NCBI GenBank assembly: GCA_044355525.1
Contig: JBIKXZ010000001.1
Span: 1-39,992, forward strand
Source of the DNA: Chthoniobacterales bacterium
GTDB taxonomy: Bacteria; Verrucomicrobiota; Verrucomicrobiia; Chthoniobacterales; JACTMZ01
Direction of reading: 5' to 3'
DNA: 39,992 bases
Under the pieces are notes generated by a model. It ran no database searches. It was not told the DNA's origin and saw nothing but the letters and a program-made list of their open reading frames with translations. The position numbers were made by a program, and so were the translations under genes. The first letter of the stretch is position 1; each line of letters opens with the position of its first letter. Positions 1-39,992 of this stretch are shown here, one piece after another.

Positions 1-822
1 GAACCGCTTGCCCGCCTTGTCATCGAGAATCAGCCGCTGGCACATGATGAGCTTGAGGCAATCGGCCAGACTGGCCTGCGAACTCTCGAGCCGATCGCTG
101 GGAATGAGCTTCAGAAAACGCTGCACGGTCTGCGAGGCGGACGAGGTGTGCAGCGTGGCCACCACGACGTGACCGGTCTCCGAGGCCTGCAGCGCGATCT
201 CGGCCGTTTCACCGTCGCGGATCTCGCCGATGATGATGACATCGGGAGCCTGACGCAGGGCGGCCCGCAGCGCATTGGAAAAATCGATTTCATCGGTGCC
301 CATCTCCCGCTGCGAGACGAGCGAAGGGATGTTCTCCGGATAGACGAACTCGATCGGATCCTCGAAGGAAACGATGTGCTCGCGGCGGCGTTTGGCGCGG
401 TGCATGACCATCGAGGCGATGGTGGTCGACTTGCCGCTGCCGGTCGGACCGCAAATGAGGAAGAGACCGTTCTTGGCCTCGAGAAAAGCCTTCAGCGCGG
501 GTGGCGGGACTTTGATCGATTCGGGGGCCGGGATCTGGTTCGGGAGCAGACGCAGCACCCAGCGCAGGCGCCCCTTGGTCAGCATCTGGCTCACGCGGTA
601 ACGCCGCCCGTGCAGGTCGATGGCGCTGTCCACGCACCCAGGTTCCAGATGCTCCGGGACGGGAAACTCGTAAACCAGGGAGTCATAGACAAGCTGCCCG
701 TTGACTTTGTAGGCCAGCGGTTGGTTGGCTGTGAGGTAGAAATCGCTGACACGCGCATCCTGGCTCAATTCCTTGAAGCGTTGTCCGATGGGCGACTCGG
801 GGTCGAGATGGAGATAATTCAT
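1..822 (-). CDS. pilT: PilT/PilU-family type IV pilus retraction ATPase; the C-terminus runs off the window at position 1
   Basis: Absent from the ORF track because no stop lies in the window. Hand translation of the reverse strand from the ATG at 822-820 gives MNYLHLDPES...LFLICGPTGSGKSTT (Walker A), SFEDPIEF (Asp box), DVIIIGEIRD (Walker B) and ETGHVVVATLHT (His box). The + ORF 148..945 is its antisense shadow. Confidence 0.85.
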   Translation of the reverse strand, partial: MNYLHLDPESPIGQRFKELSQDARVSDFYLTANQPLAYKVNGQLVYDSLVYEFPVPEHLEPGCVDSAIDLHGRRYRVSQMLTKGRLRWVLRLLPNQIPAPESIKVPPPALKAFLEAKNGLFLICGPTGSGKSTTIASMVMHRAKRRREHIVSFEDPIEFVYPENIPSLVSQREMGTDEIDFSNALRAALRQAPDVIIIGEIRDGETAEIALQASETGHVVVATLHTSSASQTVQRFLKLIPSDRLESSQASLADCLKLIMCQRLILDDKAGKRF

Positions 823-838
823 GGGTGCGATGGTCCGG

Positions 839-3298
839 TCATGGACCCGGGGAGTTGGCAGGCGAGAGGGAAAAGACGATGGAACTGCTGTTCAACTGCA
901 AGTCCCTGGCCGAAACCGAGCCGTTCAAAGTGCTCCCGTTGTTGAAGGCGATCGAGGCGTTGGGTGCGAAGATGCGGCCGTAGACACTGCTGCCGGAGGC
1001 AACGTTGACGTTGGAGGAACTCCAGACATTGATTTGCAGCCAATCCGGGCGGTCGACGTTGCCGAAGACCGCGCCGTTGCTCAGGGCGAAGGAATTGCGG
1101 ATGTTGAGGATGACCCGCCCGACGATGACGACATCGCCGCCGCTGTTGAGGGTGAGGCTGTCGAAGTTGTAGACCACCGGGGTTTCCGGATCCGCCGCGT
1201 TGCCGAGGACGAACTTGCTGTTGTTGTTGGCCGTCATGTTTCCGTAGGTGCCGGGAAGCAGGGTGACCGAGCCGACGCTCGTTGTGTTGAGCGTGACATT
1301 GGCCACATTGCTCGCGCTAAGGGGACCGGCGACCGGCCCGCTCAGACTGAGGGATGCCGACGAAGTCTTGGGGGGGAAGGTGGCCACATTGAGCGGGGTC
1401 AGCGTGTAGCGCTCGCTGCGGCGGAAAATCTTGCCGGTGATATAGGAGTTGTTGTTGAAGGTTATGACATAGTTCGTCGGAGTGGTCGGGCCGGTGAGAT
1501 CGACGACCCGGGGGCTGGGACCTTGGCCTTCGACAATTCCGTAGATGCGGTTGGCGAATTGCGCGTCGTTCGCGGGCGTCCACTGCGGGATGTAGGGCGA
1601 GTTTTGCGCCACCCTCGGCGTCCCGGGCACGTAGAGGCTGCCGTTGATCACCGCGTTCTGGTTGTAGGTGATGTTCGCCACCGCGCCATTGGTCGGGTAA
1701 GCGACGGTCACGTTGCCGTTGAAGGTGCTGTTGAGCGTGGCCGAACCGACCAGGGCGCCGCTGGGGATACCCGAACCGGCAAAGGCGGGGCCGGTATAGA
1801 CGCGGACCGTTTCCGCACTCTGGTCGAACCAGCGGACAAGGTCAGGCGGTGGAACCGTCACGGCGCGCACAGCTCTCTGCTCCAGCACGCCGAATGAGGA
1901 GACCGAGAACGGCGAGTTGTAGGTCAAGCCGTTGACCGATGACGGAGCGGTGTTGTTCGTCGTATAGCGAACCGACATACCCGCGGCGCCCGTGGGAGGG
2001 TTGCTCATGACGACGGTGACCGCGAACGTCACCACTTGGTTGGTCGGCGAGACCAATGGCGCATCAAGTGCGGTCTTGGCGATCGAAACGGTGTTGGAGA
2101 CAACGGGGGAACTGGTGAACCACTCGGGCCGCGTGGAGACAGCCACGGCACTGATGGTCAGTGAATTGTTGGCTCCCCAAGCCGCAAGACCCAGGTCGAC
2201 CGGCAGCGGCGGGAAGGAACCGCTGAAAGACGGCCCGGTCTGCGCGGTGCCGGAGCTCGCGGGGTCGGTGCCGTCTGTCGTGTAGCGCACTTGGAAATTC
2301 GCGCTGCTCAGATAAGGCGGAGGAATACTCACATTGAGGGAAATGGTGGCCTGCAATGGCGAGAGCAACGGTTGCCCTGTCATCGAACCACCCGCTTGGG
2401 CGTAGGTCATCGAGGCGGGCGCATTGATCGCAACGGCCAGAGGCAGCGGATCGAGTTCGTAGCTCTCCGCGCAGGCAGGACTGTTGTAGTAGCGGCTGGG
2501 ATCGACGGAAACAGCGACTGTGGTGACCACGGAGCCCGGATCCACGGTGAAAGGTGAACCGACCCAAAGGACCCACGAGCCGCTCTCGGGGGATTCGGCT
2601 GTGCCGATGCGGTAGTAGACGATCGAACTGCCCGCGGGGTTGACCGAATTGTCGATCTCGACCGTCAGTGGAAAACCGGAAAGATCGAAGGTCTGACCGG
2701 CGGGATTGATCAACGGACAGGTCAACGGGGCCAGCACCGTGTTGGTCGTGCCCAACGTCGTGCCAGCATCGATCGTCCCAGGCTCGAAAACCGGCCTGCT
2801 CACTTCGCCCGGGGATGCCGGGGTGTAGGACCACAGCCAACTCGGCGCCGTCGCCGCCGGCGGACCACCGACCGGCGACGCCAGACCGCGGGCAAAGACG
2901 ATGCCGTTGGACGACCTTTGCACGGCGAACTGCGGACGGGGACTTGTTTCAAAACGCGCGCTCCACGCGAAATCCGTGGCGTTGGTCACGACCCGAGGAT
3001 CGAGAAAGGGTCCGATGGCGCCGGTCATTTCCGCGGCCACCCCCCCAGTGACCCGCTGCTTGAGCGCTTCGATGACATTACCCGAGTTGAGCGCCCCCTG
3101 CGAACCACCGGCGACCAAAAAAGCATCGATCGCATTGTTCACGATGGCCACATCCTGCTGCAGCTTGGCCAACTTGGCCGCATCGGGTCCTTCCTGGATG
3201 CGCGGCACCACCACCGTAGCCACCAGACCAAGAACAGCTACTACCACCAAAGCCTCCACCAGCGTGAAAGCCGCCGCGCATTTGGGCCGGGGTTTCAT
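839..3298 (-). CDS. Giant (819 aa) protein with a prepilin-type N-terminal cleavage/methylation signal, three internal repeat modules and a beta-helix-like C-terminal region
   Basis: The N-terminus MKPRPKCAAA/FTLVEALVVVAVLGLVATVVV is a class III (prepilin) signal with Glu at +5. Three modules carry the motifs IVYYRIGT, VRYTTDGTDP and VRYTTNNTAP, which resemble chitobiase/FN3-associated domains. The last ~300 aa are N/S/G/V-rich short repeats (GRIFAPNASIAFNNGSTLNGSVSA). ATG at 3298; the stop lies 16 nt before the pilT ATG. Confidence 0.8.
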   Translation of the reverse strand: MKPRPKCAAAFTLVEALVVVAVLGLVATVVVPRIQEGPDAAKLAKLQQDVAIVNNAIDAFLVAGGSQGALNSGNVIEALKQRVTGGVAAEMTGAIGPFLDPRVVTNATDFAWSARFETSPRPQFAVQRSSNGIVFARGLASPVGGPPAATAPSWLWSYTPASPGEVSRPVFEPGTIDAGTTLGTTNTVLAPLTCPLINPAGQTFDLSGFPLTVEIDNSVNPAGSSIVYYRIGTAESPESGSWVLWVGSPFTVDPGSVVTTVAVSVDPSRYYNSPACAESYELDPLPLAVAINAPASMTYAQAGGSMTGQPLLSPLQATISLNVSIPPPYLSSANFQVRYTTDGTDPASSGTAQTGPSFSGSFPPLPVDLGLAAWGANNSLTISAVAVSTRPEWFTSSPVVSNTVSIAKTALDAPLVSPTNQVVTFAVTVVMSNPPTGAAGMSVRYTTNNTAPSSVNGLTYNSPFSVSSFGVLEQRAVRAVTVPPPDLVRWFDQSAETVRVYTGPAFAGSGIPSGALVGSATLNSTFNGNVTVAYPTNGAVANITYNQNAVINGSLYVPGTPRVAQNSPYIPQWTPANDAQFANRIYGIVEGQGPSPRVVDLTGPTTPTNYVITFNNNSYITGKIFRRSERYTLTPLNVATFPPKTSSASLSLSGPVAGPLSASNVANVTLNTTSVGSVTLLPGTYGNMTANNNSKFVLGNAADPETPVVYNFDSLTLNSGGDVVIVGRVILNIRNSFALSNGAVFGNVDRPDWLQINVWSSSNVNVASGSSVYGRIFAPNASIAFNNGSTLNGSVSARDLQLNSSSIVFSLSPANSPGP

Positions 3299-3356
3299 GT
3301 CTCAATATATCCGCAACGGAAGCATTGCCAAGGGCTGCAAGTGATCCGGCACAGCT

Positions 3357-5972
3357 TCACATCAAATTATCCTGCGCGACCGCCAGAGTGCGGTTGAGGT
3401 CGGCCAGTAATTCCTCGGCTCTGATGGCATGGCGACCGGCCGGCGTTTCATAGTCGTAGGGAGGTTGGCCGGCTGCCATCTGAAGATCTGCGAGCAGGGC
3501 TCGGGCTACGCCGATCACATCCCTGAGCCTCTGTATGGAATCGAGCGTGATCATCGACTCGAGGTTGACCTGACGAAAATACCGGAGTTGGAATTCCAGC
3601 CACGCAAACGCCGGCTCCACCGCTGCCTCGCCCCCGGAAAGCCTTCCGTCCGGAGTGAAGGTAGGAGCTTCGGGCGGAACGCCTGGACGCAAAGGCACGA
3701 TGGACTCGGGCGTCTCCGCGATGCCTGGCGTCTTGGCCGGGTCGCCGATCAGGTAAGGCGTGATAAAAATGATCAAGTTGACCTTGTTGCGCTTCTTGCT
3801 CGTGTTCTTAAACAGGTAGCCGAGCCCCGGGATGTCCTGCAGAACGGGAATGCCACCCACCGTGTTGCTGTCGTCGACTTTTTCCAAACCACCGACGGCC
3901 AGCGTGTAACCGGAATTGACCTGCAATGCAGCGTTGTAGACGCGCTCGGAAGTGATGGGGTAAAGATTGCTGCCAGTGCCCAAATTGATGGGCAACTCAC
4001 CAACGATGGATGACACGGTAATGGCCACAGTCATCGCGATCTGGTTGTTGTTGACCAGCTTCGGGAGAATGTTGATCTGGGTGCCAGTCGGGAGGTAACC
4101 GAGCTGTCCCACCGTGGTGCCGCTGGTGCCGGTGGCTGAGACCGCAGTGTCGGTCCCGATATTCAATGGCGTGTTTTCGGACGAGGTGATCGCCACCTCG
4201 CGGTTGTTGAGGGTGAGCACACGCGGATATTGGACAATAGAGGTGTCACGGTCCTGCATGAAGGCCTGGAGTGTGAAGGAAAACTGGTCGAGACTCAGGA
4301 CGGCGCTGTAGGGAATCTGGCCTGAAATGGAGGAAACATTGTTGTCAACGCTGCCACCTTGTTGCGGCAGATACCCATCCAGCTGTCCGTCAGCAAATCG
4401 AGGAATCAAGCTTCCGCTGTTGGTCCCGGTTTGCCGGGCGAAATCGATGGAGCCGATATCCTCCCCACCGACACTGGCACTCCCACCGACGGTCAAACCC
4501 GTCCCGAAAGTGTTTTGCCAGTTGATCCCGATGTCTGTTTGGGGATTTTTCTTGGTTTCCAAGAACTTCACCTCGATGGCAATAAGCGCTTGCGGCTTGT
4601 CGACTTTGCTCAGGTATTCCGCCACCCATTTATGTTGGCGACGTGTGGCTACAACCCAGAGGAAGTTCTGGTCGGAGTTGTAGATCACTTGGGGCTTTTC
4701 CGGCGGAACGTAAACAGGCGAGAGAGTATTCGGCTGGCTGAGTCCCCGACCGCCCTCCGCGGGCGCGACCGCATCGGGTTGCTGTACGACCGCTCCCCCG
4801 GAAGTAACCACGGTGGTGGTCAGCTCCTTGCCTTCCAGCTCGCCGCGCGCGGTTTTGGAAAGCCGGTCGTAATCGACGATGGCACCCGCCGCACGTTCAT
4901 CCTGCCCCACCTCGTTCACTTGACCGGTCTTTTCGTCAACCAGCAGGGGAGGCAATCCGAGAATGGCGCGCACATCATTGACGATCCGCGGGATACGGTG
5001 GGCGAAAACTTTCTGAGAGTATTGCAGGGGCAAGTTCGGGCTGGTCAGCCCCTGCGGGAGGGTCGACGCAGCCGCAGAACCCGCTTCGCGCATCAACTCT
5101 GCGCGGAAGTCGATCCGATCGGCCGCATCGTGGCGCAACTGATACATGACCCCGACAAGCTCGTGCTCTTTCCTGCTGTCCTCGATTCTCTGGAGTTGCT
5201 CACGCCTCGCTCGCACCATCTCGTCGGTTATGTCGTTGGGCGTCAAAAACCAGACACCTTCGTCGAACTTCATGGAGATCCGGTATTGGCGCACCACGCT
5301 CTCCAAAGCCGCGAAAGGACTGGCCGTCATGCGGAAAGTGACCAGTTGCTGCGCCTGCGGGGAACTTTCCGGAATACTGACAAAAGGAATGCCCGCCGCC
5401 TCGGCAAGAAAGCGGAGAACATCGCGAAGCAGCGCACGGTCAAAAGTAAAGAGCTCAGGGGGCATGCTGCGCAGTTGCGCGGCCTTGCGGTTGCCCTCCG
5501 CTCCGTAATCGGTGCGCCCGACCGGTCGGCCGATGGCCACAAGCGGCTCGCTCTGGTTCCTCGCGGCGGGAGTGGGAAAAGCAACATCGCCAGTGCGAAG
5601 CGGCGGCATGGGCTCGGGTGGTGCCGGCGGAGAAGGATCAGGCAAAGTGTTGGCCGGTGCCGGAGCAGTGGGAGACGGGAGCGGCTCTGCCTCGAGCAAG
5701 GTGGTTCCCTCGGGAGGGGCGGGCGCAACAGACTGCTCTGCCGACGCCTGCGGGGTCGCCTCGGAGGTCTGCGCACCCAGACGTGCTATTCCCAGGCCCG
5801 CAACAAGCAGCAAGGCGACTGCCGCAATGAGCAAAGCCTTGCGCGGAATGATTTTTCGCGAGGGAGCTGCGCGGCCAAGGGACTTGGCATCTGAAGAAAA
5901 CTTAATCACGAGGCCGGTGTAGGGGACACTACTTCCAGAGTGAATCCTGCCCGAAGCACATCTGAAGGTCAA
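3357..5972 (-). CDS. Outer-membrane secretin (GspD/PilQ family) with a long N-terminal extension
   Basis: The C-terminal secretin signature is VGGIPVLQDIPGLGYLFKNTSKKRNKVNLIIFITPYLI. Upstream there is an STN-like segment (LRDVLRFLAEAAGIPFVSI), an N-terminal membrane anchor (ALLIAAVALLLVAGLG) and a Pro-rich linker. The start is uncertain: the codon at 5972 is TTG, and an alternative GTG lies at 5909. Confidence 0.85.
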   Translation of the reverse strand: MTFRCASGRIHSGSSVPYTGLVIKFSSDAKSLGRAAPSRKIIPRKALLIAAVALLLVAGLGIARLGAQTSEATPQASAEQSVAPAPPEGTTLLEAEPLPSPTAPAPANTLPDPSPPAPPEPMPPLRTGDVAFPTPAARNQSEPLVAIGRPVGRTDYGAEGNRKAAQLRSMPPELFTFDRALLRDVLRFLAEAAGIPFVSIPESSPQAQQLVTFRMTASPFAALESVVRQYRISMKFDEGVWFLTPNDITDEMVRARREQLQRIEDSRKEHELVGVMYQLRHDAADRIDFRAELMREAGSAAASTLPQGLTSPNLPLQYSQKVFAHRIPRIVNDVRAILGLPPLLVDEKTGQVNEVGQDERAAGAIVDYDRLSKTARGELEGKELTTTVVTSGGAVVQQPDAVAPAEGGRGLSQPNTLSPVYVPPEKPQVIYNSDQNFLWVVATRRQHKWVAEYLSKVDKPQALIAIEVKFLETKKNPQTDIGINWQNTFGTGLTVGGSASVGGEDIGSIDFARQTGTNSGSLIPRFADGQLDGYLPQQGGSVDNNVSSISGQIPYSAVLSLDQFSFTLQAFMQDRDTSIVQYPRVLTLNNREVAITSSENTPLNIGTDTAVSATGTSGTTVGQLGYLPTGTQINILPKLVNNNQIAMTVAITVSSIVGELPINLGTGSNLYPITSERVYNAALQVNSGYTLAVGGLEKVDDSNTVGGIPVLQDIPGLGYLFKNTSKKRNKVNLIIFITPYLIGDPAKTPGIAETPESIVPLRPGVPPEAPTFTPDGRLSGGEAAVEPAFAWLEFQLRYFRQVNLESMITLDSIQRLRDVIGVARALLADLQMAAGQPPYDYETPAGRHAIRAEELLADLNRTLAVAQDNLM

Positions 5973-6072
5973 AGGGGTTATTCACAAGGCCTTCTCTGTA
6001 GACTATGAAGCGGCGCGCCTCGGTTCCCACCATCTTCAACCACCCCTCACCATCCTCCTCCCACAAAGACTG

Positions 6073-6112
6073 CTTACGAACTTTTGTCGCGGCCGCGACA
6101 AAAGTTCGTAAG
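6073..6112. terminator. Perfect 40-bp palindrome (20-bp arms, GCGGCCGC centre) between the cobB stop and the secretin start
   Basis: cttacgaacttttgtcgcgg/ccgcgacaaaagttcgtaag is exactly self-complementary. It lies 14 nt downstream of the cobB stop on the - strand. Only a weak U-tract follows (cagucuuug). Confidence 0.5.
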
Positions 6113-6125
6113 TGCCCAGCGGTGC

Positions 6126-6794
6126 TCAAAGCAGAGATTCCAACTTTCGTAGACCCTCGGAAGCTCCTGCCGCAATAACCTTGAAACCGTCGACCTCCGG
6201 GGGCCGCGGATCGATGAGGAATCGGCGGCAGCCCGGCGGGGCGAAGAAGGCCAAACCGGCCGCCGGATACACCTGCAACGACGTTCCAACCACGATCAAG
6301 AGATCAGCCGCCGCGACCGCCGCCTCCGCTTGGGCCATGAGCGGCACTTCTTCCCCGAACCAGACGATATGCGGTCGCAGTTGCGATCCTTTTTCGCATC
6401 GGTCGCCTTCCTGCAATTCCCACTGCTGCAGCGGATAGATGAGATTCGGGTCGAGGGTCGATCGCGCCTTCATCAATTCGCCGTGAAGATGGATCACGCT
6501 CGTCGACCCGGCGCGCTCGTGCAGGTCGTCGACATTTTGCGTCACCACCGTGACGCGATAGGTCTTTTCCCATCCCGCGATGAGGCGATGACCCTCGTTC
6601 GGATCGGCGGAAAGCAGCGCCTTGCGACGCTCATTGTAAAAGCGGAGGACAAGTGCCCTGTCGCGATGCCACGCTTCGGGCGTGGCCACCTCTTCGACGC
6701 GGTGGTTCTCCCAAAGCCCGTTGTTGTCCCGGAAAGTCTTGAGTCCGCTCTCGGCACTCATCCCCGCCCCGCTCAAGACGACGACATGCTTCAT
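6126..6794 (-). CDS. cobB: Sir2-family NAD-dependent protein deacylase (short form lacking the 4-Cys zinc ribbon)
   Basis: MKHVVVLSGAGMSAESGLKTFRDNNGLW, QNVDDLHERAG, HLHGEL and VVGTSLQVYPAAG are sirtuin motifs. The true ATG is at 6794 (track ORF 6126..7076 is an upstream extension). It overlaps the upstream gene by 4 nt. Confidence 0.85.
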   Translation of the reverse strand: MKHVVVLSGAGMSAESGLKTFRDNNGLWENHRVEEVATPEAWHRDRALVLRFYNERRKALLSADPNEGHRLIAGWEKTYRVTVVTQNVDDLHERAGSTSVIHLHGELMKARSTLDPNLIYPLQQWELQEGDRCEKGSQLRPHIVWFGEEVPLMAQAEAAVAAADLLIVVGTSLQVYPAAGLAFFAPPGCRRFLIDPRPPEVDGFKVIAAGASEGLRKLESLL

Positions 6795-7507
6795 GGCGCC
6801 GGCGCCTGCAGCACCACCACTCCGAGTCGCCCGTCGGTGCGCCACAGATCCCCGCCCCCGTTGTGACCCTCGAGGTGCGGATGGAAGTCGGCGATGAAAA
6901 ATTCCCGCGCCGCCCAGCGCGCTTGCTCCAGCCCGCGCATAATGAGATCGCGCTCGGCATCGACATCGGGACCGATGTGATGCGTTACCTCGCCGGTGGT
7001 GTAACTCAGGCCGACCCGCTCGTCGAAGGACGCCGAACCGAACCACACCACTTTGCCTTGGTGCAAACGGTCCCACTTCCAGAAACGCACGTGATGCCGC
7101 CGTCGCGGACTGTTCCCGACCGGAAACTCGAAGGCCAGATCCTCTTTGCGTCCGAACAAATACAAATTGCTCACCGGCGCCTCGTCATCCGGACGCCGCA
7201 CCACCGAATCAACAACGATGCGCACGCTGGTGGCGAAGGTGATCGGATCCGCCGGAGACCATCCCGCTGCTGTCATCGCGCGGACCACCTGCTCCTCCAC
7301 GCCGAGCAGCGCGATATTCACCGGATCCCCGGGATGGCCATCCGGAGTTTCGGTCAGACGCGGCCCGGTCAGCAGCGCGTCCTCCCCGCGCTCGAGCTGG
7401 TGCCAAACGATCGGCGCCAGCAAATAAGCCAGCGCGGCCCAGATGGTCAATCCGAGCAAAATCCAATGCCAATAGCGGCGCAATTTGGTTGAAAGATCAG
7501 AGGTCAC
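6791..7507 (-). CDS. LssY-like C-terminal domain protein with an N-terminal transmembrane helix
   Basis: The TM helix is WHWILLGLTIWAALAYLLAPIVW. It is followed by DPVNIALLG...APVSNLYLFGRKEDLAFEFPVG...RHHVRFW...THHIGPDVDAERD, which I recall as the LssY_C pattern. GTG start at 7507. There is a 4-nt stop/start overlap with cobB. Confidence 0.6.
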   Translation of the reverse strand: MTSDLSTKLRRYWHWILLGLTIWAALAYLLAPIVWHQLERGEDALLTGPRLTETPDGHPGDPVNIALLGVEEQVVRAMTAAGWSPADPITFATSVRIVVDSVVRRPDDEAPVSNLYLFGRKEDLAFEFPVGNSPRRRHHVRFWKWDRLHQGKVVWFGSASFDERVGLSYTTGEVTHHIGPDVDAERDLIMRGLEQARWAAREFFIADFHPHLEGHNGGGDLWRTDGRLGVVVLQAPAP

Positions 7508-7541
7508 TGATTGATTGAAGGGAGCCGGAAAGGTGCATTTG

Positions 7542-7696
7542 AACCACCGATTACACGGATTTCACGGATGTTTTCGAGATGAATGACGATCGATGACTGA
7601 CATCACGCGCCACTCTCCAGGTAGTAGCGAGATTTCTGCCCCCACCCCTCCTCTCAGTATCCTCTCTCATCAGTGCCATCAGTGTTATCAGTGGTT
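7542..7696. repeat. Inverted pair of 3 x 9-bp tandem repeats (AACC...GGTT element)
   Basis: The left arm is aaccaccga|ttacacgga|tttcacgga|tg (7542-7570). The right arm is ca|tcagtgcca|tcagtgtta|tcagtggtt (7668-7696). The arms pair at 23 of 29 positions. It lies in the 305-bp gap between the EEP gene and the LssY-like gene. Confidence 0.7.
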
Positions 7697-7812
7697 AAAA
7701 CTCTTCTGCACGAATACGACCGGAGCAAGCGGGTCTAAAGCCTCAAGCCTACCTTGATTCGCTCGGCTGACCGCCGCTACATCCTCACATCGAAGGTTGG
7801 CGGGCCTCCGCT

Positions 7813-8766
7813 TCACCGCAATCGCCTCCCCTGCGCACTGAACTTCGCCTCCGGATCATCATCAGGCAAGGGCGCCAGATCGATCGTCAACGGAAAATGG
7901 TCCGAGTAAACGCGCCGCCACGCCTCCCGGTCGCGCATGCCCTGCTCGTTGTGCACAGCCAGCGAGCGCGCTTCGATCTCGTCAAATCCGGCCAGCGGCA
8001 GGATGTGGTCGATCTGACGGTTGAAATGCACGATCGAACGCTGGTTGCCGCGCGGAGAAGGAAAACGCGCGAACCCGTCCGAGGTCCACAGCGACGCCTC
8101 TCCCGCCCGCGCATCGTGGTTGAAGTCGCCCATCACCACAATGTCGCCGTCTTCATCCGGTGACTCCCGCAAACTTTCCAACCAAGCGCGCACCGCCACG
8201 ATTTCTTCGCGCCGCCGCGCCATGTCATCCGGCTCGCGCCCGGCTTTGAGATGCAGGCAAACCACCCGGAAATCCGGACCACCGTTGCGACAGCGGAAGG
8301 TAGCCGTCACGGGAATGCGATGAAACAACTGCTCGCGGCGCAATGATTCCAACTCACCCGCGCCAAGCATCTCGACGCGCGAATGGTCCCAGATGATGCC
8401 CGGGGCAATGCGCCCGTCCTGCCCGAGGTAGCCGCTGCGCCCGACGGCGAATTTCCAATTAGGCCCCAGCCGCCGGCAAAGATCCTGCAGCGGCTTCGGA
8501 CCATCGACCTCGCAAACCCCGAGCACCTGCACGTCGAGACCGCGGACAAACTCGGCGATTGCTTGCAGATTTTCCTCCGTGCGTGGCGGGTCGTTGCGGT
8601 TGCCGAAAAACTCGAGGTTCCACCATCCGAGGCGCAACGGACGAAGACCGTCCGGGCCGGCAACCAAGGGCGCAACCGGCGACCGCCCGGGCGCACGCTC
8701 ATGCCAGAGCAGCACGCCGGCCACCACGCCGAAAATCAGGAGGACCACCAAAAGCGGCTTGTTCAT
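7813..8766 (-). CDS. Endonuclease/exonuclease/phosphatase (EEP) family protein with an N-terminal membrane anchor or signal
   Basis: Motifs: LGWWNLEFFG, FRVVCLHLKAG, VVMGDFNHD, IDHILP and YSDHFPLTIDL. The N-terminus is MNKPLLVVLLIFGVVAGVLLW. The ATG at 8766 is preferred over the track start at 8874. Confidence 0.8.
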   Translation of the reverse strand: MNKPLLVVLLIFGVVAGVLLWHERAPGRSPVAPLVAGPDGLRPLRLGWWNLEFFGNRNDPPRTEENLQAIAEFVRGLDVQVLGVCEVDGPKPLQDLCRRLGPNWKFAVGRSGYLGQDGRIAPGIIWDHSRVEMLGAGELESLRREQLFHRIPVTATFRCRNGGPDFRVVCLHLKAGREPDDMARRREEIVAVRAWLESLRESPDEDGDIVVMGDFNHDARAGEASLWTSDGFARFPSPRGNQRSIVHFNRQIDHILPLAGFDEIEARSLAVHNEQGMRDREAWRRVYSDHFPLTIDLAPLPDDDPEAKFSAQGRRLR

Positions 8767-8877
8767 GCAAAATACAAGTCCAAGGCACCCAAGCGTCCCA
8801 TCCCGCCGGGCGCGGCACAATGCGCGATTGGATGCGCTCCTGCCCCAACTCGCAACTCGCCACCCATTCGGCACGCC

Positions 8878-8925
8878 TTTCAGCTTTTCAGCTTTCCAGC
8901 ATTTCCGCTTTTCCCCATTTTCCCA
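8878..8925 (+). repeat. Six tandem degenerate octamers (TTTCMRCW) ending 2 nt before the ATPase ATG
   Basis: The units are tttcagct tttcagct ttccagca tttccgct tttcccca ttttccca, followed by cc and ATG (8928). The tract is pyrimidine-rich and occupies the position where a Shine-Dalgarno sequence would normally sit. Confidence 0.7.
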
Positions 8926-8927
8926 CC

Positions 8928-11279
8928 ATGTCTCCCGACCTCTACGAAAAGCTCGGACAGTTTTATCTCGGACGCGAAGTCACCCCCGACGGAAAACCGA
9001 CCGACGACCTGGTTCTCTACGATTCGAGCAACCTGACGACCCACGGAGTCTGCGTCGGCATGACCGGAAGCGGCAAGACCGGGCTCTGCATCGCGCTGCT
9101 CGAGGAAGCCGCCATGGACGGCATCCCCGCGCTGATGATCGACCCGAAGGGCGACCTCGGGAATCTGCTCCTTACCTTCCCGCAAATGCGTGGCGAAGAC
9201 TTCGCCCCGTGGGTCAGCGAAGAAGACGCACGCAAAGCCGGCGTGACCACGGAAGAGTTTGGCGCGAATGAAGCGGAAAAATGGAAGGACGGCCTCGCGC
9301 AATGGGGACAGACTCCGGAGCGCATCGCCGCGCTCCGCGAAAAATGCGAGATCGCCATCTACACGCCCGGTAGCAATGCCGGCATCCCGCTCTCCATCCT
9401 GCGTTCTTTCGAGGCACCGCCCGCCGACATCGCCGGTGATGCCGAACTCCTCGCCGAGCGCGTGCAGAGCACAACGTCCGGTCTGCTCGGACTTCTCGGC
9501 ATCGACGCCGACCCGCTGCAAAGCCGCGAGTTCAGCCTGCTCTCCGCCATCCTGCAGCAAGCGTGGAAAAACGGGCAATCCCCCGACCTTCCCGCGCTCA
9601 TCGCCGCGGTGCAGGACCCGCCTTTCGATAAAATCGGCGTCCTCTCGCTCGACGAATTCTTCCCCGCCCGCCAGCGCCGCACCCTTGTCATGGCGCTGAA
9701 CAACCTCCTCGCTTCGCCCGGTTTCGCCACGTGGCGCGAAGGCGAACCGCTCGACATCGCCCGCCTGCTGCACACGCCCGAGGGCAAGCCGCGCCTCGCT
9801 GTCTTGAGCATCGCCCACCTCTCCGATGCGGAGCGTATGTTTTTCGTCACCACCTTGCTCGAAGAAGTCATCGCCTGGATGCGCCGCCAACCCGGCACGC
9901 CGTCATTGCGCGCACTGCTCTACATGGACGAAATCTTCGGATACCTCCCGCCCATCGCCAACCCGCCGTCCAAAGGCCCGTTGCTCCTGCTCCTTAAACA
10001 AGCTCGCGCCTTCGGCCTCGGCATTCTCGTCGCCACGCAAAACCCGGCCGACCTCGATTACAAAGCGCTGGCCAACTGCGGCACGTGGTTCATTGGACGC
10101 CTCCAAACCGACCGCGATAAACAGCGCGTCCTCGAAGGCCTGGAGAGCGCCAGCGCCGGACGCGGTGCGGACCGCACCAAGCTCAACGAACTCCTCAATG
10201 CCCTGGGCAAGCGCGTGTTCCTCCTCAACAGCGTGCACCTCGGAGAACCGAAACTTTTTACCACGCGTTGGACCATGAGCTATCTGCGCGGACCTCTCAC
10301 CCGCGAGCAGATCCGCGTCTTGATGGATGCCGCCGAGCGTCCCGCCCCCGCGCCGGCGCCGCTCGCGCAGGCACCGGCCGAACCGGCGGCCGCTGCTTCA
10401 CCCGAACCGCCCGCCGCCGAACCCGGCGTCTGGCAACTTGTCGCCGACGGCACCGGTCAGGTTCTCCACCCCTCGCTCGGACTCCGCATCCGCGGCACCT
10501 TCGCCTCGCGCCGTCCTTCGGCCGAGGCGCCCGCCGAAGTGCTGGTCAGCGTTCCCTTCGGACCGGACGGCAAACCGTCATGGAAACACGCCAGCGTGGC
10601 CGGTGCCGCGCACCATTCGCATCCGCCTGTTGCGCACAGCGGGCCCGTCTTCGCGCCGGTCAATCCCGCAGCGCTGCAAGCCGCCCAGAATCAGACGTGG
10701 CAGATGGAAGCCCGCACCCAACTCGGCGAAAGCCTCGAGGTGCCCGTCCTGCGCGAAGGAAAAATCACCGGCGCCCCCTTCGAGACCGACGCCGAATTCC
10801 GCCTGCGCCTCGAACAAGCCGCCCGCGAGGAACGCGATGAAACGGTGCAGGTCATCCGACGCAAATACGAAACCAAGATGCGCACCGCCGCGGACAAAGT
10901 GAACCGCGCCCGCGAGGCCGTGGCGCGGCAGAAATCGCAGGCCCGCTCCGCGCAGGTGCAAACCGCGATCAGCGTCGGAACCTCTGTCCTCGGCGCCCTC
11001 TTCGGCAAGAAAGCCTCCGGACTCGGACACATCACCCGCGCCGGCACGGCCGCCCGCGGCGCCACGCGCGCGATGAAAGAATCCTCCGACGTCGGCACCG
11101 CCGAGGAAAAACTGGCCGACGCCGAAGCCGCAGCCTCCGAATTGGAAGCCGAAGTCGAAACCAAGATCGCCGAGATCCCCTCGCCCACCGCCGTGGTTTC
11201 GCATCCCGAAACCCTCCGCCTCAAACTCCTCCCCGCTACCCTGCGCATCGAGTCGGCCGGGATCCTCTGGACTGCCTAG
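8928..11279 (+). CDS. HerA/FtsK-superfamily P-loop ATPase (DUF853/YjgR-like architecture) with an Ala/Pro linker and a coiled-coil C-terminal region
   Basis: Motifs: THGVCVGMTGSGKTGLCIALLEE (Walker A), IDPKGDL, ALLYMDEIFGYLPP (Walker B-like) and VATQNPADLDYKAL. The C-terminus has a PAPAPAP linker and a charged helical tail. The ATG at 8928 (MSPDLYEKLGQFYLGRE) is preferred; the track ORF start at 8559 would overlap the divergent EEP gene. Confidence 0.7.
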   Translation: MSPDLYEKLGQFYLGREVTPDGKPTDDLVLYDSSNLTTHGVCVGMTGSGKTGLCIALLEEAAMDGIPALMIDPKGDLGNLLLTFPQMRGEDFAPWVSEEDARKAGVTTEEFGANEAEKWKDGLAQWGQTPERIAALREKCEIAIYTPGSNAGIPLSILRSFEAPPADIAGDAELLAERVQSTTSGLLGLLGIDADPLQSREFSLLSAILQQAWKNGQSPDLPALIAAVQDPPFDKIGVLSLDEFFPARQRRTLVMALNNLLASPGFATWREGEPLDIARLLHTPEGKPRLAVLSIAHLSDAERMFFVTTLLEEVIAWMRRQPGTPSLRALLYMDEIFGYLPPIANPPSKGPLLLLLKQARAFGLGILVATQNPADLDYKALANCGTWFIGRLQTDRDKQRVLEGLESASAGRGADRTKLNELLNALGKRVFLLNSVHLGEPKLFTTRWTMSYLRGPLTREQIRVLMDAAERPAPAPAPLAQAPAEPAAAASPEPPAAEPGVWQLVADGTGQVLHPSLGLRIRGTFASRRPSAEAPAEVLVSVPFGPDGKPSWKHASVAGAAHHSHPPVAHSGPVFAPVNPAALQAAQNQTWQMEARTQLGESLEVPVLREGKITGAPFETDAEFRLRLEQAAREERDETVQVIRRKYETKMRTAADKVNRAREAVARQKSQARSAQVQTAISVGTSVLGALFGKKASGLGHITRAGTAARGATRAMKESSDVGTAEEKLADAEAAASELEAEVETKIAEIPSPTAVVSHPETLRLKLLPATLRIESAGILWTA

Positions 11280-11328
11280 ACGTCCCGAAAAATTGCAGCG
11301 GTGGTTTGCGACCGTCGCGACAACAGCA

Positions 11329-14300
11329 TCACTGCTGCTGCACTTCCAAACGCAGGAACTTTCGCTGCTCTCCGGGCAACACCGGAGCGGTGGCACGTCG
11401 CATTTCGTAATCACCGTGATCACTGACAAACTCGTCGATCACGCCATTGGCCAACCAATTGGCGTCCGTTAGTGCGTTTTTCCACTTCACTCCACCGCTC
11501 ACACCCTGCGTGTTTTTGCTGCGGCGATACTCCAGGCTGACTTCGCCTGGCGTCACATCGCCCGGTGTCGTTACGTCCACGGGCATAGCAACCGCCGAAG
11601 ACCCATCCGCCGGGCTCAGACCCATGAAATATTCGACAACGTTGGCCAATCCATCGCCGTCCGGATCGGCCCCCGGTGAAGGATCCGTCAAGTTCGGATA
11701 GCTTCCGATCCAGCTTCCGAAATCCGGCGTAGGGGCCTGCACCGTGAGCACGAAGCTGACACTGGCCGTGCGGGCACCGTCGCTCACCGTGACGAATATA
11801 GTCGCTTGGCCGCTTTGTCCGGCCGCCGGCGTGATCGTCATGGTCCGATTGTTCCCCGAGCCGCCGAACACGATATTGGCATCGGGAACGAGTGAAGTAT
11901 TCCGGCTCGAGGCCGTGAGAATGAGCAACTCCGCAGCAGTATCATCATCGGAGACGGTCACCGAAATGGGGCCGGCAACAGTGTCCTGCGCAATACTAAG
12001 GTGGGTGATATCGCTTATCGTCGGCGTGGCCGCCGGCGGAAGCGCAACCTGCACGACCACATCATCGATAAAGGCGCGTTTCGCCGAAGTTGACAAGGTG
12101 ACAGTGGAGCCGTTGGAAGCCCCCGCAAAACTGACCGTTTTCGCCTCGAAAGATCCAGACATCGTGCTCGTGTAGGACACCTGCTGCGTGACGAGACCAG
12201 GCACGCTCACCAGAATATTTCCTTCGTTTGTCGACCAACCTTTGACTTTGAAGGAGACCGTGAAGTTCCCGTTGCCACCTCCCAGACCAAGTGGCCGGCT
12301 TGTCATGGAGCCGGTGGCCGAACCGGTTCCCAATCTGACGGCGCCGCCAGCCTGATAGACGCGCGAGAGATCGGTCGAAGGGAAATTCGTGTTGCCGCCC
12401 CAAGCCGAACTGGAACCGGATGTGTTCGTGCTGTTCCCGGCAGTGATGGAGGAAAACTCCTCGCGGAAAATCTCGCTACCACCGCCAGCCCCCACAGAGA
12501 TGGTCAGCTGCTCGGAATCACTGCCGAAGGAATTTGCCGCACTGATGTTGACATTGAACGTGCCAGCCGCGGCGGGCACACCGGAAATCAGCCCGGACGA
12601 TGCATTCACGGACAAGCCCGACGGCAGACCACTTGCCGCGAAGGCGCTCGGCGAGTTATTAGCGGTGATCTGGTAGCTGAACTGCTGGCCTACCACAGCA
12701 CTCGCAGTCAAAAGACTGGTGATAACCGGAGGCAGCGCCGGAATATCATAGTCCGCCTCGAAATCATCCATCAGCATGCGCTCCCCGGTGCTGCGGAACA
12801 GCTCGATGAAAACCTGCTGACCGGCGGCGGGAGCGATCTCGACCGCGCCGGACTCGTAACGCTTGTAGACTTTGTCGCCGTCGAACCAGTTGCCGTTGGT
12901 CGAAAGCAGTGTCGTGTAGGTGGCGCCGCTGTTGGTGCTGTAGCGGATCTGGAAGTTGGGGGAAGGACTGTTGTCCCACCGGGCCAGGCTCATGGCGAAA
13001 CGCGTGATCGTGTTGGCCGTGACATAGCGCACATAGGTGTTGGCCACCGTATCGCTGCCCAAACGCCAAGCGTTGCCCCCGAGCGCCTCGGTTGTCTCCC
13101 GCAGCGCACTGTTCGCAGTGAAGTAGTCGCCGGAGGGCGCGTCCGCGTTGTTGGTGAATGTGCGCACTCCATAACCCGTGGTTCCCCCGCCCCACGAGGC
13201 GCTGGCGTCAAAGTTCTCGTAGTAGGTGGCGAAGCTCGGGGGTTCGTTCACCGCGACGATGATGTCCTCGCTCGTTGTTCCTGCGACGTCGGCCGCGCGG
13301 AAGGTGACATTGTACGAACCAAGCGGCGAGGCGTTGGTCCAGCGGAAGAAACCCGAGCCGTTGGTCGAAGTGAACGTCGCCCCCGCCGGGAGATTGACCA
13401 CCGACAATGTGATCGGATCATCGCCCACCGGATCGGAGGCATTGACCGGAAATTCCAGCGTCGTGCCGACAATGACCGATTGATTGCCGATCGGCGAAAG
13501 CACGGGCGGTTGGTTACTTTGCACCGTGATCGGGACCGTGATGGTGTTGGTCCCGTCCTTGTCCGAAGCGGAGAAGCTCGGATTGTATGTTCCGACGGGC
13601 TGGGCGGCGCCCCAAGTGAAGTTGCCGGATCCGGCCGTGGAACTGAAATTGGCTCCCGGCGGCAAACCGGACGCCGTCAACGTGATCGGATCGCCGTCAA
13701 CCGGATCCGTGGCCGTGACGGCGAAGTCCAGCGCGCGGCCGACCACCACGGACTTCGGTGCGATGCCATTGAAAACGGGCGGTGTGTTTTCGGCACAGCA
13801 GACCGGTTCGCTCGTCACGATCTCCAGCGACCAACCGCCGGATATGGTCCCGACATCCTCGGCGGCCGCATCGGCCACGTAGAGCGACCACAGACCATTG
13901 GCTTGAGCACCCTTGAACTCCGACAATGAACCGACGTAAGGACCAGCCGGAGCGGGTGCCGGCATCGTTCCAACGGCCCCGCTCGGCAGGTAAGTTCCCG
14001 AGACAACCGTTCCGCCGATTGTGCCGCTGGCCGAGTCGTCAAAGACCAACGTGGCATTCACCGCATCGGTGCCGCCACCAGCCGAACCCATCAGAGCCAC
14101 TTTGCGTCCGTCCGGCGACACCAGCACGATGTCGATATCCTCCGGATAGGTGTGCGACAATCCGGCAACCGTGACCTTGACCGCGGACACCGGTCCGGTG
14201 ACACCGGAAACATTGATGCTCGAGGGATACGGCGTGGACGTGGTGTTGTCGCGGATGGTGATGGCCGTGGAATTCGACCGCGTCGAGGTGGAAGTATTGA

Positions 14301-16632
14301 ATGTGCCCAGATTGAATTCATGCGGGATCGTGGCGACGACTTCGCCGCCGTCGCGGATTTGCAACACCGCGGAAATCGTCACGCCGCATTCGCCCTCGGC
14401 CACCAGTTCGTAATTGCGCGTCTGCGAAACACCGGGAGCAAGCACGCCGTAGCTTTGCGGACCGGTTGTAATGGCCGTGACACCGTTTTGGTCGAGCAAA
14501 GTAGCCGTGACTTCGGAAGATCCCAATGTGCCGGTGTTGCGCAGGGTGAAAGCGACAGTGACAATTTCGCCCGGGTCCGGCACCCCGTTCCCCGCACCGC
14601 AGGTCTCCGCAGCCAGCGCGGCACCGGTCGAGACAATGCGGGGCGCATCGGTTTCGGCACCGCCAGTCAAAACAACGGAGAACGCCTGTGCAGCAGTAGT
14701 CAGACTGCCATCGAGCGAGACCGTGATGGTGTAGGAACCGACCTGGGTAGGACCGGCCAGATAAACCTGCTCCACATTGTCCACGTTGTTCTTACCGCGG
14801 GTGGCCGGCAGAGCCATGGAGGCGTCCGTCCACGTGCCGACAAAGGGCATGACAAAAGGCTGATAGACCGTAGTGCCATCGGGCGCGGTGATTTTCAGGT
14901 CAAGATTATGGCGGAGATTCGGTGTGCGGCTGTCCGCGGCGGTTTGCGCAACACCGGCCGGATCGGTCCAGCAAAGCGTGGCACGGATCGGGCTGACGCC
15001 ATCCCACTTGAACGTGTAGGTCTGCGGCGCGGCTGCGGTGGCAACGGAACCTTCGATCAGTTTAGGAGTCGCGGGGAATTGCTTGTGCGCGAGGATGACA
15101 TCGGCAGCCGCCTTGGTATTGATCAACCCCCAACCGAATTTGTAATCGGGCCCGGCTGTCCCGAGGTCGTCAGCGGTATGAATGAGCAGCGCTTTGAGCA
15201 AACTGGCACGCATCAACTGACCGGAAAACTCCCGGCGGTAAAGTTGAGCGAGCAGCGCCGCGGATCCGGAAGCCGAGGGCGTCGCCATGCTGGTTCCGCT
15301 GTAAATGTCATAAGCGGTATCGCCCGTGCTGATCGGCGAATTCAAGCTGACGCCGTTGGCCACCACGTCCGGCTTGATGCGCCCGTCGTCGCAGGGGCCC
15401 CAGCTGGAGAAACCGGACATCGTTCCCGCAGCGAGTGAACGCACGCCGCCGCTCACCGCATCATTGATCGCACCGACCGTTAGGATGTTTTTCGCCAGTC
15501 CGTTGAAGGTGATGGACTGATACCCGCCTTTGGCCGTGAGTGAATCCTGCGAATTACCCGCGGCCCAGAACGGCATGTAGTAAGGCAGGTTGAAAACCAA
15601 GGCATCGGTGTCGCGCGCTTGCACCTCATAGCGCCCCATGTCAGCGGTGGAGTCATTGTAACCGTAGGAGTGGTTGGAGATCGGTATCTTCGAGGCATCG
15701 GCGGTGGCCGTCGCCGCACCGGAAGAGGTCATTTCGCTGTAGTCGCTGTTCCAATCCCACGAATCGATCGCCACGGATGGTGCCATTCCCTTGGCATTGG
15801 CGGTCACACCGGTGGCGCCGATTGTTCCGGCCACATGGGTGGCGTGATCGTCAACCGCCGCGGTTGAATTGCGATTCACCACCCGCGTGGTGCTGAACTC
15901 GCGATGCGTGTTCCGCACCGAACCCGCATCCCACACGCCGACCTTTACCGTGCTACCGTTCAGGTTGTAAGGAGCCGGATAAACCAAATTGGCGGCGCTG
16001 GAAATGGCCGCGTTGGCGTTCAGTGTCGTGCGGTAAAGCGGCCCCTCCGATCGGATGTCGTGGAGGATGGAAACCTTGTGGCCCGGCCCCTCGATGCGCA
16101 CCGGGATGCCGAGTTCCTTGGCGCGAGCAAGCACCGCGCGGTAGCGGGTTTGCTCCGCGGCAGCCATTTCCGCAGCCACTTGCACGCGTTGCCCGGGAAC
16201 GGCGAGGTCTTTGCCGGCCAGAATTTCCGGAATGGACCTATAAACAGGCGAGCCCTTCGGTCCGCGCCCGGCCGCACGAGAGCGGGCCGGAGGCGAAGAT
16301 GTCGCAGACAAACCTTGCCCATTTCCACTCGGCAAACTCACCGCGGTGTCATGCGCATTTGGCGACTGCGCATGGACTGCCGGCTGCGCCCCGGTCGAGT
16401 TGGCTGTTGAAGCCGCTCCGTCCAAGGATGCAGGAGCGGCAGCGCTCGACGTTGAAGAACTCTGCGGGTTCGCGGGAGCATCTGTGGCCGAGGTCGCGCC
16501 CGGAGAGGAAGCAGGGCTTTGCCTTCCTCCACCTGCCGGGGATGAGGCGGAAGTTCCGAGGAGCACAAAGACCGCGAAGCCAAGGATCAACAAGCAAGCC
16601 AAAGCGAGAAAAGGAGCTTGTTTGCCTTTCAT
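11329..16632 (-). CDS. Giant secreted subtilisin-like (S8) serine protease with a P-domain, repeated Ig-like and carbohydrate-binding-like modules and a shared C-terminal module
   Basis: The signal peptide is MKGKQAPFLALACLLILGFAVFVLLG (ATG at 16632). The catalytic triad motifs are VGVWDAGSV (Asp), DDHATHVAGTIG (His) and SGTSMATPSASGSAALL (Ser). The P-domain reads HTYPEDIDIVLVSPDGRKV...NGLWSLYVADAAAEDVGTISGGWSLEI. There are several He_PIG/cadherin-like repeats. The C-terminus reads ADPDGDGLANVVEYFMGLSP...FLRLEVQQQ. Confidence 0.85.
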   Translation of the reverse strand: MKGKQAPFLALACLLILGFAVFVLLGTSASSPAGGGRQSPASSPGATSATDAPANPQSSSTSSAAAPASLDGAASTANSTGAQPAVHAQSPNAHDTAVSLPSGNGQGLSATSSPPARSRAAGRGPKGSPVYRSIPEILAGKDLAVPGQRVQVAAEMAAAEQTRYRAVLARAKELGIPVRIEGPGHKVSILHDIRSEGPLYRTTLNANAAISSAANLVYPAPYNLNGSTVKVGVWDAGSVRNTHREFSTTRVVNRNSTAAVDDHATHVAGTIGATGVTANAKGMAPSVAIDSWDWNSDYSEMTSSGAATATADASKIPISNHSYGYNDSTADMGRYEVQARDTDALVFNLPYYMPFWAAGNSQDSLTAKGGYQSITFNGLAKNILTVGAINDAVSGGVRSLAAGTMSGFSSWGPCDDGRIKPDVVANGVSLNSPISTGDTAYDIYSGTSMATPSASGSAALLAQLYRREFSGQLMRASLLKALLIHTADDLGTAGPDYKFGWGLINTKAAADVILAHKQFPATPKLIEGSVATAAAPQTYTFKWDGVSPIRATLCWTDPAGVAQTAADSRTPNLRHNLDLKITAPDGTTVYQPFVMPFVGTWTDASMALPATRGKNNVDNVEQVYLAGPTQVGSYTITVSLDGSLTTAAQAFSVVLTGGAETDAPRIVSTGAALAAETCGAGNGVPDPGEIVTVAFTLRNTGTLGSSEVTATLLDQNGVTAITTGPQSYGVLAPGVSQTRNYELVAEGECGVTISAVLQIRDGGEVVATIPHEFNLGTFNTSTSTRSNSTAITIRDNTTSTPYPSSINVSGVTGPVSAVKVTVAGLSHTYPEDIDIVLVSPDGRKVALMGSAGGGTDAVNATLVFDDSASGTIGGTVVSGTYLPSGAVGTMPAPAPAGPYVGSLSEFKGAQANGLWSLYVADAAAEDVGTISGGWSLEIVTSEPVCCAENTPPVFNGIAPKSVVVGRALDFAVTATDPVDGDPITLTASGLPPGANFSSTAGSGNFTWGAAQPVGTYNPSFSASDKDGTNTITVPITVQSNQPPVLSPIGNQSVIVGTTLEFPVNASDPVGDDPITLSVVNLPAGATFTSTNGSGFFRWTNASPLGSYNVTFRAADVAGTTSEDIIVAVNEPPSFATYYENFDASASWGGGTTGYGVRTFTNNADAPSGDYFTANSALRETTEALGGNAWRLGSDTVANTYVRYVTANTITRFAMSLARWDNSPSPNFQIRYSTNSGATYTTLLSTNGNWFDGDKVYKRYESGAVEIAPAAGQQVFIELFRSTGERMLMDDFEADYDIPALPPVITSLLTASAVVGQQFSYQITANNSPSAFAASGLPSGLSVNASSGLISGVPAAAGTFNVNISAANSFGSDSEQLTISVGAGGGSEIFREEFSSITAGNSTNTSGSSSAWGGNTNFPSTDLSRVYQAGGAVRLGTGSATGSMTSRPLGLGGGNGNFTVSFKVKGWSTNEGNILVSVPGLVTQQVSYTSTMSGSFEAKTVSFAGASNGSTVTLSTSAKRAFIDDVVVQVALPPAATPTISDITHLSIAQDTVAGPISVTVSDDDTAAELLILTASSRNTSLVPDANIVFGGSGNNRTMTITPAAGQSGQATIFVTVSDGARTASVSFVLTVQAPTPDFGSWIGSYPNLTDPSPGADPDGDGLANVVEYFMGLSPADGSSAVAMPVDVTTPGDVTPGEVSLEYRRSKNTQGVSGGVKWKNALTDANWLANGVIDEFVSDHGDYEMRRATAPVLPGEQRKFLRLEVQQQ
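11516..11678 (-). repeat. Copy A of a 163-nt near-identical tract shared by the two protease genes
   Basis: Hand alignment with 17024..17186 gives 156/163 identical positions, including a 68-nt perfect run. The flanking C-terminal coding sequence is clearly more diverged. Confidence 0.85.
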
Positions 16633-16675
16633 AGCTGCGCTGGAGCAAAAGGGAAAGTTGCTCCGAACAATACAA

Positions 16676-16743
16676 AACATAGCCCGAGCAAGGCGTTCGA
16701 CAACCAGGAAGTAGTAGTCGGATGTGACAAGGCTGTCACAGGA
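16676..16743 (-). promoter_or_regulatory. Candidate promoter and upstream operator of protease 1
   Basis: On the - strand: TCCTGTGACAGCCTTGTCACA (16743-16723), then 19 nt, TTGTCG (-35-like, 16703-16698), 16 nt, and TATGTT (-10-like, 16681-16676). The leader also holds a 7-bp stem ggagcaa/ttgctcc (16642-16664). The same layout occurs upstream of protease 2. Confidence 0.45.
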
Positions 16744-16836
16744 CAAAAAACACGCGCAATTCTCTCTCCGAACCCACCGAGTCCATGAAGTCGGCGAAGC
16801 CGCCTGTGCGCGAGGGATGCGCCGGCAGGACCGCGG

Positions 16837-19800
16837 TTACTGCTGTTGCACTTCCAGTCGCAGGAACTTGCGCGTCTCGCCCGGCAAAACCGGCGCCGAG
16901 GCCCGTCGCGTTTCGTAATCGCCATGGTCGGTCACCAAAACGTCGGTAACCGCCTCACCGGACCATGCGGGGTCGGACAGATTGGTCTTCCATTTCATTG
17001 CCCCGACCACGCCCTGTGTTGATTTGCTGCGGCGATATTCCATGCTGACTTCGCCCGGCGTCACATCGCCCGGTGTCGTTACGTCCACAGGCATAGCAAC
17101 CGCCGAAGACCCATCCGCCGGGCTCAGACCCATGAAATATTCGACAACGTTGGCCAAGCCATCGCCGTCCGGATCTGCGCCCGGTGCAGGATCAGGAATA
17201 CCGGGGTAGTTGCCTAGCCATTCGGAGAATGTCGGGGTGGAGCCGCTCGTAATCGTGAGAACAAAGGACTGCGTGGCGGTTTCGCCCAGCGAATTGTAGC
17301 ACTCGAGCACAATGTTGTAGGTGCCCGCTTGCGTCGCCGTTCCACTAAGCAGACCCGTTGCCGAATTGAGCGCCAGACCGGGAGGCATTTGGTGTCCGGC
17401 ACCCGTGCGGTAGAGGTTTCCCTGGCCGAAGGTTCCGGCGCGCAAGTTGGCCACGAACGCACTGTTCGCCGGGTTATTCCCCTTGCCCGGCGTCACGCCA
17501 TCGAAGGACGGCTCGTCGTCGGTGACTGTCAACTGCACTGCGCCATTCGTGTAGCCGGTGGCCGTCGCGGTGATCGTCACTATTTTGGTGCCGTCGGACA
17601 AAGCGTTATTCACCGCAGAAATGGAGAACGAAGCACTGGTCTGCCCCGCCGGAATCGTGAGGCTGGCTGGCACGGAGGCAGCGTTGGTGTTCGACGATGC
17701 GAGTGCCACGATGAGGTCGGTCGGCGCCGGAGAGGAGACATTCACAGAGCCGACGGAAGCATTGGGACCCGAGTTCTCGCTAAAGACAGCGGGAGCTGCA
17801 CTTACCGAGAGCGCTTGCGCTCCTGACCCTGCAGCCAAAACAACTTTGTCCAACTGCATGTTGCCGGCGGTTTTGGTCTGGTAGAGAAAACGAACATAAC
17901 GAGACGTCGAGGGCACAGTGTCGGTGTAAGGCGTATCGGTGTTGTTCTTGTCGATGATGGTGCGGTGGGTTGCGAAATTCACTCCATCCGCCGAATTTTG
18001 TACGAGGAACGTGCCCTGCGTGGAGGTTCCAGAGCCGGGATTGCCTCGCAGATTATAGGTCAGCGCACCGGGTGCTGCAGAAAATTGAATAGTGAGACTG
18101 TCACCCGTCGTGTCGAACTTGGCGGAACTGCCGCCTGTGTCGCCTCCCAAGTCAGTAGTGTAAGGACTTCCCAGGCCGCTCCCCGTGAAGCCCAACGGCA
18201 AGGTCCCCCACGGACCCCCGAATGCCAGGGGTAGGCTTGCCACCTTGGTCGAGGCACGCACACCTCGCGCCGTTGAGGCTGTGGTTACGAACCAGTTGGC
18301 GCGATCCGCGATGCCATCTTCCGTGTCTCCAATGTAATACGCAGCGCGTCCCGACGTCACCGAGCCAATGTTGGGCGTCGCCGTGGAATTGTTACCGTAG
18401 GCAACTTGGGCAACCGTGAAGTTGTCTGCGTCGTTGACGAAAATCGCGTCACCACTGTTGCCCAGAGCCGGCCAAAAAGTCGTTTGGTCGAAATAAGTCG
18501 CATTGAGCGAGGAAATAACCATGCGGCCGTCATCGAGGGGATTCGTATCTTCGGCGGGTACCAACGGGTCTTTGCTGGCCCCGCTGTAGATGACAATAAC
18601 CGTTCCCGCCGGGATGTTGTCCCAGATCGGATCGTCCAAAAAGAGCAGGTAGTTGCCGCTCGCGTCCTCGATGTCATAAAAGGCCAGACTGGTATCCTGC
18701 AAGGTCAGCAACTCGATCCACTCTCCGCCATTCGAGCCTTGGCTGAATTCGTTGATGATCACCGGCCGCGTGAAGGTCGTGCTCACCGCGGGCACATAAA
18801 TCGCAGGTTGGAACGAGTAGGATGAACCGAGAGTTCCCGCGCTGACCGGACGATTCCCGACGCTGACCGGCGCCGTGAAGAACGGCTCGCCCGTGGAATT
18901 GCCGTCGCTGGCCCGGACCGCGCAACGCCACAGCTTCGCCGCGTTGGCGGGACTTGCCGCGAGCATCGAGGAGGCGCCTCCGGCATCGGTCCACGCCGTT
19001 CCATTCAGACTCGACTGCCACTGGTAGGACAGGGTTATCGGTGAGTTCTCGGGATCGCTGGCCACCACACCGCCGACCTGGAGCGGCGCATCACTGTAGG
19101 CATTGACGGACGGCGTGACCTGCGCGGCAGCAACAGTCGGAGCTTGGTTTCGCACCTCGACCGTCACCGAAGCACTGGTCGAACTCGCCCCCTCGCTGTC
19201 GGTCGCGCGCGCGGCAACGGTGTAAGTGCCGATGGCGGGAAGCCAGACGAAGTTGTAAGGCGCCGTGGTGTCGGTATTCACGACTGTGCCATTGGCAAGA
19301 AACTGCACGCTGGCCACGGAACCCGTGCCGCCCGCTGCTGTGCTGTCGGTGGCGGTGGCAGCCAGATCAACCGAAGCACCCGGCGAAACAACAAGGTCGC
19401 CCGACGGTGATGTCAGGGTGACGACCGGAGGCGGATTCACCGGGGCAGTCGAGGATCCGTAGACCTCCATGGTGGCGGAGGTGAGGGTTCCGCCGGTGGC
19501 ATTGCCCGTGCCGCTTTCGTCAGTGATTTTCAGACGCCATGTCCCGGCCGCGTTTTCGCCCCAGTTCCGCACGGTCATGAAAGTCCAGTTGGGAAAATTG
19601 TCGCCCGAGTCGGCGTGAACCTCGGCCAGTCGGCTGACCGTCCCGGAGGGAGATGTCAGCGTGATCTTCAGATTTCCTCGGGCCGTGTGGTTGATGTTGA
19701 CCGTGACGGTCACATGCTCGACCCGCAAATTGTCCTGCGCGGGGACGACGAGTTCGCGCGTGATGCCCGTCGTATTCAGGTTGGGAATGGCCACGCTGAG

Positions 19801-21678
19801 ACCGGTCTGGGCCACGGTGCGTTTGAGTTGTGCCGAGAGATTTGTCCATCCGGTCGCGAGGGTGACCGCTGCGGACGCATCGACGAGGCCGGCACCGAAT
19901 TTGTGGTTGTGGTTGATGTTGGCCGGTGCGACCAGCGTTTTCCAATCGCTGTCGGAAGGATTCACCTTCTTGGCCGAGCGCATAAGGATCTCCTGAACAT
20001 CGCGCCATCCGAGGTTCGGGTTGGCCTCGAGCATCAGCGCAACAACGCCGGCGGCCGTCGGAGTGGCCGAGGATGTTCCGCCGAAGTCGCTCTCGTAATC
20101 GCCGGCCACATAACCATCTGCTCCGGTCCGGTCCGTCGTCGTCTTGCCAAGCGCCGGGGCATCTCCGCTCGAGGGAGATGTAATAACGAGGTTGGCCCCC
20201 GGTTCACTATACCATGCTTGACGCGACTGGCTGTCGAACGCGCCGACCGCGATGGTGTAAATGGAGTTGGCATAACCGTCGTAATTGGAGTTGTCGTTGG
20301 CATCGAGGCCGTTGCCCCCAGCCCACATAAAGATCGTGCCTTTGTTGCCGCGGCCAGTTTCTGCCGCATTCCGCAAGGCCGCTTTGGTCAGCGGACCCGG
20401 CGCCTTGAGAAGCATCCCGGTGTCGTTTGGTCCCCAGCTGTTGCTTTTGATCTGGATCAGTTGCGGGAGATAATTCATCGCATCCGCCTCCTGCTGATCG
20501 CTGGTTCCTGCAGCAATCAAACGCATGCCGACAATAGTGGCCTCGGGAGCAGAGCCGGACACACCAATGGTGTTGTTGCCGCGTGCCGCCGCGTCCCCCG
20601 CGCACGCCGTGCCGTGATCATCCCCCGCCCCCGGATTCGGATCGTTCGGGGTGGAGTCGTTCCAGTCGTAGTCGTTAGTCGTATCGATGTTTCCCACGAA
20701 GTCCGGATGCGACGTCTGCACTCCGTCATCGACGATGCCTATGCGTATACCGCGCCCGCGCCGGCCGGCTCCGGCCGTGGGGTAGGCCCAGACATTTTCT
20801 ATGTTGAGATCCGTGCCGGCGACCGCGCCCGCTTGGTTATTGAACTTGAGGTGCCATTGCTGGTTGATCAGCGCGTCATTGGGCATGGCTTTCTTGGCCT
20901 GTTGCCGCGCCAACTGAGCTTCGGCAAGCAGGATGCCGGGTTGGCCGGACAGTTTTTCGGCCGCACGCAGCGAAGCCAATCCGGCACCCGTTCGCAGAAC
21001 CGCGTAGCCGGGCGCATAGTCCGGCAACTCGTAAGAAGATGCGCCGGCGAGTCTCGCCACCACGGAAGGATCGGTGCTCTGCAAAAGCTGCACTGTGACA
21101 AGAGGCGTGACGACGCGCCGCGTGAATTCGTTCCGCTCGACCCCCTGTTCGTAAAGCACGGCTTGGGCAGGTTGACCGCCGGCCGAAGAAGCAAGAACGA
21201 TTTGGTCAAGTTGCTCGGGACTGGCTGCATCGACGCCAACCACGCGACCTTTTCCATCCGGATCGGTGACCCAGATTTCGTCAAGCGCGAGAACAAAATT
21301 CCGCGGATGGCCGGCATCGACAACGGCGTAATCGGCTTCGGTTTGCTTGAACTGCTGGGCCGGTCCCGCTGCGGGCGCTGTTCCCTTCTTTTTCGGCGAA
21401 CCCGAGCCGCCGACACTCCGACGATTACCTGATGCGGTGGAGGCATCCACAGCAGCGCCTGAAGCAGAAACAATGTTGCCTGCATCGAGACCTGATGAAC
21501 CTTTCGTGGTGGCGTTGGCAGCACGACTGTCGGACGACGCACCCGCCGATGGTTGCGATGTCGCCTCGGCTCGGTCGCCGCTCGCGCCCGGTTGCGGGAG
21601 CGAGAGCGTCGCGATGGCGAACAAGGTGACCAGCCCGAAGATGGCAATCGTCGCGGTGAGAAACTTCCTGTTTTTCAT
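16837..21678 (-). CDS. Giant secreted kexin/furin-like (S8B) serine protease with a P-domain, Ig-like modules, a lamin-tail-like domain, a Calx-beta-like domain and the shared C-terminal module
   Basis: The signal peptide is MKNRKFLTATIAIFGLVTLFAIATL. Protease motifs: NDALINQQWHLKFNN, IGIVDDGVQTSHPDF (Asp), GDDHGTACAGDAAA (His), NSWGPND and GGTSSATPTAAGVVALM (Ser). The P-domain reads VTVNINHTARGNLKITLTSPSGT...AGTWRLKITDESG. The LTD-like segment is VIINEFSQGSNGGEWIELLT. The C-terminus is nearly identical to that of protease 1. Confidence 0.85.
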   Translation of the reverse strand: MKNRKFLTATIAIFGLVTLFAIATLSLPQPGASGDRAEATSQPSAGASSDSRAANATTKGSSGLDAGNIVSASGAAVDASTASGNRRSVGGSGSPKKKGTAPAAGPAQQFKQTEADYAVVDAGHPRNFVLALDEIWVTDPDGKGRVVGVDAASPEQLDQIVLASSAGGQPAQAVLYEQGVERNEFTRRVVTPLVTVQLLQSTDPSVVARLAGASSYELPDYAPGYAVLRTGAGLASLRAAEKLSGQPGILLAEAQLARQQAKKAMPNDALINQQWHLKFNNQAGAVAGTDLNIENVWAYPTAGAGRRGRGIRIGIVDDGVQTSHPDFVGNIDTTNDYDWNDSTPNDPNPGAGDDHGTACAGDAAARGNNTIGVSGSAPEATIVGMRLIAAGTSDQQEADAMNYLPQLIQIKSNSWGPNDTGMLLKAPGPLTKAALRNAAETGRGNKGTIFMWAGGNGLDANDNSNYDGYANSIYTIAVGAFDSQSRQAWYSEPGANLVITSPSSGDAPALGKTTTDRTGADGYVAGDYESDFGGTSSATPTAAGVVALMLEANPNLGWRDVQEILMRSAKKVNPSDSDWKTLVAPANINHNHKFGAGLVDASAAVTLATGWTNLSAQLKRTVAQTGLSVAIPNLNTTGITRELVVPAQDNLRVEHVTVTVNINHTARGNLKITLTSPSGTVSRLAEVHADSGDNFPNWTFMTVRNWGENAAGTWRLKITDESGTGNATGGTLTSATMEVYGSSTAPVNPPPVVTLTSPSGDLVVSPGASVDLAATATDSTAAGGTGSVASVQFLANGTVVNTDTTAPYNFVWLPAIGTYTVAARATDSEGASSTSASVTVEVRNQAPTVAAAQVTPSVNAYSDAPLQVGGVVASDPENSPITLSYQWQSSLNGTAWTDAGGASSMLAASPANAAKLWRCAVRASDGNSTGEPFFTAPVSVGNRPVSAGTLGSSYSFQPAIYVPAVSTTFTRPVIINEFSQGSNGGEWIELLTLQDTSLAFYDIEDASGNYLLFLDDPIWDNIPAGTVIVIYSGASKDPLVPAEDTNPLDDGRMVISSLNATYFDQTTFWPALGNSGDAIFVNDADNFTVAQVAYGNNSTATPNIGSVTSGRAAYYIGDTEDGIADRANWFVTTASTARGVRASTKVASLPLAFGGPWGTLPLGFTGSGLGSPYTTDLGGDTGGSSAKFDTTGDSLTIQFSAAPGALTYNLRGNPGSGTSTQGTFLVQNSADGVNFATHRTIIDKNNTDTPYTDTVPSTSRYVRFLYQTKTAGNMQLDKVVLAAGSGAQALSVSAAPAVFSENSGPNASVGSVNVSSPAPTDLIVALASSNTNAASVPASLTIPAGQTSASFSISAVNNALSDGTKIVTITATATGYTNGAVQLTVTDDEPSFDGVTPGKGNNPANSAFVANLRAGTFGQGNLYRTGAGHQMPPGLALNSATGLLSGTATQAGTYNIVLECYNSLGETATQSFVLTITSGSTPTFSEWLGNYPGIPDPAPGADPDGDGLANVVEYFMGLSPADGSSAVAMPVDVTTPGDVTPGEVSMEYRRSKSTQGVVGAMKWKTNLSDPAWSGEAVTDVLVTDHGDYETRRASAPVLPGETRKFLRLEVQQQ
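17024..17186 (-). repeat. Copy B of the 163-nt near-identical tract shared by the two protease genes
   Basis: See 11516..11678. It encodes PGADPDGDGLANVVEYFMGLSPADGSSAVAMPVDVTTPGDVTPGEVS, which is identical in both proteins. Confidence 0.85.
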
Positions 21679-21718
21679 TTGCTAAGGCAGAAAGGGGGGG
21701 GAGCCCAGATTAAATTAG

Positions 21719-21787
21719 ACCATACAACGGTTCGATCGTTCGGCAATCGGTAACCGCTGTCGACCTTGTCACAAGTCCGTCACAGGA
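21719..21787 (-). promoter_or_regulatory. Candidate promoter and upstream operator of protease 2
   Basis: On the - strand: TCCTGTGACGGACTTGTGACA (21787-21767), then 20 nt, TTGCCG (21746-21741), 16 nt, and TATGGT (21724-21719). The 21-nt motif matches the protease 1 motif at 18/21 positions and sits ~90 nt upstream of the ATG in both cases. Confidence 0.45.
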
Positions 21788-21795
21788 ATACGCGA

Positions 21796-23376
21796 TCAAT
21801 CGATCATTTCGTAAGCCGGCAGGGTGAGGAATTCCGCGAAGTCCTCGCTCTTGGACATTTTGGTGAAAAGCTCCGCCGCCTCGCGGTAATGACCGCCGGC
21901 AAAGCGCTCGGCCCCGACTTCCTCTTCGATCTTGGCCATCACCTGCGGCAGAAGTTCGTCATAAAGCGCCGGGGTGATCACGCGACCGTCATCGAGCTTC
22001 GCGCCGTGGCGCATCCACTGCCACAATTGCGTGCGCGAGATTTCCGCGGTGGCGGCATCTTCCATCAAATTGTAAAGCGGCACGCAACCGTTGCCGCCGA
22101 GCCAAGCGGCCAGATATTGGATGCCGACGCTCATGTTGCCGCGCACGCCCGCCTCGGTAATCGTGCCGGCAGGAACCGCGACCAGCTCCGCGGCCGTGAC
22201 TTTGACATCGTCACGCTGGCGGAAAATCTGGTTAGGCGTCGGCATGTGTTTGTCGAAGGCCTGCAGCGCGATCGGCACAAGACCCGGGTGCGCCACCCAA
22301 GTTCCATCGTGACCATCGGTCGCCTCGCGCTCTTTGTCGGCCAGCACTTTGGCGATGGCCGCGTCATTGGCCGCCGGGTCGTTTTTGATCGGGATCTGCG
22401 CCGCCATCCCACCCATGGCGTGTGCGCCGCGGCGGTGGCAGTTCTTGATGACCTCCAAACAATACGCACGCATGAACGGCACGGTCATGGTGACCTGCGC
22501 CCTCTCGGGCATGACGAACCCCGGCCGGTTCCGGAATTTTTTGATGAAGCTGAAAATGTAATCCCACCGTCCGCAATTCAGCCCCGCCGAATGATCCTTC
22601 AACTCGTAAAGGATTTCATCGGTCTCGAAGGCCGCGAGGATCGTCTCGATCAGCACGGTCGCCTTGATCGAGCCGCGCGGGACTCCCAGCGCGTCCTGCG
22701 CGTGCTCGAACACACGGTTCCACAACCGCGCCTCGAGGTGGCTCTCCATCTTCGGGAGGTAAATATACGGCCCCGTCCCCCGCGCCAACGCCTCCTTGGC
22801 GTTGTGGAAGAAATGCAGTCCGAAGTCGAACAAGCCGCCACTCATCCGCTCGCCGTCCACCAGGAAATGTTTTTCGTCGAGATGCCATCCGCGGGGACGC
22901 ACCAGCAAGGTGGCCGTTTTGTCGTTCAGTTTGTAGCTCTTGCCCCCGCCTTCGAACGTGATGGTGCGGCGGACGGCGTCCATCATGTTGAGCTGTCCGG
23001 CGATCATGTTGGCCCAAGTGGGCGAGGAGGCATCCTCGAAGTCCGCCATGAAAACTTTCGCGCCGGAATTGAGCGCGTTGATCACCATCTTGCGGTCCAC
23101 CGGGCCCGTGATTTCCGTCCGGCGGTCCTGCAAATCGGCCGGCACCGGCGCAACTTTCCACGAGTGGTCCGCGCGGATGTGCGCCGTCTCGCTGAGAAAG
23201 TCGGGCATTTCCCCGGCGTCGATGCGCTTTTGCCGTTCGACGCGCGCGGCGAGCAGGCGCTTGCGCTCGCCGTTGAATTCGCGGTGCAAGCCCGCGAGAA
23301 ATTCCATCGCCTCCGGCGTGAGCACACGCTCCTGCCCGGGTTGCGGTTGACCTTTGATTTCGATGCCTTTGTTCAT
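21796..23376 (-). CDS. aceB: Malate synthase A
   Basis: 526 aa. The sequence [38 protein letters not shown], with [13 protein letters not shown] and [12 protein letters not shown], is characteristic of malate synthase A. Confidence 0.9.
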
Positions 23377-23388
23377 GGTGAATTTTTA

Positions 23389-23454
23389 AACCGCAGAGAA
23401 CACAGAGATATCCGGAAATATTCCCCCTCTGTGCTCTCTGCGTCCTCTGTGGTT
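23389..23454. repeat. Second AACC...GGTT 9-mer hairpin element, lying between the allC-like stop and the aceB start
   Basis: The left arm is aaccgcaga|gaacacaga|ga. The right arm is c|tctgtgctc|tctgcgtcc|tctgtggtt. The arms pair at 17 of 20 positions. On the transcribed (-) strand it starts 1 nt after the TAA stop at 23456-23458 and ends 12 nt before the aceB ATG. Confidence 0.7.
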
Positions 23455-23455
23455 C

Positions 23456-24709
23456 TTACGGTTCATGGGAGAGCCGGGCCAGCGTGCCAGCCAACACGCG
23501 TGTGCCCGCCGCGATATGCGCGGGATCGCTGTATTCTTCGGGGCGGTGGCTGTAACCGTTTTTGCACGGGATGAAAATCATGGTGGTCGGACACACCCGC
23601 GCCATAAAAAGCGAATCGTGGTAGGCGCGGCTAACCATGCGCATCGTCGCGAGGTCGAGTTTGAGCGCAACGTCCTCCGCGATCGCGATCGTGCGCGAAT
23701 CGCCGTCGGCCGGCGGATCGGAGTTAATCTCGTCCCATTCGATCTTCACCCCGCGGCGGGCCGCGACTTCCTGCGCGGCCCCGCGCATGAGCATCAGGGC
23801 CCGGTCGCGCGTCTCCAAGCAAGTGTCACGCAGATCGATTTCCAAAAGCGCCCCACAAGGCACGCTGTTGATCGCGTTGGGGAAAATCTCCCACTTCCCG
23901 GTCGTCGCCACGGTGTCCGGACTACCCGATGCCAAGGCCGCTTTCTCCACCGCCAAAGCCAGCTCGGATGCGGCCAAGGAGGCATCGTGGCGCCCGGGCA
24001 TGAGCACCGCGCCGGCGTGTCCACCCTCGCCGGTGATGCGCACGCGATACGCGCTAGGACCCGCAATAGCCTGCACGATGCCGATAGGGATGCTTTCTTT
24101 TTCGAGCAGCGGCCCCTGCTCGATGTGCAGCTCGACGAAAGCAGCGTAGTGGTTCTCCGGCAAAGCCACCGTCTCGAGCGGTTCGGTCAGGTCGGCGCGG
24201 CGACGCAGATCTTCCAAGGACTGTCCTTCCGGATCCCGCAAAGCGCGCACTTTATCCAGCGGGATCGCCCCCGCCAGCATGCGCGAACCAAGACACCCGA
24301 TCCCGAAACGCGTCGGCTCTTCCGCGGTGAAAACGACTAACTCAATTGACCGCATCGGACGAAAGCCCGCTTCCTGCAGCGCCTCGATCGCCGACACGCC
24401 CCCCAGCACCCCGACCACGCCGTCGAATTTTCCGGCATTGGGGATCGCGTCGATGTGCGAACCCGTGGCCACCGCGGGCGCCTCCGGCGCACTGCCCTCC
24501 CAACGCGCGAACATGTTGCCCACCGCGTCGACGCGGAGGGACAAGCCCGCGTTCTGGCACAAGCCGGCCACGTAATCGCGTCCGCGCAAATCGGCGTCGG
24601 AGAAAAGCACCCGCGTCACCGCCGGCGGCGGCGCCTCGGTGATGCACGACAACTCGTCGATCCGCTGTTGCAGCAGCGCAGCGTCGATCTCGGGCAACCC
24701 GGCCGACAT
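23456..24709 (-). CDS. allC: M20-family amidohydrolase: allantoate amidohydrolase or ureidoglycolate amidohydrolase type
   Basis: VDAVGNMFARWEGS..., ATGSHIDAIPNAGKFDGVVGVLGGVSAIEAL and ELVVFTAEEPTRFG match the AllC / N-carbamoyl-amino-acid hydrolase family. The ATG at 24709 overlaps the upstream stop (TGATG). The symbol is tentative. Confidence 0.75.
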   Translation of the reverse strand: MSAGLPEIDAALLQQRIDELSCITEAPPPAVTRVLFSDADLRGRDYVAGLCQNAGLSLRVDAVGNMFARWEGSAPEAPAVATGSHIDAIPNAGKFDGVVGVLGGVSAIEALQEAGFRPMRSIELVVFTAEEPTRFGIGCLGSRMLAGAIPLDKVRALRDPEGQSLEDLRRRADLTEPLETVALPENHYAAFVELHIEQGPLLEKESIPIGIVQAIAGPSAYRVRITGEGGHAGAVLMPGRHDASLAASELALAVEKAALASGSPDTVATTGKWEIFPNAINSVPCGALLEIDLRDTCLETRDRALMLMRGAAQEVAARRGVKIEWDEINSDPPADGDSRTIAIAEDVALKLDLATMRMVSRAYHDSLFMARVCPTTMIFIPCKNGYSHRPEEYSDPAHIAAGTRVLAGTLARLSHEP

Positions 24710-25446
24710 CACCCCAGGCGCGGCGCGCGGTTCACGTCCTTGTAGTAGATGTAGCGCGCGGGCGTCTTGCCCATGGCCACAAACCATTGCGGACAATACG
24801 GCGCGAGCCACAGCGCATCGCCTTTTTGCACCGGATGCCAGTCGTCGCCGAGCTTGTAGACGCCGGCTCCCTCGAGGATGAGCATGCCGTGCTCCATGAT
24901 ATGACATTCCACGAAGGGGAGCGTCCCGCCGGGTGCGTAGGTGAAAACATTCACCGCCATGTCGAACTCCGGCCGGTCCGGCAAGAGCGCCTGCAATTGC
25001 GCGGCCGGATCGCCGAGGAACGGCTCGGACTTCACCTTCTTTTCGTCGCCGAAAAACGCCTCAGGCGCCGCCGATCCCGGCAACACCTCGTATTTCTTGG
25101 CGAAAAGCAGCACGCGCGCTCCCGCCTTGCTTGTGATCTCGAACGTCCCGCCAGCCGGAATGTAAGCAAAGCCCCCGGTCTTCAGCTCATTCCCGTTCAC
25201 CGCACAGGCGCCTTCCACCACGTAGTAAAAATGCTCGTCCGCGTGCGTATGACCCGCCCCGCGCCCGCCGGCCTCCATGACATACAAAGTCTCCGTGATC
25301 CGCGCCCCCATTCCGGCGGAAACCAGCACGAAGGGCACCGCTTTGGTCCAACCCGGTTCCACGCTCGGCACATGACTGTCCGGCGCGATGAGCGCGTAAA
25401 GCGGACGCACCACTGTCCGCGTCGTGCCGAGAGGAGTGGGAATCAT
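24709..25446 (-). CDS. allE: Bicupin (S)-ureidoglycine aminohydrolase-like protein
   Basis: The C-terminal cupin VFTYAPGGTLPFVECHIMEHGMLILEGAGVYKLGDDWHPVQKGDALWL...YIYYKDVNR closely parallels E. coli YlbA/AllE as I remember it. The ATG at 25446 (MIPTPLG) is preferred. Confidence 0.75.
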   Translation of the reverse strand: MIPTPLGTTRTVVRPLYALIAPDSHVPSVEPGWTKAVPFVLVSAGMGARITETLYVMEAGGRGAGHTHADEHFYYVVEGACAVNGNELKTGGFAYIPAGGTFEITSKAGARVLLFAKKYEVLPGSAAPEAFFGDEKKVKSEPFLGDPAAQLQALLPDRPEFDMAVNVFTYAPGGTLPFVECHIMEHGMLILEGAGVYKLGDDWHPVQKGDALWLAPYCPQWFVAMGKTPARYIYYKDVNRAPRLG

Positions 25447-25505
25447 AGGGTTGTAACAATCGCCCCCGCGGCCTGTCCCTGACGAGCACAAATCGGCGTC
25501 GGCCG

Positions 25506-26063
25506 TCAGGGCGCCACCAGTTTCCGCACCGACGGCCAATCCAGTGCGGACCGGTCCTTCTCGGAAAGCACCGGCACCTCGCCGGCACCAAGCGGCCACG
25601 TGATGCCGATATCCGGATCATTCCACGCCAAGGCATGCGCGGCCTCCGGGTCCCACGGCGCGGTGACTTTATAAAGATAGATGACGCGCTCGCTCAGCGC
25701 CAAAAATCCGTGGGCAAATCCCGGTGGCAGCCAGAGGCTGCGGTTTTCTTCGGACTTGAGCACGAATCCCTGCCACCGCCCGAAGGTCGGCGACTCCGGA
25801 CGCAAATCGACGGCCGCTTCGTAGACCTCCCCGTCGATCACGGTCAACAACTTGCCCTGCGGTTGCCGGCTTTGAAAATGCATCCCGCGCAACGTGCCCC
25901 GCCGCGTCTTGATCAGATTGTCCTGCACGAAATCGGCCGTTACGCCGGAGGCGGACATCTCGTCGCGATTCCAAACCACCTCGTAAGTGCCCCTGCCGTC
26001 GGCATGCACCGCGCGCGACAGAAGCAGCATGCCTTCGAGGTGCACGGTCTGGTCAATGATCAC
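25506..26063 (-). CDS. rmlC: dTDP-4-dehydrorhamnose 3,5-epimerase-like cupin
   Basis: ADGRGTYEVVW, RGMHFQ, QGKLLTVIDGEVYEAAVDLR, PPGFAHGF and YLYKVTAPWDPE form the RmlC pattern. The start is set at GTG 26063, so that the conserved N-terminal strand IIDQTVHLEGMLLL is included. This gives a GTGA overlap with the vapC stop. Confidence 0.75.
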   Translation of the reverse strand: MIIDQTVHLEGMLLLSRAVHADGRGTYEVVWNRDEMSASGVTADFVQDNLIKTRRGTLRGMHFQSRQPQGKLLTVIDGEVYEAAVDLRPESPTFGRWQGFVLKSEENRSLWLPPGFAHGFLALSERVIYLYKVTAPWDPEAAHALAWNDPDIGITWPLGAGEVPVLSEKDRSALDWPSVRKLVAP

Positions 26064-26464
26064 TTCGACCAGTCCTCCCAAGCCAATCCCTCCACGGCAC
26101 TGAAATCCCGGACGTTGAGCGTGGCCACGGTCAGACGATGAACCAGAGCCGTGGCGGCGATCAGGAGATCCAGGTCTGCAATCTCCCGGCCAGCTTGGAC
26201 CTGGTGCGCTTTGCGTCGGGCGAATTCCAGCCACAAGGCGGCGTCGGTCTCCAGCACACGAAGCCTGCCCTCCAACAAAAACCGGAACTTCTCGCGCCGG
26301 CGCGGGCGATTTTCCAGCACGAGGCCGTATTCCATCTCGGCGGCCGTCACCGCACTGATCGCGCAGGCCGAGTCGCCCGCCGCTTTCCACCGGAGCAAAG
26401 CAGCTTCAACCGGACGGCGCCGCAGCGGTTGGGAATAAACCGAAGTATCGAGCAAATATCGCAT
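26060..26464 (-). CDS. vapC: PIN-domain toxin (VapC family)
   Basis: MRYLLDTSVYSQPL..., AISAVTAAEMEYG..., DLDLLIAATALVHRLTVATLNVRDF carries the PIN acidic residues. The ATG at 26464 is preferred; the track start at 26470 is a TTG. Confidence 0.8.
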   Translation of the reverse strand: MRYLLDTSVYSQPLRRRPVEAALLRWKAAGDSACAISAVTAAEMEYGLVLENRPRRREKFRFLLEGRLRVLETDAALWLEFARRKAHQVQAGREIADLDLLIAATALVHRLTVATLNVRDFSAVEGLAWEDWSK

Positions 26465-26466
26465 GC

Positions 26467-26733
26467 TCAATCACGCAGGGGGTTTTCCTTGGCCCGCCCG
26501 CGATGATGCCAAATTTCGGGAAAGTCCCCTGCCACCTCGGAGTGCTCTTTCTTCCAAGACTGCCAAGCGGAATGGATATCAGGACGGCCGCCCGCCAATT
26601 CCTCGCGGACCGGCTCTATCATGACCAAGGGGCGCCCGCGCTTACTTACGAGCACAGGGATGCGTGAAGCAGCCACGCTTTCGCAAAGCGCGGGAAAACG
26701 CGTTTTCGCTTCGAAAATGCCGATTGTTTTCAC
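26467..26733 (-). CDS. Type II antitoxin (Phd/YefM- or VapB-like)
   Basis: VKTIGIFEAKTRFPALCESVAASRIPVLVSKRGRPLVMIEP is a typical antitoxin N-terminus. Its stop lies 2 nt upstream of the vapC ATG. GTG 26733 is preferred as the start; the ATG at 26790 lies inside the rhaM relic. Confidence 0.65.
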   Translation of the reverse strand: MKTIGIFEAKTRFPALCESVAASRIPVLVSKRGRPLVMIEPVREELAGGRPDIHSAWQSWKKEHSEVAGDFPEIWHHRGRAKENPLRD

Positions 26734-26784
26734 TGACTTAACAGACCAGCAGGTTGGTTGGTTGTCAAGGATGGCCGGCGGCGA

Positions 26785-26822
26785 CGGCATGGACCGACAT
26801 GACGAAGGCTTGGCGGATTTTC
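26785..26822 (-). pseudogene. Relic of the 5' end of an L-rhamnose mutarotase (rhaM) paralog
   Basis: 34 of 38 nt are identical to rhaM at 37196..37233, including a 16-nt exact run (gacatgacgaaggctt). It reads ACG-KIRQAFVMSVHA against the intact [15 protein letters not shown]. Similarity stops abruptly and a stop codon follows after 7 more codons. Confidence 0.55.
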
Positions 26823-27043
26823 GTGGTTTCCGGAGCTTGACGGCAAAGCAGTGATGTCCCGATGACAGCTTCTTCCCCGCTGACCGGGCAGGCGAAGCAG
26901 CCTTGCAGGGTGTCGCGTTGCCACTCCGCGGAGGTGAGGACTCCGCCCGGTTCGGGGGCGAAGAGGATTATTTCGTAGCCCGGAGCGCGCCATCTTTACA
27001 GACAGAAGGAACCACAGATGTGTATTTTCAACTCAAAGGTGCT

Positions 27044-28192
27044 CTAGCGCGGGATCCCGCGGCTGCGGCGGTAGCAGGCATTGATCTCCTCCCAAGAACG
27101 ATCCGCGGACAGCTCTCCGCGCAAGTATTGTTGCAAGGGCACTCCCGCCTCTTCTTGCAGAGGGACATAGCCATTGTAGCGGGGACGGATGAGACAATTT
27201 TCCTGATCATGCTTCGCCTCGCGGAAAAAGCCGCCAGCGAAGGAATCGAGCCAAGAATCAGTCCAAGCCTCGCGGCGCGAGGGTTGTCCCCCGGAAAGCG
27301 TATAAATACCGCCTTGAATCCCCGCACTGCCGGTGAAGAGTGCGTAATCGAGCGCGCGCATAAAGTCGGGGCACCGCTTCGACAACGCGATGCCCGTGCC
27401 GCCGACAATGCTGCGCAGCGGGCATCCGTCGTCGAGGCGCGGCAAGGGGCCGTAGCGCAACGGACGGTCGGTGAACGTCGGACGGCAGTAATTCCCGTAG
27501 CTGTAGGCAAAGGCGCAATGCGCGATGTCGTCCGTGCGGGTCATGCGTTCGGCGATGGCGATGGGATTCCAGTCGTAGATCTGCGCCGGCATTTTTTCGG
27601 CGAGGCGCCGCAGGAGTTCCATGGCGGCGCGGCCGCGGGCTTCGTCGCAAATGCCCTCGGGGTCGGCGGCGATTTCCCCGCCGAGCGCGGCGACGAGCAT
27701 CGACCAGTTGAGGAAAAGGTCCGCCGGGAAGCCCGGCATGACGGCGTGGCCGGCGTCGGCCAGCGCGAGCAACTCGCTCCATGTTTCGGGAAATTTCAGG
27801 CCGTGCGCCTCGAGCAAGTCCAGACGGCAACTCGGTGTCGGCGTGGCCGCGTCGATGGGAATAGCGAGCAGTTTTCCTTCGTAGAGATAGGTGGTGAAGC
27901 TCGGCCCGATGGAGTTCTGCTCGAGATCGGCGCGCTGCACTGAGGAGAGCAACGGCGCCAGGTCATGGACCAGATCGCGGGCGAAGCAGAAGCCGGCCCA
28001 CGGATGATCGATGACGATGAGGTCGAATTTTTGCGCGAGGGCGTCGATCGGGAGGTGGCCGAACTCGTGCAGCGAACGCTTCTCCCAGCGGATGCGCACG
28101 CCGGGACTCAACTCCTCGTAGCGCTGGGCCGTCGCCACCAGCGGCGGCAGGGCGCGGCTGTGGTTCCAGGTGATGCCGATCAGTTCGAGCAC
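27044..28192 (-). CDS. Periplasmic-binding-protein-fold (ABC substrate-binding-like) protein with no signal peptide
   Basis: LELIGITWNHSRALPPLVATAQRYEE...IRWEKRSL...LIVIDHPWAGF...YLYEGKLLAIPIDAATP resembles family-1 solute-binding proteins. GTG 28192 is chosen as the start; it sits 11 nt after a GAGG and just after the upstream gene's stop. The functional call is weak. Confidence 0.5.
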   Translation of the reverse strand: MLELIGITWNHSRALPPLVATAQRYEELSPGVRIRWEKRSLHEFGHLPIDALAQKFDLIVIDHPWAGFCFARDLVHDLAPLLSSVQRADLEQNSIGPSFTTYLYEGKLLAIPIDAATPTPSCRLDLLEAHGLKFPETWSELLALADAGHAVMPGFPADLFLNWSMLVAALGGEIAADPEGICDEARGRAAMELLRRLAEKMPAQIYDWNPIAIAERMTRTDDIAHCAFAYSYGNYCRPTFTDRPLRYGPLPRLDDGCPLRSIVGGTGIALSKRCPDFMRALDYALFTGSAGIQGGIYTLSGGQPSRREAWTDSWLDSFAGGFFREAKHDQENCLIRPRYNGYVPLQEEAGVPLQQYLRGELSADRSWEEINACYRRSRGIPR

Positions 28193-28205
28193 GCGATTTA
28201 CAGCC

Positions 28206-29270
28206 TCACGTGAACACTTTGACCGGCCGATTGCTCTTGGACGACTCGACGGCGGCCTCGATGACCTGCATGGCGGCGAAACCGAGCCGTCCATCGGACC
28301 CGTTGGGCGCCAAGCCGAGCGCCGCATCGACGAAATTGTCGAGCGGTCCGCGATCGGGATAGATTCCGTCGACTGGCAGCGGCGGCAGCACGCGGCGTTC
28401 GCCTTCGAAGGGAATGAAGACGGCCTCGCCCTTCCACAATTCGAGGAGCACAATACCTTTGGTCCCGTAAATGCGCACCTCGTAGTTGCGCTCGGAGAGC
28501 GGCGTGGCGCCGGTGCTGGCGATGGAAACCAGCGCGCCGTTCTCCATCGTCACGGTCAGCGCGTCGTAGATGTCATTGACCGAACCCGCATAGTCGAACC
28601 GCGCATAGACCTCCGACGGACGCAATCCGGTGAGAAAGGTGAGGTAAGCGGCCGCGTGCGAAATCTGGCAATATATTTGTCCGCCTCCCGCGATAGCTGG
28701 GTCGTTGTACGAACCGTGGCACGGCTCGATATAGACGTCCGCCTGCCCGTGTGTCGGCGTGGTGTTGATCCCCTTGAGCAACTTGTCGATCGGGTTGGTC
28801 ATGAGGAGGGAAATCATGCGGATGCCGCCGAGATCCCCGCGCCGGATCATTTCGCGCACCTCGATTCCGTGGGGCGTGAAATGCCACGGACAACTGATGA
28901 GCAACTGCACGCTTTGGGCCTCGGCCAAATCGCAAAGTTCCTTGGCCTCGGCCGCGGTGAAGGTCATCGGTTTTTCGATGAGGACGTGCTTGCCGCGCTC
29001 GAGTGCGGCCTTGGCCTGCGCGTAATGCATGTTCGGCGTGGTGGCGATGACCACAGCATCGAGTCCCGGCAAGTCGAGCAACGCGGCCGGATCAGTCAGC
29101 GCATGTTTGGCCCCGAAATCCTTCGCCACTTTGTCGGCCTTGGACTGCGAGCGCGACTGCACGGCGAGCAATTCGGCACGCGGGTGGGCGAGAATCGCGG
29201 GGATGTGCGCGAAGGTCGCCCACCAGCCGGCGCCGATGACACCAACCTGCAGGGGGGACACGTCCTTCAT
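28206..29270 (-). CDS. Gfo/Idh/MocA-family NAD(P)-dependent oxidoreductase
   Basis: LQVGVIGAGWWATFAHIPAI (Rossmann fold) and GKHVLIEKPM (EKP motif). There is an ATGA overlap with the upstream dehydratase gene. Confidence 0.85.
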   Translation of the reverse strand: MKDVSPLQVGVIGAGWWATFAHIPAILAHPRAELLAVQSRSQSKADKVAKDFGAKHALTDPAALLDLPGLDAVVIATTPNMHYAQAKAALERGKHVLIEKPMTFTAAEAKELCDLAEAQSVQLLISCPWHFTPHGIEVREMIRRGDLGGIRMISLLMTNPIDKLLKGINTTPTHGQADVYIEPCHGSYNDPAIAGGGQIYCQISHAAAYLTFLTGLRPSEVYARFDYAGSVNDIYDALTVTMENGALVSIASTGATPLSERNYEVRIYGTKGIVLLELWKGEAVFIPFEGERRVLPPLPVDGIYPDRGPLDNFVDAALGLAPNGSDGRLGFAAMQVIEAAVESSKSNRPVKVFT

Positions 29271-30466
29271 GCCAACGTCTCGTAGGGTTTAAGCTTGGCG
29301 CGGTTGAGTTCGACGCCGAAGCCCGGCTTGTTGGGGTCGAGGGTCACATGCCCGTTCACGGGCAAAGGCTCGCCGATGATCGTGTCAAAGATCGGATGCA
29401 GCTCGCGTCCTTCCCCGGTCGTGAGGAACTCGGCATAAGGGCTGTTCGAGTTGCTCAAGACGAAGTGGTAATTATAGACGGACGCCCCGTGAGGGATAAC
29501 CGGCATGTCATAAGACTTGGCCATGGCCGCGATGCGGCGGGTCGGGGTGAGACCGCCGCACCACTGGATCTCCGGCTGGATGATGTCCGTCGCGCGCCGG
29601 GCGATGATGTCGTGAAAGGCTTTGTAGTGATACTCGAGGTTGCCCGTGGCCAGTTGGATCGGGGCGATGCGCTCGCGCAGATAGGCGTTTTGCTCGGTGG
29701 CCCAGCCGTTCTGCAGCGGATCCTCGAACCATTTGACATCGTAGGGACGGATCCGCTGGGCCAAGCGCGAGGCGAACTCGACATCCCACGAAAGGTAGCA
29801 GTCGATCATGATCTCCATGTCGTCGCCGAGGTCGGAGCGCAGCTTGGCGATGAGGTTCTCCATGTTCTTGAGCCCCTCGCGTCCGCTCTCCACACCCCAA
29901 GGCGCGGCGATTTTCACGCCGAAAAATCCGCGGTCCTTCCAATGCTCCGCGTAATCCGGATGGATCGTGGCGTAGCACGGGATCGACTCTTTCGTCTGCC
30001 CGCCGAGCAGTTTGTAGACGGGAATTCCGAGCGAACGCGCCACGAGGTCGTAGAGCGCCAGATCCACCCCGGCCATGGCCATGTTGGTGATGCCGCCCAG
30101 ACCGTAGGGCATGGTCGAACGGTTCATCTGGTCCCAGATCAATTCGATGTTGAAAGGATCCTGCCCGATGAGGAACCGGCGGAAGTGCTGGTCGATGACC
30201 GCGCAGGAGAACGCGCCACCACCATAGTTCACGCAGGAACCGGTCACTCCCTCGTCGGTCTCGATCTCGATCGCGTAAGGGTCCTGGCCCGGGCCCATCC
30301 AAAGCGAACGGATGCGGGAGTATGGCGGGTGCACCGACATGGGGTTCGAAATGAGCGTGCGCGCCTGCCAGCCCCCTCCCCAGTATTGCGATTCCCCTTG
30401 GGCTGCGCCGCGCGCTCCCGTGTCGCCACTGCTGATGGTGTAGAGCTTGATTCCGGTGATTTTCAT
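29267..30466 (-). CDS. rhmD: Enolase-superfamily acid-sugar dehydratase, L-rhamnonate dehydratase-like
   Basis: IIQPEIQWCGGLTPTRRIAAMAKSYDMPVIPHGASVYNYHFVLSNSNSPYAEFL...EPLPVNGHV...KPGFGVELNR closely tracks E. coli RhmD/YfaW as I remember it. The ATG at 30466 (MKITGIK) is preferred. Confidence 0.75.
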   Translation of the reverse strand: MKITGIKLYTISSGDTGARGAAQGESQYWGGGWQARTLISNPMSVHPPYSRIRSLWMGPGQDPYAIEIETDEGVTGSCVNYGGGAFSCAVIDQHFRRFLIGQDPFNIELIWDQMNRSTMPYGLGGITNMAMAGVDLALYDLVARSLGIPVYKLLGGQTKESIPCYATIHPDYAEHWKDRGFFGVKIAAPWGVESGREGLKNMENLIAKLRSDLGDDMEIMIDCYLSWDVEFASRLAQRIRPYDVKWFEDPLQNGWATEQNAYLRERIAPIQLATGNLEYHYKAFHDIIARRATDIIQPEIQWCGGLTPTRRIAAMAKSYDMPVIPHGASVYNYHFVLSNSNSPYAEFLTTGEGRELHPIFDTIIGEPLPVNGHVTLDPNKPGFGVELNRAKLKPYETLA

Positions 30467-30495
30467 CGTGGCGGCTAAAATGGAGCCGCGAAGTG

Positions 30496-30517
30496 CATCT
30501 GACGACGGATTCAGATG
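30496..30517. promoter_or_regulatory. Inverted repeat CATCTGA-N8-TCAGATG in the divergent rhmD/araC-type intergenic region
   Basis: The 7-bp arms are perfect. It lies within the short (73-100 bp, depending on the regulator start) divergent promoter region, with a TTTGCGACA 9-mer just downstream (30523-30531) that recurs at 31483-31491. Confidence 0.35.
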
Positions 30518-30566
30518 TTGATTTTGCGACAAACTATGCTTGGATTCCGACAACCCGTCTTCTTCC

Positions 30567-31445
30567 ATGCCGGTCGACTCTTTCCACTATCCACCGCTTG
30601 ATGCCACTGCGCTCCGGGCGGGCTGCTGCCTCACCTCCATCGGCGCGCTGACCTACCGTCCGGGCGAACGCTACCCGCAAGGCGGGCATCCGCGCGATTT
30701 CGACTTCCGTTGGCAACGCGGACGAAAACTCCCCGACTTCGCACTCGTGGTGATCACCGCGGGGCGCGGCCAATGGGAGGCAGACACCAGCGGACGTCAG
30801 CGCGTGGCGCCGGGAGATGCCTTTTTTCTCGTTCCCGGTGGCTGGCACCGCTACCGGCCGGAACCCGCGACCGGTTGGACGGAGAAGTGGATCTGCGTGC
30901 AGGGCGCGTCGGTGCACGGTCTGGTCGCCGCCGGATTGCTGCCGGGGCAGTGCCTCCACCTGCGCGAAGGAACAAGAGATGGCATGGTCCCGCGCATCGA
31001 ACGCCTGCTGCGCGATGTGGCGGCCAGCCCCGGATTAAACCGTCCATCATGGGGGCTACGCGCTTTGACCGTCATGCTCGAGTGTTTCGAATCCCAAAAG
31101 CCCGCCGACCCGCCGGCCGGCCGCTCTGGTGGCGCGGAAGCAGCCATGCGCTTCATCCGCGAGAACGCCCACCGCCCGATCGGGGTGCGTGAAGTGGCGA
31201 CAGAGTGCGGGTTGGAACGCCGCACCCTCGAACGCCGATTCCGCAGTGCAGGCCTGCCCCCCGTCGGACGCAGCATCATTTTGCAGCGCATCGCCCGGGC
31301 AGAGCAATTGCTCGACGAAACCGCGATGCAAATCAAAGAGGTCGCCTATGCCTGCGGTTTCGGCAGTCCGCAACGGATGATCTACGACTTCCGGCGGGTG
31401 CGCGGCACCACTCCGGGGCGCCTGCGCGCCGGCAATTCGGTTTGA
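30567..31445 (+). CDS. AraC/XylS-family transcriptional regulator
   Basis: The C-terminal dual HTH reads IRENAHRPIGVREVATECGLERRTLERRFR...IKEVAYACGFGSPQRMIYDFRRVRGTTPG. The ATG at 30567 is preferred; the track start at 30540 is a TTG. Confidence 0.85.
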   Translation: MPVDSFHYPPLDATALRAGCCLTSIGALTYRPGERYPQGGHPRDFDFRWQRGRKLPDFALVVITAGRGQWEADTSGRQRVAPGDAFFLVPGGWHRYRPEPATGWTEKWICVQGASVHGLVAAGLLPGQCLHLREGTRDGMVPRIERLLRDVAASPGLNRPSWGLRALTVMLECFESQKPADPPAGRSGGAEAAMRFIRENAHRPIGVREVATECGLERRTLERRFRSAGLPPVGRSIILQRIARAEQLLDETAMQIKEVAYACGFGSPQRMIYDFRRVRGTTPGRLRAGNSV

Positions 31446-31476
31446 CACCGCCACGCGGCGGCCCAAGGCTGGGAGT

Positions 31477-32352
31477 TTGCAATTTGCGACACTCCCCGCC
31501 GTGAAACTTTCCTGCGCCGATTTCACCTTTCCCCTGCTCCCGCACGAAGACGTGCTCGCGCTTATTCGCCTGCTTGGACTCGACGGCGTGGATCTCGGGG
31601 TTTTCAGCGGACGATCGCATTGGACGCCAGAAATGATTTTGCCGGACGTGCCATTGGCTGCGGAGCGAATGAATAGCTCGCTCGACCGGCACGGTTTGGC
31701 TGCATCCGATGTTTTCCTGCAAACGGGAGCCGAACCGCCCCGGCGCGCCGCGAATGATCCCGATCCGTCGATCCGCCAAGCCAACCGCGAAACCTTCCGC
31801 GGGATCCTCGCTTTTGCCGTGCGCCTCGGCGCCAAACACCTCACGGGTCTGCCCGGGGTGTGGCACGAAGGAATCGACAAGAACACCGACTGGGCCCTCG
31901 CGGCTGATGAAGCCCGCTGGCGCAAAGCCGAAGCCGCCGGTGCCGGCGTCGAATACGCGGTGGAACCCCATGTCGGGTCCCTCACCCCGGATCCCGCCTC
32001 GGCTTTGCGCTTCGCGCAGGACACGGGAGTAACCCTGACGCTCGATTACGGACACTTTGTCTACCAAGGCATGGCCCCGGAGGCGGCCGATGGTCTTTTG
32101 CCGCACACCTCGCACTTCCACGCACGCGGCGGGGCGAAGGGACAACTGCAAAGCACGATGAAGGACAACATCATCGACTTTGCCGCCATCCGCGACGCCC
32201 TGCAAAAGCGCGGTTACCCCGGCTGGATGTGCCTCGAGTATGTCTGGGTCGACTGGGAAGGATGCAACCGGACGGACAATGTTTCGGAAACCATCCTTCT
32301 TCGCGACCTGCTCCGCGCCGCCCCGGCCGGCGGTGGCAAACAATCTGTCTGA
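31477..32352 (+). CDS. Xylose-isomerase-like TIM-barrel protein (sugar phosphate isomerase/epimerase family)
   Basis: LGLDGVDL, RLGAKHLTGLPG, VEYAVEPHVG, GYPGWMCLEY. The start is ambiguous: TTG at 31477 or GTG at 31501. Confidence 0.7.
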   Translation: MQFATLPAVKLSCADFTFPLLPHEDVLALIRLLGLDGVDLGVFSGRSHWTPEMILPDVPLAAERMNSSLDRHGLAASDVFLQTGAEPPRRAANDPDPSIRQANRETFRGILAFAVRLGAKHLTGLPGVWHEGIDKNTDWALAADEARWRKAEAAGAGVEYAVEPHVGSLTPDPASALRFAQDTGVTLTLDYGHFVYQGMAPEAADGLLPHTSHFHARGGAKGQLQSTMKDNIIDFAAIRDALQKRGYPGWMCLEYVWVDWEGCNRTDNVSETILLRDLLRAAPAGGGKQSV

Positions 32353-32355
32353 TTT

Positions 32356-33117
32356 ATGTCGTCATCCGCAGCACAACCCGATTGGAAAAATCAAACCGCC
32401 GTGATCAGCGGCGGAGCCGACGGGCTCGGCTTCGCCGTGGCCCAGCGTCTCGCCAGCCGCGGCGTTCGCTTGGTCATTCTCGACTTCAACCAGGAGGCGC
32501 TGGACAAAGCCCGCAACGCCTTGGGATCCGGCAGCATCACGGCCTGCGTCGACGTCACCGACCACGCCGCGGTGCGTCGGGCCATCGATGAAGCCGCCGC
32601 GCAGACGGGGCGCATCGACATTTTGGTCAATTGCGCCGGCATCACCGGCCAGACCAACCTCAAGAGCCACGAGGTCGATCCCGCCGATTTCGACCGCGTC
32701 ATGCGCGTCAACCTCAACGGTTGCCTCAACACCTTCCAAGCCGTTATTCCCCACATGCTCCAGCGCAACTACGGCCGCGTCCTCCATTTCGCCTCTGTCT
32801 CCGGGAAGGAAGGCAATGCCGGCATGCTCGCCTATTCCACTTCGAAGGCCGCGGTCATCGGCATGACCAAGGTCCAAGGCAAGGAATACGCCCAGACCGG
32901 CATCACGGTGAATGCCCTCGCGCCCGCGGTGATTTTCACCGAGATGGTCGCCAAAATGCCGCCCGAGCAGGTCCGATACATGACCGACCGCATCCCCATG
33001 GGCCGCTGCGGCACCAAGGACGAGATCGCCGCCATGACCGAGTTCATCGTCTCGCCGGAAAATTCCTTCGTCACCGCTTTCGCCTTCGACCTGACCGGCG
33101 GACGCGCCACTTACTGA
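32356..33117 (+). CDS. Short-chain dehydrogenase/reductase (SDR)
   Basis: VISGGADGLGFAVAQ (TGxxxGxG-type motif), NCAGI and the catalytic S...YSTSKAAV motif. In context it is a candidate 2-keto-3-deoxy-L-rhamnonate 4-dehydrogenase. Confidence 0.85.
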   Translation: MSSSAAQPDWKNQTAVISGGADGLGFAVAQRLASRGVRLVILDFNQEALDKARNALGSGSITACVDVTDHAAVRRAIDEAAAQTGRIDILVNCAGITGQTNLKSHEVDPADFDRVMRVNLNGCLNTFQAVIPHMLQRNYGRVLHFASVSGKEGNAGMLAYSTSKAAVIGMTKVQGKEYAQTGITVNALAPAVIFTEMVAKMPPEQVRYMTDRIPMGRCGTKDEIAAMTEFIVSPENSFVTAFAFDLTGGRATY

Positions 33118-33128
33118 TCAACACCACC

Positions 33129-33941
33129 ATGCACATCATCCGATACCAAGACCCCACGGGAGCCATCCACTTCGGCTCGCAAAGAGCCGACGGCTCCTCT
33201 CTCCGCTGCACCGGCAACCTTTACGCCGGCCTGCAAGAGACCGGGGAGAAAGCTGACATCGCCAAACTCCTCGCACCGCTCGCACCGAGCCAGATCCTCT
33301 GCATCGGTCTCAACTACCGCCGCCATGCCGCCGAGTCCGGCCTGCAACCGCCCGAGCGTCCGGTCCTCTTCACCAAAGGCATCAACACGGTGCAGAATCC
33401 CGGCGAACCGATCGAGATTCCCGTCACCGCGGCCAGCACCGAAGTCGATTACGAATGCGAACTCGCCGTGGTCATCGGCAAGGCGTGCCGCAATGCCAAA
33501 GCCGCCGACGCGCTGTCTTATGTCCTCGGCTACACCTGCGGCAACGATGTCTCCGCGCGCGACTGGCAGTTGAAGTGGGGCGGCGGACAATGGTGCCGCG
33601 GCAAAACCTTCGACACGTTCTGTCCGCTCGGACCATGTCTCGTCACCACCGACGAAATTACCGATCCGCAGACATTGGCCATCCGAACAATTCTCAACGG
33701 CGAGACCGTGCAGGATTGGAACACGGACGACATGATTTTCAGCGTTGCCCAGATCATCGAGTTCCTCAGTGCGAGCAACACGCTGCCGGCCGGCACGGTC
33801 ATTCTCACCGGCACGCCCCACGGCGTAGGCATGGCGTCCAAGCCGCCGCGCTGGCTCAAGCCGGGTGACACCGTGACGATCGACATCGAACACATCGGCC
33901 AGTTGACCAACCCCGTCGTCCTCGAAGCCCCCCTTCCGTGA
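33129..33941 (+). CDS. Fumarylacetoacetate hydrolase (FAH) family protein
   Basis: ILCIGLNYRRHAAE, VDYECELAVVIGK, GYTCGNDVSARDWQ, GKTFDTFCPLGP, GTPHGVG. In context it is a candidate 2,4-diketo-3-deoxy-L-rhamnonate hydrolase. Confidence 0.85.
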   Translation: MHIIRYQDPTGAIHFGSQRADGSSLRCTGNLYAGLQETGEKADIAKLLAPLAPSQILCIGLNYRRHAAESGLQPPERPVLFTKGINTVQNPGEPIEIPVTAASTEVDYECELAVVIGKACRNAKAADALSYVLGYTCGNDVSARDWQLKWGGGQWCRGKTFDTFCPLGPCLVTTDEITDPQTLAIRTILNGETVQDWNTDDMIFSVAQIIEFLSASNTLPAGTVILTGTPHGVGMASKPPRWLKPGDTVTIDIEHIGQLTNPVVLEAPLP

Positions 33942-34963
33942 AAACGCTCGTCTGGACCGCGCCGCGGGTCATGGCTCTGGACGAACGTCCGGTGCCGGAC
34001 CCGGGTCCGGACGAAGTCCTCATCCGTGTGACCTACGCAGGCATCTGCGGTTCGGAACTCAACGGCTACCTCGGACACAACTCGCTGCTCGTCCCCCCGC
34101 TCGTCTTCGGCCACGAATTCTCCGGGGTGATCACGGCCCTCGGTTCCCGCGTCGGCGCGGACTTTCCGCATCTCCTCGAGGGGAGGCCGGTGACCGTCAA
34201 TCCGCTGGCCGGTTGCGGACATTGCCCGCACTGCGCCGAGCGCCAACGCAACCGCTGCGCCGCGCGCAAATTGATCGGCGCCCACTTTCCCGGCGGCTAT
34301 GCCGAATACGCCGTGGTGCCCGCAGCCAATGCCGTTCCCCTGCCACTGCGCATGACCGCCCGCACCGGCGCCCTGACCGAACCCGCGTCCGTCGGCTTCC
34401 GCATCGGCGAACTTTGCGGTGACGTGATGAATGAAGATGTCTTCGTCGCCGGGGCGGGACCGATCGGTCTGTTCGCCATGCAGGCATTGCGGCTGCGCGG
34501 CGCCGCGCGTCTTTTCATTTCCGACACGCATCCGGCACGGCTGGCCATGGGCGAAGCCCTCGGCGGTATCCCCGTCGATCCGCGGTGCACCGACATCATC
34601 GCGCTGATCCGCGAAGCCACCGGAGGTCGCGGCGTGGCCGCGGCCATCGATGCGGTCGGCATCGAAGCCACCCGCGAGCAATGTGTCAAAGCCACGCGCA
34701 CCGGCGGCACGGTTGTGCTTTCCGGCTTGCACGACGAAACCGGACCCTTCCCCGCCGCGGACATTATCCGCCGCGAAATCGTCGTGCGCGGTTCCTACTG
34801 CTACTCCGACGAGGATTTCCAAAGCGCCCTTGGTCATCTCGACACCGGGGAGATGCGCCTCGACCCTTGGATCGAGGAAGCGCCGCTCGAGGAGGGCGGC
34901 ACATGGTTCGAACGCCTGCTCTCCGAGCCGGGCAATGTCTCGAAAGTGCTGTTGCGGCCTTAG
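33938..34963 (+). CDS. Zn-dependent medium-chain alcohol/polyol dehydrogenase
   Basis: GICGSELNGY, FGHEFSGV, CGHCPHCAERQRNRC (structural Zn site) and VAGAGPIGL (NAD-binding). The GTG start has a GTGA overlap with the FAH gene stop. Confidence 0.85.
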   Translation: MKTLVWTAPRVMALDERPVPDPGPDEVLIRVTYAGICGSELNGYLGHNSLLVPPLVFGHEFSGVITALGSRVGADFPHLLEGRPVTVNPLAGCGHCPHCAERQRNRCAARKLIGAHFPGGYAEYAVVPAANAVPLPLRMTARTGALTEPASVGFRIGELCGDVMNEDVFVAGAGPIGLFAMQALRLRGAARLFISDTHPARLAMGEALGGIPVDPRCTDIIALIREATGGRGVAAAIDAVGIEATREQCVKATRTGGTVVLSGLHDETGPFPAADIIRREIVVRGSYCYSDEDFQSALGHLDTGEMRLDPWIEEAPLEEGGTWFERLLSEPGNVSKVLLRP

Positions 34964-34967
34964 AACG

Positions 34968-35834
34968 ATGTCCATGGACCATCCGGAAATCCTCCTCAAG
35001 CTGTCCTGCCCCGACCGCGTCGGGTTGCTGGCCGAGGTGACGGGATTCTGCGCCGCACGATCGCTCAACCTTCTCGAGGCCCACCAATTCACCGACGACG
35101 AAGCCGGCTGGTTCTTCACCCGCTTGCGCCTCGAACCGGTCGGCGACTTTCCCGGGATGGAGACTTTGCGTGATGATCTCGCATCCTTTGCCTCCAAGCT
35201 CAAAGCAGAATGGACCCTGCGCGGCCGGACCACGCGTCCGCGCACCGCGATTCTGGTCAGCCGCGAAGGCCACTGTCTGGCCGATTTGCTCTGGCGTTGG
35301 CGTTCGGGCGATCTCGACATGGACCTCGTCGGGGTCATCGGCAACCACCGCGATCTCGAACCGGTGGCCCGGCGAGAAGGCGTGCCCTTCGTCCACCTTC
35401 CGATGGAACCGGGCGACCGCGCCACCGCTTTCGCCGCCATCGAACGCCAACTTGAAGAGTGGCGCACCGAAGTGGCCGTGCTCGCCCGCTTCATGCAAAT
35501 CGTCCCGCCCGACCTTTGTGCCCGGTGGGCCGGACGTATGATCAACATCCACCACTCGTTCCTGCCCGCCTTCGCCGGCGCGCAGCCCTACCGCCAAGCG
35601 CACCAACGCGGGGTCAAATTGATCGGCGCAACCTGTCACTACGTCACAGCGGAACTCGATGCCGGTCCGATCATCGACCAGGAGGTCACGCGCGTGGAGC
35701 ACTTCCATTCAATGCCTGATCTCGTCCGCCTCGGACAAGACTGCGAACGCCTGGCCCTCTTCCGCGGCCTGCGTTACCATCTCGAAGAGCGTGTCTTCGT
35801 CCACGGCGGGCGCACCGTGGTTTTCCGCGACTGA
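34968..35834 (+). CDS. purU: Formyltetrahydrofolate deformylase
   Basis: The N-terminal ACT-like domain is ILLKLSCPDRVGLLAEVTGF. The formyltransferase core reads AILVSREGHCLADLLWRW, INIHHSFLPAFAGAQPY and GATCHYVTAELDAGPII. Confidence 0.9.
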   Translation: MSMDHPEILLKLSCPDRVGLLAEVTGFCAARSLNLLEAHQFTDDEAGWFFTRLRLEPVGDFPGMETLRDDLASFASKLKAEWTLRGRTTRPRTAILVSREGHCLADLLWRWRSGDLDMDLVGVIGNHRDLEPVARREGVPFVHLPMEPGDRATAFAAIERQLEEWRTEVAVLARFMQIVPPDLCARWAGRMINIHHSFLPAFAGAQPYRQAHQRGVKLIGATCHYVTAELDAGPIIDQEVTRVEHFHSMPDLVRLGQDCERLALFRGLRYHLEERVFVHGGRTVVFRD

Positions 35835-35873
35835 TTTTCCATCCCCCAAACCCCAACAGCCACCAACACATCC

Positions 35874-36914
35874 ATGAAAACCCCATTCCGCAACACCGTG
35901 GTCGGGAGCTATCCCCGGCCGGAATCCGTCGCAGACACCATGAAACGTCCCACCTGGGGCGAGAAGGAAGTCGACGACTACATCCGCTGGGCGGCCAAAG
36001 ACCAAGCCGACCTCGGACTCGACATGATCACCGACGGCGAGGGCTACCGCGAGAACATGTATTACTTCTACCAGAAGCGCGTTGACGGCGTGACCTTCGA
36101 CAACATGGTGCCACAAACCTTCGGCGACGCAGGCTTCGCCATCGAGTGTCCGCGCCTCGTCGGTGAAATCACCAATCCGCGTTTCAACCTCGCGCACAAT
36201 TGGAAACTGGCCCGCGACACCGCGCCGGACGGCGTGGAGGTCAAACAGACGGTCACCGGACCGCACGTTATCACGCGCTTCACGGTCAACGAACGTCCCG
36301 ACCTCTATCCCGACGCGCAAGCCGTCTGCCGCGCGTGGGCCAAGGTGCTCATCGAGGAATTGAAAGAGGTGGTCGCGGCCGGCTGCCGCTTCATCCAATT
36401 CGACGAGCCGATGTGGACCGAATCGCCGCAGGACAGCGTGTGGTCGGCCGAAATCCTCAACGAAATGATGGACGAACTCGGCCACCACGTGCGCTACGGT
36501 CTCCACGTTTGCGGCGGCAACCCGCGCCGCAAGCGCGTCTACTTCACCAAATACACGGATCTCGTGCCGGCTTTCTCCACCGTAAAAATCGACGAGGTCT
36601 CCTTGGAGCACTGCACGCTCTCCTACGACCTCATGGATTTATGGAAGGACTGGAAATTCCAGGGCGATTTGGCGCTCGGCGTCATCGACCAGCGCAGCGA
36701 CGAATTGGAATCGGTCGATGAAGTCTGGCGCCGGGTCCAGCCCGCCCTGAAACACTTCCCGCCCGAACGCCTTGTGCTGACCAGCGAGTGCGGCTTCGGC
36801 CACGTTCCGCTCGACATCACCCACGCCAAACTCGGCCGCCTCGTCGAAGCCTCCCACCACTTCCGCAAAAAGCACGACGGCTTGACACCGAAACACCACG
36901 GGGCGGCGCGGTGA
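35874..36914 (+). CDS. Stand-alone MetE C-terminal-domain-like (cobalamin-independent methionine synthase family) Zn methyltransferase
   Basis: VVGSYPRP, ITDGE, IQFDEP, GLHVCGGN (His-x-Cys), SLEH and TSECGFG (Cys). The MetE-type zinc ligand pattern appears to be present. Confidence 0.7.
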   Translation: MKTPFRNTVVGSYPRPESVADTMKRPTWGEKEVDDYIRWAAKDQADLGLDMITDGEGYRENMYYFYQKRVDGVTFDNMVPQTFGDAGFAIECPRLVGEITNPRFNLAHNWKLARDTAPDGVEVKQTVTGPHVITRFTVNERPDLYPDAQAVCRAWAKVLIEELKEVVAAGCRFIQFDEPMWTESPQDSVWSAEILNEMMDELGHHVRYGLHVCGGNPRRKRVYFTKYTDLVPAFSTVKIDEVSLEHCTLSYDLMDLWKDWKFQGDLALGVIDQRSDELESVDEVWRRVQPALKHFPPERLVLTSECGFGHVPLDITHAKLGRLVEASHHFRKKHDGLTPKHHGAAR

Positions 36915-36917
36915 CAG

Positions 36918-37235
36918 TCAGTCCAAATGGAAAATCTCGCGCAGCGGGGCACTGACCGGGCTGTGGTCGGGATTCGTCGGCATGATTTCAACGTTCTGCT
37001 TCCACCACTTTTGGCAGACCTCGGTCGAGGCGATGGACGCCCATTGCTCTTCGCTTTCGATTTCGGCGTAGCCGAAGAGTTGTCGCGTTTCGGGATGCAG
37101 GAAGATCGAATAGTTCGAAACGCCGTGGTCTTTGAGCACTTTCTCCAATTCCGGCCAGATCGGATTGTGGCGGTTTTCGTATTCCTCCTCGGAACCGGCG
37201 TTGACTGACATGACGAAGGCTTTGCGGATTTTCAT
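36918..37235 (-). CDS. rhaM: L-rhamnose mutarotase
   Basis: [46 protein letters not shown]...WW matches E. coli YiiL/RhaM ([30 protein letters not shown]) from memory. The ATG at 37235 is preferred; the track start at 37250 is a TTG. Confidence 0.85.
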
Positions 37236-37246
37236 AAAAGGCGGAT

Positions 37247-38671
37247 TCAATCACCCGATTTTTCGGAATAAAGCGTAACCCACTTGGGATCGGCGAGCGT
37301 CTTGTTCCAGTCGGTGAAATCTTTTTCGAGCGAGGTGGCGATGGCGGGATGCTCGGCGAGGAGGTTATTCTTTTCGGAGGGATCCTCCACGATGTTGAAC
37401 AGGGCAACCCCGCCTTTCCGGTGGGGGGCGGAAATCCACTTCCATGGTCCGCGGCGCACGGCCTTCTCCCGGCACCAATGCGTGTAGAATCTCCAGAAAA
37501 GCGCACGGTCGGGGCCTGTCTTTGCGGCGACCGGCTCGAGGTAGGGCAACAAATCCACACCATCCGCCCCCTTCATCGGTGGCGCCCCGGCCGCGGCGAG
37601 GAAGGTGGGCGTGAGATCGAGGGTGGACACGGGCCACGTCACCACCGTGTCAGCCGGCAGTCGGCCCGGCCAGCTCATGAGAAAAGGAACGCGGATGCCG
37701 CCTTCGAGGAGCGTGCCCTTGCAGCCGTTGAGAGGGCCATTGCTCGACGCGTTCTGTCCGACTTTGATCGGGGTCACGTTCCGCGAGTCGTATTCCGGTG
37801 CCCCGTTGTCGCTGAGGAAAACCACGATGGTGTTCTCCGCCAAGCCGGACTCCGCAAGCCGGGCCACGACTTGACCGACCGCGTCATCGACGCTCGCGAT
37901 CATGGCGCAAGCGGTGCGGCGGTGGACATCTTCGATGTCTTGGTATGGTTCAAGATAGCGCTCCGGCACTTCGAGCGGCCAATGCGGCGGATAGTACGAA
38001 AGATAAAGGAAGAAAGGGCGCTCGTCCTTTCCATCCAGAAACTCGAAGGCCTTCCGGGTGAAGACGTCCACGAGATAATCATCCGGATCGACCGGGATGA
38101 TTTCATCGCGCTCGTTGCGGAACATATTTGCCTGTCCGCCCCTCACATATTGGAAGCCCATGCCCTCCCGGAAGTAGGCGCACCACTCGAAGCCCTTGTT
38201 GAAAGGCTGGCTCTCGCGCGGCTCGCCGAGATGCCATTTGCCCACGATTCCAGTGCGGTAGCCGGCCCGGCGCAATTCACCGGGCAGGGTGGAAACACCG
38301 TCCGGCAGGTGATAGGTCTGGTAGTATTTCTCGTCGACCTGGCACTCGAGCCCGTATCGCTGCTGGTGCCGCCCGAGGATGATTCCCGCCCGCGAGGGAA
38401 CGCATTGCGGCGCGGTGACATAACCGTTGTCGAAGCGGATTCCCGACGCCGCCAATCGGTCGATGTTGGGCGTTTTGACTTCGGGGTTCCCGTTGTAGCC
38501 CGTGTCCCCCCACCCCTGATCGTCGGTCATGATGACGATGATGTTCGGCCGGGCGGAAGACGCTTCGTCAGTGCAGAGACCGGTCACAGGGAGCAGGAGT
38601 ATCGCCACCGTCCAAGCGACGGAGACAAAACCGGCCGCAAACGCGCTGCTGATCAGTGGAGAGGAACGCAT
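37247..38671 (-). CDS. Formylglycine-dependent sulfatase (arylsulfatase A family), secreted
   Basis: [15 protein letters not shown] and the [12 protein letters not shown] (C-x-P-x-R formylglycine) motif. The signal peptide is [28 protein letters not shown]. The ATG at 38671 is preferred. Confidence 0.9.
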
Positions 38672-38756
38672 GAGCCAAATTATGCAGCCCCAGCGCCCTG
38701 ACGCGGCAACAATCCTGCCAAACGCATGGATAATCGTGCCACCGCGAGCTCGGTGT

Positions 38757-39992
38757 TCAATGCACCGCCTCGCGCAACCGGCGTTGCGTCTCCTCGGCAC
38801 GTTGGCGGGTGATGGGATAGAGCCACATGATGGCGATGGCGAGCAGGAGGCCGGCGCATTGGAAACCAACCAGCGCGACTTTCATTTTCCAGGCCGTTGT
38901 TTCGTCGAGACCGGTGCGGTCGACGATTTGCGGATCGTAGCCCGCCGCGGTGGCCATGTAGCCACCCACCCCGAAGGTGAGTCCCTGCGCGGCCTTCAGC
39001 GCAAACCCTTTCACTGCGCTGAACATCCCTTCGCGGCGGCGACCGCTGCGCAGTTCGTCGTCGTCGCAGACGTCGGCCGTCATCGAATCGACCATCAGCC
39101 AGCAGCCCTGCAGTCCGAGGAAGGAAATGAACGCCGTGACGAAAAGCAGCCACGGCCAGCGCGGGTCCAAAGCGAAAAAGCCCAGCCCGGCGCCGACGAA
39201 GGCCAAGGCCAAGCCCGCTACCATGGCGGTGCGCTTGCTCGTGCGCATGGAAATCCAGCCGATGAGCAGGATGCTGACGTAGGACAGCACCATGCCCATG
39301 GTCATGAGCGCACCTTGAAAGTTCCCCAGCCCGATGGCGTCGCCGCCGAACACATAGTGCTGCATGAGCAAGGGGGCGATACTCTGTGCGGAAAACAGGG
39401 CGACGATGATCGTCACGTAGGCAATGAAAAGAATGACAAACGGGCGGTTGGTCAGCGTGTAGCGCACCGCCTCGAGAAACTTGATCGGCTCCTGTTCCTC
39501 GATGACCAGTTCTTCCTTGCACCCGAAAACCGGGATCATTCCCGACACCAGCACGATGGCCGCCACCCCTACCGTGACCCAGAATGCCCCGACCCCGAGG
39601 CTGGGCCAGTATTCGTCGGCCGCGAGACGGAAGAGCCACCCAGCCGCCAGCGAACCGAACAGACCAATATACATGCGCCAGCGCACAACCCGCGTGCGTT
39701 CGTCATAGTCGGGCGTCAATTCGAAACCCAGCGCGGTGTAAGGCACGACGAAGAACGTGTAGGCCAGCGCGAGCAGGCTGCCCATCATGACGATGTAGAG
39801 GAACGGGACGTTGCTATACCACGGGTTCGAAGCTGTTTCCGTCATGGGTAGCGTCCAAAGCAGTGGCAGGAGCACCACGCAGCCGAGCACACCGAAGAAC
39901 ATGAACGGACGCCGGCGGCCGAAGCGGGATTTGGAGTTGTCCGACATGTTTCCAATGATCGGATCGGTGATCGCGTCGAAAATGCGCGGCAG
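38757..39992 (-). CDS. GPH-family (glycoside-pentoside-hexuronide:cation symporter, MelB-like) MFS transporter; the N-terminus runs off the window
   Basis: Reverse translation of the window end gives LPRIFDAITDPIIGNMSDNSKSRFGRRRPF, the GPH signature loop located upstream of the track's Met at 39947. The rest consists of multiple hydrophobic helices. Confidence 0.85.
   Translation of the reverse strand: MPRIFDAITDPIIGNMSDNSKSRFGRRRPFMFFGVLGCVVLLPLLWTLPMTETASNPWYSNVPFLYIVMMGSLLALAYTFFVVPYTALGFELTPDYDERTRVVRWRMYIGLFGSLAAGWLFRLAADEYWPSLGVGAFWVTVGVAAIVLVSGMIPVFGCKEELVIEEQEPIKFLEAVRYTLTNRPFVILFIAYVTIIVALFSAQSIAPLLMQHYVFGGDAIGLGNFQGALMTMGMVLSYVSILLIGWISMRTSKRTAMVAGLALAFVGAGLGFFALDPRWPWLLFVTAFISFLGLQGCWLMVDSMTADVCDDDELRSGRRREGMFSAVKGFALKAAQGLTFGVGGYMATAAGYDPQIVDRTGLDETTAWKMKVALVGFQCAGLLLAIAIMWLYPITRQRAEETQRRLREAVH

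Follow-up and report, generated by a model that had tools for sequence, protein, structure and literature searches.

Do a secretin, a very large protein with a prepilin signal and a PilT-type ATPase that are encoded side by side form a machine of their own, or do they belong to a known one? The question arises at one end of a 39,992-nucleotide stretch of DNA from a Chthoniobacterales bacterium (the window, meaning here the whole stretch), where a preliminary description had seen a compact operon without assembly genes. Our analysis shows that a conserved type IVa-pilus-like operon begins in the window, which contains its first three genes; the operon follows a known design and is not a new class of machine. 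It is fairly likely that the central gene encodes a modular adhesin pilin displayed at the tip of a type IVa-like retractile pilus, the genes of which form a secretin-first operon in Chthoniobacterales (Verrucomicrobiota).

Genes of the window and the operon beyond its end

The ORF listing confirmed three closely spaced genes on the minus strand, separated by 58 nt (3299..3356, secretin to pilin) and 16 nt (823..838, pilin to ATPase). The features at gene level are:

6073..6112, minus strand: terminator-like hairpin with an 18-bp stem, separating the upstream SIR2 gene from the secretin
3357..5972, minus strand: secretin (PilQ/GspD family), first gene of the operon (PF00263, TIGR02517, TIGR02515)
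3747..4262, minus strand: secretin domain proper, residues 571-742 (PF00263, 1e-35)
3304..3331, minus strand: sigma-70-like hexamers TTGGCA-16-TATATT inside the 58-nt gap (weak evidence)
839..3298, minus strand: modular type IV pilin of 819 aa, whole gene (ORF listing, Pfam/NCBIfam, PDB profile, AlphaFold2)
1..822, minus strand: PilT/PilU-family ATPase, first 274 of 353 residues, cut at the contig end (T2SSE, TIGR01420)

The hairpin is likely the operon boundary. The sigma-70-like site matches at 10 of 12 positions and ends 5 nt upstream of the pilin ATG, with one such site found where 1.4 are expected by chance in the region. The identities first given to the three proteins stand, with PF00263 for the secretin, PF07963 and the GspG model for the prepilin signal, and T2SSE and TIGR01420 for the ATPase. 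In the 40-kb window, the 819-aa protein is the only ORF with a pilin signal.

The secretin has 871 aa when read from a TTG, whereas identical public contigs call the start at 5909, giving 850 aa. It scores 141.7 bits with the GspD model (TIGR02517) and 127.3 bits with the PilQ model (TIGR02515), each below cutoff, and between residues 22 and 431 Pfam recognises no N-domain. About 400-570 residues precede the domain, described earlier as a ~450-aa extension, but such a length is not unusual: the GspD alignment begins at residue 401, and the PilQ of Akkermansia has 907 aa with the secretin domain at 650-876 (PMC4960237). The Amuc_1098 (PilQ) cluster of Akkermansia muciniphila thus offers a parallel, likewise a verrucomicrobial secretin, of ~900 aa, in which the N-terminal region is long (PMC4960237). 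However, membership of the window secretin in the Amuc_1098 family (NF042912) is ruled out, because it reaches only 71.7 bits against a cutoff of 750, and this in the C-terminal part only.

The ATPase fragment scores 243.7 bits with TIGR01420 (pilT_fam). Its full-length orthologue scores 282 bits, below the cutoff of 319, in comparison to only ~120 bits with the GspE and PilB models. Against PDB sequences, PilT and PilU give 183 and 178 bits, PilB ~100 and GspE ~92. Walker A, Asp box, Walker B and His box are all intact, while the AIRNLIRE motif is degenerate and reads VVNIIRRG.

The apparent lack of assembly genes is due to the contig end, which cut the cluster. As the preliminary description anticipated, the rest of the operon lies past position 1, and the assembly genes were located there in identical contigs and relatives. 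Three contigs with an identical 819-aa protein continue with the ATPase of 353 aa and with ORFs of 288, 203, 187, 241, 303 and at least 309 aa before they stop inside a 418-aa gene; PilC, the two-component system and PilB were seen in relatives only. Taken together, these nearly identical metagenome contigs and over 20 relatives place the following genes behind the ATPase: one for a PilM-like protein, three for PilN/O/P-like and three for minor-pilin-like proteins, then PilC/GspF and a two-component system of HisKA_3/LuxR type. The same 11 genes and the two-component system are present in L005, L006, L007, L030, L031, L032, L104, L105 and L106.

The 288-aa protein has no Pfam match, but AlphaFold2 predicts an actin-like ATPase fold (pLDDT 80, pTM 0.83), for which Foldseek returned PilM (5eou, 2ych, 3jc8_Ma) and cyto-EpsL/GspL (1yf5, 1w97, 4pht) with E-values of 1e-9 to 1e-11. 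It contains neither a hydrophobic nor a transmembrane segment, and the bitopic protein is encoded by a gene of its own downstream; by its predicted fold, the 288-aa protein is PilM-like, and it is unfused. The first two of the next three proteins each combine a bitopic topology with a coiled coil, and the third has a signal peptide. Family, PDB and profile-profile searches gave no match for them, and they resemble PilN, PilO and PilP in gene position and membrane topology only. The platform protein of the relatives matches T2SSF (6e-39) and scores 177-187 bits with the HofC, GspF and PilC models alike. Past the regulator, five relatives (L036, L043, L104, L106, L107) encode a convergent GspE/PilB-type ATPase of 717-744 aa with the tetracysteine motif CPQC...CPDC, which scores 390 bits with GspE and 377 bits with PilB.

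The search past position 1 that had been proposed for PilB, PilC and a prepilin peptidase yielded the first two in relatives but no prepilin peptidase. Neither this enzyme nor a small major pilin was found in the 40-kb window or within ~10 kb around the cassette at any locus. In one related genome, small N_methyl proteins (148 and 129 aa) adjoin a close paralogue of the PilB-type ATPase.

The 819-aa protein: a pilin module with cargo

The 819-aa protein is a genuine type IV pilin joined to a long adhesin-like rod. Its parts are:

3113..3298, minus strand: class III signal peptide (residues 1-10) and alpha1 helix (13-62) (PF07963, GspG N-terminal model, PDB profile, AlphaFold2)
2888..3112, minus strand: globular pilin head, residues 63-137, two short helices and a four-stranded sheet (AlphaFold2)
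2741..2887, minus strand: predicted disordered linker, residues 138-186 (AlphaFold2)
1790..2740, minus strand: three tandem Ig/FnIII-like beta-sandwich domains, residues ~187-503 (AlphaFold2, Foldseek, Pfam)
842..1789, minus strand: C-terminal beta-helix, residues ~504-819, of DUF7305/ice-binding-like adhesive type (AlphaFold2, Pfam)

The signal reads MKPRPKCAAA/FTLVEAL, with Glu at +5 and predicted cleavage between A10 and F11. It had been noted before, together with the unusual size of the protein, and is borne out by PF07963 (residues 8-30), by the PDB profile search, in which residue 11 aligns with residue 1 of mature pilins, and by the motif [GA]F[ST]L[VI]E, retained with G or A at -1 in nearly all of 59 aligned family members. 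The GspG N-terminal model TIGR01710 matches residues 10-62, and alpha1 contains Gly14 and Pro22 (mature numbering). Among the four pilin-like genes of the operon, this N-terminus is the most GspG/PilA-like.

Behind the signal, AlphaFold2 predicts a complete pilin module made of alpha1 (helix 13-62) and a small beta-sheet head (strands 104-107, 113-117, 123-127 and 133-136), as the preliminary description had asked structure prediction to decide. The head and alpha1C form the best-conserved portion of the 59-member alignment, and the head has a homologue in the first ~160 residues of every protein that fills this slot in distant cassettes. The homologue search gave 103 proteins, nearly all of ~760-910 aa; where source names were available, they point to Chthoniobacterales/Verrucomicrobia.

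The three internal modules and the ~300-aa beta-helix-like region described from the sequence agree with the AlphaFold2 model. The linker is predicted with pLDDT below 50 (138-172 and 174-186) and is poorly conserved in the family alignment. The Ig/FnIII-like domains are modelled with pLDDT of ~85-95, the second and third match CHB_HEX_C_1/Fn3_assoc in Pfam, and the best Foldseek matches of the whole model in the PDB are tandem FnIII/Ig rods (fibronectin, SiiE adhesin, GhpA). The beta-helix matches DUF7305 with 31.7 bits (cutoff 27), and pAdhesive_15 and Ice_binding weakly. It is common to ~540 cluster representatives and often forms the N- or C-terminus of large proteins of the multi-Ig, TSP3 or RCC1 kind; several of these begin with a Sec-type signal peptide and lack a pilin signal.

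Conservation of the cassette and exchange of cargo

The adjacency of the three genes, on which the idea of a functional unit depended, holds across relatives. Of 20 loci that span at least 15 kb, 18 have the secretin in the neighbouring position, and pilin and ATPase are neighbours in every locus with a readable slot. In all of ~31 loci, the slot before the PilT-like gene is occupied by a class III pilin of at least 424 aa, in which a homologous pilin module of ~160 residues is constant and the cargo is variable: Ig domains with beta-helix (813-875 aa), DUF4114 (424-489 aa) or a beta-helix alone (526 aa). One relative carries two tandem pilin copies, one of them a mosaic.

The pilin diverges much faster than the machinery. 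In L031, the identity is 96% for the ATPase, 93% for PilC and 95% for the PilM-like protein in comparison to 52% for the pilin; in L030, machinery proteins reach 85% and 80% and the pilin 35%. Due to this difference in evolutionary rate, the sequences are consistent with surface exposure of the pilin. Linkage of the cassette to proteases is not conserved. Two S8 subtilases (1805 and 1613 aa) are encoded at a distance of 5-18 kb in the window, L005 and L031, but the S8 protease/HerA neighbours are kept only in these closest relatives and are absent from L006, L007, L030, L032, L105 and L106.

Relation to known systems and possible function

Known type IVa machines (Pseudomonas, Myxococcus, Thermus) likewise combine a secretin, a PilM-like protein, two bitopic proteins and one periplasmic protein, PilC, a PilT-family ATPase and a PilB/GspE-type ATPase in one extended locus. 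A PilT-family ATPase, a PilQ secretin and a separate PilM were found here, as were PilC and a PilB-type ATPase in relatives. The differences are that nearly all genes stand in a single secretin-first operon, that the PilM/N/O/P-like proteins are missed by Pfam and NCBIfam, that a NarL-type two-component system takes the place of PilS/PilR, and that every component scores below the cutoff of the curated T4P/T2SS equivalog models. A small major pilin and PilD are absent from the locus in the range given above. The preliminary view of a compact operon that lacks assembly genes is abandoned; the cassette corresponds to what that description had itself named as its refutation, a probable minor-pilin/tip-adhesin family within a complete type IV pilus locus.

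Modular pilins are widespread: a survey counts more than 1,200 of them in 264 architectures, with lengths of up to 860 aa and likely exposure at the tip, and among them is one IPR012902-PF13290 protein (PMC8179133). The predicted structure of the 819-aa protein agrees with modular pilins sensu Raynaud et al. 2021, proposed tip adhesins with a class III signal, a small complete pilin module, a linker and non-pilus modules. Examples in S. sanguinis are PilB, which bears a vWA module, and PilC, which bears a lectin module (PMC8179133); in contrast, the host here is diderm with a secretin, and the cargo comprises three Ig-like domains and a DUF7305-type beta-helix (~630 aa). The PDB profile matches to PilE1, PulG and geopilin are confined to residues 11-68, and beyond alpha1 this search showed no similarity to known modular pilins.

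CofB (ETEC), TcpB (V. cholerae), GspK (T2SS) and ComZ (Thermus) are comparable as oversized, low-abundance tip pilins with beta-rich extra domains that work with other minor pilins (PMC8179133). PDB profile and phmmer searches, however, matched them in alpha1 only or not at all. ComZ also carries a beta-solenoid; sequence searches gave no match to it, and the Foldseek list of the whole model is filled by FnIII tandems. The extra domains of ComZ and GspK interrupt the pilin fold; the one described here is instead attached C-terminally, behind a disordered linker. PilY1/PilC tip adhesins of type IVa pili occupy a similar niche, that of a large adhesin on a minor-pilin complex pulled by PilT. PilY1, however, contains a beta-propeller and does not belong to the pilins, in contrast to the adhesin-like rod with its fused pilin module.

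We hypothesize that a prepilin peptidase encoded elsewhere cleaves the 819-aa protein after Ala10, with alpha1 as its anchor in the inner membrane. The pilin module would then enter the fibre at low copy, likely at or near the tip beside the three minor-pilin-like proteins, while the fibre body would consist of a small major pilin encoded elsewhere. A PilB-type ATPase could extend the fibre via PilC and the PilMNOP-like complex, so that it leaves through the secretin. The cargo, a slender rod of three Ig-like domains and beta-helix held by a flexible linker of ~50 residues, would lead through the channel and then bind a surface or polymer, until the PilT-type ATPase pulls the fibre back. Of the two functions first suggested for the locus, we thus favour the retractable fibre bearing a large adhesin module, and tip display of the modular pilin is probable.

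Alternatively, the large pilin could be the principal polymerising subunit, with the other pilin-like trio as priming or tip complex. The product might be a “bottle-brush” fibre or a short pseudopilus of few subunits acting as a retractable grappling hook, in which a rod of ~20-35 nm would reach through the secretin. A role as main subunit is conceivable because a small pilin is encoded in none of the ~31 cassettes and because the N-terminus, with Gly14 and Pro22, is the most major-pilin-like. The long predicted linker could splay the cargo away from the filament core, and a flexible linker is compatible with a location in the fibre body according to Raynaud et al. (PMC8179133). The small N_methyl proteins beside the PilB-type paralogue in one related genome, however, speak against such a role. 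Major pilin genes are often distant from the machinery genes. Moreover, PilQ/GspD pores are sized for a bare pilus, and a folded module of ~70 kDa on each subunit should not fit such a channel. We therefore consider a principal subunit unlikely, also in view of the known large pilins CofB, GspK, ComZ and S. sanguinis PilB, which are all of low abundance (PMC8179133). In its strictest form, the large pilin would be the only polymerising subunit of a short grappling-hook pseudopilus, with a rod that extends through the secretin and is retracted by the PilT-type ATPase, and with cargo exchanged to change the target. This form can be considered because the cassette never encodes a small pilin, but it appears distinctly unlikely.

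The second function first suggested was a piston for the neighbouring giant proteases, i.e. a type II secretion system with the GspG-like protein as pseudopilus. The GspG match of the pilin N-terminus and the higher GspD and GspE scores of secretin and distal ATPase would fit, as would the S8 subtilases near the cassette. However, the PilT/PilU-family ATPase is a fixed core gene, the actin-like protein and its bitopic successor correspond to PilM and PilN and not to a fused GspL, the proteases are linked to the cassette in the closest relatives only, and family searches of the cassette proteins detected no GspC-like or PDZ protein. The cassette does not match a type II secretion system, in which GspE is the only ATPase, GspL is fused, GspC is present and a retraction ATPase is absent, and we regard the piston as very unlikely. 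Likewise very unlikely is a third view, in which the class III signal is a mere inner-membrane anchor or sorting signal and the protein is displayed or released without joining a filament, in the manner of archaeal binding proteins with class III signals. In its favour, prepilin-type N-termini are very numerous among the proteins of PVC-group bacteria, and the same beta-helix occurs on ordinary Sec-exported proteins. Here, however, the helix leads into a complete and conserved pilin head, the pilin module is what stays the same across cargo variants, and the gene is fixed between secretin and PilT-like gene.

In conclusion, the modular, tip-displayed adhesin pilin is the reading we prefer, and the cassette represents no new class of secretion or fibre machine. 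Four of its proteins, those resembling PilM, PilN, PilO and PilP, escape current family libraries. Type IV pili in Verrucomicrobiota are hardly studied, and the cassette provides a defined, conserved and widespread locus in freshwater and soil metagenomes. With one fixed gene slot for a pilin “carrier” with interchangeable cargo, it is a natural system for two questions, namely the passage of modular pilins through a secretin and the gain of new binding specificities at the pilus tip.

The operon at the contig end and the genes beyond it

Three minus-strand genes stand at the start of the window, as borne out by the ORF listing, Pfam and NCBIfam. The intergenic gaps are 58 nt between secretin and pilin and 16 nt between pilin and ATPase.

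1..822, minus strand: PilT-like ATPase ORF, truncated by the window end
839..3298, minus strand: large pilin ORF, 819 aa
3357..5972, minus strand: secretin, 871 aa from a TTG start (start 5909, giving 850 aa, in the public gene calls of identical contigs)

In Pfam the secretin protein carries a PF00263 Secretin domain at residues 571-742, the truncated ORF matches T2SSE/pilT_fam (Pfam, NCBIfam), and the 819-aa ORF is the sole carrier of a class III motif among the ORFs of the 40-kb window. A hairpin with a perfect 18-bp stem, CTTACGAACTTTTGTCGC GGCC GCGACAAAAGTTCGTAAG (6073..6112, minus strand), lies between the upstream SIR2 gene and the secretin and is likely a terminator that divides the operon from the SIR2 gene. 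Sigma-70-like hexamers, TTGGCA-16-TATATT (3304..3331, minus strand), end 5 nt ahead of the pilin ATG. If real, this site would give a separate, nearly leaderless pilin transcript; it was rejected as the pilin promoter because its frequency is not above chance expectation.

The preliminary description regarded these genes as a compact operon with no visible assembly genes. Its observation of the genes themselves holds and its interpretation is supported in part; the apparent compactness is an effect of the contig end and was ruled out by following the sequence onward on identical and related contigs. The assembly genes sit past position 1, and together the genes make up a complete T4aP-like system. 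The identical 819-aa protein is encoded on three JGI metagenome contigs, one of which (L001) also has identical upstream genes. On the exact-match contigs the pilin is followed by a full ATPase of 353 aa and then by ORFs of 288, 203, 187, 241, 303 and at least 309 aa. Relatives on long contigs (L005, L006, L007, L030, L031, L032, L104-L106), whose large pilins are 35-84% identical to that of the window, have a single fixed gene order: secretin; large pilin of ~810-845 aa; T2SSE ATPase of ~353 aa; ORFs of ~288, ~203, ~188 and ~247 aa; proteins of ~304 aa (N_methyl), ~418 aa (hydrophobic N-terminus without Glu5) and ~144 aa (N_methyl); T2SSF platform protein of ~425 aa; HisKA_3 kinase; and LuxR-type regulator, here together called the cassette. 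After the regulator, every locus reaching far enough (L036, L043, L104, L106, L107) encodes a convergent ATPase of ~717-744 aa with a CPQC...CPDC motif, which scores 390 bits with GspE and 377 with PilB versus 161 with PilT. From the fixed order and this convergent ATPase it follows that the assembly genes exist and that the window ends ahead of them. The idea of the PilT-like enzyme as the only motor was dropped in view of this GspE/PilB-type ATPase, which five relatives encode beyond the two-component system.

Identity of the machine parts

Judged by sequence, the ATPase adjoining the pilin belongs to the PilT/PilU family: its catalytic boxes are all intact and its best PDB matches are PilT/PilU with 178-183 bits versus ~100 for PilB, while the TIGR01420 score of 282 bits lies under the cutoff of 319. 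The 288-aa protein has no Pfam or NCBIfam match, and all 401 matches of its family are annotated as hypothetical. Its AlphaFold2 model (pLDDT 80, pTM 0.83) matches PilM (5eou, 2ych, 3jc8_Ma) and cyto-EpsL/GspL (1yf5, 1w97, 4pht) with E-values of 1e-9 to 1e-11; the protein lacks a membrane segment, as in the PilM arrangement and unlike the fused GspL. The three proteins that follow comprise two bitopic coiled-coil proteins and one with a signal peptide, a topology that fits PilN/O/P-like proteins. Searches for this identity with the 203-, 188- and 247-aa proteins gave no match in Pfam and NCBIfam at E<=1, nor was it supported by a PDB profile search with the 247-aa protein or by an hhalign comparison between the 203- and 188-aa alignments. 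No Pfam or NCBIfam family covers the 288-, 203-, 187- and 241-aa proteins, all four conserved in the cassette (L003:5486-8247 and orthologues). PDB profile searches with the 304- and 418-aa pilin-like proteins yielded a weak alpha1 match at most.

Architecture of the large pilin and variation of its cargo

Pfam and NCBIfam place N_methyl (PF07963) at residues 8-30 and a GspG N-terminal match at 10-62 of the 819-aa protein; Fn3_assoc/CHB_HEX_C_1 lies around 422-476 and DUF7305 at 669-807. The AlphaFold2 model, built with 59 homologues (mean pLDDT 81), is divided as follows.

Residues 13-62: alpha1 helix
Residues 104-136: four-strand head
Residues 138-186: disordered linker
Residues ~187-503: three beta-sandwich domains
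Residues ~504-819: beta-helix

PDB sequence profiles match PilE1, PulG and geopilin over residues 11-68 only, residue 11 aligning with mature residue 1, and members of the large-pilin family share the conserved motif [GA]F[ST]L[VI]E. In Foldseek the middle region of the model resembles rods of tandem FnIII/Ig domains, among them SiiE, an adhesin, and GhpA, a grappling-hook protein. With the full model, the best 50 matches listed were FnIII/Ig tandems only, none for the beta-helix, which also has no sequence match to ComZ or any solved structure. A profile search of genome contigs with the pilin alignment returned at least three true relatives among the matches listed, the YTTDGSDP pattern being promiscuous.

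The last ~210 residues (842..1540, minus strand) are a widespread module with 540 cluster representatives at E<=1e-3 and the consensus ...LNS..G...VP.G.YG.F.AN..S.F.LG.AG...PS.Y.F..LTLNS.... It scores on DUF7305, which covers it marginally in Pfam, and weakly on ‘ice-binding-like adhesive’ and bactofilin beta-helix models. It typically forms one end, N- or C-terminal, of large secreted proteins with Big_7, TSP3, RCC1 or Glucodextran_B; the module-bearing proteins P0236-P0372 carry it at either end and reach 4001 aa, and several of those sampled start with an ordinary Sec-type signal peptide.

We parsed 71 metagenome loci, each taken around its PilM-like gene. Wherever it is complete (~31 loci), the gene directly before the PilT-like ATPase gene, here called the slot, specifies a class III protein no shorter than 424 aa; the ~160 N-terminal residues share homology with the window protein, and the C-terminal part varies. 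Behind the constant pilin module the cargo is swapped: Ig-like domains plus beta-helix in ~12 loci (813-875 aa), DUF4114 in ~19 (424-489 aa) and beta-helix only in one (526 aa). Of the 20 loci that span 15 kb or more, 18 have an adjoining secretin; it shares the strand in the Chthoniobacterales-type clade and is divergently oriented in a second clade. In this second clade (L058-L083 and L099-L103, e.g. L059:7598-8872) DUF4114 replaces Ig plus beta-helix, and no PilC was found within 10 kb.

At the level of protein identity, the pilin diverges far faster than the machinery: in L031 identity is 96% for the ATPase, 93% for PilC and 95% for the PilM-like protein versus 52% for the pilin, and in L030 it is 85% for the ATPase and 80% for PilC versus 35%. 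One relative (74.5-kb contig; P0088, P0078) has tandem large pilins of 783 and 549 aa between secretin and ATPase. The 549-aa copy is without one Ig domain and half of the beta-helix and is a mosaic, its first ~400 aa near-identical to its neighbour (by eye) and its last 148 aa 86% identical to the window protein, which reflects either inter-lineage recombination or an assembly chimera. In a Verrucomicrobiales MAG, a relative that has reached at least 1487 aa where the contig cuts it off (L008:5001-9461, plus strand) shares the pilin N-terminus, with 27% identity across the first 500 aa, and has no secretin upstream.

Probable placement on the fibre

We consider it probable that the 819-aa protein serves as a modular pilin of low abundance, probably located at the tip of a T4aP-like fibre that is extended by PilB and retracted by PilT, with a rod that binds a surface or polymer. 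After processing, it would be presented on the type IVa-like fibre by the three minor-pilin-like proteins; the PilB-type ATPase would extend the fibre, the slender Ig/beta-helix rod would pass via the secretin and bind its surface or polymer, and the adjacent PilT-type ATPase would retract it. The analysis itself documents which genes are present and conserved, their predicted folds and the exchange of cargo; processing, position in the fibre, binding of a ligand and retraction are inferred. The main rival, in which the large pilin is the principal subunit of the fibre, draws on the fact that none of the parsed loci has a small pilin in the cassette, but we regard it as unlikely: an argument from secretin size opposes it, and so does a related genome with small N_methyl proteins adjoining a PilB-type ATPase paralogue. 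On a 126.7-kb contig of this genome (GCA_041445565.1), four small genes lie ahead of a GspE/PilB-type ATPase that shares 85% identity with its cassette-linked counterpart; two of the four have N_methyl motifs (148 and 129 aa) and are candidates for major or minor pilins encoded outside the cassette.

The remaining genes of the window comprise a HerA-like ATPase, two giant S8 subtilases and metabolic genes.

8559..11279, plus strand: HerA/DUF87-like P-loop ATPase, 906 aa, between the proteases and the pilus operon
11329..16746, minus strand: giant S8 subtilase, 1805 aa
16837..21678, minus strand: giant S8 subtilase, 1613 aa

The HerA/DUF87-like ATPase is also syntenic in L005, L031 and L104. 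Both subtilases have proprotein-convertase P-domains and He_PIG/Big Ig repeats, and their position beside the pilus operon is shared by no relatives but the closest, L005 and L031. A 672-aa ORF (33530..35548, minus strand) has coding-like GC3 and no Pfam match. A type II secretion piston for these proteases, as envisaged in the preliminary description, is very improbable because the cassette core has a PilT-type gene, PilM is unfused and the protease neighbours are lost in L006, L007, L030, L032, L105 and L106, which also ruled out a linkage of the proteases to the pilus operon.

The modular low-abundance pilin favoured here has the same design of a carrier pilin plus grafted module as the modular pilins surveyed before (>1,200 proteins in 264 architectures, up to 860 aa, with one IPR012902-PF13290 entry; PMC8179133). 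Within this known class the large pilin makes up a family of its own, new and uncharacterised. It is of moderate interest for its fixed slot, its swappable cargo and a major pilin that is never encoded in the cassette.

Follow-up and report, generated by a model that had tools for sequence, protein, structure and literature searches.

A C-terminal module with a predicted calcium loop is shared by two neighbouring giant subtilases and by many other secreted proteins of Verrucomicrobiota

Why do two adjacent secreted proteases that differ along most of their length end in the same domain? The question is raised by a locus in the 39,992-nucleotide stretch of Chthoniobacterales DNA analysed here (the window; contig JBIKXZ010000001.1). 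Polymer-degrading Verrucomicrobiota abound in soil, freshwater, oceans, and guts, and to our knowledge their deployment of large secreted enzymes is poorly understood. As described in the first-pass annotation of this sequence, two giant, co-directional genes lie side by side (open reading frames [ORFs] 11329-16746 and 16837-21678, both on the minus strand), and a strongly hydrophobic N-terminal segment in both products agrees with their proposed secretion. The first ORF has a TTG at 16746 and an ATG at 16632; the ATG was preferred because a typical signal peptide results, giving a 1767-aa protein (protease A; gene at 11329..16632, minus strand). The second gene (16837..21678, minus strand) encodes a 1613-aa protein (protease B).

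Both enzymes belong to known families, of which they are ordinary representatives, and the two assignments made earlier, a kexin/furin-like S8B enzyme with a P-domain and an S8A-like enzyme with a P-domain further downstream, were borne out by ORF analysis, translation, Pfam, matches to solved structures, and motifs. Protease B begins with a hydrophobic segment (signal or anchor), after which come a low-complexity linker, a prodomain with ARQQAKK at its end, a catalytic domain, a P-domain, Big_7, He_PIG, and the terminal module. Its Peptidase_S8 domain (aa 308-580; 19939..20757, minus strand; Pfam E 7.8e-45) has the triad in subtilase order, namely IVDDG (Asp, aa 315), DDHGTACAG (His, aa 353), and GGTSSATP (Ser, aa 534), together with the oxyanion Asn motif SNSWGP at aa 413 and the motif QWHL. 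The P-domain (aa 653-728; 19495..19722, minus strand; PF01483, E 3.5e-25) is directly C-terminal to the catalytic domain and inside the furin alignment: the catalytic and P region aligns with furin end to end (query 6-460 on furin 20-464, E 1.6e-79) and with kexin at E 3e-76. A dibasic KK is found 13 residues ahead of QWHL, with KR or KK there in orthologues, which is suggestive only of a candidate autoprocessing site for the prodomain through paired-basic cleavage. Protease A opens with a signal peptide-like N-terminus and a low-complexity linker ahead of the catalytic domain, continues with a distal P-domain, Big_9, and three He_PIG domains, and ends in the terminal module. Its Peptidase_S8 domain (aa 227-502; 15127..15954, minus strand; Pfam E 2.5e-37) carries the motifs VWDAG, DDHATHVAG, NHSYG, and SGTSMATP, with the triad intact, and its closest solved relative in the PDB is the S8A subtilase SubHal (E 5.6e-23). 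The P_proprotein-type domain (aa 817-937; 13822..14184, minus strand; PF01483, E 1.8e-8) scores 34.8 bits against a gathering score of 21 and follows the catalytic domain at a distance of about 300 aa. For the middle regions the earlier labels held in part: He_PIG was recovered by Pfam, but the lamin-tail, Calx-beta, and CBM labels had no Pfam match in either protein at E<=0.01. An LTD domain is present in homologous carriers of the module.

By BLASTP, similarity between A and B is confined to their last ~175 residues (E 3.7e-66, far beyond chance), and no match between the catalytic domains was found at E<1e-3. Both proteins have the shared ending that had been noticed, running from W-x-G-x-YP through ADPDGDGLANVVEYFMGLSP to RKFLRLEVQQQ. 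It was also said to be identical; the module is indeed shared, but at 78% protein identity over 128 aa, with strict identity only in a 47-aa core. The module of A (aa 1637-1767; 11332..11724, minus strand) was delimited by translation, BLASTP against B, and AlphaFold, and that of B (aa 1483-1613; 16840..17232, minus strand) by translation and BLASTP against A. Sequence motifs place the predicted calcium loop at 11632-11667 in A and, as DPDGDGLANVVE, at 17140-17175 in B; the last strand, FLRLEV, is at 11341-11358 in A and at 16849-16866 in B, where three further residues precede the stop codon (all minus strand). In DNA the two modules are 80-82% identical over 300-357 nt, and this identity is uneven: a 141-nt tract of A (11536..11676, minus strand) is 96.5% identical to 17044..17184 (minus strand) in B, whereas the rest of the module is only 68% identical, and the near-identity of this tract therefore indicates gene conversion between the two genes.

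We take the tail to be a self-contained extracellular domain of ~125-130 residues with no catalytic role. AlphaFold (62 sequences) returned one compact domain (pLDDT 91.6, pTM 0.84), with a pLDDT of 95-97 in the N-terminal calcium-loop part and low confidence in a variable linker within the module. The predicted order is a short helix (F..W), an EF-hand/TSP3-like calcium loop, a second helix, the variable linker, and an Ig-like sandwich. The loop has 12 residues (D-x-D-x-D-G-x-x-N-x-x-E) and runs into the second helix (NxxEYxxGxxP); the beta-sandwich has five strands, including a conserved basic strand ([YF][RK][RK]xK) and an invariant Trp, and its closing strand, F-x-R-L-x-V, is the end of the protein. 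In the alignment, D20, D22, D24, G25, N28, E31, P38, W90, A111, F123, R125, and L126 are near-invariant. A profile search of the PDB aligned the calcium-loop half to EF-hand loops in calcineurin B, and from its sequence motif we propose that the module may bind calcium. Searches of PDB sequences with two profiles of the module gave only EF-hands or unrelated noise, and Foldseek searches of the PDB with two models found no specific structural relative, only generic Ig-like folds at TM<=0.43, so that the structure points to no function. CBM21 was among the weak Foldseek matches, with a TM of about 0.4.

No Pfam, NCBIfam, or PDB entry describes the module, and we found no description of it in the literature. 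The two copies in the window had no Pfam or NCBIfam match above noise, and for sets of 12 and 62 members there was no describing model in either database, only weak motif matches to TSP3_bac, DUF3999, and Amuc_1099. Among the closest known systems is the C-terminal domain (CTD) of the Bacteroidota type IX secretion system (T9SS; Por_Secre_tail, TIGR04183), which likewise has ~80-130 aa with an Ig-like beta-sandwich and likewise forms the very end of many Sec-exported hydrolases and adhesins that are unrelated to one another, within one phylum. However, neither the window modules nor the 62 diverse members matched Por_Secre_tail or TIGR04183 at E<=1, and T9SS CTDs were absent from the top 50 structural matches in the PDB. 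The module also has an N-terminal calcium-loop and helix element that T9SS CTDs lack, and tandem and internal copies of it exist, in contrast to T9SS CTDs, which are always single and terminal. We know of no T9SS in Verrucomicrobiota, and none of its machinery genes (PorK/L/M/N, SprA, PorU/V) was seen within the window. A signal of the PEP-CTERM, LPXTG, or GlyGly-CTERM type was rejected as well, as the tail (RKFLRLEVQQQ) has no hydrophobic segment and no NCBIfam match; PEP-CTERM is present on other proteins of one carrier genome.

In type I dockerins, as in the module, a calcium loop leads into a helix (F-hand logic), and position 9 of the loop is Asn and position 12 acidic; dockerins too stand last in most of the secreted enzymes that have them and are at times duplicated. 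Dockerins have two calcium loops and no beta-sandwich, however, whereas the module has one loop fused to a beta-sandwich, and no Dockerin_1 match was reported by Pfam for the window modules or the 62 members, nor did a cohesin-like partner emerge. The first half of the module (DxDxDGxxNxxE...G..P) resembles the bacterial TSP3 repeat (PF18884): Pfam gave weak TSP3_bac matches in 3 of the 62 modules (best E 5.4e-4) and none in the window modules, and the module profile in turn matches genuine TSP3_bac proteins through positions about 6-47. Unlike that repeat, the loop of the module is single, has Asn at position 9 followed by EY, and is integrated into a larger fold. PPC domains and P-domains are, like the module, small beta-sandwiches located C-terminally on secreted bacterial proteases, but PPC (PF04151) was matched by neither the window modules nor the 62 members, the module is found on many non-peptidases, and a genuine P-domain accompanies it in both A and B. 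Within the phylum, the Akkermansia protein Amuc_1099 (NF042425, MUL2 locus) belongs to a type IV pilus (T4P)-like surface system (PMC13174399) and is called uncharacterised in its literature. NF042425 was weakly matched by 11 of the 62 modules through the calcium-loop motif and by neither window module; the matches reach 14-18 bits against a cut-off of 50 and cover 26-38 residues at profile positions 111-152 of 321, so membership in this family was rejected, and the resemblance is at motif level only.

The first-pass annotation had allowed that the tail might be a known, functionally defined tag or might occur only in these two genes, and it proved to be neither. A word-indexed search for homologues of the module yielded few fragments, and these were short. 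The module profile matched 11,598 cluster representatives, a figure that includes TSP3_bac repeat proteins cross-matched through the calcium-loop half, and 1,542 of them at E<1e-10. All 50 of the 50 genome loci recovered were from Verrucomicrobiota, in agreement, as far as this phylum goes, with the suggestion that such endings recur in secreted proteins of the PVC group; as this taxonomic scan used one narrow peptide pattern, the module can be described as confined to the phylum only so far and on that basis. It closes hundreds of unrelated secreted Verrucomicrobiota proteins across many lineages. The C-terminal end of the module lay within <=7 residues of the protein end in 103 of 113 complete copies and was exactly terminal in 76 of 113, and the tail F[LM]RLxVxxx was conserved among complete copies. 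Pfam found an S8 domain in 24 of 42 scanned carriers, the other domains among these 42 being reprolysin-like, CotH, Exo_endo_phos, PATR, LTD, MBG, and He_PIG; a GDSL lipase and adhesin-like proteins are also carriers. Peptidases thus make up the majority of scanned carriers, or 19 of 53 by strict motif, an enrichment that may be an effect of using protease tails as the profile seed. At least six proteins (P0030, P0031, P0041, P0064, P0106, and P0089) contain tandem or internal copies, and some proteins that lack enzyme domains carry 2-6 modules in tandem. Among close homologues of the catalytic region of A, 49 of 117 have the module and 68 of 117 have none; replacement by a known sorting signal was rejected, these proteins ending in an LTD domain and a basic tail, in a P-domain, or by truncation.

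A secretin/pilin/PilT operon near the proteases had been put forward as a candidate partner. The cluster is present on the minus strand (PilT-like ATPase fragment, 1-830; 819-aa pseudopilin-like protein, 839-3298; secretin, 3357-5972), but no link to the proteases was found. Four unrelated genes, one of them on the opposite strand, separate it from the proteases, and synteny with the secretin cluster was seen only in L001, a close syntenic relative. All-against-all clustering of ORFs from the 50 loci revealed no neighbour conserved across carrier families, only neighbours conserved within orthologous syntenic groups, and contig look-ups around three divergent carriers found no recurring neighbour. 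Promoter and terminator scans were uninformative.

We tentatively propose, as a reading with a reasonable but less than even prospect of being correct, that the module is a calcium-stabilised extracellular docking or retention domain that spreads as a 3' cassette. The proteases would be exported by Sec, and the N-terminal anchor or prodomain would then be removed, in B probably at the dibasic KK. The calcium-stabilised C-terminal domain would keep the mature enzyme docked to a component of the cell surface or matrix (candidates are anionic envelope or exopolysaccharide polymers and protein receptors), by a logic comparable to that of dockerins, SLH domains, or surface-binding CBMs. The module would be shuffled as a 3' cassette among genes for secreted proteins and would have been partly homogenised by gene conversion in A and B; the conversion tract argues for such cassette exchange, and tandem arrays without enzyme domains are typical of avidity-type binding domains. 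The neighbourhoods of carrier loci identified no ligand, receptor, or partner gene, which counts against docking, as does the extreme C-terminal preference, which would be expected just as well of a translocation or attachment signal.

That signal could be a cargo tag resembling the T9SS CTD and read by an outer-membrane translocation or attachment machinery specific to Verrucomicrobiota, perhaps with a T2SS/T4P-like secretin. Such a tag would account for the position of the module (91% of complete copies lie at the very C-terminal end, where the last strand is fixed and 2-3 residues follow it), for its many unrelated passengers, and for the origin of all recovered loci in one phylum; its size and Ig-like sandwich generally resemble those of T9SS CTDs, and the secretin/pseudopilin/PilT cluster is 5 kb away in the window. 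We nevertheless judge it unlikely: the searches revealed neither sequence likeness nor specific structural likeness to T9SS CTDs, carriers share no machinery gene as a neighbour, and the secretin cluster recurs only in the close syntenic relative. The tandem and internal copies and the close S8A homologues that lack the module weaken an obligatory export tag in particular, and docking or retention fits better. Of the earlier proposal of a sorting, anchoring, or docking signal, what stands is a terminal module shared by different enzymes, while its export-tag form has lost ground. More doubtful still is a tag of an unrecognised, Verrucomicrobiota-specific pathway, analogous to the T9SS CTD with machinery of its own, in which the tandem-array proteins would serve as scaffolds or decoys.

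A role like that of carbohydrate-binding modules, in which the domain binds an environmental polymer (a glycan, a glycoprotein, or a proteinaceous matrix) and directs the hydrolase towards its substrate, not towards the producer cell, would suit carriers that are mostly hydrolases (peptidases, a lipase, a nuclease-like protein), the tandem copies, the beta-sandwich with its invariant Trp and basic strand, CBM21 among the weak fold matches, and weak F5/8-type-C or DUF3999 matches in a few members. CBMs normally have no strict C-terminal preference, however, unlike this module, which moreover is the same on enzymes for protein, lipid, and nucleic acid; no CBM family matched in sequence and, at a TM of about 0.4, the fold matches lack specificity, which leaves substrate targeting a rather improbable account. 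PPC domains are small C-terminal beta-sandwiches on secreted proteases, and the module could likewise be a pro-domain that aids folding, stability, or latency during export and is then cut off; the peptidase enrichment would also fit this, and the variable, low-confidence linker inside the module is compatible with it. We consider this very unlikely given modules on non-peptidases and in arrays without any enzyme domain, the silence of Pfam on PF04151, and an alignment with no conserved cleavage motif at the module boundary. Finally, the 141-nt tract might suggest that the shared tail merely reflects recent local duplication of neighbouring paralogues, with no general role. With the rest of the module at only 68% DNA identity, this is scarcely credible, and it is refuted by the profile matches, the 50 Verrucomicrobiota loci, and the terminal copies on hundreds of unrelated proteins in many lineages.

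With a profile of the module, thousands of C-termini now labelled "hypothetical" would gain an annotation; the module would also help delimit the exported or surface-displayed proteome of Verrucomicrobiota, and provides a handle for direct tests of cargo retention and sorting. Should a dedicated recognition machinery exist, it would represent a new sorting system; otherwise the module would still be a new extracellular domain family with a confidently predicted structure. As in the window, neighbouring genes that both carry the module were observed at L004, L014, L029, L030, L046, L047, and L051.

BLASTP between the two giant subtilases A and B yields an alignment confined to the C-terminal ~175 residues of each (66% identity, E 3.7e-66); their catalytic domains give no match at E<1e-3. 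Within this region lies the module (aa 1637-1767 of A, positions 11332-11724; aa 1483-1613 of B, positions 16840-17232; both minus strand). The first-pass annotation had described the two copies as identical; with 78% protein and 80-82% DNA identity they are the same module, yet not identical. A 141-nt tract (A 11536-11676, B 17044-17184, minus strand) is 96.5% identical, against 68% in the rest of the module, and in both genes it translates to the same 47 aa, among them a 5-residue (5-codon) insertion absent from most relatives; because this tract, with its shared insertion, sits in such divergent flanks, it looks like the product of recent gene conversion between the tandem paralogues. In the beta-sandwich half, relationships still track orthology: there A shares 76% identity with its orthologue P0020 and 70% with B.

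Both genes lie on the minus strand in head-to-tail order, confirming the annotated co-directional pair. Gene B (16837-21678) encodes 1613 aa, and gene A (ORF 11329-16746), read from an ATG at 16632, encodes 1767 aa that begin with a typical signal-like segment. In B, Pfam places Peptidase_S8 at aa 308-580 and, immediately C-terminal to it, a P-domain at aa 653-728 (E 3.5e-25); furin (E 1.6e-79) and kexin align end to end with a 460-residue stretch spanning both domains, and the motifs QWHL, IVDDG, DDHGTACAG, SNSWGP, and GGTSSATP are all found. By sequence, B is a true kexin/furin-type S8B enzyme, as first proposed, and a dibasic KK 13 residues N-terminal to QWHL, replaced by KR or retained as KK in orthologues, suggests autoprocessing at that site. 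A classifies as an S8A subtilase (Peptidase_S8, aa 227-502) whose closest solved relative is SubHal, and its predicted distal P-domain was recovered at aa 817-937, ~300 residues past the catalytic domain, with a score weaker than that of B but above threshold (34.8 bits versus a cut-off of 21); Pfam also finds Big_9 and three He_PIG domains in A. Both proteases are unremarkable representatives of their families, S8A and S8B. Of the lamin-tail, Calx-beta, and CBM labels, none was recovered in A or B by Pfam at E ≤ 0.01, though LTD is common among homologous module carriers.

AlphaFold2, run on a 62-sequence alignment, predicts the module as one confident domain (pLDDT 91.6, pTM 0.84; all five models at least 90.5). 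The predicted order is a helix at residues 2-7 (F..W), a loop at 20-31 (DPDGDGLANVVE) continuing into a helix at 28-34, a variable low-confidence linker at 41-60, and five strands at 61-69, 75-82, 96-102, 106-114, and 123-130. As the first 40 residues have pLDDT values of 95-97, they are predicted to pack against the sandwich rather than form a free linker. Read from sequence, the loop matches the canonical 12-residue EF-hand pattern (D1, D3, D5, G6, N9, E12), a pattern illustrated by calcineurin B EF-hands, which align with it non-significantly. Near-invariant positions across the 62 members are W5, D20, D22, D24, G25, N28, E31, P38, W90, A111, F123, R125, and L126, and many members retain a basic strand, [YF][RK][RK]xK. 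Foldseek against the PDB returned only generic Ig/FnIII-like sandwiches (best TM 0.43, none at E<1e-3), with neither T9SS CTD nor dockerin among the top 50 matches.

The module resembles the T9SS CTD in logic, as a terminal Ig-like domain on varied cargo in one phylum, and dockerin as a Ca loop plus helix at the end of enzymes; membership tests assigned it to neither. The A and B modules had no Pfam or NCBIfam match, and searches with 12 and then 62 diverse members added only weak motif-level matches to TSP3_bac (3/62; bacterial TSP3 repeats resemble the module's first half), DUF3999 (4/62), and Amuc_1099_fam (11/62). The matches to the last (NF042425) score 14-18 bits, where the cut-off is 50, and are limited to 26-38 residues around the Ca loop; the loop motif DPDGDGxSNLxEYxxGTxP (module residues ~13-52) seemingly also occurs in that family, at profile positions 111-152. 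Amuc_1099 itself belongs to the pilus-like MUL2 locus of Akkermansia and is uncharacterised. Solved structures gave no sequence match, and no description of the module was found in the literature. It is an unannotated domain family of the C-terminal accessory or docking type; uncharacterised domains of this type are not rare.

As the first-pass annotation had supposed, the module extends well beyond this pair. Searching 1.84 billion cluster representatives with a profile built from 12 sequences gave 11,598 matches at E ≤ 1e-3, of which 1,542 reached E ≤ 1e-10 and 42 reached E ≤ 1e-30. A mere local duplication in A and B is refuted. Among 165 retrieved proteins, 107 carried 113 complete copies. 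The distance from the end of the copy to the protein C terminus is at most 7 residues for 103 copies and zero for 76 of these; the ending F[LM]RLx[VL], followed by 2-3 residues, is conserved. About 25 further high scorers match repeatedly at profile positions ~6-47 only, and all three that were Pfam-scanned are TSP3_bac repeat proteins. An S8 domain is present in 24 of 42 scanned carriers; others have reprolysin-like, CotH, Exo_endo_phos, PATR, LTD, MBG, fn3, or He_PIG domains. Genes with the module are likewise neighbours in L004, L014, L029, L030, L046, L047, and L051, the last having a three-copy PATR/PKD protein gene followed by a GDSL lipase gene likewise ending in the module. At L051 (1-5464, genome GCA_964467415.1) adjacent PATR proteins show weak or faint PEP-CTERM (exosortase) matches, so the module may coexist with PEP-CTERM sorting in that organism. 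All 50 loci from species-representative genomes are Verrucomicrobiota (including Chthoniobacterales, Akkermansiaceae, Verrucomicrobiaceae, strain IMCC26134, Moanabacter, and Pedosphaera/Limisphaerales), in a scan with a single narrow peptide pattern that does not imply absence from other PVC phyla.

Tandem arrays of 2-6 copies occur in P0030, P0031, P0041, P0064, and P0106, and some array proteins lack an enzyme domain and have another domain after the array. P0041 (L052, 5425-9120; L053, 220-3915) and P0030 have 3-6 modules, no recognisable enzyme domain, and, past the array, a distinct conserved C-terminal region that finishes in ...YQP; a gene for 521 aa without a Pfam match lies downstream of the P0041 gene, the two overlapping by 4 nt. 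In the small secreted protein P0106 (397 aa), two modules follow ~140 N-terminal residues that appear to resemble a cohesin-like beta-sandwich in sequence pattern, with no support from Pfam. The module is also optional: among 117 homologues of the A catalytic region (60-69% identity), 49 have it, as a complete terminal copy in 48 cases, and 68 lack it. Among the latter, apparently complete variants end directly in the P-domain or in LTD plus a basic tail (...PRNSATPVTLRKKQLLPRxGR), which may be an alternative C-terminal device. Many of P0177-P0233, homologues of A, lack the module and close with LTD and then this short, conserved basic tail; some are 'Spartobacteria' in NCBI records. Two S8A homologues missed by the module HMM, P0174 and P0274, end in similar last-strand motifs (...SFLRISVQKQ; ...NW...RFYRTGVKLP), which points tentatively to a broader superfamily of C-terminal sandwiches that lack the Ca loop and finish in [FY]xR[LIV]xV.

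The module is an autonomous extracellular domain that is shuffled between genes as a 3' cassette; it is usually the last domain, and the proteins that carry it are many, unrelated, and equipped with N-terminal export signals. This observation is solid, broad, and testable; the function we infer. Tandem copies and optional presence are typical of modules for binding or docking, among them dockerins, SLH domains, and CBMs, and we therefore tentatively prefer a Ca2+-stabilised docking or retention domain: the proteins would be exported and lose an N-terminal anchor or prodomain, and the module would then hold the mature enzyme on a cell-surface or matrix component. That it is a true cargo or attachment tag is unlikely; arrays followed in some cases by a different domain, and the many close homologues of A without the module, argue against an obligatory translocation signal, and we give an unrecognised sorting pathway a slim, minority chance. 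A binder that targets the enzymes to substrate is likewise improbable, and a PPC-like pro-domain that is cleaved off is very unlikely.

A secretin/pilin/PilT operon had been put forward as a candidate partner of the module. The genes are real, forming a T2SS/T4P-like cluster (1-5972, all minus strand) of a GspD/PilQ-like secretin with a weak Amuc_1098_fam match (3357-5972), an unusually large pseudopilin-like protein of 819 aa with a GspG-like N-methyl N terminus plus Fn3_assoc, CHB_HEX_C, and DUF7305 (839-3298), and a fragment of a PilT-like ATPase gene that the window edge truncates (1-830). Four genes separate the cluster from gene A (SIR2, LssY_C, Exo_endo_phos, and an opposite-strand HerA-like gene), it recurs near module carriers only in the closely syntenic L001, and no neighbour family common to different carrier groups was found; we found no evidence of a functional link. 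SIR2 and HerA form a known anti-phage pairing. Here the SIR2-family gene (6126-7076, minus) and the HerA-like P-loop ATPase gene (8559-11279, plus; weak HerA_antiphage match, 33.8 bits versus a cut-off of 800) are on opposite strands and 1.5 kb from each other, LssY_C and Exo_endo_phos separating them (6126-11279), an arrangement and scores that do not establish such a pair. The window's nearest relatives are Chthoniobacter and 'Verrucomicrobiae' MAGs; it shares local gene order with L001 and L002 (malate synthase 97%, HerA-like protein 90-93% identical), and its HerA-like, Exo_endo_phos, and LssY_C genes keep synteny in both.
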